The notes under the pieces: model-generated
Seen by the model: the letters and a program-made list of their open reading frames with translations, nothing else
Database searches by the model: none
Told to the model about the DNA's origin: nothing
In this document: positions 1 to 64,000 of the stretch, piece by piece
Numbering within the stretch: position 1 is the stretch's first letter
Layout: every line of letters begins with the position of its first letter
DNA from: Polyangiaceae bacterium UTPRO1
GTDB taxonomy: Bacteria; Desulfobacterota; Binatia; UTPRO1
Assembly (NCBI GenBank): GCA_002050235.1
Contig: MWST01000033.1
Location: 1,986 to 65,985, forward strand
Direction of reading: 5' to 3'
DNA: 64,000 nucleotides
Made by a program: the position numbers and the translations under genes

Positions 1-457
1 GAGCGGCGGCGGCAAGAAGCCTTGGAAGCAGAAGGGAACCGGTCGTGCTCGCGCCGGCAGTACGCGCTCACCTCTGTGGTCGGGCGGGGCTACGATCTTC
101 GGGCCGCAGCCGCGCGACTACGGGTATACGATACCGAAGCAGGCGCGCCGCACGGCGCTGCGCTCGATGCTGGCCCAGAAACTCCGTGAGGCGCGACTCA
201 CGATCGTCGATCGTATCGAGTTCCCGGAGACCAAGACCAAGCATTTCGTCGCCATGCTGGGTACGCTCGGGATCGGCGACAGCGTGCTCGTCGTCATCGA
301 CGACGCCGACGCTCGGGTCGAGCTTGCCGGGCGCAACGTCCCGAACGCCAAGGTGCTGCGCGCCGCCGGACTCAATGTCTACGACCTGCTCCGCTACCAC
401 CACCTCGTGATCACGCGAGCGGCGCTCGAGCGTATCAAGGAACGGGTGGCGGCATGA
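1..457 (+). CDS. rplD: 50S ribosomal protein L4, 5'-truncated at window edge
   Basis: Frame 2 reads SGGGKKPWKQKGTGRARAGSTRSPLWSGGATIFGPQPRDYGYTIPKQARR..., the conserved L4 C-terminal half; TGA at 455-457 overlaps the rplW ATG (ATGA). Confidence 0.9.
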   Translation, partial: SGGGKKPWKQKGTGRARAGSTRSPLWSGGATIFGPQPRDYGYTIPKQARRTALRSMLAQKLREARLTIVDRIEFPETKTKHFVAMLGTLGIGDSVLVVIDDADARVELAGRNVPNAKVLRAAGLNVYDLLRYHHLVITRAALERIKERVAA

Positions 458-744
458 GGCGCGAGTACACCGTCGTTCAGGCTCCGCTCATCACGGAGAA
501 GGGCACCTACGTCAACGAGATCGGCAACCAGGTCGTGTTCCAAGTGCGATCCGACGCCAACAAGATCGAAATCAAGCGCGTAGTCGAGAAACTCTTCAAG
601 GTGAAGGTCGTCAAGGTGCGGACGGCGAACGTTCTCGGCAAGACGCGTCGGGTTGGCCGCTCTCTGGGGCGGCGGCCCGATTGGAAGAAGGCGTACGTGA
701 CCCTCGGCGAGGGGCAGCGCATCGACTTCTTCGAGCAGGTGTAA
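454..744 (+). CDS. rplW: 50S ribosomal protein L23
   Basis: 96 aa ORF with L23-like sequence (KIEIKRVVEKLFKVKVVKVRT); sits in the canonical position after L4. Confidence 0.93.
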   Translation: MRREYTVVQAPLITEKGTYVNEIGNQVVFQVRSDANKIEIKRVVEKLFKVKVVKVRTANVLGKTRRVGRSLGRRPDWKKAYVTLGEGQRIDFFEQV

Positions 745-750
745 CGAATC

Positions 751-1572
751 ATGCCGACGATCCTCTACAGGCCGACGTCGCCCGGAAAGCGTTTTCGTTC
801 CGGCTTCGATTTCGCGGAAATCACGCGTGATACCCCCGAGCCGAGCTTGCTGGCCCCGCTCCGGAAGTCCGGCGGCCGCAACAATCGCGGGCGCATCACG
901 ACGCGACACCGTGGCGGCGGCCACAAGCGCCGCTACCGCATCGTCGACTTTCGCCGCAACAAAGAGGGCATCGCGGCCCGCGTAGCCGCGATCGAGTACG
1001 ATCCGAACCGCTCGGCGCGCCTCGCGCTCCTCCACTATGTCGACGGCGCGAAGAGCTACATTCTCGCTCCCGTCGGCTTGCGGGTCGGCGACGAGGTGAT
1101 GGCGGGCGCCGGAGCCGATATCCGGCCCGGCAACTGTCTGCCGCTCAAGAGCATCCCGCTCGGCACGATGATCCACAACATCGAAATCCGCGTCGGCAAG
1201 GGCGGGCAGATGGTCCGTAGTGCCGGGGGTGCCGCGCAGCTCATGGCCAAGGAGGGGGAGCACGCCCTCATCAAGCTTCCGTCCGGTGAGCAGCGCCTCG
1301 TGCGCATCGAGTGCCGCGCCACGATCGGGCAGGTCGGCAATCTCGACCACGAGAACATCTCGATCGGCAAGGCGGGGCGTACCCGGTGGCTCGGTCGCCG
1401 CTCGAGTGTCCGCGGTATCGCCATGAACCCAGTCGACCATCCGCACGGCGGCGGCGAAGGCCGTTCGAAGGGCAATCACCCGCAGACGCCCTGGGGCCAG
1501 CCGTCGCGCGGCTACAAGACGCGGCACAATAAGCGAACCAACCGGTTCATCGTCATGCGCCGGAAGAAGTAG
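751..1572 (+). CDS. rplB: 50S ribosomal protein L2
   Basis: 273 aa with L2 hallmarks ([30 protein letters not shown]). Confidence 0.95.
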
Positions 1573-1590
1573 GCGCGGGGGCATAACAGC

Positions 1591-1893
1591 GTGGCACGTT
1601 CGATCAAAAAAGGTCCGTTCATCGACGAGCATCTCCTCAAGAAGGTCGAGGCGATGAACGCGGCGGGCGAGCGCAAGGTCACCAAGACTTGGTCGCGCCG
1701 CTCTACCATCATTCCCGATATGGTCGGGCACACCTTCGCGGTGCACAACGGCCGCAAATTCATCCCGGTGTTCGTGAGCGAGAACATGGTCGGCCACAAG
1801 CTTGGCGAGTTCTCGCCGACACGGACCTTCCATCAGCACTCGGGCGCCCGCAAGGCCGACGTCAAGCCCGGCGCCAAGCCGGCAGCCAAGTAG
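1591..1893 (+). CDS. rpsS: 30S ribosomal protein S19
   Basis: [19 protein letters not shown]...[14 protein letters not shown] start. Confidence 0.93.
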
Positions 1894-1908
1894 GTCGAGG
1901 GAGCCGCC

Positions 1909-2250
1909 ATGGAATCACGAGCCAGCACCCGTCACGTGCGCATCGGCCCCCAGAAGGCCCGCCTCGTCGTCGACCTCATCCGCGGCAAGAGCGTCGAGGA
2001 GGCGATCGGCGTTCTCGAGTTCAATACGCGCCGGGCGTCCAAGATCGTGGCGAAGACCCTGAAGTCGGCGATCGCCAACGCCGAGTCCAACCATAACGTC
2101 GACGTCGACGCGCTCTACGTGAAAGCGGCGTGGGTCGACGGCGCGCAGACCCAGAAACGATTCTTGCCGCGGGCGCACGGTCGAGCGACGCGCGTGATCA
2201 AGCGGTCGAGCCACGTGACCATCGTGGTCGACGAGCGCGGGAAGGCGTAG
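1909..2250 (+). CDS. rplV: 50S ribosomal protein L22
   Basis: 113 aa, [31 protein letters not shown] matches the L22 family. Confidence 0.92.
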
Positions 2251-2263
2251 GAGCCAGAGGCCA

Positions 2264-2929
2264 ATGGGACAAAAGGTTCATCCGAGAGGCTTTCGGCTCG
2301 GAGTCATCGAGGGGTGGGACTCCAAGTGGTATGCGGGGCGCGAGTATTCGTCGCTGCTTCACGAGGACATTCGTATACGGCAGTTCATCAAGCGCCGTCT
2401 CTACCATGCGGGTATAGCGAAGGTGGAGATCGAGCGCGCGGCGAACAAAGCCAAGGTCAACGTCCACACGGCGCGTCCCGGCATCGTCATCGGCAAGAAG
2501 GGTGCCGAGATCGAGAAACTGAAGAGCGAGCTCAATAAGCTGACCGGCCGCGATTGCTTCATCAACATCCATGAAGTGCGGCGCCCCGACATCGAAGCGC
2601 AGCTGGTGGCCGAGAACGTTGCGCTTCAGCTCGAGCGCCGCGTCGCGTTCCGCCGGGCCATGAAGGAGGCGGTTGCGCGGGCGATGCGCATGGGCGCGCT
2701 AGGGATTCGCATCCAGTCGTCGGGCCGCCTCGGCGGCGCCGAGATCGCCCGCCGAGAGTGGTATCGCGAGGGTCGCGTGCCGCTGCATACGTTGCGAGCG
2801 GAGATCGGATACGGGCTCGCGCAGGCGTACACCACGTACGGCGTCATCGGCGTGAAGGTGTGGGTCTTCCGCGGTGAGGTCATAGCGCGACAGGAAGAGG
2901 AGCAGCGCCAGGCAGTAGGCGCATCGTAG
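2264..2929 (+). CDS. rpsC: 30S ribosomal protein S3
   Basis: [24 protein letters not shown]..., the KH-domain S3 N-terminus. Confidence 0.95.
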
Positions 2930-2938
2930 GATCGAACC

Positions 2939-3364
2939 ATGCTGGCACCCAAGAAAGTCAAGCATCGCAAGATGATGAAGGGCCGCCGGCCCGGCCTCGC
3001 GTGGCGCGGCGCCGGCTTGGCGTTCGGCGATTTCGGGCTCCAGGCAACTAGCCGGGGATGGTTGTCGGCGCGCGAGATCGAGGCTGCGCGCGTGGCGCTG
3101 ACCCGTCACATCAAGCGCGGCGGGCGCGTCTGGGTCCGCATCTTTCCCGACAAACCGCTAACCAAGAAGCCTGCCGAAACCCGTATGGGCAAGGGCAAGG
3201 GCAATCCCGAGATGTGGGTCGCGGTCATCAAGCCGGGTCGGATGTTGTTCGAGATGGAGGGCGTCGCGCCCGACGTCGGACGCGAGGCGCTCCGGCTCGC
3301 AGCGCACAAGCTCTCGATCGCGACGCAGGTGAAGGAGCGCGCAGGAGCCCGCGGTGCGAGCTAA
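2939..3364 (+). CDS. rplP: 50S ribosomal protein L16
   Basis: [19 protein letters not shown]... [24 protein letters not shown]. Confidence 0.95.
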
Positions 3365-3548
3365 GCAGGTGCATGATCTTTCCGACGCCGAGCTCGACGC
3401 GCGCCTGCGCGAGCTCGAGGAAGAGCTCTTCGGTCTGCAGCTGAAGCGGGCCACGAGTCAGCTCGAGAACCCTATGAAGATGCGGCTCGTGAAGCGCGAC
3501 ATTGCCCGCGTCAAGACCGTCCAGCGCCAACGACTGAAGGTAGGTTGA
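3354..3548 (+). CDS. rpmC: 50S ribosomal protein L29
   Basis: 64 aa, GTG start overlapping the rplP 3' end; [28 protein letters not shown]. Confidence 0.9.
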
Positions 3549-3808
3549 TCATGCACGCGCAGCGCAAGACTCGAACCGGCACCGTCGTGAGCAACGCGAT
3601 GCAGAATACCGCGGTGGTCGCGGTCCAGCGTCGTGTCCAACATCCGAAATATCGCAAGTTCTTGACGCGCCGGACCCGCTACCAGGCGCACGACGCCAAC
3701 AACGAGTGCGAGGTCGGCGATACGGTCGTCATCACCGAGTGTCGGCCGCTCAGCCGCCACAAGCGTTGGCGGGTCTCGAAGATCGTCGAGCGCGCGGTGA
3801 AGCTCTAG
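3545..3808 (+). CDS. rpsQ: 30S ribosomal protein S17
   Basis: RKTRTGTVVSNAMQNTAVVAVQRRVQHPKYRKF...GDTVVITECRPLSRHKRWRV; the start could also be the ATG at 3551. Confidence 0.92.
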   Translation: MIMHAQRKTRTGTVVSNAMQNTAVVAVQRRVQHPKYRKFLTRRTRYQAHDANNECEVGDTVVITECRPLSRHKRWRVSKIVERAVKL

Positions 3809-3817
3809 GAGCCAGCG

Positions 3818-4186
3818 ATGGTGCAGGCAGAAAGCATACTGGACGTCGCCGACAACTCGGGTGCGCGCAAGGTCCTCTGCATCAAGGTGCTCGGGGGCTC
3901 CAAGCGGCGCTACGCCTCGCTCGGCGACATCATAGTCGTCTCGGTGAAGGAGGCGATTCCGAACGCCAAGGTGAAGAAGGGCGACGTCATGAAGGCCGTG
4001 ATCGTGCGGACGGCCAAGGAAGTCGGCCGCCCCGACGGATCGTACATCCGTTTCGACAACAACTCGGCGGTTCTGATCGACAATCAGCGCGAGCCGATCG
4101 GTACCCGCATCTTCGGGCCGGTCGCGCGCGAGCTGCGCGCCAAGCGATTCATGAAGATCATCTCGCTCGCGCCGGAGGTGCTGTGA
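3818..4186 (+). CDS. rplN: 50S ribosomal protein L14
   Basis: [44 protein letters not shown]; 122 aa. Confidence 0.95.
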
Positions 4187-4535
4187 TGCGTGCGGGGGCA
4201 TCTCGGATGGCGCGGCCGAAGACGAGCCGCATTCGCAAGAACGACATGGTGATGGTCATCACCGGCCGGGAAAAGGGCAAGACCGGCAAGGTGTTGCGCG
4301 TATTGCGCGAGACGAATCGGGTCGTCATCGAACGGCTCCACATGGTCAAGCGCCATCAAAAGCCGCGTGGTCAGCAGGCCCCGGGCGGCATCGTGGAGAA
4401 AGAGGCGTCGGTGGACCTCTCGAACGTCATGATCATGTGCGACCGCTGCAATGCGCCGGCTCGTATCGGCAGCCGCCGGCTCGAAGACGGGTCCGGCGTT
4501 CGCGTCTGCCGGCGCTGCGGGGAGGCCATCGACAA

Positions 4536-4539
<4 letters not shown>
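4186..4539 (+). CDS. rplX: 50S ribosomal protein L24
   Basis: KOW motif [17 protein letters not shown] and a C-terminal zinc-ribbon-like CDRCN...[10 protein letters not shown]. The start is placed at ATG 4186 (ATGA overlap with the rplN stop, GGAGG 8 nt upstream); the alternative is ATG 4207. The long ORF 3706..4539 is an out-of-context frame extension. Confidence 0.85.
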
Positions 4540-5087
<548 letters not shown>

Positions 5088-5096
5088 GGAGTGACG

Positions 5097-5282
5097 GTGG
5101 CGAAAACTTGTCTACGAGTGAAGGCGACGCGACGTCAGAAGTTCGGCGTCCGCCAGTACAACCGCTGTCCGTTGTGCGGGCGTTCCCGGGGTTTCTTCCG
5201 TAAATTTCGCATGTGTCGGCTCTGTCTGCGCGATCTGGCGCGGAAGGGACAAATTCCCGGCCTCATCAAGGCCAGCTGGTGA
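5097..5282 (+). CDS. rpsN: 30S ribosomal protein S14, type Z (zinc-ribbon, 61 aa)
   Basis: (M)[60 protein letters not shown] with a CxxC...CxxC zinc ribbon; GTG at 5097 has GAGGA 6 nt upstream (alternative GTG at 5091). Confidence 0.9.
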
Positions 5283-5286
5283 CCAG

Positions 5287-5685
5287 ATGTCGATGACCGA
5301 TCCGATCGCCGATCTCCTGACCCGCATCCGCAACGGTAACCGCGCCCGCAAAGAACGCGTCGACGTGCCGTGGTCCGCATTGAAGGAGGCGGTGGCGCGC
5401 GTGCTGATCGCCGAAGGCTTCCTGCGCGACGTCGCGGTCGTCGGTGAGGGAACCGTGAGGCAGCTCCGCCTGATGCTCAAATACGACGACCAGCGCCGTC
5501 CGGTCATCAGCGGACTTCAGCGCGTGAGCCGACCTAGTCTCCGCGTCTACGTCGGCAAGGAGGAGATTCCTTCGGTGCGCGGAGGCCTCGGTATCAACGT
5601 GCTTTCGACGCCTGCCGGCGTGCTTGTCGATCGAGAAGCCAAGCAGCGCGGCGTCGGCGGTGAGCTGCTCTGCTCGGTGTGGTAA
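5287..5685 (+). CDS. rpsH: 30S ribosomal protein S8
   Basis: MSMTDPIADLLTRIRNGNRARKERVDVPWS; 132 aa. Confidence 0.95.
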   Translation: MSMTDPIADLLTRIRNGNRARKERVDVPWSALKEAVARVLIAEGFLRDVAVVGEGTVRQLRLMLKYDDQRRPVISGLQRVSRPSLRVYVGKEEIPSVRGGLGINVLSTPAGVLVDREAKQRGVGGELLCSVW

Positions 5686-5694
5686 GGGAACACG

Positions 5695-6240
5695 ATGTCG
5701 CGCATTGGTAAACAGCCGATCACAGTGCCGAGCGGCGTGACGATCGCCGTCGAGCCCGGCGCCGTTAAAGTAAAAGGGCCGAAGGGAACGCTCGCGGCCG
5801 CCGTGAGCCCGCTCGTCGAGATCCGGGTCCAGGACGGAACGATCAACGTCGCACGCCGCGAAGACTCGAGTGCTGCCCGCAGTGTCCACGGACTCACCCG
5901 GAAGCTCGTGGCCAACATGGTGACGGGCGTGAGCGACGGGTTTCGGCGTGTCCTCGAGATCAACGGAGTCGGATATCGCGCCGAGGCCAAGGGGAGCGCG
6001 ATCCAGTTCGCCCTCGGGTATTCGCACCCGATCGTTTTTCCGCTTCCGGAGGGCGTACAGGCGAAGATCGACAAGCAGACGGTGGTGACGCTCGAAGGCG
6101 CCGACCGCCAGGTTCTCGGCGAGACGGCTGCCGCCATTCGCAAGCTGCGCCCGCCGGAGCCGTACAAGGGCAAGGGCATCAAGTACGCGGAGGAGAAGAT
6201 CCGCCGTAAGGCCGGCAAGGCCGTCGGCGCGTCTTCTTGA
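5695..6240 (+). CDS. rplF: 50S ribosomal protein L6
   Basis: MSRIGKQPITVPSGVTIAVEPGAVKVKGPKGTL. Confidence 0.95.
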   Translation: MSRIGKQPITVPSGVTIAVEPGAVKVKGPKGTLAAAVSPLVEIRVQDGTINVARREDSSAARSVHGLTRKLVANMVTGVSDGFRRVLEINGVGYRAEAKGSAIQFALGYSHPIVFPLPEGVQAKIDKQTVVTLEGADRQVLGETAAAIRKLRPPEPYKGKGIKYAEEKIRRKAGKAVGASS

Positions 6241-6251
6241 GGAATACGGTC

Positions 6252-6623
6252 ATGGCCATGTTCAGCGATCAGCGCCGACAGGCGCGAAAGCTTCGCCAGG
6301 CGCGCGTGCGGAAGCGCTTGCGCGGCACCGCCTCGCGTCCGCGGCTCTCGGTCTTCCGGAGCGAGAAGCACATGTACGCGCAGGTCATCTCCGACGAGAC
6401 GGGCGAAACTCTTCTTACTACCTCGACCCTGGCGCCGGAAGTGCGCAGCCGCATCCAAAAGAGCACGGACGTCGCGGCCGCCAAGATCGTCGGCGAGGTC
6501 ATCGGCAAGTCCTGTATCGACAAGGGCATCACGGCAGCCGTCTTCGATCGAAACGGTTTCCTTTACCACGGACGCGTCCGCGCGGTCGCCGAAGGCGCGC
6601 GCGAAGCGGGTCTCAAGATCTGA
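6252..6623 (+). CDS. rplR: 50S ribosomal protein L18
   Basis: [49 protein letters not shown] 6252 has GAGGA 7 nt upstream (ORF-track TTG 6237 is rejected). Confidence 0.9.
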
Positions 6624-6633
6624 CGGGAGCATT

Positions 6634-7146
6634 ATGGCGCGTGCATCGGTTCGCCGCATCGAAGCCAACGGGCTCGAGCTGAAAGAGAAGGTCGTTCACA
6701 TCAACCGGGTCGCCAAGGTCGTAAAAGGCGGCCGGCGGTTCAGCTTCAGCGCGCTGGTGGTCGTCGGCGACAACGCGGGGCACGTCGGGTACGGTCTCGG
6801 CAAAGCCAACGAGGTTCCCGAGGCGATTCGCAAGGGCATCGAGAAGGCGAAGAAGCGGCTCATGACCGTGCCGATCGCGAACGGCACGATCCCGTTCCAG
6901 GTGACCGGGATCTTCGGCGCCGGCGCGGTGCTGTTGCGGCCCGCGTCCGACGGTACGGGCGTGATCGCCGGAGGCGGCGTACGCGCGGTCGTCGAGCTGG
7001 CCGGCATCCAGAACGTGCTCACCAAGTGCCTCGGCTCGAACAATCCTCACAACATGGTGAAGGCGACCATCCAGGCGCTAGCCGAGCTGCGCGAGCCCGA
7101 GCGTGTCGCCGAGCTCCGCGGAAAGCAGCTCGCCGAGATTCGCTGA
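6634..7146 (+). CDS. rpsE: 30S ribosomal protein S5
   Basis: [49 protein letters not shown]. Confidence 0.95.
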
Positions 7147-7154
7147 GGTTCGAC

Positions 7155-7337
7155 ATGGTCGAGAAGAAGATCACGGTGAAACAAGTGCGCAGCGAGATCG
7201 GCGGTACGCGCCGGCAGCGGGAGAGCCTGCGCGGTTTGGGCTTGCGCGGGATCGGTCGGTCCGTGACCGTGGCCGACAATACCGCCACGCGCGGACTGAT
7301 CGACAAGGTCGCACACCTCGTGAAGGTCGGAGACTGA
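7155..7337 (+). CDS. rpmD: 50S ribosomal protein L30
   Basis: [58 protein letters not shown]; 60 aa. The ORF-track entry 7026..7337 has a spurious N-terminal extension. Confidence 0.9.
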
Positions 7338-7338
7338 C

Positions 7339-7809
7339 ATGGAGACGATCGATCTCTCGAATCTCCGACCGGCAGCCGGCTCGCGGCGTCCCCGCAAGCG
7401 GCTCGGTCGCGGCATCGGATCGGGTACGGGCAAGACCTCGGGGCGCGGTCACAAGGGTCGCGGCGCCCGATCCGGAGGCAATACGCCGCCGGGCTACGAG
7501 GGCGGGCAGATGCCTCTCCAGCGCCGCCTGCCGAAATTCGGGTTCACCAACCCGACCCGCGTCACTTACGAGATCATAACGCTGAGCCAGCTCGATCGCT
7601 TCGCGGCTGGCAGCGTCGTCGACGTCGAGGCGCTCGTCGGCGCCGGGCTCGTGCGCAAAGGCCGGCCGGTAAAGCTCCTCGGCAATGGTGCGGTGAGCCG
7701 GCCGGTGACCTTGAAGATAGACAAGGCGAGCGCCTCGGCGCGGGCGGCGGTCGTAGCGGCGGGAGGATCGGTCGAGACCCCCGGCACCGGGGCGGCGCAG
7801 GAAGGCTGA
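7339..7809 (+). CDS. rplO: 50S ribosomal protein L15
   Basis: RKRLGRGIGSGTGKTSGRGHKGRGARSGG; 156 aa. Confidence 0.93.
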   Translation: METIDLSNLRPAAGSRRPRKRLGRGIGSGTGKTSGRGHKGRGARSGGNTPPGYEGGQMPLQRRLPKFGFTNPTRVTYEIITLSQLDRFAAGSVVDVEALVGAGLVRKGRPVKLLGNGAVSRPVTLKIDKASASARAAVVAAGGSVETPGTGAAQEG

Positions 7810-7811
7810 GC

Positions 7812-9125
7812 GTGCTCGAAGGCTTCCAAAATGCTTCTCGAGTCCCCGAGCTGCGGCGGCGGTTGTTGTTCACGTTCGGCATGCTCGCGGTATGCCGCAT
7901 CGGCGTCGCGATCCCGACGCCCGGTATCGACAGCGCGGCGCTGCGGATGTTCTTCGAGAGCGCTGCCAACAACTTCTTCGGCCTGGTGAACCTCTTCTCG
8001 GGGGGCGCGCTCGAGCGCTTTTCGATCTTCGCGCTCGGCATCATGCCGTACATCAGCGCGTCGATCATCCTCCAGCTCCTGACGGTCGTGGTGCCGTATC
8101 TCGAGCGGTTGTCGAAGGAAGGGGAGGTCGGACGGCGCAAGATCACGCAGTACACGCGCTACGGCACCGTGGTGCTGTCGCTCGTCCAGAGCCTCTTCAT
8201 CAGCATCGGCCTCGAGCAGATCCAGTCGCCGACCGGCTCCTCGGTGGTGCTGAATCCGGGCTGGTCTTTCCGACTGATGACGATGATCACGCTGAGCTCC
8301 GGCACGTCGTTCCTGATGTGGCTCGGCGAGCAGATCACGGAGCGCGGCATCGGCAACGGCATCTCGCTCATCATCTTCGCCGGCATCGTGGCGGGGTTCT
8401 ATTCGGCGACCACTACGACCCTGCAGTTCATGAACGAGGGCGAGATCAGCCTCTTCGTCGTCATCGGCCTCGTGATCTTCATGGTCGCGGTCGTGGCGGC
8501 GATCATCTTCATGGAACGGGGGCAGCGCCGGATACCGGTGCAGTATGCCAAGCGGGTCGTCGGCCGGAAGATGTACGGCGGACAGAGCTCGCATCTGCCG
8601 CTCAAGATCAACACCTCGGGCGTGATTCCGCCGATCTTCGCTTCGTCGATTCTGATCTTTCCCGGAACGATCGCGAGCTTCTTCCCGGACAGCCCGATCG
8701 CGGTCCAAGCCGCGGAGATGTTGCAGCCAGCGTCGTTCGTCTACAACCTGTTGTACATCGGGCTTATTATCTTTTTCTGTTATTTTTATACCGCGGTCAC
8801 CTTCAATCCGGTCGATGTCGCGGACAACATGAAGAAGTTCGGAGGCTACATCCCGGGCATTCGTCCGGGCGCGAAGACGGCGGATTACATCGACCGCATC
8901 CTCACGCGCATTACGCTCGGCGGCGCCATCTACATTGCGGTGGTCTGCATCCTGCCGACGATCCTCATCTCCCGATTCAACGTGACGTTCTTCTTCGGCG
9001 GCACGTCGTTGCTGATCGTCGTCGGCGTGGCGCTCGACACCATGGCGCAGATGGAGACACATCTCCTTACGCGCAACTACGAAGGATTCATGAAGCGTGG
9101 CCGACTGCGCGGACGCCGGAGTTGA
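7812..9125 (+). CDS. secY: preprotein translocase subunit SecY
   Basis: 437 aa polytopic membrane protein; FGLVNLFSGGALERFSIFALGIMPYISASIILQLL is the SecY signature. Confidence 0.95.
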   Translation: MLEGFQNASRVPELRRRLLFTFGMLAVCRIGVAIPTPGIDSAALRMFFESAANNFFGLVNLFSGGALERFSIFALGIMPYISASIILQLLTVVVPYLERLSKEGEVGRRKITQYTRYGTVVLSLVQSLFISIGLEQIQSPTGSSVVLNPGWSFRLMTMITLSSGTSFLMWLGEQITERGIGNGISLIIFAGIVAGFYSATTTTLQFMNEGEISLFVVIGLVIFMVAVVAAIIFMERGQRRIPVQYAKRVVGRKMYGGQSSHLPLKINTSGVIPPIFASSILIFPGTIASFFPDSPIAVQAAEMLQPASFVYNLLYIGLIIFFCYFYTAVTFNPVDVADNMKKFGGYIPGIRPGAKTADYIDRILTRITLGGAIYIAVVCILPTILISRFNVTFFFGGTSLLIVVGVALDTMAQMETHLLTRNYEGFMKRGRLRGRRS

Positions 9126-9158
9126 TCTTCGCCTGCAGCAAACCCGAGTGAACCAGTG

Positions 9159-9812
9159 ATGAACCTGATCGTCATGGGACCTCCCGGTGCCGGGAAAGGG
9201 ACGCAGTCGCGCTGGTTGGGCGAGCGCTTGGACGTGCCCGTGATCTCGACGGGGGAGATGCTCCGCGACGAAATCAAGCGGAAGACGGCACTCGGAACGC
9301 AGGCAAAGCGGCACATGGACAAGGGGGAGCTGATTCCCGACGCGCTGATGATCCGGGTGATCGAAGAGCGGTTGAAACGTCAGGATTGCAAGCGCGGATT
9401 CATCCTGGACGGCTTTCCGCGCACGGTCGCGCAAGCGGAGGCGCTCCACCGGATGCGCGCGAGTCTCGGCGGTACCATCGAGAGAGCAGTAAGCCTGTCG
9501 GTGCCGAACGAGGAGCTGCTGAAGCGGCTCTCGGGACGGCGTACTTGTCGCGAGTGCGGCGCCATGTACCACATCATCTTCGATCCGCCGACCAACGAAG
9601 GCCTCTGCAACAAGTGCAACGGAGAGCTCTACCAGCGCGACGACGACCATGAGGACATCATCAGCTCGCGCCTCGAAATCTACGATGCTCAGACGGCGCC
9701 CGTCCTCGAGTACTACCGGAAGCACAGGCAGTTGGTGGAAGTCGACGGGGTCGGCGGACGCGACGACGTACTCGACCGCATCCTCGCAGCGCTGGGGGTA
9801 GCCAAGTCGTGA
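9159..9812 (+). CDS. adk: adenylate kinase
   Basis: MNLIVMGPPGAGKGTQ P-loop and a CRECGAMYH...CNKC LID zinc motif; the start could be GTG 9156. Confidence 0.93.
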   Translation: MNLIVMGPPGAGKGTQSRWLGERLDVPVISTGEMLRDEIKRKTALGTQAKRHMDKGELIPDALMIRVIEERLKRQDCKRGFILDGFPRTVAQAEALHRMRASLGGTIERAVSLSVPNEELLKRLSGRRTCRECGAMYHIIFDPPTNEGLCNKCNGELYQRDDDHEDIISSRLEIYDAQTAPVLEYYRKHRQLVEVDGVGGRDDVLDRILAALGVAKS

Positions 9813-10570
9813 TCCAGCTCAAAGCCCCCGAAGAGATCGAGATCATGCGCAAGGCGAGCGTGATCGTCGCAGAGGTGCTAGCGGAGCTGCGCGCGATGGT
9901 GCGTCCTGGCGTCACCACCGAAGACCTCGACCGGATGGCCGAGGAGCTTACCCGCAAGAAGGGGGCGGTGCCGGCGTTCAAGGGGTACGAGGTCGCCAAC
10001 CGCGTGTTCCCGGCGTCGCTCTGCGTTTCGATCAACGATGAAGTGGTACACGGCATTCCCTCGGCGTATCGGGTGCTGCGCGAGGGGGACATCGTCGGCC
10101 TCGATTTCGGGGTGCGCTACCAGGGGTTCTACGGCGACGCCGCGATCACCGTGCCCGTCGGCAAAGTGAGCGCTGCGGCGACCGAGCTCATGAAGACTAC
10201 GCGCGACGCGCTTCAAGCAGCGATCGAAGAGGTCCGGCCCGGGCGCCGGATCGGCGACGTGTCGGCGGCCATTCAGGCGACGGCGGAGCGCAACAAGTTC
10301 GCGATCGTACGCGAGTTCGTCGGCCACGGTATAGGGCGGCGGCTGCACGAGGATCCGCAAGTTCCCAACTTCGGTCAGGCCGACCGCGGCATCCGGCTGC
10401 GCGAGGGCATAGTCCTGGCGATCGAGCCCATGCTGACCGCGGGAGGGCCCGAGGTGCGCGTCAAGGAGGACGGTTGGACGGCGGTGACCTCCGACGGCAG
10501 CCTGTCGGCGCATTTCGAGCATTCGGTTGCGGTCGTGCAGGGCGGACCGTACGTCTTGAGCCTCCTATGA
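9809..10570 (+). CDS. map: type I methionine aminopeptidase
   Basis: 253 aa; [15 protein letters not shown] and [16 protein letters not shown] metal-ligand motifs; GTG start overlapping the adk stop. Confidence 0.92.
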
Positions 10571-10797
10571 GCATGCCGATGCCCAGAGCCGAAGCCATCG
10601 CCGCGAGCGGAACGGTGCAGGAGTCGCTGCCGAACGCGACCTTCCGCGTCGCGCTCGACAATGGCCACAAGGTGCTGGCGTACGCTTCGGGCGCGCTCGG
10701 GAGGCACTACATCAAGATCATCCCGGGCGACAAGGTGATGGTCGAGCTGTCGCCGTTCGATCTGAGCCGCGGTCAGATCACGACTCGAACCAAGTGA
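10567..10797 (+). CDS. infA: translation initiation factor IF-1
   Basis: [58 protein letters not shown]1-like fold; ATG 10567 overlaps the map stop. Confidence 0.9.
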
Positions 10798-10813
10798 AAC
10801 ACGGAGTTTCGAT

Positions 10814-10927
10814 ATGAAAGTACGCGCATCGGTCAAACAGATCTGCAAGAAGTGCAAGATCATCCGGCGTGCGGGTGTGGTGCGGATTCTCTGCCCCAAC
10901 CCGCGTCACAAGCAGCGACAGGGCTGA
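10814..10927 (+). CDS. rpmJ: 50S ribosomal protein L36
   Basis: Hand-translated as it is below the ORF-track size cutoff: [37 protein letters not shown] (37 aa, C-x2-C...C zinc ribbon). Confidence 0.9.
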
Positions 10928-10939
10928 GGAGGAGCGGTC

Positions 10940-11320
10940 ATGGCACGGATAGCGGGTGTCGATCTTCCCAAGGCCAAGCGCATGGAGGTGGCGCTCACCT
11001 ACATCTTCGGCATCGGCCGCAGCGCGTCGCGTCGGATTCTGCGAGAGGCCGACGTGAGCCTCGACGTGAAGACGGACGACCTGCCCGAGGATGATCTCAT
11101 CAAGCTGCGCCGCATCATCGACGGCATGAAGGTCGAAGGCGATCTCCGCCGCGAGATCGCGTTGAACATCAAGCGCTACGTGGACCTGGGCGCGTATCGC
11201 GGCCTGAGACACCGCAAGAATCTCCCTGTCCGGGGACAGCGCACGCACACCAACGCCCGCACCCGCAAGGGGCCGCGCAAGACGATCGCCGGCAAGAAGC
11301 AGGCGCCGTCCAAGGGCTAG
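10940..11320 (+). CDS. rpsM: 30S ribosomal protein S13
   Basis: [34 protein letters not shown]. Confidence 0.95.
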
Positions 11321-11338
11321 AGAGGATCGGAGAGAGGC

Positions 11339-11761
11339 ATGGCGAGACCAGAAGCAGCCACGAAGCCGGCGGCGGCAGATCGTGCCGGGGGACGGCGCAA
11401 GAAGGCCAAGCGTGCGGTCCCCGAAGGCGTGGCGCACATACATTCGACGTTCAACAACACGATCATCACCATCACCGATCCTGCCGGCAACGTCGTGTCG
11501 TGGGCGAGCGCGGGCAACGTCGGCTTCAAGGGGTCGCGCAAGGGCACGCCCTTCGCGGCGCAGCTCGCGGCCGACGCCGCGGCGAAGCGCGCGATCGACG
11601 CGGGCATGCGTACCGTGCAAGTGTTCGTGAAGGGTCCGGGGGCGGGTCGCGAGTCGGCGCTGCGATCGTTGCAGGCGGCCGGCTTCACGATCAGCCTCAT
11701 CAAGGACGTGACGCCGATCCCCCACAACGGGTGTCGGCCGCCGAAGCGACGGAGAGTCTGA
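11339..11761 (+). CDS. rpsK: 30S ribosomal protein S11
   Basis: [46 protein letters not shown]. Confidence 0.95.
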
Positions 11762-11844
11762 GAGCGTACAGTCGAAGCAAGGCCGCCGGCGTGGCTGGAC
11801 GGTCGTGAACGGGCCGACGAGGTCGGTCCAGGAGGTTCAGCAGC

Positions 11845-12471
11845 GTGGCTCGTTACCGAGCGTCAGTTTGCCGGCTCTGCCGGCGTGAAGGTTTGAAGCT
11901 CTTGCTCAAAGGAGAGCGGTGCTACACCGACAAGTGCGCCATCGAGCGGCGCAATTATCCGCCAGGCCAGCACGGCCAGGGCCGGGTGAAGTTCTCGGAG
12001 TACAGCCTGCAGCTGCGCGAGAAGCAGAAGTTGAAGCGCACGTACCAGCTGCTCGAAGGCCAGTTCCGACGACTCTTCGACAAAGCGGAGCGCATCAAGG
12101 GCGTTACCGGCGAGAATCTCATGATCCTGCTCGAGCGGCGGCTCGACAACATGATCTACCGGCTGGGCTTCGCGAATTCCCGCGCCGAGGCGCGCCAGCT
12201 CGTGCGGCACGGCCATTTTCTGGTAAACGGGCGCAAGGTGGACATCCCTTCCGCGCTACTCAAAGTCGGGGACGTCGTGACGGTGCGTGAGCGTAGCCAC
12301 AAAGTCGCACGCATCCAGGAGGCGCTCGAGCTGTCACAGCGCCGCGGCGTGCCGGAATGGCTCGAGGTCGATCGTCCGAACTTCACCGGACGCATCCGCG
12401 CGCTGCCGGCCCGCAGCGACTTGACCATGCCGATCAACGAGAAGTTGGTCGTCGAGCTCTACTCCAAGTAA
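11845..12471 (+). CDS. rpsD: 30S ribosomal protein S4
   Basis: [44 protein letters not shown] zinc-finger N-terminus; GTG start. Confidence 0.95.
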
Positions 12472-12489
12472 GCGCGCACGGAGGTCCAA

Positions 12490-13512
12490 ATGAACAGAAA
12501 CTGGCGTGACATGATCAAGCCGAAGCGGCTGGAGCCGGACGAGAAGAGCCTCACGGCCACCTACGGCAAGTTCGTCGGCGAGCCCTTCGAGCGTGGCTAC
12601 GGCACCACGATCGGCAACTCGCTGCGCCGCATCCTCTTGTCATCGCTCCATGGCGCGGCGATCACGGCGGTTCGCATTCGCGGCATCCTGCACGAGTTCT
12701 CGACCTTGCCTGGAGTCACCGAAGACGTGACCGACATCGTCCTGAACCTGAAGGAGGTGAGGGCGAAGCTGCTCGACTCTGCTGCCGACACCATCCGGCT
12801 CTCGGTAAAGGGCGAAAAGAAGGTGACCGCGGCCGATATCGTGACCGGTCCGCGCGTCGAGATCCTGAATCCGGACCAGCACATCGCGACGCTCTCGAAG
12901 GATGCGAGCCTCGAGATGGAGATGGTGGTGAAGCGGGGGCGGGGCTACGTCTCGGCCGAGCACAACAAGGAAGAGGGCGATCCCGTCGGAACGATTCCAC
13001 TCGACGCCATCTTCTCGCCGGTGCTCAAGGTAAACTTCAACGTCACCAATGCGCGCGTCGGGCAGCGCACCGACTATGACCGTCTGGTCATGGAGATTTG
13101 GACCGACGGTAGCGTCAAACCCGATGATGCGCTCGCGTACGCAGCGCGCATTCTCCAGGATCAGGTGTCCATCTTCATCAATTTCGAGGAAGAGTCCGAG
13201 GTAGCCGAACCACTCGAGGAGGCGAGCGAGGGCAAGGTAAACGAGAACCTCTTCCGGCCCGTCGATGAGCTCGAGTTGTCCGTGCGCTCGGCCAACTGCC
13301 TCCAGAACGCCGACATCAAGTTCATCGGCGAGCTGGTACAGCGCTCCGAGCAGGAGATGCTCAAGACCAAGAACTTCGGGCGGAAGAGCTTGAACGAGAT
13401 CCGGGAGATCCTGCACGAGATGGGACTCGGCTTCGGCATGCGGCTCGAGAGCTTCCCGAGCCGTGAGGATCTCGAACGCCGCCGCCTGCAGAAGGAGAAG
13501 GAGACCGCCTGA
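12490..13512 (+). CDS. rpoA: DNA-directed RNA polymerase alpha subunit
   Basis: 340 aa; [19 protein letters not shown]-terminal domain and a C-terminal alpha-CTD ([22 protein letters not shown]). Confidence 0.95.
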
Positions 13513-14003
13513 TGCGTCATCTGAACGCCGGACGCAAGCTCAATAGGTCGGCGTCGCACCGTCGAGCGCTGTTTCGCAATTTGGTGACGGCGCTCCTCGA
13601 GCGCGAGCGCATCAGGACGACCGACGCCAAGGCCAAGGAGACCCGCAGACTCGCCGAACGCATGATCACGCTCGGCAAGCAGGGAACGCTCGCTGCACGC
13701 CGGCGGGCGCTCGGCTTCGTCCAGAGTCGAGCGGTCGTGAAGAAGCTCTTCGACGACATTGCACCGCGCTTCAAGGAACGAAGCGGAGGATACACGCGCA
13801 TCATAAAAGTAGGCATCCGCCATGGCGATGCGGCGCCGGTCTCCGTGATCGAGCTCGTGACGCGCGCGGCCGACCTCGAGGCGGCGAGCGGCGGCGACAA
13901 GAAGAAGCGCCGCGGCGCGGCGCGCAGTCAGCGGGCGCAAGCTAAGGGCAGCAAGGGCGGCGCCTCGGAAAAGGCGGCGGGTAAGCGCGCCGCGGCCGGC
14001 TGA
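13512..14003 (+). CDS. rplQ: 50S ribosomal protein L17
   Basis: [43 protein letters not shown]; Lys/Ala-rich C-terminal tail. Confidence 0.93.
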
Positions 14004-14044
14004 AGGGAGCGGCGGCGTCGTTCCGAGCGCCGCGCCGGTCAATC

Positions 14045-14073
14045 TTGACTGCCCGGGCGAAAGCGCGTATCTA
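14045..14073 (+). promoter_or_regulatory. candidate sigma70 promoter (TTGACT - 17 nt - TATCTA) in the 173-nt rplQ-argS gap
   Basis: cTTGACTgcccgggcgaaagcgcgTATCTAgg read directly; the only sizeable intergenic gap in the first 50 kb. Confidence 0.35.
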
Positions 14074-14176
14074 GGCTCAATAGCTCGGGTTTTTCAATGC
14101 CGACCGCCTTTCATCGAGCACCGCGACGGGTGCGCTGGTGGCGCCGACCCGGCGCGATCTCCGTCCCTGGAGGGGC

Positions 14177-15841
14177 ATGAAGAAGCCTCTCGAAGACTTG
14201 CTGCGCGAGGCCTGTGAGCGGGCCGTCAAGGGGGGAGAGCTGGTTACGACGACTCTCCCCCCTTTGTTTCTGAGCGTTCCGAAGGAAGCGGACCACGGCG
14301 ACCTCGCCACCAACGTGGCGATGACGCTCGCCCGTGGCGAGAAGAAGCCGCCGCGCGCGGTCGCGGAAATCATCGTGCGGCACATTCGTGACCCGGAGAA
14401 GATCCTCGCCGAGGTTGCGATTGCCGGACCGGGCTTCATCAACTTCCGCTTCGCGCCCGCATACTGGTGGCGTCGACTCATCGACTGCGAACGCGCCGGC
14501 GAGGCGTACGGCCATTCTCGAATCGGCGCCGGCACCCGCCTCCAGATCGAGTTCGTGAGCGCCAATCCGACCGGGCCGCTGCACGTCGGGCACGCTCGCG
14601 GTGCCGTCACCGGCGATGCGATCGCCCGCCTCCTGGCGGCGACTGGCCATGCAGTCGAGCGCGAGTACTACGTGAACGATGCCGGTACCCAGATGGAGAT
14701 GCTGGGTGCGTCGACGTACGCCCGCTACATGGAGCTCTGCGGTCGGCCAGTGGCGTTTCCCGACGAAGGCTATCATGGGGACTACGTTCGCGACGTGGCC
14801 GGCGCGATCCGGGCGCTCGAGGGCGATCGCTGGGTGGATGCCGACCCGAGCGCGGCGTGCGCACACATGCGCGACCGCGCCGGCGACATGCTCCTCGCTG
14901 CCATCCGCGACGATCTGGCGATGCTCGGCATCGAATTCGACGCCTATGTGAGCGAGCGGCAGCTCCGAGATGACGGCGTGGTCGCTGCGGCGCTCGCCGC
15001 CCTCGAGGCGCGCGGGGTCGTGTACGACGCCGAAGGCGCGCGCTGGTTCCGCTCGACCCAGTTCGGGGACGACAAGGATCGACCGCTGGTGAAGTCGGGA
15101 GGCGAGTTCACCTACTTCGGCGCCGACGTCGCCTACCATCGCGACAAGCTCGCCCGCGGATTCGACCGCATCATCGACGTCTGGGGCGCCGACCACCATG
15201 GCCACATCTTGCGCATGAAAGCCGCGCTGACGGCGCTCGGTCTGGACGCCGAGCGGCTCGAGGTGGTGCTGGTGCAGGTCGTGAGCCTGACGCGTGCGGG
15301 TGTGCCGGTGCGGATGGGAAAGCGCTCCGGGTCATTCGTCACGCTGCGCGAGGTCGTGGAAGAGGTCGGAGCGGACGCAACGCGGTTCTTCTTGCTCATG
15401 CGGAAGTCGGATGCGCAGCTCGAGTTCGACCTCGATCTCGCCAAGCAACGCTCGGCCGAGAATCCCGTCTTCTACGTCCAGTACGGTCACGCCCGGATCG
15501 CGAGCATCTTCAAGCAGGCGGCCGCAGCCGGCCATGACCGCGCGGCCGTCGGGGTCGCCGATCCGAGTCGCCTCGTAGAGCCCGAGGAGCTGGCACTCGT
15601 TCGCGCGCTCGCGCAGTTTCCCGAAACGGTGGAACAGGCCGCGCTGGCGCGCGAGCCGCACCGCCTCGTATTCTACCTCATGCAGCTCGCCGGTGATTTC
15701 CATCGCTACTACAACCGTACCCGCATCCTCGGCGAGGATCGTGAGCTCAGCGGGGCGCGCCTACTTCTCGCCGCGAACGTGCAAAAGGTGATTCGCGTCG
15801 GGCTGCAGCTATTGGGCATCGGTGCGCCCGACGCCATGTGA
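14177..15841 (+). CDS. argS: arginine--tRNA ligase
   Basis: Class I aaRS with PTGPLHVGHARGAVTGDAIARLL (HIGH) and an ArgRS-like anticodon-binding C-terminus. ATG 14177 has GGAGGGG upstream; the ORF-track start at 14138 is less likely. Confidence 0.9.
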   Translation: MKKPLEDLLREACERAVKGGELVTTTLPPLFLSVPKEADHGDLATNVAMTLARGEKKPPRAVAEIIVRHIRDPEKILAEVAIAGPGFINFRFAPAYWWRRLIDCERAGEAYGHSRIGAGTRLQIEFVSANPTGPLHVGHARGAVTGDAIARLLAATGHAVEREYYVNDAGTQMEMLGASTYARYMELCGRPVAFPDEGYHGDYVRDVAGAIRALEGDRWVDADPSAACAHMRDRAGDMLLAAIRDDLAMLGIEFDAYVSERQLRDDGVVAAALAALEARGVVYDAEGARWFRSTQFGDDKDRPLVKSGGEFTYFGADVAYHRDKLARGFDRIIDVWGADHHGHILRMKAALTALGLDAERLEVVLVQVVSLTRAGVPVRMGKRSGSFVTLREVVEEVGADATRFFLLMRKSDAQLEFDLDLAKQRSAENPVFYVQYGHARIASIFKQAAAAGHDRAAVGVADPSRLVEPEELALVRALAQFPETVEQAALAREPHRLVFYLMQLAGDFHRYYNRTRILGEDRELSGARLLLAANVQKVIRVGLQLLGIGAPDAM

Positions 15842-15857
15842 TGGGGAGGGGGAGCGG

Positions 15858-16631
15858 ATGGCCGGAAAAGGGACGCGTCACCGTTTCGAGCTCAGCCGTC
15901 TCGAGATCGTCGGCATTTTGGCCGGAGCCACGGCGGCGCTCTTCGTGGTGTTCCTGCTCGGGGTGTACGCCGGGAGAGGGCTCGCCGAGCGTACGGGCGG
16001 CGACGGACAACAGATCGTGCGCATGGCCGTCGCTCCCGCGATCGAGCAGACGCCGGGCGCGGACGAGAGCCTGACGTTCTACGAGACGCTGGACCGCGGC
16101 GGGGCCGCCGACGGCCACGCTACGGACGCCGAGCGCGGCGTGGCTGGGGCGCGGCCGTCGCCGCCGAAGATCCATGAGGACGTTCCGGCCGTGAAGGCGC
16201 CGGAGGCCGCGCCGATGCCTCCCACGGGCGAGGGCGCGGCCGCTGCGGCGCAGAAGCGCGAGCCGGCGCCGGCCGCCGCTGCCGCGACGCCCGCCCAGAA
16301 GGCGGAGCAGCGGCCGACTCCGCCCGCGCCGGCGCGCGTCCCGGTCGCTATCGCCCCTACAGCGATGCCGACGCCGGTAACGCGCACCGGGGCCAAGGGC
16401 GACTGGAGCGTTCAGGTGTCGGCGACCCGCGACCCGCGTACGGCCGACGGCATGCTGCGCCGCTTGCAGGGCAGGGGCTACGATGCCTTCGTGCTGAAAG
16501 TGAGGCGGCGGGGCGAGACCTTCTACAGGGTCCGGGTCGGCCACTACGCGACGCTCGAGGAGGCCCAGAAGGTCGTGACGCGGCTCCGCAGGGAGCCGGG
16601 CGTCCCGGAGGCGTTCGTCGCTTCCGACTGA
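15858..16631 (+). CDS. SPOR-domain (peptidoglycan-binding, FtsN/DedD-like) membrane protein
   Basis: One TM helix (LEIVGILAGATAALFVVFLLGVYAG), an Ala/Pro-rich linker and a C-terminal SPOR fold (WSVQVSATRDPRTADGMLRRLQGRGYDAFVLKV...YRVRVGHYATLEEAQKVVTRLRRE). Confidence 0.75.
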   Translation: MAGKGTRHRFELSRLEIVGILAGATAALFVVFLLGVYAGRGLAERTGGDGQQIVRMAVAPAIEQTPGADESLTFYETLDRGGAADGHATDAERGVAGARPSPPKIHEDVPAVKAPEAAPMPPTGEGAAAAAQKREPAPAAAAATPAQKAEQRPTPPAPARVPVAIAPTAMPTPVTRTGAKGDWSVQVSATRDPRTADGMLRRLQGRGYDAFVLKVRRRGETFYRVRVGHYATLEEAQKVVTRLRREPGVPEAFVASD

Positions 16632-16638
16632 GGGCGAG

Positions 16639-18146
16639 ATGAGCGCGTGCACACCGAGCCTTGCCGACTTCCTCGACCTGTCGCGTCGCGGCAACCTCGT
16701 CCCGGTCTTCCGTGAGATCCTCGCCGATACCGAGACGCCGGTGTCGGCGTTCCTCAAGACGACCCGCGGCGAGCATGCGTTCCTGCTCGAAAGCGTGGTC
16801 GGCGGCGACAAATGGGGCCGCTACAGCTTCCTCGGGTCGGAGCCGTCCGCGGTCTTCGCGAGCCGGGGCACGACCGTTTCACTCGCCGAGCACGGGAAGC
16901 CGCTGCGCACGTACGAAACCGCCGATCCCTTGGACGCGCTCCGGGCGATCCTCGCCGGCTATCGGGCTGTGCCGGTTGCCGGGCTGCCGCGCTTCTTCGG
17001 CGGCGCGGTCGGCTACGTCGCCTACGACGCGGTCCGCTTCTTCGAACGCCTGCCGTCGCGACTCCCGGATCCGCTCGGGCTCCCGGAGCTCTACTTCATC
17101 GTCCCGGCGAGCCTGCTCGTGTTCGACACCATCGCGCAGTCGATCAAGGTCGTCGTCAACGTCGATCTGCGCGATCCGGAGATCGATCCGCGCGCGGCCT
17201 ACGAGGCGGCGACCGCGCGCATCGACGAGCTGGTGGCGCGCCTCGCCGCGCCGCTGACGCTGCCCGAGGCGCTGCCGACGACCGGAGAGCGCTTACCGGT
17301 CGCGGCCAACATGACGGCGGCCGAGTACGGCGCCATCGTCGAGCGCGCGAAGGAGTACATCCGGGCCGGCGACATCATCCAGGTCGTGCTCGCCCAGCGC
17401 CTCGAAGCCGAGCTGCGCGCTGCGCCGTTCGACGTCTACCGCGCGCTGCGGACGGTGAATCCGTCGCCCTACATGTTCTACCTGCATCTCGGCGAGCAGA
17501 CGCTCGTCGGTTCGTCGCCCGAGGTGATGGCGCGCGTCGAGGACGGCGAGCTCACGGTCCGGCCGATCGCCGGCACGTCGCCGCGTGGCACACAGGAGGC
17601 CGAGGACCGCGAGCTCGAGCGCAAGCTCCTCACCGATCCGAAGGAGATCGCGGAGCACATCATGCTCCTCGATCTCGGTCGCAACGACGTCGGTCGGGTC
17701 GCAGAGGCCGGCAGCGTCGAGGTGACCGAACGGCTCGTCATCGAGCGCTACTCGCACGTGATGCACATCGTCTCGAACGTGCGCGGCAAGCTCGCCGCGG
17801 GGCGCGATTGCTTCGACGCTTTCCGCGCCACGTTCCCCGCGGGAACGCTCTCCGGAGCGCCGAAGATCCGCGCCATGGAGATCATCGAAGAGCTCGAGCC
17901 GGTACGCCGCGGTGTCTACGGTGGCGCTATCGGCTATTTCGGCTTCGGCGGCACGATGGACACGTGCATTGCGATCCGCACCATGCTCATCAAGAACGGG
18001 AAGGTATATCTCCAGGCCGGCGCCGGCATCGTCGCCGATTCCGATCCGGTGCGGGAGCATGCCGAGTGTCTCAACAAGGCGCGCGGTCTCCTGCTGGCGT
18101 TGCAGCGCGCCGAGCGGCTCGCTCCCGACCTCGGAGAGCGAGTCGC

Positions 18147-18150
<4 letters not shown>
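16639..18150 (+). CDS. trpE: anthranilate synthase component I
   Basis: 503 aa; N-terminus [19 protein letters not shown] and C-terminal chorismate-binding motifs ([20 protein letters not shown]). Confidence 0.93.
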
Positions 18151-18766
<616 letters not shown>

Positions 18767-18770
<4 letters not shown>

Positions 18771-19834
18771 TCAATCAGGGGAGCGAGGCGCCGGAGGCGG
18801 CGCTGCAGTGCGTGCGCGCCGCAATCGTAACCGTGGTCGCGGGCCGCGATCTCGACGAGGGCGCCATGCGTGCGGTCGTGGATACCGTCATGAGCGGTGC
18901 GGCGACGCCGGCGCAGATCGGCAGCCTGCTCACGGCCTTGCGGATGAAAGGAGAGAGCGTCGACGAGCTCGTGGGTACGGCGCGGGCGCTGCGCGCGCGC
19001 ATGCTGCGCGTGCCCTGGAGCGGGTTGGCCGTCGACACCTGCGGCACCGGCGGCGACGGCGCCGACCTCTTCAACGTATCGACGGCCGTCGCGCTGGTCG
19101 TGGCGGGCGCGGGCGTCGTCGTCGCCAAGCACGGCAACAGAGCGCAGTCCGGGCGGGTCGGCGGCGCCGACGTGCTCGAGGCGCTCGGCGTGCGCATCGA
19201 CCTGCCGCCGGAGGGCGTCGCGCGCTGCCTCGAGCGCGCCGGCGTCGGGTTCTGCTTCGCACCCCGGTTCCATGCGGCCATGCGCTACGCCGCGGGCCCG
19301 CGGCGCGAGATCGGGCTGCGGACGATCTTCAATCTCGCCGGTCCGCTAGCCAATCCCGCAGGGGCGGCGGTGCAGCTCGTGGGCGTGGCGGAGCCGCGGT
19401 GGACGGCGCCGATGGCCGAGGCGCTTCGCCGTCTCGGCGCGTCGCGCGCGCTCGTCGTGCATGGGTCCGGGCTCGACGAGATCAGTACGGTGGGGCCGAC
19501 GCGCGTCAGCGAGGTCGGACCCGACGGAGTGCGGACCTACGAGCTCTCGCCGGCCGACTTCGGGCTCGCCGACAGCGGGCCCGTGCCGCGTCTGATCGAT
19601 GCCGCGGAGAGCGCGGCTACCATCCGCAGCGTCATTTCCGGAGTCGTCGGACCGGCGCGCGACCTGGTCCTCGTCAACGCCGCCGCCGTGCTCGTGCTCG
19701 CCGGACGGGCGGTCGACTGGCGCGCCGGTATGGCCGCGGCTGCGGCGGCGGTGGACGGCGGTGCGGCCGCGCGCGCACTTGCGTGCCTCGTCGAGACGAG
19801 CAACGAGTACAGCGAGGAAGCCGCGTCCGCATGA
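18767..19834 (+). CDS. trpD: anthranilate phosphoribosyltransferase
   Basis: [56 protein letters not shown] 18767 overlaps the trpG stop. Confidence 0.9.
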
Positions 19835-20604
19835 GCACACTCCAGGCCATCGTCGATCACGCCGCGCACGAGCTCGAGGCGCGTCGCCGGTTGCGGCCGC
19901 TCCGGCAGCTCACCGAAGCGCCGCTCTTCGCGCGGCCGCGCCGCGACTTCGCGGCCGCGCTGCGCGCGCCCGGGCGACGCATCGTCGCGGAGGTGAAACG
20001 CGCTTCGCCGTCTCTCGGGCGCATCCGCGACGACTTCGATCCGGTCGCGATCGCGACCGGCTATGCGGCTGCAGGTGCGGCAGCGATCTCGGTGCTCACC
20101 GAGGGGCGCTTCTTCGAGGGCAGTCTCGACGACCTCGCGGCCGTCCGCGAGCACGTCGACGTACCGCTGCTGCGCAAGGACTTCCTCTTCGAGCCGTACC
20201 AGGTGTACGAGGCGCGGGCGGCGGGCGCGGATGCGTTCCTCCTGATCGCCGCCATTCTCCCGGCGGAGATCCTGCGCGAGCTCGTGGCGCTCGGCCGCGA
20301 GATGGAGATGACGGCGCTCGTCGAGATCCACACCGCCCAGCAGCTCGAGCGCGCGCTTGCCGCCGAGGCGACCGTCATCGGCATCAACAACCGCGACCTC
20401 GACACTTTCGTGACCCGCCTCGAGACCGGCCTCGAGCTGGTCGGTTCGGTCCCGCCGGAGCGTACGGTAGTGATCGAGAGCGGCCTCAAGACCGGCGCCG
20501 ACATCGCGCGCTTCGAGGCCGCCGGCGTACGCGCCTTTCTGATCGGCGAGACCCTGATGCGCGCCCCCGATCCGGGCGTGGCGCTGCGCGGACTCCTGGC
20601 GTGA
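19831..20604 (+). CDS. trpC: indole-3-glycerol phosphate synthase
   Basis: RIVAEVKRASPSLG...LRKDFLFEPYQVYEARAAGADAFLLIAAIL...VIGINNRDL; ATG 19831 overlaps the trpD stop. Confidence 0.9.
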   Translation: MSTLQAIVDHAAHELEARRRLRPLRQLTEAPLFARPRRDFAAALRAPGRRIVAEVKRASPSLGRIRDDFDPVAIATGYAAAGAAAISVLTEGRFFEGSLDDLAAVREHVDVPLLRKDFLFEPYQVYEARAAGADAFLLIAAILPAEILRELVALGREMEMTALVEIHTAQQLERALAAEATVIGINNRDLDTFVTRLETGLELVGSVPPERTVVIESGLKTGADIARFEAAGVRAFLIGETLMRAPDPGVALRGLLA

Positions 20605-21233
20605 TCGCACCCCGCAAGCGTCCGCTCTGCGTCAAGATCTGCGGCATCACGCGGCCGGACGATGCCGTCGCCGCGGTGGCGGCGGGAGCCGATCTGCTCG
20701 GCTTCAACTTCCATCCGCAGAGTCCGCGCTACATAGCACCGGAGGATGCGGCACCGATCGTCGCCGCGCTGCCGCCGCAGGTGCGGGCGGTCGGCATCTT
20801 CGTCGACGCCGACCCGGCTTTCGTCGAGCATGCGCTCGCGATTGCGCGGCTCGGCCTCCTGCAGTTTCACGGCAGCGAGAGCCGCGACTACTGCCTGCGC
20901 TTCGCCGTTCCGGCGATGAAGGCGCTGCGCGTCGCGAGCTTCGCCGACCTCGACGCCGCCGCGGCGGCGTATCCCGAAGGCTGGCTGCTCGTCGACACGG
21001 CCGATCCCGAGCGCTACGGCGGCACGGGCCGGTCGCTGCCGGCGGTGCCGGTAGCGCGTGAGCTCGCGCGCCGGCTCTTCGTCGCCGGCGGCCTGAAGCC
21101 GACCACCGTCGCCGACGTAGTGCGCCGAATGCGTCCGCTCGGCGTCGACGCCTGTTCGGGCGTGGAGCGCGCCCCCGGCGTCAAAGACCACGCGCTCCTG
21201 AGAGATTTCGTGACTCATGCCAAGACTGCCTGA
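20601..21233 (+). CDS. trpF: N-(5'-phosphoribosyl)anthranilate isomerase
   Basis: [35 protein letters not shown]...QFHGSES; GTG 20601 overlaps the trpC stop. Confidence 0.88.
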
Positions 21234-22434
21234 CGAGCGCGGCCACTTCGGCCCGTACGGCGGCCGCTACGTGAGCGAGACGCTCATGCCGGCGTTGTTC
21301 GAGCTCGAGCGCGCCTACAACCGGCTCCGCAAGGAGGCGCGCTTCAAGCGCGAGCTTCGCGATCTGCACGAGCGCTACACCGGACGCCCGACGCCGCTCT
21401 ATTTCGCCGAACGGCTGACGCGCACACTCGGCGGCGCGCGCGTCTACCTGAAGCGTGAAGACCTCTGTCACACGGGCGCGCACAAGATCAACAATACGCT
21501 CGGACAGATCCTGCTCGCCAAGCGCATGGGGAAGACCCGCATCATTGCCGAGACCGGCGCCGGGCAGCACGGCGTTGCCACGGCGACGGCCGCCGCGCTC
21601 TTCGGCTTCAAGTGCGAGGTCTACATGGGGAGCGAAGACGTCCGCCGCCAGGCGCTGAACGTCTTTCGCATGAAGCTCCTCGGCGCGACCGTGCACCCGG
21701 TCGACTCGGGGAGCCGCACTCTCAAAGACGCTCTCAACGAGGCGATGCGCGACTGGATCACCAACGTGCGCGACACCTTCTACATCATCGGCTCGGTCGC
21801 CGGTCCGCATCCGTACCCCATGCTGGTGCGCGATTTCCAGGCGGTGATCGGCCGCGAGGCGCGTCGGCAGATTCGCCATGCCGCCGGCAGGCTCCCCGAC
21901 GTGCTGATCGCCTGCGTCGGCGGCGGCAGCAACGCGATCGGCCTCTTCCACCCGTTTCTCGCCGACCGTAGCGTGCGCATGGTCGGCGTCGAGGCGGCGG
22001 GGCGCGGTATCGAGACCGGCGAGCACGCGGCCTCGCTGACGGCGGGGCACGTCGGCGTCCTGCACGGCAACAAGACCTACCTCCTGCAGAGCGAGACCGG
22101 TCAGGTGCAGATCGCGCATTCGATCTCGGCGGGGCTCGACTACCCCGCCGTCGGTCCCGAGCACAGCTATCTCAAGGACAGCGGCCGCGTCGCCTATGAG
22201 ACCGCCGGCGACGAGGCCGCCGTCGCGGCGCTGCGTATGCTGGCCGAGCAAGAAGGAATCATCGCCGCGCTCGAGAGCGCGCACGCCGTGGCCGCGGCGA
22301 TCCGTATCGCGCCGACGCTGCCGCGCCGCGCGATCGTCCTCGTCAACCTCTCGGGTCGCGGCGACAAGGACATGGAGACGGTCGCCGAGCATCTGGGCAT
22401 CCGGCTCCGCGAACCGGGGGAGGAGCGCACGTGA
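21217..22434 (+). CDS. trpB: tryptophan synthase beta chain
   Basis: [19 protein letters not shown]...[20 protein letters not shown] (PLP lysine context). Confidence 0.95.
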
Positions 22435-23234
22435 GCCGCATCGCGAAGACCTTCGCCCGGCTCGGCGACGAACGCCGTGCGGGATTCGTGCCGTTCCTCA
22501 TGGCGGGCGATCCCGGCCTCGACGTCACGCGCGAGCTGCTGCGCGCAGCGATCGACGCCGGCGCCGACCTGATCGAGCTCGGCGTGCCCTTCTCCGACCC
22601 GATGGCCGACGGTCCGGTGCTGCAGCGCTCGGCCGAGCGCGCGCTCGCCCTGGGGACGACGCTGACCCAGGTGCTCGAGCTCGTGGCCGAGCTGCGCCGC
22701 GATTCGCAAGTGCCGATCGTTCTCTTCGGCTACGCCAACCCGCTCCTGCGCTACGGCGCCGAGCGGTTCGCTCGCGACGCCGCGACCAGCGGCGTCGACG
22801 GCGTTCTTTGCGTCGACATGCCGCCGGAGGAAGCCGATGACCTCGAGCCGGCGCTCGCGGCGGCGGGCCTCGACATGATCTTCCTCCTGGCGCCGACGAG
22901 CGACCGCGGGCGCATCGATGCCGTGCGCGCCCGCGCCCGCGGCTTCGTCTACTACGTGTCGATCACCGGCACGACGGGCGCCGGGGCGCCCGATCCCGCG
23001 GCGGTCGCAGCGATGGTCGGCGACGTGCGGTCGCGCGTCGGCCTGCCGGTCGGCGTCGGCTTCGGCATCACCGGCCCCGAGCAGGCGGCGACGCTTGCTC
23101 GCGCCGCCGACGCAGTGATCGTCGGGAGCGCCGTGATGCGGCTCGTCGAGGAGCATCCCGGCCCGGGATTCTTGCCGGCCGCGCGCGCTTTCCTGGGGGA
23201 CCTGGCGGCCGCCGTGCATGCGGCGCGCGGCTGA
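22431..23234 (+). CDS. trpA: tryptophan synthase alpha chain
   Basis: [51 protein letters not shown] overlapping the trpB stop. Confidence 0.93.
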
Positions 23235-23254
23235 GCGCTGGCGCGGATCTGGGG

Positions 23255-24079
23255 ATGACGAAGCCCGTGGCCGATCTCTGGACGCGCTGCGACGGGTGCC
23301 ACGTCCTCGTCTATCGGAAGCAGCTAGAGCGTCGCCTATACGTCTGTCCCCAGTGCGGTCATCATCAGCGCCTCACCGCCGCGCAGCGCCTCCAGCTCCT
23401 TCTCGACCGCGGCACGTTCGTGGAGCGCGACGCCGAGATCGGATCGCGCGACGTGCTCGGCTTCCCCGATACCCCTCCATACGCGCAGAGGCTGCGCGAG
23501 ATGCAGGACAGCGCCGGGCACCGTGAGGCAGTGATCACCGGCACCGGCCGTGTCGGCGGCGTGGCGATCGCGATCGCGGTCTTCGACTTCTATTTCCTGG
23601 GCGGCAGCATGGGGTCGGCGGTGGGAGAGAAGCTCACGCGGCTGATCGAGTACGCGGGCGCAGCGCGTCGGCCGCTCGTCATCGTATCGGCGTCGGGAGG
23701 AGCCCGCATGCAGGAGGGGATTTACTCGCTCATGCAGATGGCGAAGCTCACCGGCGCGCTCGGGCGACTGCGCGAGGCCGGGGTGCCGTACGTCTCGATC
23801 TGCACGGACCCGACGACCGGCGGCGTCGCGGCCTCCGTGGCCCTCCTCGGCGACGTCAATCTGGCCGAACCGCGCGCGCTCATCGGCTTCGCCGGTCCGC
23901 GCGTCGTCGCCCAGACGCTGAGCGAAGATCTGCCGCCGGGGTTCCAGCGCGCCGAGTTCCTGCTCGAGCACGGCATGCTCGACGCCGTCGTCGAGCGCCG
24001 CGATCTGCGCCGGACGCTGGCGCGCGTACTGGCGCTTCTGCCGACCCGCAGCCGTGCCGGCGGCGGGCGCGGCCGCTGA
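23255..24079 (+). CDS. accD: acetyl-CoA carboxylase carboxyltransferase beta subunit
   Basis: N-terminal Zn ribbon CDGCHVLVYRKQLERRLYVCPQCGHH followed by a CoA-carboxyltransferase domain (FDFYFLGGSMGSAVGEK). Confidence 0.92.
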   Translation: MTKPVADLWTRCDGCHVLVYRKQLERRLYVCPQCGHHQRLTAAQRLQLLLDRGTFVERDAEIGSRDVLGFPDTPPYAQRLREMQDSAGHREAVITGTGRVGGVAIAIAVFDFYFLGGSMGSAVGEKLTRLIEYAGAARRPLVIVSASGGARMQEGIYSLMQMAKLTGALGRLREAGVPYVSICTDPTTGGVAASVALLGDVNLAEPRALIGFAGPRVVAQTLSEDLPPGFQRAEFLLEHGMLDAVVERRDLRRTLARVLALLPTRSRAGGGRGR

Positions 24080-24087
24080 CGGGCGCC

Positions 24088-25401
24088 ATGGGAGTCGACG
24101 CATACGTCGCCACCCTGGCATGGCTCTATCGCTTGGAGGCGCGCCGCGGCGTCGACCTCGAGCTGGCGCGCGTGCAACGCGCGGCTGCGGCGCTCGGCCA
24201 TCCCGAGCGCGCGGCGCCGACGTTCCACGTCGCGGGCACCAACGGCAAAGGCTCGACGGCGGCGATGATCGCAGCGATGCTGGCGGCGGACGGCGTTCGC
24301 GTCGGCCTCTATACTTCGCCGCACTTGGTGTCGTTTCGCGAGCGCATCGTCGTCGCCGGCGAGCCGATCGCGGAGGAGGCCGTCGTCGCGGGCATCGCCG
24401 CGATCCGCGCCGCGCTCGGTCCGGCGCCGGGCCTCACCTGTTTCGAGATCACGACGCTCCTGGCCTGGGAGGCGTTTCGCGCCGCTGCCGTGGACGCGGT
24501 CGTGCTCGAGGTCGGCCTCGGCGGCCGGCTCGACGCAACGAACATCGTGCTGCCGGCAGTGACGGTGGTCACCAACGTCGATCTCGACCACGAGGCGTGG
24601 CTCGGCGCTACGCTCCCGGCGATCGCACGCGAGAAAGCGGGCGTGGTGAAGGCGGGCGTACCGGTGGTGTCGGGGGCAGCCGGCGCCGCGGCGGCAGTGG
24701 TGGCGGCGCGCGCCCGCACGCTCGCCAGCCCGCTCGAGGTACTGGACCGCGACTTCACGCTCGCTCCCGGTGCCGACGGCGAGCTCGCGTATCGCTCGCC
24801 CCGGGGGTCGATCGCGCCCGTCGCGCTTGCGCTCGCAGGCGACCATCAGCGCCGCAATGCCGCCCTCGCGATCCGCGCCGTCGAGCTCGGAGCCCGCCGG
24901 CCGCCGTCGGGTGCGGCAATCCGCTGCGGCCTGGCCGGCGTCAAGTGGCCGGGACGCCTCCAGGTAGTGTGCCGCGAGCCCCTTGTGCTATTGGATGGCG
25001 CCCACAATGTGGCGGGCATCGAGGCGTTGGCGGCGGCGGTGCGCGCGCGCGCCGGCGGGCGCCGCGTGCGGGCACTGTTCGGCGTGATGCGTGACAAAGG
25101 GTGGCAGACGATGCTGCGGGGACTCGCCGACGTTGCGTCGGAGATCGTCGTGACGCGGCCGCGACAACCCCGGAGCCTGCCGCCCGGCGAGCTCGCAGCG
25201 GCAGCGCCGTTCTCCGTTCGCGTCGTCGAGGATCCGGTCGCGGCCTATCGCGAGCTGCTCGCCGTCAGTGCTGCGGACGATGTCGTGGTCGTGACCGGCT
25301 CGCTCTTCCTGGTCGGCGACCTCCTGCCGGTCGTCGATCCGGCCCTCGCTGCCGCGGCCGACCGTGAGCGAGCCGCCGCCGTTCTCGCCGGCCGATGCTG
25401 A
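24088..25401 (+). CDS. folC: bifunctional folylpolyglutamate synthase / dihydrofolate synthase
   Basis: Mur-ligase fold; HVAGTNGKGSTAAMIAAML P-loop and LYTSPHLVSFRERI. Confidence 0.88.
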   Translation: MGVDAYVATLAWLYRLEARRGVDLELARVQRAAAALGHPERAAPTFHVAGTNGKGSTAAMIAAMLAADGVRVGLYTSPHLVSFRERIVVAGEPIAEEAVVAGIAAIRAALGPAPGLTCFEITTLLAWEAFRAAAVDAVVLEVGLGGRLDATNIVLPAVTVVTNVDLDHEAWLGATLPAIAREKAGVVKAGVPVVSGAAGAAAAVVAARARTLASPLEVLDRDFTLAPGADGELAYRSPRGSIAPVALALAGDHQRRNAALAIRAVELGARRPPSGAAIRCGLAGVKWPGRLQVVCREPLVLLDGAHNVAGIEALAAAVRARAGGRRVRALFGVMRDKGWQTMLRGLADVASEIVVTRPRQPRSLPPGELAAAAPFSVRVVEDPVAAYRELLAVSAADDVVVVTGSLFLVGDLLPVVDPALAAAADRERAAAVLAGRC

Positions 25402-27878
25402 CGCGCATCGTCCGCGTGCTGGCCGCCACGGTATGGCTGGTAGCGCTCGTCTCGCCGGCAGCGGAGGGGAACGGCCTTCCGGGGCTCTCGCACCTCGACA
25501 GGAGCGAGAGCGGCGAGGTGGCCATCGACGCCGAGCACATCGAGTACGATCAGCGCGCCAACGTCGTGACCGCACGCGGCGCGGTCAAGATCACGCGCGG
25601 CGACATGACGCTGACCGCGGACACCGTGCAAGTGAACCGCACGACCAACGTCGCGCACGCGAACGGGAATGTGGTGGTGACGGATCCGGAGGGCACGATC
25701 TCCGCCGACGTGCTGACGTTGGATCTCGTGCAGGAGACGGGCTCCATGGCCGAGGGCTCGGTCTTCTTGAACGCCAACCGCTATCAGCTCTCGGGTGAAC
25801 GCTTCGAGAAGTTCCCCGGGCAGGCGTACGCGGTCACCAAGGGCCGCTTCACGACCTGCGTCTGCAAGCAGGACGAGTCGCCGAGCTGGAGCATCCGCGG
25901 ACAGCGTGTCACGCTCGACCTCGAAGGCTACGGCCGCGTCCGGGGCGGCACCTTCGCCGTCCACGACGTTCCGATCTTCTACGTGCCCTACGGAATCTTC
26001 CCGGTCCGGCGCGAGCGCCAGAGCGGACTCTTGTTCCCGCGCTTCGGATTCTCCAATCGGCGCGGTTTCCAGATCGAGCAGCCCTTCTTTCTGAATATCG
26101 ACAAGAGCCATGACGCCACGGTATCGGTCGACCTCGAGACCGAGGCGCGCGTCGGCGCGCTCGGCGAGTATCGCTACGCACTGAGCCCCGAAACCCTCGG
26201 CGAGATCAACGGCTCGTACTTCAACGAGTCGATTCGTGGCGCGAGCTCGCGAGAGATCGTCAACAGGAACATCGCCGACCCCAACATTCCGGTCGACCGC
26301 TGGAGCGCCGGCGTGACTCACGACCAGTGGCTGCCGTACGGCTTCAAGGGATACGCCGACGTCCTGCGCGTGAGCGACGACCTGTTCCTGCGCGAGATCA
26401 ACGTGCTGACGTTCAACCCCGGTGTCGACGTGGCGCTGCGGACGCGGCGCTTCGAACGATCGCGGCTCGCCGTCGAACGCTTCTTCGACGACGGGCTCCT
26501 GCTGACGACGAGCACCTGGTATCAGGATTTCATCAATCCCGACCGCTACGTGTTCCAGGCGCCGCCGCGCATCGAGGGCAGGACGCAGTCGCGGTTTTTC
26601 GACGACCGCGTCCTGCTGCACTTCGCGGGCGAGGGCGTCAACTATACGCGCGACCGCGGCTACGAGGGGCAGCGGCTCGATCTGTACCCCGAGCTCGAGG
26701 TGCCGTGGCGATACGGCTCCTGGGCCCGCGGATCCTTCCGCGGCGGCGTACGCGAGACCGCCTATCACCTCGATGACACGCGCGTACCGACGCAGGTGAA
26801 CATCAATCCCGCCGACCCCGGAAGCCAGCCCCCGAGCATCCTGCCGGCCCTCGACCGCAACGCTACCCGCGAGCTCCTCTATTTCCGCGGCGACGTCGGG
26901 ACGACGCTGTCGCGCGTCTATCCGTTCGAGCGCTTCGGCCTCGTCCGCCTCAAGCATACGATCGAGCCGGAGATGGAATACCTGCTCGTTCCCCGCACCT
27001 CTCAGCGCCAGTCCGAGCTGCCGCTCTTCGACGACTTCGACCGCGTGAACAAGCGCAGTGTCGTGACTTATGGGCTCACGAGCCGCCTTCTCGGGCGGCT
27101 TGCAGCTCCGGCGCCCGCTGCCGACCACGCCAAGACGCATCGACACTCGATGGTCGTGCCGGCGTCCGACGAGGGGACGCCCGCCGGCGCCGACGGGCTC
27201 GGCGAGGGCGTGGAGGCGGTGCCGTCGGCGCCGGCGTCGGGCGGCATTCGCGAGCTGGCGCGCTTCTCGCTCTTCCAGAGCTACGACTTCGCCAACAAGC
27301 TCGGCGACTTCATCGGCGAGGTCGACCCCGATACGGGGCGGATCATGCGGGGGCAGGGCAATCGGGTCTCCGATCTGTCGGTTTACCTGCGCCTGACGCC
27401 GTCACCTTATTTGAGCTTCGAGGGGCGCAGCGACTACAGCGTCACCGGGGGCGGGACCAAGAGCGCTACCGTCGGCCTGTTCCTGACCGACTGGAGGACT
27501 GCTGCCGATGATTTCGGCCTCGCGGCCCTGCGCGGCCGGAGCCGCGTCGGCATCGGCTATCGCTTCGTCGCCAACCAGGCGATCGAGGAAGTGAACGGGA
27601 GCATGCTGCTGCGCTTCATGAGGCAGCTCTACGGTGCCTACGAGGCACGCTACGATAATCGGAGCGGCCGGTTCCTGGAGCACCGCTACGGCCTGCGCTT
27701 CATCTCGAAACAGGAGTGCTGGGTGGTAGATCTCGGCGTCGCCGACCGGGTGAACCCGAATGAAACGGAGGTGCGCTTCTTGGTGTCGCTCGTAGGTCTG
27801 GGGCAGTTCGGCAAAGAGCCGTTTCGGCAGTCGCTCGGCGCTATCGCGGCGCCGATGCACGGATTCATGGGGCAATGA
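25395..27878 (+). CDS. lptD: LPS-assembly outer-membrane protein LptD (OstA/Imp)
   Basis: 827 aa; signal peptide, OstA N-terminal domain (IEYDQRANVVTARGAVKITRGDMTLTADTVQVNRTTNVAHANGNVVV, FTTCVCKQDESPSWSI) and a long beta-barrel C-terminus; ATG overlaps the folC stop. Confidence 0.85.
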   Translation: MLTRIVRVLAATVWLVALVSPAAEGNGLPGLSHLDRSESGEVAIDAEHIEYDQRANVVTARGAVKITRGDMTLTADTVQVNRTTNVAHANGNVVVTDPEGTISADVLTLDLVQETGSMAEGSVFLNANRYQLSGERFEKFPGQAYAVTKGRFTTCVCKQDESPSWSIRGQRVTLDLEGYGRVRGGTFAVHDVPIFYVPYGIFPVRRERQSGLLFPRFGFSNRRGFQIEQPFFLNIDKSHDATVSVDLETEARVGALGEYRYALSPETLGEINGSYFNESIRGASSREIVNRNIADPNIPVDRWSAGVTHDQWLPYGFKGYADVLRVSDDLFLREINVLTFNPGVDVALRTRRFERSRLAVERFFDDGLLLTTSTWYQDFINPDRYVFQAPPRIEGRTQSRFFDDRVLLHFAGEGVNYTRDRGYEGQRLDLYPELEVPWRYGSWARGSFRGGVRETAYHLDDTRVPTQVNINPADPGSQPPSILPALDRNATRELLYFRGDVGTTLSRVYPFERFGLVRLKHTIEPEMEYLLVPRTSQRQSELPLFDDFDRVNKRSVVTYGLTSRLLGRLAAPAPAADHAKTHRHSMVVPASDEGTPAGADGLGEGVEAVPSAPASGGIRELARFSLFQSYDFANKLGDFIGEVDPDTGRIMRGQGNRVSDLSVYLRLTPSPYLSFEGRSDYSVTGGGTKSATVGLFLTDWRTAADDFGLAALRGRSRVGIGYRFVANQAIEEVNGSMLLRFMRQLYGAYEARYDNRSGRFLEHRYGLRFISKQECWVVDLGVADRVNPNETEVRFLVSLVGLGQFGKEPFRQSLGAIAAPMHGFMGQ

Positions 27879-28639
27879 TGAAGGGCGTCATTCTCGCCGG
27901 CGGTCTCGGGACCCGGCTCTACCCGCTCACCCGGATAACCAACAAGCACCTGCTGCCGGTATTCGATCGGCCGATGATCCATTACCCGCTGCAGGCTCTC
28001 ATCAATGCCGGCATTCGCGACATCCTGCTCGTGACCGGCGGCAACAACGCCGGCGACTTCTTGAAGCTCCTCGGAAACGGCAAGGACTTCGGCCTGCAGC
28101 ACCTGAACTACACCTATCAAGAGGGCGAGGGCGGCATCGCCGCGGCGCTCTCTCTCGCCGAGCATTTCGTCGACGGCGAACGCGTGTGCGTGGTCCTCGG
28201 CGACAACATCATCGAGCGGAACTTCACGGCGTCGGCAGCGAGGTTCGCGCGGGGCGGCGAGGGGGCGCGCATCCTCCTCAAGGCGGTGCCCGATCCGGAG
28301 CGCTTCGGAGTCGCCGCATTCCGCGGCCGGCGCATCGTCGCCATCGAGGAGAAGCCGCGGCGTCCGAAAAGCCGGTACGCAGTCACCGGCATCTACATGT
28401 ACGATGCCCGCGTGTTCGACGTTATCCGCACCCTCGAGCCGTCGCGGCGCGGCGAGCTCGAGATCACCGACGTCAACAACTGGTACCTGCGGCGCGGCGA
28501 GCTCGGCTACGAGATCCTGCGCGGCTGGTGGACCGACGCCGGCACCTTCGAGGCGCTGCATCGAGCCGGCAACCTCGTGGCGAGGACGGGTGCGAACAAG
28601 CTCGACCCGCCGCGCGCGCAGACCCGGAGGCGGCGATGA
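27875..28639 (+). CDS. rmlA: glucose-1-phosphate thymidylyltransferase (short form)
   Basis: MMKGVILAGGLGTRLYPLTRITNKHLLPVFDRPMIHYPLQALINAGIRDILLV; ATG overlaps the lptD stop. Confidence 0.88.
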   Translation: MMKGVILAGGLGTRLYPLTRITNKHLLPVFDRPMIHYPLQALINAGIRDILLVTGGNNAGDFLKLLGNGKDFGLQHLNYTYQEGEGGIAAALSLAEHFVDGERVCVVLGDNIIERNFTASAARFARGGEGARILLKAVPDPERFGVAAFRGRRIVAIEEKPRRPKSRYAVTGIYMYDARVFDVIRTLEPSRRGELEITDVNNWYLRRGELGYEILRGWWTDAGTFEALHRAGNLVARTGANKLDPPRAQTRRRR

Positions 28640-29091
28640 TCCATGGCGTCCACTTGAAGCGGCTTGCCGTGCACGCCGACGATCGCGGCTTCCTGATGGA
28701 GGTCCTGAAGGCGGACGACCCCTGCTTCCAGACCATCAAGCAGACGACATACACGGAAGCGTTCCCCGGCGTCATCAAGGCCTTCCATTGGCATCGCCGC
28801 CAGTGGGACATGTGGTTCTTCGTCCGCGGGATGGCGCAGGTGGTGCTGTACGATCTGCGCCCCGACTCGCCGACGCACCGGCAGACGAACGTGTTCGTGA
28901 TCGGCGACCGCGCCCCCGGGCTGCTGGCGATTCCGAGCGGGGTGGCGCATGGCTACCGCGTCCTCGGTCAGGAGGTGGCGGGGCTGCTCTACCACACGAC
29001 CGAGGCCTATGATCCGCAGGATCCGGACGAAGAACGCATCCCGTTCGACGATCCGACGATCGGGTTCGACTGGACGACGCGACCGCGCTGA
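28636..29091 (+). CDS. rmlC: dTDP-4-dehydrorhamnose 3,5-epimerase family cupin
   Basis: 151 aa; HADDRGFLMEVL ... AFHWHRRQ ... cupin core; ATG 28636 overlaps the rmlA TGA. The ORF-track entry 28186..29091 carries a spurious extension. Confidence 0.7.
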   Translation: MIHGVHLKRLAVHADDRGFLMEVLKADDPCFQTIKQTTYTEAFPGVIKAFHWHRRQWDMWFFVRGMAQVVLYDLRPDSPTHRQTNVFVIGDRAPGLLAIPSGVAHGYRVLGQEVAGLLYHTTEAYDPQDPDEERIPFDDPTIGFDWTTRPR

Positions 29092-29095
29092 GACC

Positions 29096-31098
<2,003 letters not shown>

Positions 31099-31101
31099 CG
31101 C

Positions 31102-32079
31102 GTGCGCTACTTCGTCACCGGGATCGGCGGCTTCGCGGGGGGGCATCTCACCGCCGCGTTGCTCGCGGCCGGACACGAGGTGGCCGGGCTGGTGCGCGAG
31201 CAGCGGTCCCGTCCTGCGCTGGAGGCGCTCGCGGCGCGGTATCCGCGGTTCCGCCTCGAGGCGCTCGCGAGCGGAGACGTCGCCGACTTCGAAGCCGTGC
31301 GGACCGCCGTCGCCGCGGCGCGGCCGGACGGCATCTTCCATCTCGCCGGGATCGCGTTCGCGCCCCGCGCCGCTGCCGATCCGGCGCGAACCCTGGCGGT
31401 GAACGTGCTCGGGACGTGCAACGTGCTCACCGCTGCGCGGCGCGAGGCGCCGGCGAGCCGGGTCGTGGTGGTCGGGTCCGCCGACGTCTACGGTGCTGCG
31501 GCGAGCGCCGGCGAGCCGATCGACGAGGACCGGCCGCTCCGACCCGTCAGCACGTACGGGCTTTCCAAGGCTGCGGCCGACATGGCGGCCTTCCAGGCGT
31601 GGTGGGAGGCGGGGCTAGCCGTGGTCAGGGCACGCCCCTTCAATCACACCGGACCGGGCCAGCGCGGCGACTTCGTGTGCTCGGACTTCGCCCGGCAAGT
31701 CGCGCGCATCGAGCGCGGCGAGGCGCCGCCGGTGCTGCACGTCGGTAATCTCGCGAGCGCCCGCGATTTCGCCGATGTCCGCGACGTCGTGCGCGGCTAC
31801 GTGACGCTGATGGAGCGCGGTGCGCCCGGCGCCGCCTATAACCTCTGCAGCGGCGAGGCGGTGACGGTCGGCGCCATCGTGGAGATGCTCCGGGCCGAGG
31901 CGCGCGTCGCGTTCGCGGTCGTCGAGGAGGCGGCGCGCGTCCGGCACCGCGAGATCCCTCGGGTCGTCGGCGACGCGGCGCGGGCCCGCGCACTCGGCTG
32001 GGTCCCGGCGATCCCGCTCGGCCGCACTCTCCGCGACCTCCTCGAGTACTGGCGCGCGGCCGACGGCAGCGCCGCCTAG
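31102..32079 (+). CDS. rmd: GDP-4-dehydro-6-deoxy-D-mannose reductase (Rmd-like; GDP-D-rhamnose forming) SDR
   Basis: Colinear motif matches to Pseudomonas Rmd as I recall it: FVTGIGGFAGGHL, FHLAGIAFAPRAAADPARTLAVNVLGTCNVL, RPFNHTGPGQRGDFVCSDFARQVARIERG, VGNLASARDFADVRDV, YNLCSGEAVTV. It lies immediately 3' of gmd. Confidence 0.7.
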   Translation: MRYFVTGIGGFAGGHLTAALLAAGHEVAGLVREQRSRPALEALAARYPRFRLEALASGDVADFEAVRTAVAAARPDGIFHLAGIAFAPRAAADPARTLAVNVLGTCNVLTAARREAPASRVVVVGSADVYGAAASAGEPIDEDRPLRPVSTYGLSKAAADMAAFQAWWEAGLAVVRARPFNHTGPGQRGDFVCSDFARQVARIERGEAPPVLHVGNLASARDFADVRDVVRGYVTLMERGAPGAAYNLCSGEAVTVGAIVEMLRAEARVAFAVVEEAARVRHREIPRVVGDAARARALGWVPAIPLGRTLRDLLEYWRAADGSAA

Positions 32080-32141
32080 GCTCGACGGCGGCGCCGGAAA
32101 CCGCCTTGAGGGCGCAAGATCGCCATGTTAGGGAACCTCGG

Positions 32142-33856
<1,715 letters not shown>

Positions 33857-33860
<4 letters not shown>

Positions 33861-34825
33861 GCGCGCCGGCTCGCGCACCGGCCGCGGCTGCGCCGGTGGA
33901 CGTGTCGATCGTCGTCCCGGTCTACAACGAGCGGCCGACGATCGCAGCGCTCTTCGCGGAGTGCCGCGCCGCGCTCGATCCGCTCGGTCTCGCCTGGGAG
34001 GTCGTTTTCGTCGACGACGGCTCCAGCGACGGCTCGTTCGAGGTCGTCACGGCGTTGCAGGCGGGCGATCCGCGCTGTCGTGGCCTGCGGCTGCGCACCA
34101 ATCTCGGCAAGGCGGCGGCGCTGGCCGTGGGATTTCGCGCCGCCCGCGGCGAGCGGCTGGTCACCATGGACGGCGACCTTCAGGACGACCCGGCGGAGGT
34201 GCCGCGCTTGCTGGCGGCGCTCGACGCCGGCGCCGATCTGGTGTGCGGGTGGAAGGTCGATCGGCAGGACTCGCTCTCGCGGGTCGCGGCGTCGCGGGTC
34301 TTCAACGCTGTCTCGCGCCTCGCATCGGGGGTCGAGCTGCACGACATGAACTGCGGGCTCAAGGCGTTCCGGCGCGAAGTGACGACGGAGGTGCCGCTCT
34401 ACGGCGAGTTGCATCGCTTCATTCCCATGCTTGCCGCGGGGCAGGGGTTTAGAGTGACCGAGCAGCCGGTCTCGCACCGCCCGCGCGCGTTCGGGCGCTC
34501 GCGCTACGGCTGGTCGCGGGCGCTCCGCGGCATGATGGACATGATCACGGTGATCTGCCTGACCCGCTACAACCGCCGGCCGGCGCACTTCTTCTCGCTT
34601 CCCGGCGCGGCGCTGGTCATGATCGGCGGCGTGCTCTGCGGCTACATCGCGCTGCTGCGCGTGATGTACGGCAACATACAGAGCCGTCATCCGCTCCTCA
34701 TCTTCGCCGTCCTGCTCGTGGTGGTGGGCGTGCAGCTGTTCACGACCGGCCTCGTCGGGGAGATGCTCGTCGACGCGGGACGGCGCGTCGACGACGACTA
34801 TCATCGCGCGCGCAAGATCGGCTGA
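33857..34825 (+). CDS. GT2 polyprenyl-phosphate hexosyltransferase (Dpm1/GtrB/ArnC-like)
   Basis: SIVVPVYNERPTIAALFAE...VVFVDDGSSDGS...TMDGDLQDDP (DxD-type) catalytic domain plus two C-terminal TM helices. This is the typical lipid-linked monosaccharide donor synthase architecture. ATG overlaps the gspE stop. Confidence 0.75.
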
Positions 34826-34840
34826 GCGGCTTCCCCGCCC

Positions 34841-36211
34841 ATGAAGCTGCTGGATCGTTGGCGCCGCGGCGCCGTCGCCAAGCGGCGGGCGGCGCTCGTC
34901 GGCCTCGACGGCGTCGGGATGCCGCTGGCGCGAGCGCTCGTCGACGGCGGGGTGATGCCGCGTCTCGGGGCGCTGTGGCGCGCCGGTACGGTGGCGCCCA
35001 TGCGGTCGACGCTGCCGACCATCTCCAACGTGTCGTGGACGAGCCTCGTGACCGGCGTGAACCCTGGGCGCCACGGGATCTTCGGCTTCACGGACGTCGC
35101 CCGCGACCGCTACACGACGACGTTCCCGAACTTCGGGCACGTCCGGGCGCCGACGCTCTGGGACGCGCTCGGCGCGCGCGGGCTGACGTCGGTCGTCCTC
35201 AACGTGCCCGGCACCTACCCGGCGCAGGACATCGTCGGGACTCTGGTGTCGGGATTCGTCGCCGTGAGCTTGGAGCGCGCGGTGCGACCGGCGGCGGCGC
35301 TCGCGGTCTTGCGCGCGCAGGGTTACCGTATCGACGTGGACTACGTCGCCGCCGATCGGCGGCCCGAGGCCTTCTTCACGGATCTCTTCGCGACCCTTGC
35401 CGCGCGCCGCCGGGTGTTCCGCCACTTCCTCGCTACCGACTGGGACTGTTTTCTCGGCGTCATCACGGAAACCGACCGGCTGCATCACTATTTCTGGCAC
35501 GCCTGGGCGGATCGCGGGCACCGCTGGCACCAGCGCTTCCTCGATTTCTACGCCGCTGTGGACGCGGCGATCGGCGAGGTCGCGGACGCGGTCGGCGATG
35601 CGACGCCGCTCTTCGTCGTCGCCGACCACGGCCACGCCGCGATCGAGAGCGAATGCCACCCCAACGTCTGGCTCCAGCGCGAGGGCCTGCTGCGCTTTGC
35701 CGTCGACGTTCCGCGCTCGCTCGCCGACATGGACCGGGCTTCGCGGGTTTTCGTCCTCGACCCGGGCCGCATCTACCTGCACTACCGCGGCCGATTCGCC
35801 GAAGGAACGGTGGCTCCCGGGGCCGAAGCCGAGGAGATCCTCGAGCACGTCGCCGCCGGGCTCCGCGGGCTCGTGTACCCGGAAGGTGCGGGCGGCGGCG
35901 GCGTGCGGCCGGTCGCGGCGGTGCATCGCGGCACCGACCTCTACACCGGACCGTACGTCGGCGACGCGCCCGACGCGGTCGTCGAGCCGCGGGCGGGATT
36001 CGACTTCAAGGGCTCGCTCGGCCGCCGCGCCCTCTTTGACAGGAGCCAACTCACCGGCATGCACACCTACGACGATGCCCTCTTCAGCGTGAACCGCCCG
36101 GACGTCTCGACCGACGCCCTCGCCGTCGTCGACGTGGCGCCGACGCTGCTGGCGTGGCTCGGGTGCCCGCCGCTAGAGCCGATGGACGGACGGCCGCGGA
36201 TGGCCGCATGA
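34841..36211 (+). CDS. alkaline-phosphatase superfamily protein (type I phosphodiesterase / nucleotide pyrophosphatase-like)
   Basis: 456 aa, no TM segment; metal-site-like LPTISNVSWTSLVTGVNPGRHGIFGF ... VVADHGH. Confidence 0.55.
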   Translation: MKLLDRWRRGAVAKRRAALVGLDGVGMPLARALVDGGVMPRLGALWRAGTVAPMRSTLPTISNVSWTSLVTGVNPGRHGIFGFTDVARDRYTTTFPNFGHVRAPTLWDALGARGLTSVVLNVPGTYPAQDIVGTLVSGFVAVSLERAVRPAAALAVLRAQGYRIDVDYVAADRRPEAFFTDLFATLAARRRVFRHFLATDWDCFLGVITETDRLHHYFWHAWADRGHRWHQRFLDFYAAVDAAIGEVADAVGDATPLFVVADHGHAAIESECHPNVWLQREGLLRFAVDVPRSLADMDRASRVFVLDPGRIYLHYRGRFAEGTVAPGAEAEEILEHVAAGLRGLVYPEGAGGGGVRPVAAVHRGTDLYTGPYVGDAPDAVVEPRAGFDFKGSLGRRALFDRSQLTGMHTYDDALFSVNRPDVSTDALAVVDVAPTLLAWLGCPPLEPMDGRPRMAA

Positions 36212-37407
36212 GCGGCGGCACGCGTTCCGGCGCCGGATCCAGGCGCTTCGCCCTGATCGGACCGAGCGCGCCGTTTCGCGGCGGTATAGCCGAGTACCAC
36301 GATCGGCTCGCGGGCGCTCTCGCGACGGCGGGGCATGCGGTACAGCGGATCTCCTACCGGCGCCTGTATCCGGCCATCTTGTTTCCGGGGCGCACCCAGT
36401 ACGTAGATCCGTCCGTGGTCGGCGCCGCCGACGCCGCACGCGCTTCGCTGCCGCCGCCGGAGGCGCTCCTCGACTCGGTCGGTCCCGGCAGCTGGCTGGC
36501 GGTGGCGCGCCGTGCCGCCGCGGCCGACGCGGCGATCGTCGAGTGGTGGCATCCGTTCTTCGCGCCGGCCCTCGCCGTGATCACGTCGCTCCTACGGCGT
36601 CGCGGCGTGCCGTCCATATTCGTCTGCCACAACCTCGAGCCGCACGAGCCGATGCCGGGCGGCGCCTGGCTCGCGGCGCGGGCGCTCGGGCGGGCAGCGG
36701 CGTTCGTCGCCCAGAGCGAGCGCGATGCCGCGCGTCTACGCGCCGCGCACCCCGGTCGCCCGACAGCGATCGTACTGCCGCCCGCCGTCGCGCCGCCGCC
36801 CTGTCCGCACGGCGGCGGGCGCGCCGCTTGCGCAGCGGCGCTCGGCCTACCGGCGGCGCCGCGCCGCCTCCTCTTCTTCGGCTACGTCCGCGAGTACAAG
36901 GGGCTGCCGACGCTCTTCGAGGCGCTGCCGCGGCTCGACGCCGACGTCCAGCTCGTGGTGGCAGGCGAGATCTACCACCACGACGCCGCATATTATCGGC
37001 AGCTGGCGGCGCGGCTCGGGGTGGGCGCCCGTGTCGTCCTCCTCGACCGCTTCCTCGCCGCATCCGAGGTTGCGTGCTGCTTCCGGGCGAGCGACCTCGT
37101 CGTCCTGCCGTACTGGGAAGCGAGCCAGAGCGCGGTCGTTCCTCTTGCCATGGCGAGCGGGCGAGCGGTCGTCGCGACCCGTGTCGGCGGTCTCCCGGAT
37201 CTCGTGCGCGACGGCGTCACCGGTCTTCTCGTACCCCCGCGCGATCCCGCCGCTCTCGCCGCAGCCGTCGTCGACGCTCTCGCGGCCGGCGAAGCCATGG
37301 GCCGCGCCGCGTGCGCCGCGGCGGCGCGCCTCGATTGGCGAGCGGCCGCCGACGCCATCACGGATCTGGCGACCACCGCTATATGCGGCCCAGCAGGCGC
37401 GTGTTAA
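36208..37407 (+). CDS. GT4-family (GT-B) glycosyltransferase
   Basis: C-terminal Glycos_transf_1-like core (ASDLVVLPYWEASQSAVVPLAMASGRAVVATRVGGLPDLV...GLLVPPRD) with an E-x7-E-type motif region; ATG overlaps the preceding stop. Confidence 0.7.
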   Translation: MSGGTRSGAGSRRFALIGPSAPFRGGIAEYHDRLAGALATAGHAVQRISYRRLYPAILFPGRTQYVDPSVVGAADAARASLPPPEALLDSVGPGSWLAVARRAAAADAAIVEWWHPFFAPALAVITSLLRRRGVPSIFVCHNLEPHEPMPGGAWLAARALGRAAAFVAQSERDAARLRAAHPGRPTAIVLPPAVAPPPCPHGGGRAACAAALGLPAAPRRLLFFGYVREYKGLPTLFEALPRLDADVQLVVAGEIYHHDAAYYRQLAARLGVGARVVLLDRFLAASEVACCFRASDLVVLPYWEASQSAVVPLAMASGRAVVATRVGGLPDLVRDGVTGLLVPPRDPAALAAAVVDALAAGEAMGRAACAAAARLDWRAAADAITDLATTAICGPAGAC

Positions 37408-37434
37408 GGATTTGCATCGCTCCGGCGAGGTCTC

Positions 37435-38664
37435 ATGGCGCAATTTCAGTATCGAGCAACCGACTTTCAGGGGAAGATCGTCGAGGGCTCGATGGAGGCC
37501 GGCGAAGAGCGCTCGGTCGTCCAGCGCCTGCGCGAGAAGGGCTTGATCCCGATCCGGATCGGGGCCGGCGCCAGCGCCGCTCCGCGGGCTGCCGGCAAAG
37601 CGCTCGCCCTTCCGACTTTCGGGCGCAAGGGCGTCAAGACCTCGGAGCTCCTGATCTTCACGCGCGAGCTCGCGACCCTGCTCCAGGCGGGCATGCCGCT
37701 CGACCGCAGCCTGACGACCCTCACCCAGCTCGCGCAGACCCCGGAGCTGAAGCGCGTCACCTCCGAGATCCTCGAGTCCGTGCGCGGCGGCACGGCGCTC
37801 GCCGAGGCGCTCGGCCAGCACCCGAAGGTGTTTCCGCCGCTCTACGTCAACATGGTCAAAGCCGGTGAAGTCGGCGGCGTCCTCGATCAGGTGTTGCAGC
37901 GGCTCGTCGAGTATCTGCAGAGCGCCGAGGAGCTGCGCGACGAGGTGATCTCCGCCCTCACGTACCCGCTGATTCTGGTCGGTGTCGGCGGCGTGTCGGT
38001 GGCCATCCTGCTGGTCTTCGTGCTGCCGAAGTTCGCGACCATGTTCGCCGACCTCGGACAGGCGCTGCCGCTCTCGACCCGCATGATGCTCGCCATCAGC
38101 GACGCCGCCACGAGCCCGTGGTCGTTGATCGGCGTTCCGGCGGTGGCGGGTGCGCTCTACGGCCTCTATCGCTATCTGGTGACCAGCAAGCGTCTGGCCT
38201 TCGACGCGTTCAAGCTGCGCCTGCCCGTCGTCGGCAACTTGCTGCGGCTCACCGAGGTAGCGCGCTTCGGCCGCACGCTCGGAGTGCTGCTCCGCAGCGG
38301 CGTGCCGATGCTGCAGGCGCTCGACATCGTGCGCGCCGTCGCCACCAACCAGGTCGTCGCCCAGGCGCTGAACGAGGTCCAGGTCGGCGTCCGCGAAGGG
38401 GCCGGCATGGCCGCGCCGCTCGGGCGGAGCGGGGTCTTCCCGCAGCTGGCCCTGCAGATGATCGCGGTCGGCGAGGATACCGGAAAGCTCGACGAGATGC
38501 TGGTGACGACGGCCGACTTCTTCGACCGCGAGGTGCGCAACGACGTCAAGCGGCTCACCCGGCTCCTCGAGCCCGCCATGATCTTGATCATGGGACTGGT
38601 CGTCGGCTTCATGGTGATCTCCATGCTGATGGCCGTCTTCAGCATCAACGACGTCGACATTTGA
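37435..38664 (+). CDS. gspF: type II secretion system inner-membrane platform protein GspF
   Basis: 409 aa with duplicated GspF/PilC domains and 3 TM segments; MAQFQYRATDFQGKIVEG ... LQAGMPLDRSL ... LRSGVPMLQAL. Confidence 0.88.
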   Translation: MAQFQYRATDFQGKIVEGSMEAGEERSVVQRLREKGLIPIRIGAGASAAPRAAGKALALPTFGRKGVKTSELLIFTRELATLLQAGMPLDRSLTTLTQLAQTPELKRVTSEILESVRGGTALAEALGQHPKVFPPLYVNMVKAGEVGGVLDQVLQRLVEYLQSAEELRDEVISALTYPLILVGVGGVSVAILLVFVLPKFATMFADLGQALPLSTRMMLAISDAATSPWSLIGVPAVAGALYGLYRYLVTSKRLAFDAFKLRLPVVGNLLRLTEVARFGRTLGVLLRSGVPMLQALDIVRAVATNQVVAQALNEVQVGVREGAGMAAPLGRSGVFPQLALQMIAVGEDTGKLDEMLVTTADFFDREVRNDVKRLTRLLEPAMILIMGLVVGFMVISMLMAVFSINDVDI

Positions 38665-38684
38665 TCTTCGGAGGAAGGACACCC

Positions 38685-39131
38685 ATGGACGATATCCGCA
38701 CTAACGATCGGGCGCGGCCGCGACGGCGCCAGGGCGGTTTCACCCTCGTCGAGCTGCTGGTCGTGATGGTGATCCTGGGCCTGCTCGCCGCGCTCGTGGT
38801 GCCGGCGTATCTGGGTCGCGAGCGCAAGGCCCGTTCGCAGGCCGCCAGGACCCAGATCGAGCTTCTGGGCACGGCGCTCGATACCTTCCGGCTCGACGTC
38901 GGTCGCTACCCGTCGACCCAGGAGGGCTTGAACGCGCTGCGCGAGGGTCGCGGCATACCCGGCTGGGACGGGCCCTATCTCAAGAAGGACGTGCCGGCGG
39001 ACCCCTGGGGCCGCCCTTTCATCTACCAGAGCCCTGGCGAACACGGCGAGTACGACCTCTACACGTACGGCGCCGACGGGGCGCCGGGCGGAGACGGTGA
39101 CGCGCGGGATCTGGCGAGCTGGGGCGGCTGA
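38685..39131 (+). CDS. gspG: major pseudopilin GspG
   Basis: Prepilin N-terminus ...RRRQG|GFTLVELLVVMVILGLLAALVVP and a GspG C-terminal fold (DGPYLKKDVPADPWGRPFIYQSPGEHGEYDLYTYGADGAPGG). Confidence 0.88.
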   Translation: MDDIRTNDRARPRRRQGGFTLVELLVVMVILGLLAALVVPAYLGRERKARSQAARTQIELLGTALDTFRLDVGRYPSTQEGLNALREGRGIPGWDGPYLKKDVPADPWGRPFIYQSPGEHGEYDLYTYGADGAPGGDGDARDLASWGG

Positions 39132-39138
39132 ACCCGCC

Positions 39139-39615
39139 ATGTCGGGCCGGGTGCGCGCGTCGCGCACGGCGGAGGGCGGATTCTCGCTCTTCGAGCTGGT
39201 CGTCGTGCTGATGATCATCGCCATCGCCAGCGGCCTCGCGGCACCGGGCATCCAGAGCGGTTGGCGCGCCCGTGAGGTGCGGACCGGGACGCGGGCGCTC
39301 GCTGCGGTCATGCGTGGGCTCCGCGAGCGCGCCGTGCGCCGTGGCGCCGAACAGGAGCTCGTGATCGATGCCGACGGGCAGACGTATCGCTGGACGGGCG
39401 AACAGCAAGCGACGCTGCCGGGCGGCGCTGCGGTGACCGGCATCCGCGGCGGTTGGCGCGACCAGGACGGCGGTGCCAGGCTGGTGTTCTACCCGAACGG
39501 AGGCTCCAGCGGCATCGCGGTCGTGGTCGGACAGCAGGACGGCGATGGCTCGAGCTTCACGATCCGCGTCGATCCGCTACTCGGGACGGTCGTGATCCGG
39601 GACGCGACGACGTGA
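39139..39615 (+). CDS. gspH: minor pseudopilin GspH-like
   Basis: Prepilin-type N-terminus G|FSLFELVVVLMIIAIASGLAAP; 158 aa. Confidence 0.65.
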   Translation: MSGRVRASRTAEGGFSLFELVVVLMIIAIASGLAAPGIQSGWRAREVRTGTRALAAVMRGLRERAVRRGAEQELVIDADGQTYRWTGEQQATLPGGAAVTGIRGGWRDQDGGARLVFYPNGGSSGIAVVVGQQDGDGSSFTIRVDPLLGTVVIRDATT

Positions 39616-39617
39616 CC

Positions 39618-40052
39618 ATGGAGCGATCTCGCATTCGCAGCGGCCGGCGATCGGCGGGCTTCACGTTGATCGAGGTGGCGATCGCGATGGCCATCGTCGG
39701 CGTCGGCGTGGTGGCGGTGCTGCAGATCTTCACCGCGGCGCTGCGTACGGAGCGCGGTGCCGGCATCCGGGCGCGCGCGGCGATGCACGCGCGCGCGCTC
39801 CTCGAACAGACGATGACCGAGCCCGATCCCGTGGCGGGCCAGGACAGCGGCCAGCTCCCGGACGGCTATCGCTACGAGCGCCGTGTCCGCGAGGCTTCGG
39901 AGCTCCTCGAGGGCACCGGCCGCCATCTGGACGTGAAGAGCGAAATCACGCTCTTCGAGATCGAAGTGTCGGTGCTGTGGACGCAGGCGGAAGACCGGGA
40001 AGGCGTCTACACCGTGCGCACGCTGCGCGTGGGCCCGAACCCGCAGGCATGA
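39618..40052 (+). CDS. gspI: minor pseudopilin GspI
   Basis: G|FTLIEVAIAMAIVGVGVVAVLQIF; 144 aa; canonical position. Confidence 0.7.
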   Translation: MERSRIRSGRRSAGFTLIEVAIAMAIVGVGVVAVLQIFTAALRTERGAGIRARAAMHARALLEQTMTEPDPVAGQDSGQLPDGYRYERRVREASELLEGTGRHLDVKSEITLFEIEVSVLWTQAEDREGVYTVRTLRVGPNPQA

Positions 40053-40801
40053 GGGAGCGCCGCCGGGAAGCCGGCTTCACGCTCCTCGAGCTGGTGCTGG
40101 CTCTCGTGATCTTCGGGATGATCGCCGCCGTCGTCTACAGCGCTTTCTATTTCGGGCATCGCGCCGTGGCGAGCGGCGAGCGGTCGGCAGACGAGAATCA
40201 GCGCATGCGGCTCGCCGAGGAGATGCTCGGCCGGCAGGTACGCTCGGCGGTGTACTATTTCGCGCACTACGACGACGAGGACAACGTCCCGTTCTTCCTG
40301 GGTATGCCCGACGGGATGATGTTCGTGACGAGCGCGCCGCAGAGTCGCGGCGGCACCGGGCTCGCCGCGGTCTCCTATCGGCTGATCGACGGCCAGCTCG
40401 TGGTCGAGGAGCGCGTCAACTTCACGCCGAAGGATCTCTACACGCCATCTTCCGACCTGCCGGTGCAGCGGGCCGTCCTGCTCGCAGGCTTCACTTCGCT
40501 GCGCTTCGAGTACATGGCGGCGGAGGAGCGCGATCTCGGCTGGGTCGATCGTTGGGACGCGCGCGACGAGGACGATCTCCCGGGCCTGGTGCGGGTCACG
40601 GTCGAGGGGCTGCCGTACTTCGGCGGCGCTCCGTGGGTGCGGGAGATACCGCTCTTCACCCGCGCGACCGGATGGGGCACCAACGACTTCCAGGACCCGC
40701 CCGAGGACGAGACCGAGGAAGAGCTCCAGGGCACGACGGCGGCCCCGGGCGAGTCGCCCGACAACGATGCGGTCGACGAAGACGAGGAGCTGGCGCAATG
40801 A
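40049..40801 (+). CDS. gspJ: minor pseudopilin GspJ
   Basis: MRERREAG|FTLLELVLALVIFGMIAAVVYSAF; 250 aa with an acidic C-terminal tail. Confidence 0.7.
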   Translation: MRERRREAGFTLLELVLALVIFGMIAAVVYSAFYFGHRAVASGERSADENQRMRLAEEMLGRQVRSAVYYFAHYDDEDNVPFFLGMPDGMMFVTSAPQSRGGTGLAAVSYRLIDGQLVVEERVNFTPKDLYTPSSDLPVQRAVLLAGFTSLRFEYMAAEERDLGWVDRWDARDEDDLPGLVRVTVEGLPYFGGAPWVREIPLFTRATGWGTNDFQDPPEDETEEELQGTTAAPGESPDNDAVDEDEELAQ

Positions 40802-41790
40802 GGTCGGCCGGCGGCGAGCGCGGCATCGCGCTCCTCATGGTCATCTGGATCTTCATGGTGCTCAGCGTGCTGTCGGCCGAGTTCGCACGCGCCATGCGCG
40901 ACGATGCGATCGCTACCCAGAACCTCGCCGAGGAGGTGCAGGCGCGCGGGGTCGCGATTGCGGGCATCAACCGGGCGATCTACCGACTGCTCTACGCCCG
41001 CCAGGCGGGGGCGGAGGACGACGATCCCGATGCCGTCGGCGCCGACGCTCCGGCGCCGTGGCTTCCCGACGGCCGTTGGCACGAGGAGCCGTACTGGGGC
41101 GGCACCTACGGCGTCCGGCTGATCGACGAAGGCGGCAAGATCTCGCTGAACCGCGCCGACGAGACGCTGCTGCGCAAGGTGTTCGAGACGCTGGGGATGA
41201 AGCCCGACGAACAGGAGGAGATCGTCGACGCCATCATCGACTGGCGCGACAGCGACGACCTCCACCGCCTGCACGGCGCCGAGGACGAGTACTATATGAA
41301 GCTTCCGGAGCCGTACCACGCCAAGAACGGCCCCTTCGACTCGGTGGACGAGCTGCTGCAGGTTCGTGGTATCACCCGCGAACTGTTCTTCGGCGAGCGG
41401 AGCCGGGGGCTCGGATCGGATACGCTGCCGTCGATTCCGCTGCGCGAAGTCTTTTCCGTCTTCAATCGGAGCGCTAACATCAACGTCCGGACGGCGCCGG
41501 TGGCGGTGCTGCGGGTGGTGCTGGGAGGGGACGAGCAGGCCGTGGACGAGATCGTCACTGCGCGCGACGAAGATCCGAGCAGCGTACTGGGCTTGATTCG
41601 CGCCAAGGTTGCGGATCAGGTGCTGGCCCGCCGGCTGGTGGATCGGGCACCGAGCCGGGTCGCGATCGAGGCCCGCGCTATGATGCAGAACGGTCGAGTT
41701 CAGGCCCGGGTCGGGGCGGTAGTGGAGATCCCCGAGGACGGCGACGGTTTCCACATCGATCGGTGGTACGACCGCTTGCCGGCATTCTGA
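40798..41790 (+). CDS. gspK: minor pseudopilin GspK
   Basis: 330 aa; N-terminal hydrophobic segment GIALLMVIWIFMVLSVLSAEFARAMRDDA and a GspK-like body (GKISLNRADETLLRKVFETLGM...ELLQVRGITRELF helix-hairpin-helix-like). Confidence 0.75.
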   Translation: MRSAGGERGIALLMVIWIFMVLSVLSAEFARAMRDDAIATQNLAEEVQARGVAIAGINRAIYRLLYARQAGAEDDDPDAVGADAPAPWLPDGRWHEEPYWGGTYGVRLIDEGGKISLNRADETLLRKVFETLGMKPDEQEEIVDAIIDWRDSDDLHRLHGAEDEYYMKLPEPYHAKNGPFDSVDELLQVRGITRELFFGERSRGLGSDTLPSIPLREVFSVFNRSANINVRTAPVAVLRVVLGGDEQAVDEIVTARDEDPSSVLGLIRAKVADQVLARRLVDRAPSRVAIEARAMMQNGRVQARVGAVVEIPEDGDGFHIDRWYDRLPAF

Positions 41791-41793
41791 TCC

Positions 41794-43209
41794 ATGGATC
41801 TCGCGACCCTCTCACAGCGCCTCCGACGCGTCGATTTTCTCGACGGGCTCGGGATCTATGTCGGCCCCGATCACGTGTCGCTGGCGCTCGTGCGCAAGCG
41901 CCTCCTGCGGGTGGCGCTGGCGCAGAACCGGTCGTATCCCCTGGCGCCGGTTTCGCGGCCGGAGGAGCGGCTGCAGGGGCTCACGGAGGCCGTTGCGGCT
42001 TTCAAGCGCGAGACCCAGGTCGAGCCCGGGGCGGTGCACCTCTGCCTGGCCCGCCAGGAGCTCCTGCTGAACCGCCTCGTCCTCCCGATGGCGGCCCGCG
42101 AGAACCTCGACCAGGTGCTCGAATACGAGATCGAGCGCGTGATTCCTCTGCCGCGCGACGAGATCTTCTACGACTACCAGGTCCGGGAGTCGGGACAGGG
42201 GGAGAATGGCAGGCTCGCGGTGCTCGTGGTCTCGGTACCGCGCCGCGTGGTGAGTCAGTACGTCGATGCGCTCGAACGCGCCGGCATCCGGCCGAAGTCG
42301 GTCGTCGTCGCTGCTGCGGCGCTCGGCGACTACACGGCGTTCTGCCGCGGCGCGCTCGCGCAGCCCGTAGCGCTACTCGTCCGCGACGGGGCCGAGGGCG
42401 AGCTCGCGGTCTTCATCGAGCGCCAGCTCGTCGCCAGCCACGCCTTGCGCGGCCATACTCCGTCGAGCGCCGCGGTGAACGCGATGGTCCGCCGCGATCT
42501 CGCCGAGGTATTCCATGCCGTCGAGACCCCGGTGGACCTCCTCGTCGCTGCGACCCCGAACGGCGGCGGAACCGGCGCCGACCCCGAGGCAGTGCACGAT
42601 CTGTTCGCGCTCGCGAACGGTCGGCTCGACGCGCCGGCGAGCTTCTTCGACGCGGCCGATCCGACCCTGCTGCTTGCCGTCGGGGCTGCGCTCGGCGCGG
42701 TCCGCGAAGGCGTGGTCGACATCGATCTGCTGCCGGCCGAGCACCGCCCGGTGCGGGAAGGCTTCTTCGTTCCGCTCCTGCTGATGGTGGCGGTGGTGGT
42801 GCTGGCACTGGTCTACGGCGGTAGCGTCGTCGTGCGCGACGAGATGACGCGCCGGCGGCTCGCGGCCGAGGTCGAAGCGCTCGAGCCCCAGGTCGCGGCG
42901 ATCAAGAAGCAGGAGGCCGACGTGCGCCGCCTCCAGGCGCGGATCGCGACGCTGACCGAGAACCAGGACCGCCGCGTCGTGCGCTACCTGAAGGAGCTGA
43001 CCGACAAGATCCCGGCCGACGCCTATCTGACCACTCTCCGGTACCGGAACAACCGCATCGAGATGGACGGCTTCGCGACCAAGTCCTCCGAGCTCATTCA
43101 GATCCTCGAGAGCTCGCCGCTGTTCAAGAACGCGCAGTTCACTTCGCCGATCACGCAGGGACAGGGCGGCCAGGAGCGGTTCTCGATAGTGGCGGAGATC
43201 GAAGGATGA
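41794..43209 (+). CDS. gspL: GspL-like assembly protein (PilM-like cytoplasmic domain + TM + PilN-like periplasmic domain)
   Basis: 471 aa; N-terminal actin-like domain, one TM (FFVPLLLMVAVVVLALVY), a coiled coil, then a PilN/GspL periplasmic domain (YLTTLRYRNNRIEMDGFATKSSELIQILESSPLFKNAQF). Confidence 0.7.
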   Translation: MDLATLSQRLRRVDFLDGLGIYVGPDHVSLALVRKRLLRVALAQNRSYPLAPVSRPEERLQGLTEAVAAFKRETQVEPGAVHLCLARQELLLNRLVLPMAARENLDQVLEYEIERVIPLPRDEIFYDYQVRESGQGENGRLAVLVVSVPRRVVSQYVDALERAGIRPKSVVVAAAALGDYTAFCRGALAQPVALLVRDGAEGELAVFIERQLVASHALRGHTPSSAAVNAMVRRDLAEVFHAVETPVDLLVAATPNGGGTGADPEAVHDLFALANGRLDAPASFFDAADPTLLLAVGAALGAVREGVVDIDLLPAEHRPVREGFFVPLLLMVAVVVLALVYGGSVVVRDEMTRRRLAAEVEALEPQVAAIKKQEADVRRLQARIATLTENQDRRVVRYLKELTDKIPADAYLTTLRYRNNRIEMDGFATKSSELIQILESSPLFKNAQFTSPITQGQGGQERFSIVAEIEG

Positions 43210-43889
43210 GCTGGCGGGAGCGATGGGCGCAGCTCAGTGCCCGCGAGCGGCGGCTGATCGAGGCCGCCGGCGGCGTGTTCGGACTCTTTCTGGTGCACTT
43301 GTTGGTGCTCTCGCCCTTCCTCGCCTACCGGCACAATTTGCAGGACGAGATCGTGGCGTACCGCGACCAGGTCGAGAACGGCAAGGCGTACCTCGCGCGG
43401 ACGGCCGACATCACCCGCCAACGCGACACCCTCCACAAGCTCTACCAGCAGGTGCATGCACAGCTCGTTCCCGGCGATACGCCGACGCTCGCGGCCGCCA
43501 ATCTGCAGAACACGCTGCACAGCCTCGCCGGTGAGAAGGGCGTCGAGATCCAGAGCACGCAGGTCATGCGCGACGACACCGTCGGCGAGTTCCGCCGTAT
43601 CGCCGTCCGCATCACCGTGACCGGCGACCTGCAGCAGGTGGCCGACTTTCTGGCCGGCGTCGAGCACGGGCCGACGCGCGTCCTGATCCCGTTCCTCGAG
43701 ATCAGCCGGCGCGGCGCCGTCCTGCGCGGCAAAGCGGCGCGAGCACTGTCGGCGACTATCGAAGTGACCGCGTTCCTCCAGGGAGCCGCAGCGGCGCCGG
43801 ACGGCAAGACGCCGGCTGCGGGTGGCGGTCCGGGGGCGGCCGCGCCGGGCGGTGCGCCGGCAGCGCCGGCGGCGGGAGGTGCCGTCTGA
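43206..43889 (+). CDS. gspM: GspM/PilO-like inner-membrane protein
   Basis: N-terminal TM (GVFGLFLVHLLVLSPFLAY), periplasmic domain and an Ala/Gly/Pro-rich tail; position after gspL. Confidence 0.55.
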   Translation: MSWRERWAQLSARERRLIEAAGGVFGLFLVHLLVLSPFLAYRHNLQDEIVAYRDQVENGKAYLARTADITRQRDTLHKLYQQVHAQLVPGDTPTLAAANLQNTLHSLAGEKGVEIQSTQVMRDDTVGEFRRIAVRITVTGDLQQVADFLAGVEHGPTRVLIPFLEISRRGAVLRGKAARALSATIEVTAFLQGAAAAPDGKTPAAGGGPGAAAPGGAPAAPAAGGAV

Positions 43890-44566
43890 TGCGGCGGGTC
43901 GTGTTCCTCGACGTCCTCCTCCTAGCCGTCGTCGCCGGGCTCCTCTTTCAGATCGCGACGCTGTGGTGGGCCAGCGAGCCCGAGGCCGAGGTAGCGGCGC
44001 CGCACGAGGCGAAAGCTCCCAAGTTCGATCTCCCCAGAGTCGACCGTCGGCCGCCGCCGGCGAACCTGGCGGCCCAGATCGCCGACAAAGACCTCTTCGA
44101 CCAGTCCCGGACGGGGGTGCAGCCCGGTTCGGCCACGGCCGCGGCGCCGTCCGAGCCGGTTCGCCCGCTCACCCTCGTGCTGCTCGGAGTCTCGGGGAGC
44201 GGTCCGGAGCGTGAAGCCCTGGTCAAGGATACGACCCAGCCGAAGCCGCAGTGGCTGCGGCAGGGCGAGGAGACGGGAGGCTACAAGGTCGGGCGGATCG
44301 ACCCCACGGCGATCGTGATGGTAGGACCGGACGGGCAAGAAACGACGCTGGTGATCAACGTCGAGAAGGCGAAGGTGGGCCAGCCCGCTGTCGTGACCGG
44401 ACCGGCCGGCATCCAGCCGACGCCGGCTCCGGCCGCCACGCGGACCGCTCGCGGCGTCATGTCGCCCGGCGCGGTGCGCACCCCGGCGGCCGACATCAGA
44501 GAAAAAATCGAGCGGCTGCGCCAGGAAGCGCGCAAGCGTCGTGGCCAGGCCGTCGAAGCGCAGTAG
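43889..44566 (+). CDS. GspC/PilP-like secretin-interacting protein
   Basis: N-terminal TM (VVFLDVLLLAVVAGLLF), a Pro-rich linker and a small beta domain (YKVGRIDPTAIVMVGPDGQETTLVI) resembling the HR/PilP fold; immediately upstream of the secretin gene. Confidence 0.45.
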   Translation: MRRVVFLDVLLLAVVAGLLFQIATLWWASEPEAEVAAPHEAKAPKFDLPRVDRRPPPANLAAQIADKDLFDQSRTGVQPGSATAAAPSEPVRPLTLVLLGVSGSGPEREALVKDTTQPKPQWLRQGEETGGYKVGRIDPTAIVMVGPDGQETTLVINVEKAKVGQPAVVTGPAGIQPTPAPAATRTARGVMSPGAVRTPAADIREKIERLRQEARKRRGQAVEAQ

Positions 44567-44585
44567 GAGCGGGAGGGAGGGTCGC

Positions 44586-47015
44586 ATGATACGAACAGCC
44601 CTGAGGATCGTCGCCGTGATCGTGGCGGTAGGGATCACCGCGATCGCGGGCGCCGAAACCCCGGTGCCGACCCCGGCGGCCACGGCGGTGAACGGCTCGG
44701 CGCACAGCGAGCCGGCCACGGCAGCGACTGCCGCCCCCAACGACTCCGTGGTGCTGAACTTCGAGGGCGCCGACATCCGCGAGGTGATCCACAGTCTCGC
44801 CGACTCCCTCGGCATCAACTACCAGATCGATCCCCGCATCCAGGGGCAGGTGACCATTCGTACCACCGGACCCATCGCCAAGGAGGATCTCTTTCCGATC
44901 TTCAACCGCATCCTGCGCGCGAACGGCATCTCCGCAGTGCAGGTCGGCGACATCTACCAGATCATTCCCGTCGCCGAGGCGAAGACGAAGGCCATCATTC
45001 CGGTGGCGCCCGGCGAACGGCGCCAGGCCGCTCGCGAGGACGCGTTCGTCATCGAGGTGGTGAAGGTCGAGCACGTGGCGGCACAGGAGATGGTGAACGT
45101 CCTGCAGCCGTTCGTGACTCCGGGCGGCGACGTCATCCCGTACGCGCGCGCCAACCTCTTGATCGTGACCGATCTCGAGTCGAACGTGGCGCGCTTGAAG
45201 GATCTGGTGGCGACGTTCGACCGCGACGCCTTCCGCGATCTTCGCGCCAAGGTCTACAAGATCGAGCACGCCAACATCGAAGAGATCGGCCAGGAGCTGA
45301 TCGCCATCATGGACACCTACGGTGTGACGCCGGCGTCGGCCGAGGAGCGCGGGGTCTACGTCATCCCGCTCCAACGCCTGAACTCGCTGGTCATCGTCGC
45401 TTTCAACCCGACGATCTTCGCGGAGATCGATCGCTGGATGAAGCTCCTCGACGTGCCGCCCGAGGAAGGCGCCGGCCGATCGGTGCACGTGTACGCCGTC
45501 GAGAACGCCAAGGCCGCGGACCTCGCCGAGATCCTGAGCCAGCTCTACGGCGAAGGGTCGAGCTCGCGGCAAGGCCAGCAGCAGGGCTTCACGCCGTTCG
45601 GGACGCGCACCCGGGGCGGAGTCGGGCAGCAGGGCGGTCGCGCCGGGCAGCCGGTCGTGGGGCGCCAGGGCGCGCCGCAGATAGCGGCACCGGCGCCGCC
45701 GCGCGTGAACCAGATGCTCGACGACTTCGACGACTACGCACCGCTGCAGCAGTTCGACGATACCGGCGGCGGCGGTATCGGGAGCGCTACTTCGTCGCGG
45801 CGCAGCAGCGGCCGCAGCGGCGGCCTCGGGGGCAGCTCGAGCCGCGGCGGCTTCGGCAACACTCGCAACACGAGCGGCACTTTCGGGGGGACGCAGGGAG
45901 CGCAGGGCTTCGTGCTCGCCGGCGGCGAGCCGGGCGACATCTTCCGCCAGGAAGTGCGCATCGTCGCCGACGACGTCACCAACTCGCTCGTCGTTCTCGC
46001 CACCAAGAAGGACTATGCCGACATCCGCGAGGTGCTGCGCCGGCTCGACGTCGTGCCGCGCCAGGTGCTGATCGAGGTGCTGGTGGCGGAGGTGACGCTC
46101 GGCGACGACATGAAGTTCGGCGTCGAGTGGGCGATGGCCGATCAGAGCCGCAAGGGCGCGCTCGGCCGCATCACCGGCGAGCCCACGAACACCAACGCCG
46201 ACTCCAAGAGCACCAGCCCGAGCCCGAATCTCTTCGATCTCGGCGCTGCGCTCGGTAACCGCTCGACCGACGTCGTGCCGCTTCCCGGCTCCGGCATGTT
46301 CGGCATCATCAGCGACAACCGCAACTTCGCGGTCGTCATGAACGCGGCCGCCGGCAAGAACAAGCTCAAGGTGCTCTCGGCGCCGCATATCATGACCGCC
46401 GACAACCACGAGGCGCACATCCTAGTCGGCAACGAGGTCCCGATCGTGACGACGCAGAGCAACGCCAACTACACCCTGACCGCCGGCACGTCGAACATCC
46501 TGCAGAACATCCAGTATCGCGACACCGGCGTCATCCTCACCGTGCTGCCGCAGGTGAACTCCGAGGGTCTGGTCAACATGCAGATCCGCCAAGAGGTGAG
46601 CCAGGTCGCGAGCGCCACGACGGGCGGCATTCAATCGCCGACGTTCTCGACCCGCGAGTCCGAGACCACGGTCGTCGTGCAGAGCGGAGAAACGATCGTC
46701 ATCGGCGGCATCATCGACGATTCGGTGGACCGCAGCCGCACGGGTGTCCCGTTCCTGATGGACATCCCGGTGGTCGGCCGCGCCTTCCGCATCGAGAGCG
46801 ACACCGTCCGGCGCACCGAGCTGATCGTGCTGCTCACCCCCCACGTGGTGCGCGATCGCCAGGAGTCGCGCTATGCCACCGAGGCGTTCAAGTCGCGGCT
46901 CAAAGGCATGGAGCGCGACCTCGAGCGCTACGATCGCGATCGCCCCGACTACGGCAGCGGACGGCCCTCGCCCGCGACTCTCGACGAGCTGCGGGTCAGC
47001 CCTCCGGCGCCGTGA
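44586..47015 (+). CDS. gspD: type II secretion system secretin GspD
   Basis: 809 aa; signal peptide, N0-N1-N2 domains (VVLNFEGADIREVIHSLADSLGINYQIDPRIQGQVTIRT), a secretin domain (VLSAPHIMTADNHEAHILVGNEVPIVT...GETIVIGGIID) and a C-terminal S-domain-like tail. ATG 44586 is preceded by GGGAGGGAGG. Confidence 0.88.
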   Translation: MIRTALRIVAVIVAVGITAIAGAETPVPTPAATAVNGSAHSEPATAATAAPNDSVVLNFEGADIREVIHSLADSLGINYQIDPRIQGQVTIRTTGPIAKEDLFPIFNRILRANGISAVQVGDIYQIIPVAEAKTKAIIPVAPGERRQAAREDAFVIEVVKVEHVAAQEMVNVLQPFVTPGGDVIPYARANLLIVTDLESNVARLKDLVATFDRDAFRDLRAKVYKIEHANIEEIGQELIAIMDTYGVTPASAEERGVYVIPLQRLNSLVIVAFNPTIFAEIDRWMKLLDVPPEEGAGRSVHVYAVENAKAADLAEILSQLYGEGSSSRQGQQQGFTPFGTRTRGGVGQQGGRAGQPVVGRQGAPQIAAPAPPRVNQMLDDFDDYAPLQQFDDTGGGGIGSATSSRRSSGRSGGLGGSSSRGGFGNTRNTSGTFGGTQGAQGFVLAGGEPGDIFRQEVRIVADDVTNSLVVLATKKDYADIREVLRRLDVVPRQVLIEVLVAEVTLGDDMKFGVEWAMADQSRKGALGRITGEPTNTNADSKSTSPSPNLFDLGAALGNRSTDVVPLPGSGMFGIISDNRNFAVVMNAAAGKNKLKVLSAPHIMTADNHEAHILVGNEVPIVTTQSNANYTLTAGTSNILQNIQYRDTGVILTVLPQVNSEGLVNMQIRQEVSQVASATTGGIQSPTFSTRESETTVVVQSGETIVIGGIIDDSVDRSRTGVPFLMDIPVVGRAFRIESDTVRRTELIVLLTPHVVRDRQESRYATEAFKSRLKGMERDLERYDRDRPDYGSGRPSPATLDELRVSPPAP

Positions 47016-47034
47016 GCTGCGCGCCGACGCCGCG

Positions 47035-48627
47035 ATGATTCCCTGGCTCGGCCGTGGGCTCCTGATCGCGGCCGTGGCGGCGACGTTCGCCAACGCGGTC
47101 GGCAACGGCTTCGTCTACGACGACCAGCTGTTGATCGTCGACGATCCCGCCGTGCGTATGCCGCTCTCGTCCGGCTTTGCGGGGTTGCACTACCGGCCGC
47201 TGCGCACGCTCTCCTACCGCCTCGATCACGCCGTCGCCGGCATGGACCCACGTGCGTTCCACCTGAGCAACATCCTCTATCACGGCGCCACGACGCTGCT
47301 GGTGCATGCGGCGCTCGGCGCCCTCGACGCCTCGCCTGCGGCGGCGCTCGCGGGGGCGCTCGTCTTCGCCGTGCATCCGGTGCAGGCGGACGCGGTGAGC
47401 TACGCCGCCGGCCGCCGTGACGTGCTCTGCGGGCTCTTCTACGCGCTCGGCGTCGTCGCCTATCTGCGCTGGCGCCGCCGTCCGCACCCGGCTCTGCTCG
47501 CGCTCGTCGCCGCCGCCTACGTGCTCGCGATCCTCGCCAAGGAGATGGCGATCACCTTGCCGCTCGTCTGCCTCCTGATCGATCGCTGGGAGCGTCGGCG
47601 CCCGGGCCTGGCGCCGGCGGCGGGAGCGCTGACGGCGCGGCGCCTGGCGTATCTCGCAGCCCTCGCAGTGGCGGGCGCGCTGGCACTCGGGTTCGCCTAT
47701 GGCGGGCACGTGCTCCACATCGCCACCGCGCGTCCGTGGCACGGCGGCAGTTTCGCCGCCAACGCGGCGACGGTGGGCCGGGTGTGGGTGAAATACGCAG
47801 AGCTCGTCGTCTGGCCGACGAGGCTCTCGGCCGACTACAGCTACGACGCGTTTCCGGTCTCGACGACGCTCTTCGACCCGCTGGCGCTCGCGAGCTTCGT
47901 CGTGCTCGCCGGGCTCGCCGCGGCCGCGGTCTGGCGCTGGCGGCGCGGCGACCTGATCGGCCTCGGGCTGACGTGGGCCGCCGTTGCCCTCCTGCCCGTC
48001 TCGCATCTCGTGCCCTTCCGCGAGCTCCTGGCGGAGCACTACCTCTACGTACCCATGATGGGGATCGCGCTCGTCGCCGCCGGAGTGGTCGACGGAGCCC
48101 TCGCTCGCTGGCCGGGGCGGCGGACCATCGTAGCGGCCGGCGTCCTCGTGGTCGTCGGCGCGCTCGCCGCCCGGACGGTCGTGCGCAACCGCGACTGGAG
48201 GGATCGCGTCACCCTCTGGTCGGCGACGGTGGCGGTGGTGCCGCGCTGCGCCCGCGCCCAGTACAACCTCGGCCAGGCGTATTTCGAGCGCAACCGCTTC
48301 GCCGACGCCGAGCAGGCGTGGCTGGAGGCGGCGGCGCTCGAGCCCGGTGATATCGAAACCGTCCGTAGTCTCGCCAAGCTCTATTACCGCATCGGGAAGT
48401 ACGATCTGGCGGCGGCGAAGATCGCCGCCGTCATTGCCGCCAAGTCCGGCGACGGCGAGGCGTGGACGCTCGCCGGCTACATCGCGCTCGATCGCGGTAT
48501 GCCGGAGCAGGCCAGGGAGTATTTCGACGGTGCCCTGGAGCGCCTGCCCGCCGCTCGGACCGCGCCGGCGCAGGCGGGTCGGGAGCGGGCGCAGCGCGCC
48601 GCCGGCGGCGCGGCGAGGACGCCGTGA
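47035..48627 (+). CDS. GT-C-fold membrane glycosyltransferase-like protein with C-terminal TPR repeats (PMT_2/TMTC-like)
   Basis: About 10 TM segments with a first-loop GFVYDD acidic motif, then TPR-like repeats (AQYNLGQAYFERNRFADAEQAWLEAAALEP...LAKLYYRIGKYDLAA); 19 nt after gspD. Confidence 0.55.
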   Translation: MIPWLGRGLLIAAVAATFANAVGNGFVYDDQLLIVDDPAVRMPLSSGFAGLHYRPLRTLSYRLDHAVAGMDPRAFHLSNILYHGATTLLVHAALGALDASPAAALAGALVFAVHPVQADAVSYAAGRRDVLCGLFYALGVVAYLRWRRRPHPALLALVAAAYVLAILAKEMAITLPLVCLLIDRWERRRPGLAPAAGALTARRLAYLAALAVAGALALGFAYGGHVLHIATARPWHGGSFAANAATVGRVWVKYAELVVWPTRLSADYSYDAFPVSTTLFDPLALASFVVLAGLAAAAVWRWRRGDLIGLGLTWAAVALLPVSHLVPFRELLAEHYLYVPMMGIALVAAGVVDGALARWPGRRTIVAAGVLVVVGALAARTVVRNRDWRDRVTLWSATVAVVPRCARAQYNLGQAYFERNRFADAEQAWLEAAALEPGDIETVRSLAKLYYRIGKYDLAAAKIAAVIAAKSGDGEAWTLAGYIALDRGMPEQAREYFDGALERLPAARTAPAQAGRERAQRAAGGAARTP

Positions 48628-49487
48628 GCGCCGGCACCCCGCCGCTCCGTATCGTCGTTGCCGGCGAGCGCCGCGCACCGTGGACGGCGCCGCTCGCGAT
48701 GGCACGGGCCGTGTGGTCGGCGCGCGGCGTCGTCCACGCGCTCGTCGTCCGCGATCTTCGCGGTCGCTACGTCGGGTCGATGCTCGGCGCGTTCTGGTCG
48801 ATCGCGCAGCCGCTCCTCCAACTCGCGACCTACACGTTCGTCTTCGCGACGGTGATGAAGGTGCGAGTAGCGGATGCCGCGGGCGGCGAGGTGCCGTTCG
48901 TCCTCTACCTCGCCTGCGGACTCTTCCCGTGGCTCGCGATCCAGGAGGCGGTGACGCGCGGAGTCACGTGCTTGGTCGACAATCCGACGCTGGTCAAGCG
49001 GGTGATCTTCCCGGTCGAGGTGCTGCCGGTCGAGCTCGCCGGCGCCGCGATCGTGCAACAGGTGATCGCGACGGCGCTGCTGCTCGTACTCATGGCGGCG
49101 TTCGGTTTCCCGCCGCGTCCGGCGCTGGCGGTGTGGCCGCTGTTGCTCGCGGCCGAGGTCGGCATTGCCGTCGGCATAGCCTGGGCCGTGGCGGCCTTGC
49201 ACGTCTTGTTCCGTGATACCGCGCAGGTCCTGGGCGTGCTGCTGCCGGTCTGGTTCTATCTGACGCCGATCCTCTACCCGCAGCACCTGGTGCCGCCGTT
49301 CCTGCAGCCGGTGCTGGCGCTGAACCCGCTCACCGAGCTCGTGCAGGCGCACCGCGACGTGCTGCTCTCCGGCATCGTGCCGACGGCCGCCGCCGGCCTG
49401 CGGATCGCCGTCACGAGCCTCGTCTTCTTCGCCTGCGGCGCCTGGGTCTTCACGCGGGCCCGAGGCGAGCTCGCAGACCTGGTGTGA
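48624..49487 (+). CDS. wzm: ABC-2 type polysaccharide export permease (Wzm/KpsM-like)
   Basis: 6-TM ABC-2 permease; RGVVHALVVRDLRGRYVGSMLGAFWSIAQPLLQLATYTFVF; GTG 48624 overlaps the preceding TGA (alternative ATG 48687). Confidence 0.8.
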   Translation: MSAGTPPLRIVVAGERRAPWTAPLAMARAVWSARGVVHALVVRDLRGRYVGSMLGAFWSIAQPLLQLATYTFVFATVMKVRVADAAGGEVPFVLYLACGLFPWLAIQEAVTRGVTCLVDNPTLVKRVIFPVEVLPVELAGAAIVQQVIATALLLVLMAAFGFPPRPALAVWPLLLAAEVGIAVGIAWAVAALHVLFRDTAQVLGVLLPVWFYLTPILYPQHLVPPFLQPVLALNPLTELVQAHRDVLLSGIVPTAAAGLRIAVTSLVFFACGAWVFTRARGELADLV

Positions 49488-50698
49488 CCGTGATCGCGGT
49501 GCGAGCGGAGAATCTCGGCAAGGCCTATCGGCTCTACGCGCGCCCGCTCGATCGGGCGCTCGAGTGGCTCTCGCGGCGGTCGCGACACCGGGAGTTCTGG
49601 GCGCTCCAGGCCCTCGACCTCGACGTGCGCGCCGGCGAGTCGGTCGGAATCATCGGCGAGAACGGCGCCGGCAAGTCGACGCTGCTGGCGCTCTTGACCG
49701 GCACGGCGCGGCCGACGACCGGGCGCGTCGCGGTGCGCGGCACGCTGGCCGCGATCCTCGAGCTCGGCGCCGGATTCCACCCCGAGTTCAGCGGCCGGCA
49801 CAATGCCCGGATGCACGCGGCGCTCTTCGGCATCACCGGCGGCGATGCCGAGCGGCGCATCGAAGAGGCGATCGCCTTCTCCGAGCTCGGAAGCTTCATC
49901 GACCAGCCCGTGCGCACGTACTCGTCGGGCATGTACGTGCGTCTCGCCTTCGCCCTCGCCGTCAGCGTCGATCCCGACGTGCTCGTCATCGACGAGGCGC
50001 TCGCCGTCGGCGACCAGCACTTCCAGACGAAGTGCGTCGATCGCATCACCGAGTTCCGCGAACGCGGCAAGACGATTCTCTTCTGCTCGCACGCGATGTA
50101 CCAGGTGAAGAAGCTCTGCGATCGCGCGCTCTGGCTGCGCCGGGGGAGGACGGCGGCGCTCGGGTCCGCCGACGAGGTGATCGACGCCTACCTCGAGTAC
50201 ACGCGCGCCCGCGATGCCGAGCAGGCGGTGTCGCCGGCGGCGGCCGGGCGTGACCCGGCGCTCCTGCGGCTCGTCGATGTTGTCATCGAGGGCGGAGAGG
50301 GCGGCGATCCGCCGACCTGGCGGAGCGGTGCGCCGTTCACGGCGCGGGTCGTGCTCGAACGCAGCCGCGACGCGGGCATCGAACCGGGGGTCGGCATCGC
50401 CTTCGTGCGCAACGACGGACTCGTTTGTTATTGCGTGTCTACCGAGATGGACGGGGTGGCGATGCATGCCCGCGCCGACGGTCGCTTCGAGGCGGCGCTG
50501 CACGTACCCAGCCTGCCGCTGCTCGGCGGCGGCTACTACCTGAACGTGGCTACGACCGACAACCGCTCGGCGCTCATCGTCTACGACGTACGGGAGCGCT
50601 GCTGCCCTTTCCGCGTGCGCAATCCCTCCGACGAGTACGGCGTGGTGCGGATGGATCACCAGTGGCTCGGACCACGCAGCGGATCCGGCTGCGATTGA
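49484..50698 (+). CDS. wzt: polysaccharide ABC exporter ATP-binding protein with C-terminal carbohydrate-binding extension (Wzt-like)
   Basis: Walker A GENGAGKST, signature YSSGMYVRLAFA, Walker B VLVIDEALAVGD; about 155 extra C-terminal residues beyond the NBD. Confidence 0.82.
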   Translation: MTVIAVRAENLGKAYRLYARPLDRALEWLSRRSRHREFWALQALDLDVRAGESVGIIGENGAGKSTLLALLTGTARPTTGRVAVRGTLAAILELGAGFHPEFSGRHNARMHAALFGITGGDAERRIEEAIAFSELGSFIDQPVRTYSSGMYVRLAFALAVSVDPDVLVIDEALAVGDQHFQTKCVDRITEFRERGKTILFCSHAMYQVKKLCDRALWLRRGRTAALGSADEVIDAYLEYTRARDAEQAVSPAAAGRDPALLRLVDVVIEGGEGGDPPTWRSGAPFTARVVLERSRDAGIEPGVGIAFVRNDGLVCYCVSTEMDGVAMHARADGRFEAALHVPSLPLLGGGYYLNVATTDNRSALIVYDVRERCCPFRVRNPSDEYGVVRMDHQWLGPRSGSGCD

Positions 50699-50766
50699 CG
50701 CGGAGGGTCGCAATGGATACGACGCGGGATCGCATGCGACTCGGGGGGCGGGGCGAAGAGGAAGAG

Positions 50767-51192
50767 ATGGATCGCGCGACGGCGCTGGCAAGGATTTTCT
50801 TGGTGATGCTGGGCGTCGCGCTCGTCGCCTCGAGCGGCTGTCAGAAAGCCGACCCGGTCGCGGCCCTGAAGGAGCGGGTGGCGTCGTACTGGGGGCTCAA
50901 GCAATCCAAGAGCTGGCCCGAGGTCTATGACAAGTACGTCGATCCCGAAGCCAAGAAGACGCTTGGCCGCGACGCCTTCCTGAAGCGGCGATTCCTGGCC
51001 TTCGACATCCTAAGTTACGAGATCGGCGCTGTTCAGGAGGTAGGGGACACGGCCACGGTTGAGGTCGCCAACGAGGTCAACGTCCCCCTCAAGACGCCCC
51101 AGGGCGAGCTCACCTTCATCAAGAAGCAGGTTGCCACGAAAGATCAGTGGGTACGGCGGGATGGAATCTGGTACGTGGTCCTCGGCGAGTAG
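50767..51192 (+). CDS. small periplasmic lipoprotein (NTF2/DUF4878-like)
   Basis: MDRATALARIFLVMLGVALVASSGC signal with a lipobox-like SSGC; 141 aa; alternative upstream ATGs at 50713 and 50734. Confidence 0.4.
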   Translation: MDRATALARIFLVMLGVALVASSGCQKADPVAALKERVASYWGLKQSKSWPEVYDKYVDPEAKKTLGRDAFLKRRFLAFDILSYEIGAVQEVGDTATVEVANEVNVPLKTPQGELTFIKKQVATKDQWVRRDGIWYVVLGE

Positions 51193-51203
51193 GGGCTCGA
51201 GCC

Positions 51204-51233
51204 TTGACACCTTTCGAGGCCCCGAGGTAGGAT
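51204..51233 (+). promoter_or_regulatory. candidate sigma70 promoter TTGACA - 17/18 nt - TAGGAT upstream of the secreted-protein gene
   Basis: gccTTGACAcctttcgaggccccgaggTAGGATgcg read in the 246-nt gap 51193-51438. Confidence 0.35.
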
Positions 51234-51438
51234 GCGCCCGCGTTTTTGGCCGGAGGGTGTTCGGGGGGGTCGCGGGTCTTCCATTGGGTCTCGAATCGAC
51301 AGTCACAAAGAAGGACGCCCCTGTTGAGGACGCCCCTATGTTTTTCAGAGATCGCGCCATCACCGGACCGGCGCGATGTGCAGTAGGGTCAGTGAAGTCT
51401 CACAGCGAACGAGCGGAGACGAAAGGAGAGAGAGCACT

Positions 51439-52506
51439 ATGAGGAAGGGCATCAAGTTTGGTTTCGGAGCGGCGCTCGCGGGTGTGGCGTTGGCCACGTG
51501 TCCCGTACAGGCGGCCGAGCTGGGTGACACGGTTACCACGCTCGAGCCGGCGGTGGCGCTGGTCATGCCGTTCGACGTTACGGACGGTCGGGCGAGCTTC
51601 CAGCTCGTGAGCCGCATCGGCGGCGAGGACTCGGATCCCCTGGCGACCCACTGGTCGTTCTGGTCGGAGAGCTGCGATCACCTCGCGGACGTCTTCATCT
51701 GCTTGACCCCGCGCGACACCGTGGTCGTCGACCCGACGGCGCTCCAGGGGCAGATCCAGGTCGGCCAGACCAACACCAACACCGGCCCGGTCATCAACCT
51801 GACCGGTGAGAAGGGCTTCGTCACGGTCACCGCATTCGACGCCGACATCAACAGCCAGACCTGCGACGTCGAGGATCCGGAAGCCCCCACGGGCACCCCG
51901 GCCCTCATCGGCAGCTGGGTGGTGGCGAACACGTCGACCAACGCGGCCTTCGGCAACAACGCCATCGGCATCGTCGATGGTCAGACGATCCCGGCGGGCG
52001 GGGATTTCTTCCTGACCGGCCCGGTCGGCGCCGGTCTGTTCCTCCAGACCTTCAACCCTCTCGACCTCCAGGACTCCGAGGTTTTCTTCATCGGGCTGGC
52101 ATTCCCCGCGGGCAATGCTCAGTTCTCGGACTCCGAGGTCGGTCCGATCCCGTCGGCGCTCGTGAACGGCGCGGCCGTCTGCTGCAACGCGCAGTACTAC
52201 GACAACCTCGAGACTGCCGTCTCGCTGCCTAACGTCTGTCTGACGTGCTCGAGCACGGCAAAGATCGCGGAGAACGCGTCCCTCAAGGACATCAAGCTCC
52301 CCGCGATCATCCCGGCCTCGATCCCGGCAGAGACTTCGGGCTTCGTCCGCCTCACCAACTGCAAGGTGGGCAGCGACGAGGGTGACGTTCCGATCGGCGA
52401 CACGACGATCAACGGCATCGACTACTCGACCTTCCTCTTCGCCTATCACGGCATGGCGGTGGGTCCGTTCGGCACTTCGACGCTCGGCCGCTACACGGCC
52501 GAGTAA
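51439..52506 (+). CDS. secreted hypothetical protein (Sec signal peptide, Cys-containing, Thr/Asn/Gly-rich)
   Basis: MRKGIKFGFGAALAGVALATCPVQA|AELG signal peptide with an AGGAGAGAGAG Shine-Dalgarno; 355 aa. Composition is depleted in Arg/Ala relative to neighbours. No recognisable family. Confidence 0.6.
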   Translation: MRKGIKFGFGAALAGVALATCPVQAAELGDTVTTLEPAVALVMPFDVTDGRASFQLVSRIGGEDSDPLATHWSFWSESCDHLADVFICLTPRDTVVVDPTALQGQIQVGQTNTNTGPVINLTGEKGFVTVTAFDADINSQTCDVEDPEAPTGTPALIGSWVVANTSTNAAFGNNAIGIVDGQTIPAGGDFFLTGPVGAGLFLQTFNPLDLQDSEVFFIGLAFPAGNAQFSDSEVGPIPSALVNGAAVCCNAQYYDNLETAVSLPNVCLTCSSTAKIAENASLKDIKLPAIIPASIPAETSGFVRLTNCKVGSDEGDVPIGDTTINGIDYSTFLFAYHGMAVGPFGTSTLGRYTAE

Positions 52507-52539
52507 TTCCGTCCTAGACGGAATTCGTCGAGTGAAAAA

Positions 52540-52580
52540 CGGGGGGACGACGTCTAGTGCGTCGTCCCCTCTCTTTTTGT
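52540..52580 (+). terminator. rho-independent terminator
   Basis: GGGGGACGACG-tctagtg-CGTCGTCCCC followed by TCTCTTTTTGT, 34 nt after the stop at 52506. Confidence 0.75.
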
Positions 52581-52606
52581 CCGCGATCGTGAGCTAGGAA
52601 GCCTGG

Positions 52607-54040
52607 ATGAGTGTTCTCTTGCGGCTCCTCCTCGTGCCGCTCGTCGTGGTAGCCCTGGGATGCCGCCCGAAAGGGCCGGAGCTCGGCGAGATCGAGCGGC
52701 TGAATGGTGAGACCGGCAACGTCGGACGCTACCAGGTAGCGTACTACGCCTCGATCTACGCGCTGCCGAACGGCGGTGCCGTGGCAGCGTGGATGCGCGA
52801 GGAGCCCCCGTATCGTCCGGTCGTCTTCCGCCAGGCACCCGAGGCCCTTCAGCCGTTCGGGCCCGAGGCGTACCTGAGCCCCGATTCCATGCTGAAGACG
52901 ATCACCATCGGCCTCACCATGCTGCCGGGCCCGAGCGGGGGAGAGTTCTACGCGGCCTGGCAGGCGCGCAAGCCCGAGACCGGGGACAAGTTCATCGTCT
53001 TTCGCAGCACCCGGGATGGGGGTGCCACCTGGGCGGAGCCGCGCCAGTTGAATACCGAGCCCATGGCGTTCGCGCCGTCGATCGCGACCGATCGCCACGG
53101 CGGCGTGACGGTCGCCTGGCCCGATGAGCGCGGGTACACGACCGGGATCTTCGCCAACACCTCCTTCGATCGCGGTGCTACCTGGCTGCCGCAGGAGGTG
53201 CGGATCGACGGCGGCGAGGGCGGCGGCTTCATGGCGAACGCGGTCTCGGTGGCGAGCGACGGCGAGAAGCGCGTGATCGCAGCCTGGGAGGAGCAGGGCG
53301 GGAAGGCCGGCCGGGTAGTGATGGTCGCTCTTTCGAACGATCGCGGCGCAACATGGGCGCCGCCGGTGCGGGTCGACGACGGCAGGGGACGCGGCGCTCC
53401 GCTCGCTCCGCGCGCCGCCTTTGCCGGAGACCGCGCCGTCGTCCTGTGGACGGCAGCAGTGAGCGGCGTCAATGCGTTCGCCGAGGTCTGGGCGGATTCC
53501 TCGGTCGACGGGGCGCACTGGGGCGAGGACGTGCTCTTGCACGAGCAGCCGGGCGGTGCGGCGCCCATAGCGCAGCTCTACTCCGACGGAGAGCGGGCGG
53601 CGGCCGTGTTCGAGGCGGCGGCCAGAGGCGGGAGCGAGTCGGTATTTTTCGTCCGGCTCGAGAAGGATGGCTCCTGGACTCCGGGCAAGGATGCGCTGGC
53701 GCCGCTCACGCCCCCGAGCGTGAAGGCCGGCGCGCCGCGCCTCGTCGCCGCGGCCGACGGCACGCTCTTCCTGGTGTACGCGGAAGACGGTCGCAGCGTG
53801 CGCCTGCTGCGCTCGCGGGACGACGGCGCGACCTGGGAGCCGCCCGTCCTCGTCGTCGAGCGTCCCGGGGGCGAAGGTCAGCCGACGGTGCGGTTTCCGC
53901 AGGTGACCGTCGGCGGCCGCACCGCCTACGTGATGTGGGAGGAGTGGGGCGACGCGCGCGCCGTCATCAAGACGCTCGGCGACGCGCAGACCAAGCGCCC
54001 GCCGCTCGACCTGTACGTGCGCCGCATCGCCTTTCACTGA
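52607..54040 (+). CDS. BNR/Asp-box repeat (sialidase-fold) lipoprotein
   Basis: Signal/lipobox LVVVALGC; four Asp-box repeats STRDGGATW, SFDRGATW, SNDRGATW, SRDDGATW. Confidence 0.7.
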   Translation: MSVLLRLLLVPLVVVALGCRPKGPELGEIERLNGETGNVGRYQVAYYASIYALPNGGAVAAWMREEPPYRPVVFRQAPEALQPFGPEAYLSPDSMLKTITIGLTMLPGPSGGEFYAAWQARKPETGDKFIVFRSTRDGGATWAEPRQLNTEPMAFAPSIATDRHGGVTVAWPDERGYTTGIFANTSFDRGATWLPQEVRIDGGEGGGFMANAVSVASDGEKRVIAAWEEQGGKAGRVVMVALSNDRGATWAPPVRVDDGRGRGAPLAPRAAFAGDRAVVLWTAAVSGVNAFAEVWADSSVDGAHWGEDVLLHEQPGGAAPIAQLYSDGERAAAVFEAAARGGSESVFFVRLEKDGSWTPGKDALAPLTPPSVKAGAPRLVAAADGTLFLVYAEDGRSVRLLRSRDDGATWEPPVLVVERPGGEGQPTVRFPQVTVGGRTAYVMWEEWGDARAVIKTLGDAQTKRPPLDLYVRRIAFH

Positions 54041-54088
54041 GGATCGTGGCCGCGGCAGCGCCTCGGAGGAACAGGGGCCTGGTGAGCA

Positions 54089-56908
54089 ATGCGGGCTTCT
54101 CCTAGCCCCATGTCGGTCGTGCCGGCGGCGCTCCTGTTCCTGGCGCTGCACGCTCTCTTTTTCACCGACGTCGTGTTCGAGGGGCGGACGTTGTCGGCCG
54201 CGTCGCTGACGGCGGGACTGACGCCGCACGGGCCGCTCGGAGCCCCCGATCCCCCGCCGCCTCCGCATCTCCTCGACGTCGAGGGCGCCGCATGGGTCGA
54301 CGAGCCGAGCCCGTATATGGCGCGCGCCGCCTTTGCCGCCGGCGAGCTTCCGCTCTGGAGCCCAGCCAGCGGCCTCGGGAGCCCGCTCGCCGCGAATCTG
54401 AACTCCGGCGCCGCCAACCCGCTGCAGCTGCCGCTCGATCTCCGGCCGTCCCCGGGGCACGCCGACCTCTTCTACCTGGCGCGGCTGCTGCTCCTCGCCT
54501 GCGCCACCTGGGCCTTGCTGCGCGAGATCCGGCTCGATGCGACGGCGGCCTTTCTCGGCGCCGCGCTCGTCACCTACGGCGGCTATCCTCTGGCGTGGAT
54601 CGCGCACCATCCGCTCTCGAGCGAGGTGTTCCTGCCGCTCGTACTGCTCGGCTGCGAGCGCGGCCGGGCGGGGCGGGCGGGCGGTTGGGCGCTGCTCGCG
54701 ATCGGCGGTGCCGGATCCCTCCTCGGCGGCAAGCTGCAGGCGAGCCTCCTCTGCTTCGCATTCGTCGCCCTCTGGACGCTCGCCCGCGCTCCGCGCCGCT
54801 ATGGTGGCGGCGGCACACGTACGCTTGCGGCTGCCGCCGCCGGCCTCGGCCTCGCGGTCATGCTTGCCGGATTCCTGCTCGTACCGGCGCTCGAGGCCAT
54901 GGGGCGCGCCTCGGGGCTCACGCTCGGCGGCCGCTCACAGCTCGCGAGCTACGTAGTGCCGTGGTCGTCGCTCGCGAGCCTCGTCGTCCCCGCCCTCTTC
55001 GTACCCGCCGGCCGCGCCTTCGCCGACGGCTGGCTGACGCCGTCGCTCGGCGTCGCCGCGGTCCTGCTCGCGGCGCTCGCCGTGGCAGCGCGCGCGGCGC
55101 CGATGCGCCACGTCGCTCTCGTCTGCGTCGGCTGGGCGGCCCTCCTGCTGGCGCGGAACATCGGCGTCTTCGGCGAGCTGCCGCTCCGCGTGCCGGCGCT
55201 GCGCGGCATTCTGTTCGTCAAGTACACTTTCACGATCGTCTTCGCGCTCGCGGTGGCGGCGGCGATCGGGTGCGACGCGCTCCTCGCGGGGCGGATCGAC
55301 GCGCGCTGTGCCCGCCGCACGCTCTTCGGCGCCTGGCTCGTCCTCGCCGCTCTCGCCGCGGCGGCGGTCGCGATAGGACCGCTAGCTACGCGCCCGTCGA
55401 CGCTCGTGCTGCCGGCGCTGCTGTCACTGGCGCTGGCGATCGCGGTGAGTCTCTGGCGGCGCCGGCAGGTCGGGAACGGCGGCGTCGGCGCCGTGCTCGC
55501 GGCGATGGCTCTGGTGGAACTGTGGGTCGCGGCGCCGCACCGACACCCGCCGCGGCTCGACCCGTATCGAGCTCCGCCGTACGTCGATTTCCTCCGCGGC
55601 GCGGCAGCGGGCCGGATCATCGCCGATGCCGATCTCGCGGTGCCGCTGACCTCGGCAGCCGCGGGCCTCGCCGACCTCCGCACCATCGATGTGCTGACGC
55701 CGGGCGCCACGTATGCATTCTTCACGCGGCTCGTGAGCTTCTGCGATCGGGTGATCCACTTCACGGTCGATCCCGACGTACCGCTCGCCGCGACCGCCCC
55801 TGCCGCCGATCTCGCCGGCGTGCGCTGGGTGGTCTCGCGCCGGCCGCTCGCGGTCGCGGACCTGGAGGCGCGGGTGCGCCGGCAGGTGGGACGGGAGCGG
55901 ACGGCGCGCCTGCTCGCGGGCCTCACGCGCTTGGCGGTCGCCGGCGGTCCGCTCGCGATCGGGCCGATCGCCGCGGCCGGGGAGGAGCGGTTCGCCTTCA
56001 CCTTGCCGACGCCGTTCACTCTCGACGTCGCCGGGGTCACCGAGGCGGGTGAGCTGGCGTTCGGAGCCCTGGTGCGGGGCGGGGCGGCGGCGGTGGAGCT
56101 GCGGACGGTGGTCGACGGGGTTGCTTCGGAAGCGACGGGGGAAGCGCAGCGGCTCGCGGCCGGCGAGGCGTGGCACGAGGAGCGCATCGCGCTGGCGGGC
56201 GCCGGCGCGCCGCGGGCGGTACGGGTACGGGTGACGGTGCGCAGCGGCGACGGCGCCCCGGCCGTGGTATCGCTCGGCGACCTCGGCTTCGGGCCCGGCG
56301 CTGCGGTCGAGGCCCGCCTGGCCGCCGAGCGCGGGGTGCGGCACGCCGCCGAGGCGGCGGCGCTCCGCGAGGTATTCCGCGACCCGGAGGTCGGCGCCGT
56401 GGTGTACGAGAACGTGAATGCGCTCCCGCGCGCCTTCCGCGTCCGCCACGTCGAGCCGATAGCGAGCGAGGAGGCGGCGCTCACCCGCCTCGGCGACGGC
56501 TTCGACTTCCGCACCGGCGCTCTCGTGCCGCTTAAGGAGGCCGCGGCGGTGGCGGCCGCACTCGGCGGCGTCGCCAACGGCGGCGACGAGGGACGCGCCA
56601 TGATCGCTCGGGAGACGCCGGGATCGGTCGTCGTCGCCACCGAGGGCGCGACACCGGCGCTCCTCGTGCTCGCCGACCTCGCGTATCCGGGGTGGCGCGC
56701 CGATGTCGACGGCCGGGAGACGACCGTGCATACGGTCGATGGGCTGCTGCGCGGCGTGCTCGTGCCCGCGGGAGCGCACGAGGTGACGTTTCGTTATCGG
56801 CCGCTGTCGTGGCTCGTGGGGAGTCTGCTGACGCTGTTCGCTGCGGCGCTGCTGGTGCCGTACGGACGCTACGCCGGGCGTTGCCATGCCGGCGGTGCGG
56901 AGTCGTGA
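54089..56908 (+). CDS. YfhO-family GT-C membrane glycosyltransferase-like protein
   Basis: 939 aa; polytopic N-terminal half, a large extracytoplasmic domain, and the characteristic YfhO C-terminus YPGWRADVDGRETTVHTVDGLLRGVLVPAGAHEVTFRYRP plus a final TM; the start may be ATG 54110. Confidence 0.6.
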   Translation: MRASPSPMSVVPAALLFLALHALFFTDVVFEGRTLSAASLTAGLTPHGPLGAPDPPPPPHLLDVEGAAWVDEPSPYMARAAFAAGELPLWSPASGLGSPLAANLNSGAANPLQLPLDLRPSPGHADLFYLARLLLLACATWALLREIRLDATAAFLGAALVTYGGYPLAWIAHHPLSSEVFLPLVLLGCERGRAGRAGGWALLAIGGAGSLLGGKLQASLLCFAFVALWTLARAPRRYGGGGTRTLAAAAAGLGLAVMLAGFLLVPALEAMGRASGLTLGGRSQLASYVVPWSSLASLVVPALFVPAGRAFADGWLTPSLGVAAVLLAALAVAARAAPMRHVALVCVGWAALLLARNIGVFGELPLRVPALRGILFVKYTFTIVFALAVAAAIGCDALLAGRIDARCARRTLFGAWLVLAALAAAAVAIGPLATRPSTLVLPALLSLALAIAVSLWRRRQVGNGGVGAVLAAMALVELWVAAPHRHPPRLDPYRAPPYVDFLRGAAAGRIIADADLAVPLTSAAAGLADLRTIDVLTPGATYAFFTRLVSFCDRVIHFTVDPDVPLAATAPAADLAGVRWVVSRRPLAVADLEARVRRQVGRERTARLLAGLTRLAVAGGPLAIGPIAAAGEERFAFTLPTPFTLDVAGVTEAGELAFGALVRGGAAAVELRTVVDGVASEATGEAQRLAAGEAWHEERIALAGAGAPRAVRVRVTVRSGDGAPAVVSLGDLGFGPGAAVEARLAAERGVRHAAEAAALREVFRDPEVGAVVYENVNALPRAFRVRHVEPIASEEAALTRLGDGFDFRTGALVPLKEAAAVAAALGGVANGGDEGRAMIARETPGSVVVATEGATPALLVLADLAYPGWRADVDGRETTVHTVDGLLRGVLVPAGAHEVTFRYRPLSWLVGSLLTLFAAALLVPYGRYAGRCHAGGAES

Positions 56909-58764
56909 CGCCGCGCCCGACGCGGCGCGAGCTGGTGCTCGCGGCGCTGCTTCTGGCCCTCGGCGCCGGACTCCGCTGCTGGCGGCTCGATCTCGGCTGG
57001 TTCGGGATCGATCAGGCGCGCGACGTGCAGACGGCGCTCGATATCGCCGCCGGCAGGGACTTCCCGGTAGTCGGGCCGACCATGCGGCGGGTGACGAGCC
57101 TCGGGGCGCTCTACCACTATGTGTGGACGCTACCGCAACTCGCGAGCGACGATCCGCTCGCGTCGTACCGGTTCGCGGCCGGACTCGGCGTTGCGACGCT
57201 GGTCGCGGCCTGGTTCCTGGCGCGGCGCTGGTGGGGGCCGCGTGCGGCGATCGTCGCCCTCGCCGTGCTCGCGACCTTGCCGATCGCGGTAATAGACGGG
57301 CGCGTAGCCTGGGCGCCGGCAGCGCTGCCGCCCGCAGCGACAGCGCTCCTGGCGCTCTTCGCGGCGCCCGCGACGCCGGCGCGGCTGGCGGTCCTCGGGG
57401 CGATGCTCGGGGTCGCCGTGCAGCTCCACCTGGCGATGACCGCCTGGGTCGTGGCCGCCGCGGTGCTCGTGCTCGCGCGCCGTCCGTCGCCGGGCGCGCT
57501 CGTGGCCGGGCTGGCGGGCGGCACCGCCACCGGATTTCCGGCCGCCTATGCGGCGCTCGCGAACGCCGGACACGACGCCGGACTGGCGACCCTCCCCGGG
57601 CGCGGTCCGCTGCCTGACGTGGTGGCGCGGCTCGCCGCGGTGTGGCGTCTCGAGTGGCGCGTGCCGGCTGCGTTCTGGCAATGGGCCGACGCTCCCGCAC
57701 CGCTGCCGGCGGTCACCTGCGGCCTGGCGGCGCTGGTTACGACCGCGGCTCTCCTCGGCTGCGTGCGTGCCGCCGGGCGGGGGCTCCGAGGCGACCGACC
57801 GGCAGCTGCCCTCGTGGTCGCCGGCGCCTGTCAGCTCGGCCTCGTCGTGCTCCTGCCGGGCGAGGCCTGGTACTACTACCTCGATGCGCTCCTCCCCGTC
57901 GCGGCGCTGGCTGCGGGAGTGCTCGTCGCCGACGGCGCCTGGCCGGCTCTCGGCCGCGCCGCCGCCGCGGTCGTCGTCGCGGCAGCGGTGCTCCTCGGCG
58001 GCTGGAGCGGGCTCTGGCTCGCTACGATCGCCCGGCACGGCTACCTAGTCCTGGCGCCGGCGGCGCTCGCGCTCGACGGCGCCGGCGGCCGCGACGCCGC
58101 GGCGCCGGGCCGCCTCCTCACGCTCGGAGTCAAGCGCGATCTCGCCGCCCTGCTCGCCGCCGATCCGGCACCGTTCGCCGACCGCTGGGAGAGCATCCAC
58201 GGACCCGCCGTCGATGATGCTACGGGTGACAACGGCTTCTGGCTGGCGCGCGCCGCGGCGCCGAGCGGAGCGGCGCCGCCGCCCCGCCACGCCGTGCTCT
58301 GGTACCGCGACGACCCGAGCGCGCCTGCCCAGGCTACGTCGCGCTTCACGATCGTCGATGTGGGGCCGCTGCGCGTGGCGCGCTACCGACCGGCGATCGT
58401 CTACACCTCCTGTCGCGACGCCGACGGTGCCCCCGCGCCCGTGCCGATCCGCGTCCTGCCGGCGCCGCGGCGCTACGGCGACGGTACGATAGCGCGGCCG
58501 GCGGTCCTCCCGGAGCGGATCACGTGCGACCTCGACGTGCCGGAGACGGGCGTGCGCGTCGTGGCCGCGGTCGGTAGCGGAACCGTGGAGGTGGGAGAGG
58601 AGGGCGCCCGGCACGGCGACAGCGGCGCGACGAGCAGCGTCTGCATCGGCGGCGGGCCGCGGCGGACGCGCGTCGTCGTCATCCTCGGCGCCGCTGCGTC
58701 CGGCGAGGTCGACCTCTACGAGCGCCCGGATCCGGACTGCGCCGCCGGCAAAATTGCGCCTTGA
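56905..58764 (+). CDS. ArnT/PMT_2-like (GT83/GT39) GT-C membrane glycosyltransferase
   Basis: 619 aa; N-terminal TM with a periplasmic-loop acidic motif (GIDQARDVQTALD), many TM helices, and a soluble C-terminal domain; GTG overlaps the preceding TGA. Confidence 0.55.
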   Translation: MTPRPTRRELVLAALLLALGAGLRCWRLDLGWFGIDQARDVQTALDIAAGRDFPVVGPTMRRVTSLGALYHYVWTLPQLASDDPLASYRFAAGLGVATLVAAWFLARRWWGPRAAIVALAVLATLPIAVIDGRVAWAPAALPPAATALLALFAAPATPARLAVLGAMLGVAVQLHLAMTAWVVAAAVLVLARRPSPGALVAGLAGGTATGFPAAYAALANAGHDAGLATLPGRGPLPDVVARLAAVWRLEWRVPAAFWQWADAPAPLPAVTCGLAALVTTAALLGCVRAAGRGLRGDRPAAALVVAGACQLGLVVLLPGEAWYYYLDALLPVAALAAGVLVADGAWPALGRAAAAVVVAAAVLLGGWSGLWLATIARHGYLVLAPAALALDGAGGRDAAAPGRLLTLGVKRDLAALLAADPAPFADRWESIHGPAVDDATGDNGFWLARAAAPSGAAPPPRHAVLWYRDDPSAPAQATSRFTIVDVGPLRVARYRPAIVYTSCRDADGAPAPVPIRVLPAPRRYGDGTIARPAVLPERITCDLDVPETGVRVVAAVGSGTVEVGEEGARHGDSGATSSVCIGGGPRRTRVVVILGAAASGEVDLYERPDPDCAAGKIAP

Positions 58765-58778
58765 TTTTCGCCCGTGCT

Positions 58779-60842
58779 ATGAGCGCGCGGATCATGTCGT
58801 CCGCGCCCGACCTGGACGCGCGCACGCTCGCAGCCCTCTACGGCGAGGGCTACTACCACGGAGTCGGCAGCGGCTATCCGCCGGCCGGCTACGAGAGCGA
58901 GCACGCGAGCTGGCAGCACTGGGTGGCGTTCCTGGCGGCGCAGCGCGCACCGGGCTCCCGCTGGCTCGATCTCGGATGCGCCTACGGCTACCTCGTCGCC
59001 GAGGCGCGCGCCGGAGGCTTCACCGCGGTCGGCGTCGATGTCAGCACCTACGCCCTGGCGCGGGCGCGCCGCGAGTCTCCGGCAGCAGCGGGGCGCGTGC
59101 TCCGCGCCGTCGCCGATCGGCTGCCGTTCGCCGCTGCCTGCTTCGACGTCGTCAGCGCCTTCGATGTCCTCGAGCACTTGCACCGTCCCGAGCCGGCGCT
59201 GGCCGAGATCGCGCGCATCCTGAAACCGGGCGGAGTGCTGATCGGCGCTACACCGGATCCGCTGTACTTCGCCGGGCACGAGGAAACGCACTTCTCGGAG
59301 CTGCCGCCGTCGTACTGGATCGATCGCCTGCTCGCCCTCGGCTTCACGGTGGACTTCCGCTTCTTCCAGGCGGCCTACAACCTCGAGTTCGCCGCGGTGC
59401 TCTCGACAGCGGCCGGTCTCGCCCCCGCCGCGAACCTGCGTCCGGAGGGGTTCGGCACGGGCGCGATGCTCGGCACCGTCACCGGCGCGGCGGCGGGGCG
59501 CGTCGCGATCCGGGTGCGGACGGGGCTGATCGCGGCGCCGCAGCCGGACGCGCCGGACGCGTATTGGAGCGGCGCCGCCGACGGGCTCTGCTACCTCCTG
59601 GTGAGCGGCCGCGAGCCGTGCCGCATTACGGTCCGCGTCGAGGCCTGCGCCGAGCGCTGCGGCGACCTCGTGGTCGACCTCGGCGATCAGGAGATCGGCA
59701 GAGCGGCGCTCGCCGCGGCGCCGCAGCTGCTGGAGCTGCCGAGCGTTCCGGTCGCCGCCGGCGGCCACGCGCTGCGTTTCCGCGCCGCGTCGCCGCTCCT
59801 CTTGCGTCGCCTCGAGATCGCGGCCGAGCCCGCCGCTCGCGACGAGCTCCTGGCGCGGATGCCCTTCGACATGTACCAGCGCTACGACCACGCCCGGGCA
59901 GCGGCGGTCTGGCTCGGGGCGCCGCCGCGGCGGATCCTCGACGTCGGCGGCGTGATGGGCGGAGCCCACGGCCACTTCGCGGCCCTCGCCGACTTCTTTC
60001 CCGACGACGACACCCGGGCGGTGGACGTGCGGGTCGCCGATCACCCGGATCACCTCGCGGCAGCCGGGCCGCCGCTGCCGTTCGCTGCCGCGAGCTTCGA
60101 CCTCGTGCTCTGTCAGGACGTGCTCGAGCACGTGCCCCCGGAAGGCCGGGCGCCGCTCCTCGACGAGCTGCGCCGGCTGTCGCGGCGCTTCGTCGTGCTC
60201 GGTGCCCCGTTCGCGACGCCCGGGGTGCGCGACGCCGATGCGGTCCTGTTCGCTCTCGTCGAAGCGCGCCACGGCTACGCGCACGGGTTCCTCCGCGAGC
60301 ACCTGGCGCACGGGCACCCGGATCTCGCGGCGACCATCGCCTACTTCGAGGCGGCGGGAGCGAGCGTCGTGGCGCTGCCGAACGGGTACCTGCCGTACTG
60401 GAGCCTGATGCAGGCTGCCAACCTGCTGCTCGCCGAACCGGCGCTCGGCGCGCGCTATGCGCGCGCCCAGGCGCGCTACAACGGCCAGGTCGCCGATCGC
60501 CGCGAGCCGGCGTACCGGCATCTCCTGGTGATCGACCTGAGCGGCGCGACCGACTGGTGCGACGACGTGCGGCGGCTCGCCACGGACGACGCAGCGACCG
60601 ACGCCGCTGCGCGTCGGCTCGGCGACGCGCACGCCATCTCCGAGATCCTGACGCTCGCGACGACGCCCGCCACGGTAGCGGCGCCGGCAGCCGTCGGCCG
60701 TGAACCCGCCGGCGCCACCGCAGCCGCGCCGACACCCGTCGCCGCCGCTCCGACGGCGACCGCACACGCGAGCCCCGCCGACGGCTTCTACGCCGGGCTC
60801 CGGCGCCTCGCCCGCAGGATCGTGCAGAGCAGACGGGCGTGA
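58779..60842 (+). CDS. tandem SAM-dependent methyltransferase-domain protein
   Basis: An N-terminal class I methyltransferase fold (WLDLGCAYGYLV...FDVVSAFDVLEHL...ILKPGGVLI) and a second methyltransferase-like region (ASFDLVLCQDVLEHV...FVVLGAP); 688 aa. Confidence 0.6.
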   Translation: MSARIMSSAPDLDARTLAALYGEGYYHGVGSGYPPAGYESEHASWQHWVAFLAAQRAPGSRWLDLGCAYGYLVAEARAGGFTAVGVDVSTYALARARRESPAAAGRVLRAVADRLPFAAACFDVVSAFDVLEHLHRPEPALAEIARILKPGGVLIGATPDPLYFAGHEETHFSELPPSYWIDRLLALGFTVDFRFFQAAYNLEFAAVLSTAAGLAPAANLRPEGFGTGAMLGTVTGAAAGRVAIRVRTGLIAAPQPDAPDAYWSGAADGLCYLLVSGREPCRITVRVEACAERCGDLVVDLGDQEIGRAALAAAPQLLELPSVPVAAGGHALRFRAASPLLLRRLEIAAEPAARDELLARMPFDMYQRYDHARAAAVWLGAPPRRILDVGGVMGGAHGHFAALADFFPDDDTRAVDVRVADHPDHLAAAGPPLPFAAASFDLVLCQDVLEHVPPEGRAPLLDELRRLSRRFVVLGAPFATPGVRDADAVLFALVEARHGYAHGFLREHLAHGHPDLAATIAYFEAAGASVVALPNGYLPYWSLMQAANLLLAEPALGARYARAQARYNGQVADRREPAYRHLLVIDLSGATDWCDDVRRLATDDAATDAAARRLGDAHAISEILTLATTPATVAAPAAVGREPAGATAAAPTPVAAAPTATAHASPADGFYAGLRRLARRIVQSRRA

Positions 60843-61963
60843 GGGCTGGCGCTGCTACGGTCGCGATCGTCAACTGGAACGGTCGCCGTCATCTCGAGGC
60901 CTGCCTGCCGTCGGTATTCGCGCTCGAACACCCCGGCATGGACCTCGAGTGCGTGGTCGTCGACAACGGCTCCAGCGACGGCTCGGCGGATTGGCTCGCC
61001 CGCGAGTGGCCGGCGGTGCGCGTCGTCGCCCACGCCGAGAACCGGGGCTTCGCGGCGGCGGCCAACGACGCCGCGGCTGCGGCTGCCGGCGACGTCGTGG
61101 CGTTCCTCAACAACGATTGCCGGGTGGCTGCGACCTGGCTGGCGCACCTCGTCGAGGCGCTCGGCGCCGGCGATGCCGCAGCAGCGGGGAGCTGCATCCT
61201 CGACTGGGACGGCGCCCGCGTCGACTTCGGCGGCGCTGCCATGAACTTCCATGGCCACGGGAGCCATCGCGGCTGGGGTCGCCCGTACGCTGCCGATCCG
61301 GCGGCGGCTCCCGAGCCGGCGCTCTTCGGATGCGGCGGCGCCCTGGCGGTGGACCGGGCGCGGTTCCTCGCCGCCGGCGGCTTCGACGCCGACTACTTCG
61401 CCTATTTCGAAGACGTGGACCTCGGCTGGCGCCTCTGGGTGCTCGGCGAACGGGTGCTCTACGTGCCGGCGGCGATCGCCTACCACCGTCATCGCGGCTC
61501 GGGCATGGAGCCGGCGCGCTGGCGCTTCCTCCTCGAGCGGAACGCGCTCGCCTCCTGCTTCAAGAACTACGACGATGCGAATCTCGACGTCGTCCTGCCG
61601 GCGGCGCGAGCGCTGCTCGCAGCGCGAGCACGGCTGGCCGCCGGCGCCGAGGCGGAAGCGTTCGCCGCCGCCGAGCGGGCCTTCGATGCCTGGCGTCCCG
61701 CGCTCGCCGCCGCCCGCGCCGCCGTGCAGGCGAGGCGGCGCCGCGCCGACGCCGAGATCGTGCCGCTCTTCCGCGAGCCGTTCCGCCCGAGCGCTTTCGG
61801 CCGCGCCTACTGGGCGGCGCAGCGGGACGTCGTCCTTACCGGCGATCTGGCGCGCGTCTTCGGGGCGGCTACGGTCGCGGGCGCCGACGGACTCGGCGAC
61901 TTCATCGCCGAGCTCGAGGGGCGCATCGAGGAGCTCGACGCCCGCCTTTCCGAACGGCGCTGA
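60839..61963 (+). CDS. GT2 family glycosyltransferase
   Basis: TVAIVNWNGRRHLEACL...CVVVDNGSSDGS...YFEDVDLGWRL; GTG overlaps the preceding TGA. Confidence 0.75.
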   Translation: MRAGAATVAIVNWNGRRHLEACLPSVFALEHPGMDLECVVVDNGSSDGSADWLAREWPAVRVVAHAENRGFAAAANDAAAAAAGDVVAFLNNDCRVAATWLAHLVEALGAGDAAAAGSCILDWDGARVDFGGAAMNFHGHGSHRGWGRPYAADPAAAPEPALFGCGGALAVDRARFLAAGGFDADYFAYFEDVDLGWRLWVLGERVLYVPAAIAYHRHRGSGMEPARWRFLLERNALASCFKNYDDANLDVVLPAARALLAARARLAAGAEAEAFAAAERAFDAWRPALAAARAAVQARRRRADAEIVPLFREPFRPSAFGRAYWAAQRDVVLTGDLARVFGAATVAGADGLGDFIAELEGRIEELDARLSERR

Positions 61964-61981
61964 GACTGCGAGAATCCGCCG

Positions 61982-63064
61982 ATGATGGCTTGGACGCGAC
62001 GACGATTCCTCGGCCTCGCAGCCGGCGCCGCAGCCCTCGCAGCAGTGCGCCCGCGCGCCGCCGGCGCCGCCGCCGGCGGCGACGCGCAGACGATCGCGGC
62101 CCTGCGCGCACTGGTGCGGCAGCGAGCGATCGCGAGCGGCGATCCCTGGGTGTCGATGCACGTGGTGCTGGCGCTCGGCGCCGACGTCCAGGGCGCCGGC
62201 GGTCCGATCCTCGACGCCGTGGTCGCGCGCTATGCGACGCGGACGCCGAAGGGCGGCCGCGAGTGGGTCGGCTTTCCGATCCACGTCGAGGCCCACCCGA
62301 ACCATTTCCTCGAGATCATGGACGCCGTCGGAGTGCCGCCGGCGCGGCGCTTCGCCGCCGCCGGCGGCGCGATCGGCGTCGACGATCTCCTCGCCGGCGC
62401 CAAGGCCCTCTTCTCGCCGACGATCGCCGGCCCGGAGCTGTCGTGGACGCTCAGCGTCTTCACCGCGGCGATGCCGCCGTCGGCCGATCGCTTCGTGAAC
62501 GCCGACGGTCAGACCTTCACGGTGGCGGCGCTGGTCGAGACGGCGGCGCAGGCAGCGGAGCTTGGATTCGCCGATACCGTCGCCGCGATGCGCGGCGCGA
62601 AGGCGTACGGCCGCAGTGTGCTGCAGACCTATGCCTGCAACGGCAGCCACGTGCTCTACGGCCTCTACGATGCGCTCCGTCACGGCTACGAGGCGAAGGG
62701 GCTGCGCCAGCGCGTCCGCGACCTGACCCGGGCAGCGTACTTCCGGCTCGGCGCCGAGGTGGCGTTGATCGATCAGGCGCTCGCGAGCCCGGCGCAGCAG
62801 CTGAACGCCGACGCCGCCAAGCTCCAGTTCCTCGGCCACTCGATCGAGAACCTGCGCTACGCCGAGCGCTGGGGGATCTACGCGCCCTCGGCGGGCGAGC
62901 GGGCGGCGTGCGCCGCGGCCGAGCGCACGCTCGCCGAGGTCGTGCAGCGGATCACGTCGGTCCACAATCTCGATGCGCTCGCCGCCTCGGTGCCGCGCGC
63001 TTATCGCATCCTCCTCGGCGACGCCTGCCACGCGCTCCATGGACTGACCAGCGAGGCCGCGTGA
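61982..63064 (+). CDS. Tat-signal hypothetical protein
   Basis: Twin-arginine motif TRRRFLGLAAGAAALAAV; 360 aa; no recognisable family. Confidence 0.5.
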   Translation: MMAWTRRRFLGLAAGAAALAAVRPRAAGAAAGGDAQTIAALRALVRQRAIASGDPWVSMHVVLALGADVQGAGGPILDAVVARYATRTPKGGREWVGFPIHVEAHPNHFLEIMDAVGVPPARRFAAAGGAIGVDDLLAGAKALFSPTIAGPELSWTLSVFTAAMPPSADRFVNADGQTFTVAALVETAAQAAELGFADTVAAMRGAKAYGRSVLQTYACNGSHVLYGLYDALRHGYEAKGLRQRVRDLTRAAYFRLGAEVALIDQALASPAQQLNADAAKLQFLGHSIENLRYAERWGIYAPSAGERAACAAAERTLAEVVQRITSVHNLDALAASVPRAYRILLGDACHALHGLTSEAA

Positions 63065-64000
63065 CGCCGCAGGCGATGGCCGCGACCCTCGCCGACCTCG
63101 CTATCGTCGTCGTGACCTGGCAGAACGCCGACGACGTGCCGCCGCTCCTGGCGTCGCTGGCGCCGGCGCTCGCCGCCGGCGCCGAACTGGTCGTCGTCGA
63201 CAATGCTTCGACCGATGCCACGGTCGCAGCGGTGCGCCGGGGCGCGTCGGCGGCGCGGATCGTCGTCAACGACAGCAACCGCGGCTTCGCCGCCGCAGCC
63301 AACCAGGGCTTCGCGGCGAGCCGGCGGCCGTTCGTGCTGTTCCTGAACCCGGATGCGGCCGTTGCTCCCGACGCCATCCCGCTGGCGCTCGCGCACCTCG
63401 AGCGCGAGCCCGCGGTCGCGGTGGTCGGCTGCCGCACGTTGAACACCGACGGCTCGCCGCAGCCGACCGTCGACCGCTTCCACAGCGTGCGCGCTCTCGT
63501 CGCCGCGGCGCTCGGCGCGCGGCGCCGCGGGCCGCGCGGCACGGCGCCGGCGGCTAGCGGGCTCGTCGACTGGGTGTACGGCTCCTTCCTGCTCGCGCGC
63601 CGCGCCGCGCTCGCACCGCTTGGCGGCTTCGACGAGGCCTACGAGATGTACGGCGAGGACCTCGACCTCTGCCATCGCCTCACGGCCGCCGGCTGGCGGA
63701 TCGCTTACTGCGCCGAAGCGACCATGGTGCACCACGGCAACCGGAGCGGCGCGGTCCGCTACGGCAGCGATCGCGATCGCGCCGTCCTGCGGGGCACCCT
63801 GCGCTTCTTCCGGCGCCGGCGCGGACGCCTCGCGGAGCTCGCTTTCCGGGCGGCAGCGGCGGCGGCTTTCGCCGGCAAAGGCGCTGCGGCGGCGTGGGCG
63901 GCGCGGCGCGGCGATGCCGCGGCCGTAGCGCGCGCGCGCCGCTATCTCGGCATGGTCGGGCTCTGCCTCGGCGGCGATGCCGCCGGCCGCCGCGCCGATC
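63061..64000 (+). CDS. GT2 family glycosyltransferase, 3'-truncated at window edge
   Basis: Hand-translated (no ORF-track entry because it has no stop): VTPQAMAATLADLAIVVVTWQNADDVPPLLASL...LVVVDNASTDAT...NRGFAAAANQG...YGEDLDLCHRL; GTG overlaps the preceding TGA. Confidence 0.7.
   Translation, partial: MTPQAMAATLADLAIVVVTWQNADDVPPLLASLAPALAAGAELVVVDNASTDATVAAVRRGASAARIVVNDSNRGFAAAANQGFAASRRPFVLFLNPDAAVAPDAIPLALAHLEREPAVAVVGCRTLNTDGSPQPTVDRFHSVRALVAAALGARRRGPRGTAPAASGLVDWVYGSFLLARRAALAPLGGFDEAYEMYGEDLDLCHRLTAAGWRIAYCAEATMVHHGNRSGAVRYGSDRDRAVLRGTLRFFRRRRGRLAELAFRAAAAAAFAGKGAAAAWAARRGDAAAVARARRYLGMVGLCLGGDAAGRRAD

What the first reader, a model, noticed from the sequence alone, without database searches (positions are those of the whole stretch)
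33857..37407. GT2 (polyprenyl-P-sugar synthase) - AlkP-family - GT4 trio inserted inside the gsp operon
The Dpm1/GtrB/ArnC-like GT2 has the catalytic domain plus a C-terminal TM hairpin. That architecture is typical of enzymes making undecaprenyl-phosphate-monosaccharide donors for periplasmic GT-C enzymes. The trio is translationally coupled to gspE upstream, and gspF follows after 27 nt. I am not aware of a described T2SS operon carrying such an insertion.
Basis: partly seen in the sequence, partly recalled or inferred. Interest (0 to 1): 0.75.

Follow-up and report, generated by a model that had tools for sequence, protein, structure and literature searches.

The report
Sugar-lipid genes nested in secretion operon
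In an uncultured soil and wastewater bacterium (phylum Binatota), three intact sugar- and phosphate-handling enzyme genes sit between two genes of a protein-secretion machine; comparison with about 60 related genomes suggests they belong to a cell-surface sugar-coat pathway that wraps around the secretion genes, which is unusual in layout but built from ordinary parts.

Summary
gspE (32106-33860), a 322-aa GT2 (33857-34825, ATGA overlap), a 456-aa PF01663 AlkP-family protein (34841-36211), a 399-aa GT4 (36208-37407, ATGA overlap) and gspF (37435, 27-nt spacer) lie as described. All three are intact and under purifying selection.

The GT2 is an ArnC/GtrB/DPMS-type polyprenyl-phosphate glycosyltransferase, not a processive synthase. 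It is not an ArnC equivalog.

The "trio inserted as a unit" reading is only partly right. Across Binatota MAGs the AlkP gene is the old resident of the gspE-gspF junction: 32 of 33 species-level loci have a gsp gene beside it, and many read gspE-AlkP-gspF only. GT2 and GT4 occur in one lineage. There they always co-occur with a block directly after gspD: a TMTC-like GT-C with TPR repeats, wzm, wzt and a YfhO-like protein. Upstream lie lptD, rmlACB, gmd and rmd.

Best reading: these are envelope-glycan genes (Und-P-sugar donor, periplasmic GT-C, ABC-exported polymer) co-transcribed with, and bracketing, the T2SS genes. The AlkP substrate is unknown. A direct T2SS-glycan link is not excluded. 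I rate it a new variant of a known kind, of moderate interest.

The parts
25395..27878 (+). lptD, the outer-membrane LPS insertase. It marks the upstream edge of the conserved envelope block.
   Evidence: Pfam LptD, LptD_N and LptD_2. The order folC-lptD-sugar genes-gspE is conserved in all Binatota loci examined.
27875..32079 (+). Nucleotide-sugar genes: rmlA (27875-28639), rmlC (28636-29091), rmlB (28949-30139), gmd (about 30140-31098) and an Rmd-like SDR (31102-32079).
   Evidence: NCBIfam: rmlB scores 473 bits (cut-off 365) and gmd 438 bits (cut-off 415). The best rmlA hit is below its cut-off. rmlC is called from Pfam dTDP_sugar_isom. The gmd frame was read.
32106..33860 (+). gspE, the T2SS ATPase. 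It has an N-terminal MshEN-type region.
   Evidence: TIGR02533 GspE scores 680 bits against a cut-off of 630. A c-di-GMP motif model matches residues 25-73 at 34.7 bits, below its cut-off of 38.
33857..34825 (+). GT2: a polyprenyl-phosphate glycosyltransferase of the ArnC/GtrB/DPMS type, 322 aa. It has a DGD motif at 105-107 and a C-terminal TM hairpin.
34841..36211 (+). AlkP-superfamily protein of the NPP clade (PF01663), 456 aa, predicted cytoplasmic. It is the conserved occupant of the gspE-gspF junction in Binatota.
36208..37407 (+). GT4 family GT-B glycosyltransferase, 399 aa, soluble.
37435..47015 (+). gspF, G, H, I, J, K, L (a PilM-PilN fusion type), M, a GspC-like gene, and D.
   Evidence: Pfam. 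The same order appears in related loci.
47032..48627 (+). TMTC-like polytopic membrane protein with C-terminal TPR repeats; a candidate GT-C. The motif GFVYDD lies in its first loop.
   Evidence: TMTC_DUF1736 scores 25.1 bits, just under the cut-off of 27, and TPR models also match. The sequence was read. At least 7 hydrophobic segments. Homologues carry PF13231 PMT_2 and are named 'protein O-mannosyl-transferase' by JGI. It always follows gspD in GT2-bearing lineages.
48462..50698 (+). wzm (ABC-2 permease) and wzt (ABC ATPase with a Wzt_C carbohydrate-binding domain).
   Evidence: Pfam, NCBIfam, and conserved order.
54086..58764 (+). Two further polytopic membrane proteins. One is YfhO-like (54086-56908). 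The other (56692-58764) has at least 8 TM segments and no family match. Both are candidate GT-C enzymes.
   Evidence: YfhO scores 28.7 bits against a cut-off of 28.5, on the C-terminal stretch only. TM scans. The gene is conserved in L092 and L094.

Best explanation
The three genes belong to an envelope-glycan pathway, most likely an ABC-transporter-dependent O-polysaccharide or a similar surface glycan. In this Binatota lineage that pathway is physically interleaved and co-transcribed with the type II secretion genes. They are not T2SS components.

**Proposed mechanism**
1. The GT2 sits at the cytoplasmic face of the inner membrane. It transfers one sugar from a nucleotide sugar to undecaprenyl phosphate. 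The fold and family are shown; the activity and the sugar are inferred.
2. The Und-P-sugar is flipped to the periplasm. No flippase was identified.
3. In the periplasm it is used by one or more GT-C-type enzymes encoded just after gspD: the TMTC-like TPR protein, the YfhO-like protein, and in sister lineages a PMT_2 protein next to the GT2.
4. These enzymes decorate a polymer that is built in the cytoplasm by Leloir enzymes such as the GT4, from dTDP-rhamnose- and GDP-rhamnose-type precursors (rmlACB, gmd, rmd upstream), and exported by Wzm/Wzt.

This is the 'three-component periplasmic glycosylation' logic of GtrA/GtrB/Gtr*.

**The AlkP protein.** It is a separate and older resident of the gspE-gspF junction. 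It is a cytoplasmic metallo-phosphodiesterase or pyrophosphatase of the NPP clade with a Ser nucleophile. Its substrate is unknown; my guess is a nucleotide-linked compound.
For: **GT2 identity**
- Full-length match to ArnC, GtrB and DPMS by sequence and by predicted fold.
- A DXD motif is present and QxxRW is absent.
- It has a C-terminal TM hairpin.

**Glycan context in the window**
- Upstream: lptD, rmlA/C/B, gmd and an Rmd-like SDR.
- Downstream of gspD: the TMTC-like TPR protein, wzm, wzt with Wzt_C, a BNR protein, a YfhO-like protein, a methyltransferase and another GT2.

**Co-variation across genomes**
- Every locus with GT4 (and GT2, where the flank reaches) in the gspE-gspF interval has TMTC-wzm-wzt(-BNR-YfhO) directly after gspD wherever the contig extends past gspD. 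This holds for L092-L095 and L097-L099.
- Loci with gspE-AlkP-gspF only have an H+-pyrophosphatase and unrelated genes after gspD (L132, L151), with no TMTC, wzm or wzt hits in L141 or L170.
- No TMTC-like orthologue was found on any of the large AlkP-only contigs.

**GT2 and GT-C travel together**
- In one sister lineage the interval also holds a PMT_2 GT-C, FabH, MaoC and an MsbA-like exporter.
- In another, gspE-GT2 is followed by a convergent GT1 plus PMT_2, with wzt-wzm directly upstream of gspE in L175 and ABC transporter genes a few kb downstream in L174.

**The T2SS does not need these genes**
- The gsp operon is intact in lineages lacking GT2 and GT4, and in one (L160) lacking AlkP too.

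**Precedent**
- Three-component modification of ABC-exported O antigens is established (PMC11127046).
Against: - No flippase (GtrA, MATE or SMR type) and no WaaL ligase were identified in the window.
- The GT-C assignment of the TMTC-like protein rests on a sub-threshold Pfam hit, its topology and a motif.
- The tight ATGA coupling of GT2 to gspE is kept in lineages whose GT2 is only 55-58% identical to the window's. The gspD-TMTC-wzm adjacency recurs in a second, divergent lineage with a minimal T2SS (L118, L119, L123, L130). Both could reflect a real functional link to secretion rather than co-regulation alone.
- The near-constant AlkP-gsp association (32 of 33 species-level loci) is not explained by this model.
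- Nothing here is experimental.
Confidence: 0.55

Rival explanations
1. T2SS-dedicated protein O-glycosylation. The GT2 supplies Und-P-sugar to the TMTC-like GT-C. The periplasmic TPR domain of that enzyme recruits pseudopilins, other T2SS parts or secreted cargo, which are then O-glycosylated. This would parallel TfpW and TfpO acting on type IV pilins, or eukaryotic TMTC acting on cadherins.
For: - The GT2 is translationally coupled to gspE, and the TMTC-like gene starts about 17 nt after the gspD stop.
- TPR domains usually bind proteins, and TMTC-type enzymes are protein O-mannosyltransferases (established knowledge). JGI names homologues 'protein O-mannosyl-transferase'.
- The gspD-TMTC adjacency occurs in two divergent lineages.
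- Pilin glycosylation by GT-C enzymes is known (bioRxiv 10.1101/2020.04.19.049825, listed).
Against: - The stop codon of the TMTC-like gene overlaps the wzm start in relatives (L092: 11620/11623). This ties it at least as closely to the polysaccharide exporter as to gspD.
- T2SS operons of sister lineages lack GT2, GT4 and the TMTC-like gene entirely.
- The GT-C is not next to the pseudopilin genes.
- GspG has no obvious Ser/Thr-rich tail (by eye only).
Confidence: 0.15
2. The gsp machine itself exports a glycan or glycoconjugate. The polymer is made by the flanking genes, crosses the inner membrane through Wzm/Wzt, and leaves through the GspD secretin driven by the pseudopilus. This has been proposed for slime secretion in myxobacteria and cyanobacteria and for the hps locus.
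For: - The gspF-gspD genes are bracketed on both sides by glycan genes in one co-directional array with no terminator-like sites in the gaps.
- No OPX/PCP-type outer-membrane polysaccharide exporter was seen in the window. This is a negative result and only partial.
- GspD secretins are reported as necessary for exopolymer slime secretion, and the hps locus mixes GTs with pseudopilins (PMC12475490).
- gspE sits directly after wzt-wzm in L175.
Against: - lptD at the head of the array, and the Wzt_C-type transporter, fit ordinary O-antigen export through the Lpt pathway.
- Lineages with an intact gsp operon but no adjacent glycan block exist.
- The proposal for secretin-mediated glycan export is itself indirect.
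Confidence: 0.1
3. The AlkP protein is a T2SS accessory or regulator. It would be a cytoplasmic NPP-type phosphodiesterase that hydrolyses a nucleotide signal (for example c-di-GMP, pGpG or another dinucleotide) near the MshEN-bearing GspE ATPase, tuning secretion. On this reading GT2 and GT4 are unrelated passengers.
For: - AlkP lies between, or next to, gspE and gspF in 32 of 33 species-level loci where it is at least 50% identical. Relatives at 40% identity still lie within 2-5 kb of gspE-gspF in a different arrangement.
- Its closest folds are nucleotide pyrophosphatases/phosphodiesterases, including ENPP1, a cyclic-dinucleotide hydrolase.
- Candidate catalytic residues are invariant.
- GspE has a sub-threshold c-di-GMP-binding motif.
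Against: - In one lineage AlkP lies upstream of gspE, right after the sugar genes and next to a CobW-type GTPase. One lineage has gspE-gspF with no AlkP (L160).
- Distant homologues associate instead with PAPS-reductase, ATP-sulfurylase and PHP genes, or in archaea with SDR and GT2 genes. That points to nucleotide-sulfate or sugar chemistry rather than signalling.
- There is no direct evidence for any substrate.
Confidence: 0.1
4. The trio is a decaying or accidental insertion, or the GT2 is a processive polysaccharide synthase.
For: None found.
Against: - The ORFs are intact and GC3 is 0.84-0.90.
- dN/dS is 0.12-0.36.
- The arrangement is conserved in 13-15 species-level genomes.
- The GT2 has no QxxRW motif, only two TM helices, and its top 25 fold matches are all polyprenyl-phosphate GTs.
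Confidence: 0.02

Closest known systems
Three-component periplasmic glycosylation systems: GtrA/GtrB/Gtr* of Shigella and Salmonella; gmlABC of Klebsiella O2; CsbB/YfhO and GacI/GacL in Gram-positives (PMC11127046 and references there; partly my own knowledge)
   Same: - A GtrB/ArnC-type GT2 with a C-terminal TM anchor makes a polyprenyl-P-monosaccharide.
- GT-C membrane enzymes, including a YfhO-like one, are encoded in the same array.
- An ABC-transporter (Wzm/Wzt) polymer pathway is alongside, as in Klebsiella O2.
   Different: - No GtrA-type flippase was found.
- The components are split by ten T2SS genes.
- The GT-C candidates are TMTC-like (with TPR) and YfhO-like rather than Gtr*-type.
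- The donor sugar and the acceptor are unknown.
ArnC (undecaprenyl-phosphate L-Ara4FN transferase) and the Arn lipid A modification pathway
   Same: ArnC is the best sequence and fold match: about 35-37% identity over the full length, including the juxtamembrane and TM helices. One sister lineage also has a PMT_2/ArnT-like GT-C and an MsbA-like exporter in the same interval.
   Different: The GT2 scores 186 bits against the 529-bit equivalog cut-off. No arnA, arnB, arnD, arnE or arnF genes are present in the window. It should not be called ArnC.
Cyanobacterial hps (hormogonium polysaccharide) locus and secretin-dependent slime secretion (PMC12475490)
   Same: Glycosyltransferase genes are interleaved with pseudopilin and T2SS-like genes in one locus, which prompts the idea of glycan export through a secretin.
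   Different: - hps has pseudopilins but not a full gspE-to-gspD operon.
- The GTs are only generically related: HpsE and HpsP models hit at E about 1e-6, far below their cut-offs.
- There is no AlkP gene and no GtrB-type enzyme.
Type IV pilin glycosylation loci: TfpO/PilO and TfpW of Pseudomonas aeruginosa (bioRxiv 10.1101/2020.04.19.049825; my own knowledge)
   Same: A GT-C enzyme encoded within a type IV filament gene cluster uses a polyprenyl-linked donor to glycosylate a filament subunit.
   Different: There the GT-C gene lies directly after pilA and the target is known. Here the GT-C candidate follows gspD and is coupled to wzm. No target is known.
NPP / PhnA / PafA clade of the alkaline phosphatase superfamily
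   Same: - A PF01663 match at 125 bits.
- Best fold matches are Xanthomonas NPP, PhnA, PafA/SPAP and ENPP1/3.
- The nucleophile position (S62) aligns with the Thr of PhnA.
- The Asp and His positions are invariant.
   Different: - Only 13-18% identity and TM-score about 0.46 to any solved structure.
- No signal peptide or TM helix, so it is cytoplasmic.
- The nucleophile is Ser rather than Thr.
- It is far below the PhnA equivalog cut-off (41 bits against 408).
- Its conserved position between gspE and gspF has no counterpart in the known members.

Membership tests
Polyprenyl-phosphate glycosyltransferase (GT2, GtrB/ArnC/DPMS type) | GT-A catalytic domain with a DXD metal/nucleotide motif | tested here: met
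   PF00535 matches at E 4.5e-31. DGD at 105-107 aligns with DAD of ArnC, and VDDGSSD aligns with IDDGSSD. Both are invariant in 15 homologues.
Polyprenyl-phosphate glycosyltransferase (GT2, GtrB/ArnC/DPMS type) | Full-length collinearity with solved members, including the juxtamembrane helices and the C-terminal TM hairpin | tested here: met
   ArnC (9bhc) aligns to residues 11-304 at E 1.6e-54, and GtrB (5ekp) to 12-304. The model has helices 219-237, 242-271 and 279-309. The top 25 Foldseek PDB hits are all ArnC, GtrB or DPMS over about 300-320 aligned columns for most.
Polyprenyl-phosphate glycosyltransferase (GT2, GtrB/ArnC/DPMS type) | Not a processive synthase: no QxxRW motif and no multi-helix channel | tested here: met
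   No Q..RW motif. Only two TM helices, both C-terminal. PgaC and NodC models match only the first ~100 residues of the GT-A domain.
Polyprenyl-phosphate glycosyltransferase (GT2, GtrB/ArnC/DPMS type) | Tetrameric assembly, and transfer of a sugar to undecaprenyl phosphate | not testable with these tools
   Only a monomer was modelled.
ArnC equivalog (Und-P L-Ara4FN transferase) | Score above the NCBIfam equivalog cut-off, and an arn operon context | tested here: not met
   NF007986 scores 186.4 bits against a cut-off of 529. No arnA, B, D, E, F or T genes were seen in the window.
Alkaline phosphatase superfamily, NPP clade (PF01663) | Family HMM above its gathering score, and the AlkP core fold | tested here: met
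   PF01663 scores 125.2 bits against 23, covering 19-411 of 456 residues. The model has pLDDT 76, and its best PDB matches are Xac NPP, PhnA, PafA and ENPP1/3 at probability 1.0.
Alkaline phosphatase superfamily, NPP clade (PF01663) | Conserved nucleophile and metal-binding Asp/His residues | tested here: met
   D23, S62, D212, H216, D262, H263, H265 and H408 are invariant in 14 sequences down to 53% identity. S62 aligns with the nucleophile position of PhnA. Assigning the remaining residues to metal sites is by analogy.
Alkaline phosphatase superfamily, NPP clade (PF01663) | Extracytoplasmic location, as in classical NPPs and PafA | tested here: not met
   There is no hydrophobic N-terminus and no TM segment. 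The protein is predicted cytoplasmic.
GT4 (GT-B, retaining) glycosyltransferase | Two Rossmann-like halves matched by the GT4 N-terminal and GT1 C-terminal family models | tested here: met
   PF13692 at 1.1e-28, PF00534 at 8.4e-21, PF13579 at 1.9e-8 and PF13439 at 3.7e-8. The best PDB relative is MshA at 5e-19. No equivalog cut-off was reached, so the specificity is unknown.
Type II secretion system operon | GspE ATPase, GspF platform, major and minor pseudopilins, GspL/M and the GspD secretin in one array | tested here: met
   GspE scores 680 bits against a cut-off of 630. GspF scores 407.7, just under its cut-off of 424. G, H, J, K, L, M, a weak C and D are called from Pfam. No prepilin peptidase is present in the window.
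Three-component periplasmic glycosylation system (GtrA/GtrB/GT-C) | A GT-C glycosyltransferase encoded with the polyprenyl-P-sugar synthase | tested here: inconclusive
   TMTC_DUF1736 scores 25.1 bits against a cut-off of 27, with at least 7 TM segments and a GFVYDD motif. YfhO scores 28.7 against 28.5, on the C-terminal stretch only. A PMT_2 protein is adjacent to the GT2 in sister lineages. The TMTC-like protein was not modelled.
Three-component periplasmic glycosylation system (GtrA/GtrB/GT-C) | A dedicated flippase for the lipid-linked monosaccharide (GtrA, MATE or SMR type) | tested here: not met
   No such family was hit among the ORFs scanned in 25-64 kb. ORFs under 80 aa were not searched exhaustively.

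The most novel reading that the evidence does not exclude
In Binatota the type II secretion machine is functionally wired to glycan chemistry. One form of this reading is that the AlkP-family enzyme kept between gspE and gspF is a previously unrecognised cytoplasmic T2SS accessory. The other is that the GT2, the TMTC-like GT-C and Wzm/Wzt glycosylate T2SS parts or cargo, or feed a glycoconjugate through the GspD secretin.
Probability: 0.2. Interest if true: 0.75.

Novelty: new variant of a known kind. Interest (0 to 1): 0.45.

Why it matters
If the association is only positional, the finding is a tidy example of an envelope-biogenesis super-operon (LptD, O-polysaccharide, T2SS) in an uncultured phylum. 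It also corrects how these genes should be annotated: a GtrB/ArnC-type Und-P-sugar synthase, not 'cell wall glycosyltransferase' and not ArnC.

If the association is functional, it would add to the recent and still indirect evidence that T2SS-type machines handle glycans or glycoproteins. It would also give a first handle on a large uncharacterised cytoplasmic AlkP/NPP family (named 'predicted AlkP superfamily phosphohydrolase/phosphomutase' by JGI). In Binatota this family is almost always found beside gspE; in other phyla it lies beside sulfate-activation genes.

Tried and rejected
**Tested and rejected**
- Processive synthase reading of the GT2. Rejected on motif, topology and fold.
- Pseudogene remnant. 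Rejected on dN/dS and conservation.
- Calling the GT2 'ArnC'. Rejected because it is far below the equivalog cut-off and has no arn context.
- Mobile island or recent horizontal insertion. Rejected because base composition and GC3 match the neighbours, and the order folC-lptD-sugar genes-gspE is conserved across orders of the phylum.

**Tried without a useful result**
- AlkP as PhnA, a phosphonate hydrolase. The match is distant and covers only the N-terminal part.
- Sequence search of the TMTC-like N-terminal region against PDB. It returned only designed TPR proteins.
- NCBIfam scans of the unassigned downstream ORFs and of the PMT_2 proteins of relatives. Nothing informative came back.
- Literature searches for Binatota plus T2SS, and for COG3379, found nothing relevant.

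**Not possible with these tools**
- I could not test whether AlkP-only genomes carry GT2, TMTC-like, wzm or wzt genes elsewhere, because whole genomes cannot be queried.
- I could not test whether lineages with an 'orphan' gspE have gspF-gspD elsewhere.

Full report
**1. What is there**

The window is about 70% G+C and carries a long co-directional array on the + strand. The finding's coordinates are exact.

| Gene | Coordinates | Junction with next gene |
|---|---|---|
| gspE | 32106-33860 | ATGA overlap with GT2 |
| GT2 | 33857-34825 | 15-nt spacer |
| AlkP | 34841-36211 | ATGA overlap with GT4 |
| GT4 | 36208-37407 | 27-nt spacer |
| gspF | 37435-38664 | |

Pfam confirms Glycos_transf_2, Phosphodiest (PF01663) and Glyco_trans_1_4 / Glycos_transf_1 / Glyco_trans_4_4 for the trio, and T2SSE and T2SSF for the flanks. 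gspE passes the NCBIfam GspE equivalog cut-off. Downstream follow gspG, H, I, J, K, L, M, a GspC-like gene and gspD. The intergenic gaps of 27-47 kb contain no terminator-like or promoter-like sites beyond shuffle expectation.

**2. Source**

Identical proteins come from the MAG 'Polyangiaceae bacterium UTPRO1'. UTPRO1 is one of the seven orders of the uncultured phylum Binatota (PMC8262859). That paper does not discuss secretion or LPS.

**3. The genes are functional**

Against orthologous loci L012, L013, L075 and L017, dS is 0.5-0.9.

| Gene | dN/dS |
|---|---|
| GT2 | 0.12-0.15 |
| AlkP | 0.17-0.36 |
| GT4 | 0.19-0.26 |
| gspE and gspF | 0.06-0.08 against L012, L013 and L075; gspF 0.19 against L017 |

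The pseudogene reading is refuted.

**4. The GT2**

- It aligns over residues 11-304 with Salmonella ArnC (E 1.6e-54). It also aligns over its whole length with GtrB (sll0501) and over residues 14-217 with Pyrococcus DPMS.
- The alignment to ArnC and GtrB includes the region after the catalytic domain.
- A hydropathy scan places its hydrophobic segments between residues 252 and 303.
- An AlphaFold model built from 15 homologues (pLDDT 82) shows the GT-A domain, a helix at 219-237 and two long C-terminal helices.
- Its 25 best PDB matches are exclusively ArnC, GtrB and DPMS.
- DGD (105-107) is invariant and there is no QxxRW motif.

The enzyme is not an ArnC orthologue: it scores 186 bits against a 529-bit cut-off. 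Its sugar is unknown.

**5. The AlkP protein**

- It has no signal peptide or TM segment.
- Its only PDB sequence relative is PhnA, at E 3e-5 over the N-terminal 100 residues. There S62 aligns with the nucleophile position.
- In 14 homologues down to 53% identity, D23, S62, D212, H216, D262, H263, H265 and H408 are invariant.
- A model (pLDDT 76) matches Xanthomonas NPP, PhnA, PafA/SPAP and ENPP1/3, but only at TM-score about 0.46 and 13-18% identity.

It is a divergent, cytoplasmic member of the NPP clade with no characterised close relative.

**6. The GT4**

It is a generic GT-B enzyme. The best relative is MshA at 5e-19, and no equivalog cut-off is reached.

**7. Surroundings in the window**

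- Upstream of gspE: folC, lptD, rmlA, rmlC, rmlB, gmd and an Rmd-like SDR.
- Directly after gspD, in order:
  - a polytopic protein with GFVYDD in its first loop, a near-threshold TMTC_DUF1736 hit and C-terminal TPRs;
  - wzm and wzt, the latter with a Wzt_C domain;
  - two unassigned ORFs and a BNR protein;
  - a YfhO-like protein and a further membrane protein with at least 8 TM segments;
  - a large methyltransferase-containing protein and another GT2.

The gsp genes are therefore embedded in what looks like an ABC-transporter-dependent surface-polysaccharide locus. That locus includes several GT-C candidates able to use a lipid-linked monosaccharide.

**8. Comparative survey**

I used neighbourhood look-ups, a scan of GTDB species representatives with an AlkP profile (80 loci), a metagenome scan with a GspD profile (80 loci), tblastn mapping and Pfam spot checks. 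Five arrangements emerge.

| Type | Arrangement | Where seen |
|---|---|---|
| A | gspE-GT2-AlkP-GT4-gspF, as in the window | L012-L017, L039, L075 |
| A' | gspE-GT2-[unknown, PMT_2 GT-C, FabH, MaoC]-AlkP-GT4-[MsbA-like ABC exporter]-gspF | L018, L019, L021-L023; Pfam |
| B | gspE-AlkP-gspF only | about 20 loci, e.g. L008-L011, L025-L031, L033-L035, L037, L086, L087, L132, L133, L141, L151, L165, L170 |
| C | sugar genes-AlkP-CobW-gspE-GT2-...-wzm-wzt, with no gspF nearby | L024, L032, L036, L073; |
| D | lptD-GT2-cupin-gmd-rmd-gspE-PP-GT2, followed by a convergent GT1 and PMT_2 GT-C; no AlkP and no gspF within 8-10 kb; wzt-wzm lie directly before gspE in L175 | L007, L174, L175; |

In type D the PP-GT2 starts within about 3 nt of the gspE stop (1-nt overlap in L175). 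One locus (L160) has gspE directly followed by gspF. Counting the species-representative loci, 32 of 33 with AlkP at 50% identity or more have gspE and/or gspF within 5 kb, and 13-15 of those carry GT2 and GT4.

**9. The key co-variation**

- Wherever GT4 (and GT2, where the flank reaches) lies in the gspE-gspF interval and the contig extends past gspD, gspD is followed by TMTC-like-wzm-wzt, and then by BNR and YfhO where the contig continues. This holds for L092-L095 and L097-L099.
- In AlkP-only loci gspD is followed by an H+-pyrophosphatase and unrelated genes (L132 and L151, and also L160). L141 and L170 show no TMTC, wzm or wzt hits.
- A search with the TMTC-like protein found orthologues on the type A and A' contigs, but none on the large type B contigs.
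- GT2 also travels with a GT-C in types A' and D.

This is the pattern expected if GT2 (and GT4) work with the GT-C/Wzm/Wzt glycan system. AlkP has a separate and older link to the gspE neighbourhood.

**10. A second, more distant lineage**

This lineage is about 54% G+C and has a minimal gspF-G-L-M-x-D cluster. It also has gspD-TMTC-like-wzm...wzt-GT4 (L118, L119, L123, L130). The T2SS-glycan adjacency is therefore not confined to UTPRO1.

**11. Distant AlkP homologues (about 40% identity)**

- In Nitrospirota the gene is translationally coupled to a PAPS-reductase-family gene, between a 7TM-GAF histidine kinase and a sigma-54 response regulator.
- In L042 the order is ATP-sulfurylase-AlkP paralogue-PHP phosphoesterase-AlkP, divergent from gspE-gspF.
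- In Thermoplasmata the order is AlkP-SDR-thioredoxin-GT2.

These contexts hint at nucleotide-linked (sulfo- or sugar-nucleotide) substrates. They do not fix the function.

**12. Interpretation**

The most economical model is that the trio are envelope-glycan genes co-transcribed with the T2SS.

- GT2 makes Und-P-sugar.
- GT-C enzymes after gspD use that donor in the periplasm, on a Wzm/Wzt-exported polymer built by GT4-type enzymes from rml/gmd/rmd products.
- This is the established three-component logic, known also for ABC-dependent O antigens (PMC11127046).

*Shown:* the gene families, the GT2 fold, purifying selection, synteny and co-variation. *Inferred:* the enzymatic activities, the sugar, the acceptor and co-transcription.

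*Unexplained:* why AlkP is almost always beside gspE; why the gspE-PP-GT2 coupling is kept at 55-58% identity; and why gspD-TMTC-wzm recurs in two lineages.

These open points keep alive the rival readings of T2SS-linked protein glycosylation, glycan export through the secretin (compare the hps locus and GspD slime nozzles, PMC12475490), or AlkP as a T2SS accessory.

**13. Verdict**

It is right about the GT2 but wrong about a unitary 'trio insertion'.
- The parts are ordinary family members. The layout is undescribed as far as the searchable literature shows. I rate it a new variant of a known kind, with moderate interest (0.45). There is about a 20% chance that a real T2SS-glycan or T2SS-AlkP functional link lies behind it.

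Noticed in passing
L047, L054, L055, L061, L062, L071 (Nitrospirota loci), around locus position 9100-12700: Homologues of the AlkP protein at about 40% identity are translationally coupled to a PAPS-reductase-family gene. They are flanked by a 7TM-GAF histidine kinase and a sigma-54 response regulator. This is a conserved four-gene module of unknown function.
   Followed up: partly
L042 6243-11314 (also L041, L045): The order is ATP-sulfurylase, AlkP paralogue, PHP-domain phosphoesterase, AlkP. The module is transcribed divergently from an adjacent gspE-gspF pair. It links the family both to sulfate activation and, again, to gsp genes.
   Followed up: partly
L032 10016-13990 (also L024, L036, L073): In one Binatota lineage AlkP lies upstream of gspE and is followed by a CobW/COG0523-type GTPase, a putative metal chaperone. 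gspE is then followed by a GT2 and wzm-wzt, with no gspF nearby.
   Followed up: partly
window 32178-32324 (GspE residues 25-73): The GspE N-terminus matches a c-di-GMP-binding MshE-type motif model just below its cut-off (34.7 bits against 38). By eye, the second 24-residue repeat fits the published motif better than the first.
   Followed up: no
window 56692-58764: A 690-aa ORF with at least 8 predicted TM segments and no Pfam or NCBIfam match overlaps the end of the YfhO-like gene. It may be a third GT-C-type enzyme.
   Followed up: no
L003 1-1922 compared with window 33183 onward: This Logan contig is 99.7% identical to the window only from the last ~680 nt of gspE onward. Its upstream part, including the 5' two-thirds of gspE, is unrelated at the DNA level; the gspE protein is 58% identical overall. 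This is either an assembly chimera or a recombination breakpoint inside gspE.
   Followed up: partly
L005/L017 and L009 (gspE region): gspE is called as short fragments, or is missing from tblastn, in some long MFD assemblies, although the flanking genes are intact. Frameshift errors in the assembly are the likely cause rather than gene loss.
   Followed up: no
L160 1-2230: One Binatota-like locus has gspE followed directly by gspF after a ~350-nt gap, with no AlkP gene. AlkP is therefore not universal at this junction.
   Followed up: no
L130 5279-19370 (also L118, L119, L123): A lineage with lower G+C (about 54%) has a compact gspF-G-L-M-x-D cluster with no gspE upstream. It is followed by a TMTC-like TPR protein, wzm, an FG-GAP protein, wzt and a GT4. 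lpxA and a SIS-domain gene lie upstream.
   Followed up: partly
window 1-14000: The first 14 kb is lower in G+C (about 64% against about 70%) and has positive AT skew. I took it to be a ribosomal-protein or translation gene cluster but ran no family search there. argS, a SPOR-domain gene, trpE, trpB, trpA and folC follow.
   Followed up: no

Follow-up and report, generated by a model that had tools for sequence, protein, structure and literature searches.

A type II secretion gene array interleaved with glycan genes in Polyangiaceae bacterium UTPRO1 and its possible role in surface-protein secretion

In Polyangiaceae bacterium UTPRO1 the gene for a secretin is closely followed by genes for a membrane glycosyltransferase and a Wzm/Wzt polysaccharide exporter. 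This raises the questions whether these genes are transcribed together, and whether protein secretion and glycan export are coupled at this locus. All positions refer to the window, i.e., the whole stretch of 64,000 nt that was analysed; all genes lie on its plus strand.

The junction between secretin and exporter genes

The coordinates given for the four genes in a preliminary description of this DNA were all confirmed. The secretin gene gspD (44586..47015) matches TIGR02517 (NCBIfam) with 512.6 bits (cut-off 351 bits) and the Pfam families N0, Secretin_N and Secretin. It starts with an ATG preceded by GGGAGGGAGGG and stops with TGA; an alternative start, a GTG, is located at 44541. GspD carries a Gly-rich insert of 141 aa that separates the N3 domain from the secretin core. 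As described before, only 19 nt separate the end of gspD (47015) from the ATG (47035) of the next gene (47035..48627), which encodes a PMT/TMTC-like GT-C glycosyltransferase of 530 aa with a C-terminal TPR domain (GT-C/TPR). The GTG of the ABC-2 permease gene wzm (48624..49487; Pfam ABC2_membrane, 57.8 bits) overlaps the GT-C stop codon via GTGA at 48624, and the GTG of wzt at 49484 overlaps the wzm stop codon in the same way. The product of wzt (49484..50698) is an ABC ATPase (ABC_tran, 75.5 bits) with a C-terminal glycan-binding Wzt_C domain (Pfam, 52.4 bits versus a cut-off of 30.4).

No terminator had been seen between gspD and the GT-C/TPR gene, and both a scan and folding agree with this. 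The scan revealed no terminator-like sites in the intergenic gaps from 32000 to 51900, and the junction did not fold better than shuffled sequence (z = +0.79). Since the gaps are tiny or replaced by 4-nt overlaps, a terminator is absent, and the junction is kept in every relative (see below), the proposal that these four genes are co-transcribed is supported, and a single transcript from gspD to wzt is the most economical reading of the sequence. The short gspD/GT-C gap by itself is not beyond chance, because the window is entirely co-directional over 64 kb and even unrelated genes abut in it (trpA/accD, 20 nt; accD/folC, 8 nt; folC/lptD, −7 nt). It is the conservation that exceeds chance.

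A complete T2SS interleaved with glycan genes

The co-directional array extends over 22 kb, from 28.9 to 51.2 kb, and contains a complete T2SS (gspE, F-M, C-like and D). It additionally encodes sugar-nucleotide enzymes, an ArnC/GtrB-like GT2, a phosphodiesterase-like protein (PDE), a GT4, the GT-C/TPR enzyme and Wzm/Wzt. The interleaving affects both flanks of the T2SS, in the order gspE / GT2-PDE-GT4 / gspF...gspD / GT-C/TPR-wzm-wzt. From 28949 to 50698 each junction measures at most 38 nt, and 4-nt overlaps are frequent. The gspD/GT-C junction, the only one covered by the preliminary description, is one among about 20 tight junctions of this array.

Upstream, a gene for an RmlA-like sugar-1-phosphate nucleotidyltransferase (27875..28639; Pfam NTP_transferase, 187 bits; NCBIfam rmlA, 257 bits, under the cut-off) overlaps the lptD stop codon by 4 nt. 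After a gap of 309 nt, the sole long one 5′ of the array, rmlB opens the array (dTDP-glucose 4,6-dehydratase, 28949..30139; TIGR01181, 473 versus 365 bits), and its stop codon is overlapped by the GTG start of gmd (GDP-mannose 4,6-dehydratase, 30136..31098; TIGR01472, 439 versus 415 bits). The next gene encodes an SDR-family sugar-nucleotide reductase/epimerase (31102..32079; Pfam GDP_Man_Dehyd and Epimerase; no NCBIfam model at cut-off). The T2SS ATPase gene gspE (32106..33860) was identified by TIGR02533 (type_II_gspE, 680 bits, cut-off 630) and Pfam T2SSE (493 bits); the PilB model scored under its cut-off.

Overlapping the gspE stop codon by 4 nt, a gene for a polyprenyl-phosphate sugar synthase-like GT2 of the ArnC/GtrB/PgfS/AglJ type follows (33857..34825; Pfam Glycos_transf_2). 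Between it and gspF are located a gene of the PF01663 phosphodiesterase/alkaline-phosphatase superfamily (34841..36211; Pfam Phosphodiest, 125 bits), which has the same position in locus L023 and the deep relative L052, and a gene for a GT4 (group 1) glycosyltransferase (36208..37407; Pfam Glyco_trans_1_4 and Glycos_transf_1), which is also present 5′ of gspF in L001, L006, L017 and L023. The separation of gspE from gspF is specific rather than generic, since gspF directly follows gspE in about 35 T2SS loci of other lineages. The genes gspF, G, H, I, J, K, L (PilM/PilN-like), M and a GspC-like gene occupy 37435..44566 with gaps of −35 to +38 nt. Pfam matches for gspF to gspM were T2SSF, T2SSG, GspH, N_methyl, T2SSJ, T2SSK_1st, PilM_2/PilN/T2SSL and T2SSM_b, and the GspC-like gene reached just 17.6 bits for T2SSC, under the cut-off.

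The long array ends with a gene for a small lipoprotein (50767..51192; lipobox VASSGC, weak SnoaL/NTF2-like hints) that is kept in all relatives. Further glycan or envelope genes are found at 52607..61963. According to Pfam they encode a lipoprotein with BNR repeats, a YfhO-like protein, a double methyltransferase and a GT2, and a polytopic membrane protein among them matched no family. The BNR gene is always kept in relatives, and the order of the genes behind it is variable. A WaaL ligase, an initiating phosphoglycosyl transferase and a prepilin peptidase were not found among the scanned ORFs of the window.

The GT-C/TPR enzyme, a candidate cargo and their conservation

The GT-C membrane domain forms the N-terminal part of the GT-C/TPR protein, and its first extracytoplasmic loop carries a DD motif. 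A DUF1736-like loop scores 25.3 bits, below the Pfam cut-off of 27. The best structural matches of the GT-C fold were Pmt4 and Pmt2; protein O-mannosyltransferases are its closest counterparts. The TPR domain should be on the periplasmic side.

Directly behind the array we found a candidate for a protein that is secreted by the T2SS, which the preliminary description did not mention at this junction. Unk51 (51439..52506) is a secreted, acidic protein of 355 aa (pI 4.1) with a signal peptide and 9 Cys that could form disulfides, belongs to a rare, unnamed family and is all-beta, with a beta-sandwich fold and carbohydrate-binding-module-like matches. A sigma-70-like promoter, TTGACA-N18-TAGGAT (51204..51233), is the sole such site in 32–51.9 kb, and both hexamers are kept in relatives whose proteins share just 37–49% identity. 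The leader of about 200 nt contains a 5′UTR box conserved by alignment, GAACGAGCGGAG (51407..51418), which is followed by a strong ribosome-binding site, AAAGGAGAG. An intrinsic terminator 3′ of the gene (52541..52580) consists of a 13-bp GC-rich stem and a U tract (fold z = −3.0; 0 shuffles fold as well), and its position is kept in 9 relatives with differing stem sequences. Judged by these predicted signals, Unk51 forms a self-contained unit that is likely to be independently and strongly transcribed. Against a role as cargo, Unk51 has no detectable similarity to known S-layer proteins or T2SS substrates, and the gene for a paralogue with 79% identity, located at a distance of 2.5 Mb, has no T2SS in its vicinity.

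The preliminary description had named conservation in relatives as a check on the junction; this comparison was carried out, and the junction is kept. The GT-C/TPR gene directly follows gspD in 17/17 independent related loci, mostly from Binatia-type MAGs, with gaps of 5–25 nt (up to 85 nt in the deepest branch), and this order persists at GT-C identities as low as 38%. The pair wzm-wzt is located directly behind the GT-C/TPR gene in 15 of the 16 loci of sufficient length. The whole block gspF...D-GT-C-wzm-wzt-lipoprotein-Unk51-BNR is kept in L001, L003-L007, L009-L019 and L022, down to identities of 38% (GT-C), 47% (GspD) and 36% (Unk51), while the genes 5′ of gspF and 3′ of BNR vary. A special case is L020. 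Its T2SS is orthologous (GspD 73% identical) but is followed by a different GT-C/TPR paralogue (42%), then by a gene for a 152-aa protein homologous to the lipoprotein (28% identity, E 2e-9), and an unrelated secreted-protein gene is present behind the same promoter and 5′UTR box as Unk51. Thus, parts were swapped in L020 and the architecture was retained.

With a probability of roughly 0.5, we infer that the locus serves secretion of a surface protein plus glycan anchoring or glycosylation of this protein. The genes from gspD to wzt would then be the 3′ portion of a lineage-conserved envelope super-operon (~28.9–51.2 kb), with a glycan pathway that would include the dTDP- and GDP-6-deoxyhexose genes, the ArnC/GtrB-like GT2, the GT4, the GT-C/TPR enzyme and Wzm/Wzt as an exporter of the O-polysaccharide type. 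The T2SS would export Unk51, and probably also its paralogues, to the cell surface, where the glycan exported by Wzm/Wzt would retain Unk51. With lptD at the head of the same gene array, this glycan would most likely be presented as LPS O-chain. Additionally or instead, the cargo may be glycosylated by the GT-C/TPR enzyme while it is still periplasmic, with a lipid-linked sugar from the GT2 beside gspE as the putative donor. The logic would be the same as in Aeromonas S-layer loci.

The T2SS and O-polysaccharide/LPS genes may also be mere neighbours in a large, slowly rearranging co-directional envelope and housekeeping array of one lineage, and co-transcription, if real, would then mean shared regulation only. 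The uniform orientation of the window and its equally tight unrelated genes fit this view, as do GT-C paralogues that occur without a T2SS in L021 and in L002 (54% identical, in a glycan locus), and the displacement of wzt/wzm in L020, where a different pair is located about 3.7 kb from the GT-C gene. Much of the synteny could be due to vertical inheritance, because the conserved loci are all from one lineage. Nevertheless, we consider mere adjacency rather unlikely: the block survives to 36–47% protein identity despite rearrangement of its flanks, glycan genes are inserted at gspE/gspF as well as 3′ of gspD, L020 retained both the architecture and the promoter/UTR cassette of the cargo gene, and the same linkage arose independently in Aeromonas. 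The preliminary description had suggested that polysaccharide might be required around the secretin pore, or that the GT-C enzyme might modify the secretin; support for both is weak and indirect. It is improbable, in our view, that the secretion machine itself is the target of the GT-C/TPR protein, by O-glycosylation of pseudopilins or the secretin (e.g., at its low-complexity insert), or by a pilotin-like function of the periplasmic TPR domain in GspD assembly. As for TPR pilotins (PilF/PilW, Tgl, TadD), a TPR protein is encoded beside a secretin gene, and PilW and PilF are among the structural matches of the TPR domain. However, this resemblance is generic, with hundreds of TPR proteins scoring equally; the NCBIfam PilW model gives 21.8 bits (cut-off 154), and those pilotins are small outer-membrane lipoproteins, whereas GT-C/TPR is a polytopic inner-membrane enzyme. 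The conserved lipoprotein at 50767-51192 is a pilotin candidate of equal merit, and the Gly-rich GspD insert is not consistently Ser/Thr-rich (S+T 7–22%; mostly G/L in L019). An apparent second GT-C/TPR gene beside a T2SS, in L063, turned out to be coincidental.

The secretin or the entire T2SS could also be the outer-membrane exit for the Wzm/Wzt glycan, in a hybrid ABC-transporter/T2SS export route. This would suit the lack of OPX/Wza, PCP and KpsD/E-type genes among the scanned ORFs of the window. On the other hand, LPS-linked O-polysaccharide, for which a Wzt with Wzt_C is typical, leaves via WaaL and Lpt, and lptD heads the array; the full pseudopilin set and the candidate protein cargo suit ordinary protein secretion. 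In favour of the hybrid route, GspD and PilQ were reported as necessary for myxobacterial/cyanobacterial exopolymer secretion, and these secretins were proposed to be polysaccharide 'slime nozzles' (Zuckerman, So and Hoiczyk 2025; PMC12475490), but that work provides no gene-cluster link to ABC exporters. A GspD-family secretin is linked to polysaccharide export in both cases; the evidence for 'slime nozzles' is biochemical and genetic, while the link in the window is seen in the genome only and can be explained in a more ordinary way. We regard a glycan exit through the secretin as highly improbable.

Comparison with known systems

The genes of this locus can be compared to several systems. 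Eukaryotic TMTC1-4 combine a GT-C fold, 11 TM helices and lumenal TPRs (PMC7801869). The window enzyme shares with these and with PMT the GT-C domain, DD motif, DUF1736-like loop and C-terminal TPR, but is bacterial and embedded in a T2SS operon. As in the ArnC/ArnT, GtrB/GtrC and PgfS pairs, an ArnC/PgfS-like GT2 shares the array with GT-C-fold or YfhO-like membrane proteins, and from co-location alone we infer that the GT2 and the GT-C enzyme of the window are paired. Unlike in those systems, the GT2 scores under every equivalog cut-off (best NCBIfam matches ArnC 186, PgfS 113 and AglJ 82 bits), and no GtrA-type flippase was identified.

ABC-dependent O-polysaccharide export with a glycan-recognising C-terminal domain of Wzt is known from the E. 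coli O9a type, and from the common polysaccharide antigen (CPA) of P. aeruginosa with gmd/rmd/wzm/wzt. The window resembles these systems in Wzm, Wzt with Wzt_C, Gmd with an SDR reductase, and GT4 transferases, and a large methyltransferase near the locus could cap the chain. In contrast to O9a and CPA, the genes are split by the T2SS, and an initiating transferase and WaaL were not seen in the window.

The preliminary description knew of no secretin sharing an operon with an O-polysaccharide exporter; this view does not hold, since there is a precedent in Aeromonas. A dedicated T2SS (spsE-spsD, secretin included) and the S-layer gene vapA are located between wzm and wzt of an ABC-2 O-antigen cluster in A. 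salmonicida A450 and A. hydrophila AH-1, and the S-layer (A-layer) is reportedly tethered by LPS (Merino et al. 2015; PMC4483657, PMC4413209). The window belongs to another phylum with uncultured organisms, and its candidate cargo is without known relatives. Furthermore, T2SS and vapA are inserted as one block between wzm and wzt in Aeromonas, whose gene tables contain no GT-C/TPR enzyme, whereas glycan genes are interspersed in the T2SS of the window. In both cases, a complete T2SS including the secretin clusters with wzm/wzt, O-antigen sugar and glycosyltransferase genes, and a surface-protein gene, vapA in Aeromonas and the candidate Unk51 here, lies beside the secretin and exporter genes.

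Arrangement of the secretion and glycan genes

All credible genes of the window (1-64000; 69% G+C) lie on the + strand, with ribosomal protein genes, argS, the trp operon, accD, folC and lptD preceding the glycan and type II secretion system (T2SS) genes. By Pfam and NCBIfam, this array consists of lptD, a gene for an RmlA-like transferase and, after a gap of 309 nt, genes for RmlB, Gmd and an SDR reductase, followed by gspE. After gspE there are genes for an ArnC/GtrB/PgfS-like GT2, a PF01663 phosphodiesterase-like protein and a GT4, and then gspF, G, H, I, J, K, L and M; gspM is followed by a GspC-like gene, gspD, the GT-C/TPR gene, wzm, wzt and a gene for a small lipoprotein. From 28949 to 50698 all gaps are 38 nt or shorter, and 4-nt overlaps occur at many junctions. 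Gene order and gaps therefore demonstrate that the T2SS is interleaved with glycan genes on both sides, which goes beyond mere succession. The phosphodiesterase-like gene (34841-36211) between gspE and gspF encodes a member of the alkaline phosphatase superfamily with no obvious signal peptide.

The gspD gene (44586-47015, + strand) ends with TGA, and the next ORF on the same strand, coding for the GT-C glycosyltransferase with C-terminal TPR domain, starts with ATG at 47035. The genes wzm (GTG start at 48624, + strand) and wzt (GTG start at 49484, end at 50698, + strand) each share a GTGA with the preceding stop. The coordinates, overlaps and gene identities given in the preliminary description were borne out by a check of the sequence and by Pfam and NCBIfam. 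The terminator that it had found missing after gspD is indeed absent: a scan revealed no terminator-like site in any intergenic gap from 32 to 51.9 kb, and shuffled versions of the gspD/GT-C junction fold at least as well as the junction itself (z = +0.79). Judged from the sequence, co-transcription across gspD, the GT-C/TPR gene, wzm and wzt is likely. Very short gaps and overlaps are found in the window even across unrelated functions, e.g., at trpA/accD, accD/folC and folC/lptD. Since the whole window is co-directional and unrelated genes abut, a short gap alone has little meaning in this genome, and spacing alone is an unreliable guide to its operons.

GspD scored 512.6 bits with TIGR02517 (cut-off 351.35) and has the Pfam domains N0, Secretin_N and Secretin. 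GspE passed the T2SS model TIGR02533 (680.3 bits, cut-off 630.25) and failed the PilB model (621.7, cut-off 675.65), which identifies the system as a T2SS rather than a type IV pilus. Pfam also recognised the platform protein GspF (T2SSF, 210 bits), the major pseudopilin GspG (T2SSG, 124), the minor pseudopilins (GspH 22.9, T2SSJ 36.3 and T2SSK_1st 68.1 bits; GspI was seen by N_methyl only) and GspM (T2SSM_b, 60.8 bits). GspL is PilM/PilN-like, with T2SSL under the cut-off. The GspC-like gene reached 17.6 bits with T2SSC (cut-off 27), and its position between gspM and gspD is conserved. No prepilin peptidase (GspO/PilD) was matched among the ORFs scanned in the 64-kb window; its gene may be located elsewhere in the genome.

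A low-complexity insert of 130-160 aa with 24-55% Gly (residues ~340-480 of the gspD product of the window) separates the N3 domain from the secretin core in the secretins of this lineage. It contains the conserved islands FTPFGTRQRGG, DDFDDYAPLQQFD and GYVLAGGEPGDIFRQ, and consists almost purely of GGLGGGG repeats in the secretin of the related locus L019 (7252-9894). The idea that the insert is a Ser/Thr-rich linker for O-glycosylation was rejected, as S and T together amount to a mere 7-22% and richness in Gly is the main feature of the insert.

The GT-C/TPR protein has the GT-C membrane fold of the PMT/TMTC-like branch, and eleven long hydrophobic helices were counted in a predicted structure. 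An acidic DD motif in the first extracytoplasmic loop, as known for TMTCs (PMC7801869), is present as FVYDD within FVYDDQLLIVDD (residues 26-37); of 23 orthologues, at least 90% retain D29 and D30. The TPRs are clear, and DUF1736, which is recorded for many homologues, reached 25.3 bits (Pfam cut-off 27). Wzm matched ABC2_membrane (57.8 bits) and Wzt matched ABC_tran (75.5 bits) and, in its C-terminal glycan-binding domain, Wzt_C (52.4 bits, cut-off 30.4). Neither an initiating phosphoglycosyl transferase nor a WaaL ligase was present among the window ORFs scanned; in the related locus L020 a Bac_transf gene adjoins wzm. Further downstream (54089-60842) the window encodes a YfhO-like protein of 939 aa, a polytopic membrane protein of 619 aa that matched no family at a threshold as lax as E = 1, and a protein of 693 aa in which two stretches are of the methyltransferase type. 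A chain-terminating role as cap enzyme, in keeping with the Wzt_C domain, is conceivable for the last of these.

Conservation in related loci

To follow the arrangement in relatives, the window proteins were compared with 17 independent related loci (tblastn and called genes). Lack of conservation had been set beforehand as a result that would speak against the association, and no such refutation was obtained: the GT-C/TPR gene comes next after gspD in 17/17 loci, with 5-25 nt between the gspD stop and the first possible GT-C start (up to 85 nt in the deepest branch). The GT-C/TPR homologues form an orthologous group with 50-99% identity in MAGs whose labels include Candidatus Binatia, Deltaproteobacteria and comparable names. 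The wzm-wzt pair lies directly 3′ of the GT-C gene in 15 of the 16 loci of sufficient length. The block gspF...gspD-GT-C-wzm-wzt-lipoprotein-Unk51-BNR, which extends beyond the array to the gene for the secreted protein Unk51 and a BNR-repeat lipoprotein gene, is invariant down to 38% identity for GT-C, 47% for GspD and 36% for Unk51 (L019, L022). The surroundings are variable: upstream of gspF some loci have a GT4 gene and L003 an ABC transporter, and after the BNR gene the order of the YfhO-like, membrane protein, methyltransferase and sulfatase genes varies.

A metagenome scan with GspE found the order gspE-GT2-phosphodiesterase-GT4-gspF also in the close relative L023 (phosphodiesterase gene at ~12711), and gspE directly followed by gspF in about 35 T2SS loci of other lineages. 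The deep relative L052 has gspE-phosphodiesterase-gspF (phosphodiesterase gene at ~1011-2472); the GT2 and GT4 genes that flank the phosphodiesterase gene in the window are missing there. The interleaving is accordingly specific to this lineage, in which it is stable.

L020 has an orthologous T2SS (GspD 73%, GspG 85%) but different parts downstream of it. Its GT-C/TPR protein is another paralogue (42% identity), the small protein is homologous to the window lipoprotein (28% identity, E 2e-9), and a different wzt-wzm pair lies about 3.7 kb further downstream. The 476-aa secreted protein of this locus is unrelated to Unk51; it is preceded by a promoter of the same kind and by the same GAACGAGTGGAG leader box (12478-12730). 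That it might be a divergent Unk51 was rejected, since a profile comparison gave no similarity. An architecture that is kept while its parts are exchanged would be expected from a functional module whose surface components vary. GT-C paralogues with 54% (L002) and 37% (L021) identity, however, occur in glycan loci without a T2SS, which runs counter to this view.

In the Kiritimatiellia locus L063, a TMTC-like GT-C/TPR gene (8156-9706) is located directly upstream of gspE. It was rejected as independent support from a second phylum: the adjacency is coincidental, because the relatives L103 (GT-C/TPR gene at 8001-9575) and L104 (8001-9644) keep the upstream RNase-J-like/Era/AIRS/GT-C block with no T2SS downstream. 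The succession of beta-CASP RNase, Era, AIR-synthase-related protein and TMTC-like GT-C/TPR gene is conserved on Kiritimatiellia/Lentisphaerae-type contigs and unrelated to secretion.

The putative Unk51 transcription unit and the small lipoprotein

The gene for Unk51 is part of a self-contained, apparently highly expressed unit (51204-52580) of promoter, leader, ORF and terminator. A predicted strong promoter, TTGACA-N18-TAGGAT, is located 12 nt past the lipoprotein stop; within 20 kb, no other site resembles a sigma-70 promoter. The leader that comes next measures about 200 nt and contains the conserved box GAACGAG(C/T)GGAG as well as a strong ribosome-binding site, AAAGGAGAG. The ORF (51439-52506) codes for 355 aa with a signal peptide and an acidic pI, and a textbook intrinsic terminator follows (fold z = -3.0). 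Relatives retain the promoter hexamers and the leader box at a protein identity of no more than 37-49%; the terminator keeps its position, with stems of differing sequence. Strong promoters and long leaders are typical of S-layer genes. We infer that promoter, leader and terminator are hallmarks of an abundant secreted protein, and Unk51 was taken as the candidate cargo of the T2SS. Codon adaptation relative to the ribosomal protein genes of the window was rejected as an expression proxy: it is uninformative because GC3 dominates, the ribosomal protein set itself averaging 0.66, under most other genes. Unk51 has no similarity to any characterised protein, an Rfam scan of the window including the leader gave zero family matches, and a literature search on leader and terminator features of S-layer genes, and on Binatia/Binatota and T2SS, found nothing usable.

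A second Unk51 copy (L105, 8001-9068; 79% identity) is found on the 7-Mb contig that also carries L001 (ena:ERZ25039588:contig_1259), at a distance of 2.5 Mb from the T2SS locus. It adjoins genes for an MFS transporter, an alpha-galactosidase-like protein and a Kelch-repeat protein, with no T2SS nearby, and speaks neither for nor against Unk51 as cargo. Two copies (P0124 and P0142) are likewise present in another MAG. Some family members are much longer (P0361 with 1245 aa, P0368, P0400), one of them with three tandem domain copies. The only extra domains in the long relatives are DUF4215, a Cys-rich repeat, and VWA, once each, hinting at extracellular or adhesive roles.

The candidate cargo gene is in all cases preceded by a gene for a small conserved protein (about 140 aa), whose similarity to SnoaL/NTF2-like proteins is faint. 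This protein is a lipoprotein in the window (50767-51192) and membrane-anchored in L020 (12008-12466), and may serve as pilotin, chaperone or anchoring factor.

Possible functions and comparison with known systems

The preliminary observation of a secretin gene joined to glycan genes is confirmed and extended by these data, and a functional coupling is plausible from conservation, module swapping and an independent precedent. The best supported reading, to which we assign a probability of about 0.5, is a coupled locus for secretion and anchoring or glycosylation. The T2SS would export the acidic beta-sandwich protein Unk51, and the Wzm/Wzt glycan, probably LPS O-chain because lptD heads the array, would retain it. 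The GT-C/TPR enzyme may also, or alternatively, glycosylate Unk51 in the periplasm, with the donor sugar made by the gspE-adjacent GT2.

We regard it as doubtful that the genes are neighbours only, in an arrangement conserved by inheritance; if the coupling is indeed not functional, the locus cautions that tight junctions alone do not mean shared function in compact co-directional high-GC genomes. An action of GT-C/TPR on the secretin or the pseudopilins, or as a pilotin-like factor, would fit the invariant gspD/GT-C junction and is unlikely, considering the generic nature of the TPR similarity, a GspD insert rich in Gly and not in Ser/Thr, and the fact that the apparent case from a second phylum is the coincidental one of L063. 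It is rather improbable that the Wzm/Wzt polymer, or a glycoconjugate built on it by GT-C/TPR, exits through GspD in a hybrid ABC-transporter/T2SS export route, which if true would be the first genomic support for secretins as polysaccharide nozzles. The general idea of the secretin as exit of the glycan, which we consider very improbable, can draw on a 2025 proposal that exopolymer slime secretion depends on the secretins GspD and PilQ (PMC12475490); gene clusters linking these secretins to ABC exporters were not reported there.

If functional, the coupling would represent the first case of a PMT/TMTC-like protein-glycosyltransferase homologue inside such a secretion operon, and would give a concrete candidate function to one of the many uncharacterised bacterial GT-C/TPR proteins. 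It would also provide a defined gene set bearing on glycosylation or glycan-anchoring of T2SS cargo during secretion, and point to a candidate for a major surface protein in Binatia-type bacteria; these are common soil organisms and, to our knowledge, known from metagenomes only.

To the preliminary description, no case of a secretin in one locus with an O-polysaccharide exporter was known; this does not hold, since such a case is published for Aeromonas. A. salmonicida A450 and A. hydrophila AH-1 have a dedicated T2SS (spsE to spsD) together with the S-layer gene vapA between wzm and wzt of an ABC-2 O-antigen cluster, and the S-layer is tethered by LPS (PMC4483657, PMC4413209). In the gene map of the window, a dedicated T2SS likewise lies within a glycan cluster that contains wzm/wzt; if the two are functionally coupled, this would be the second, independently evolved case of a T2SS wired to an ABC-exported glycan for surface building. 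In contrast to the single insertion in Aeromonas, the genes of the window are interspersed, a PMT/TMTC-like GT-C/TPR enzyme and an ArnC/GtrB-like lipid-sugar synthase are added, the candidate cargo is from an unknown family, and the phylum is a different one.
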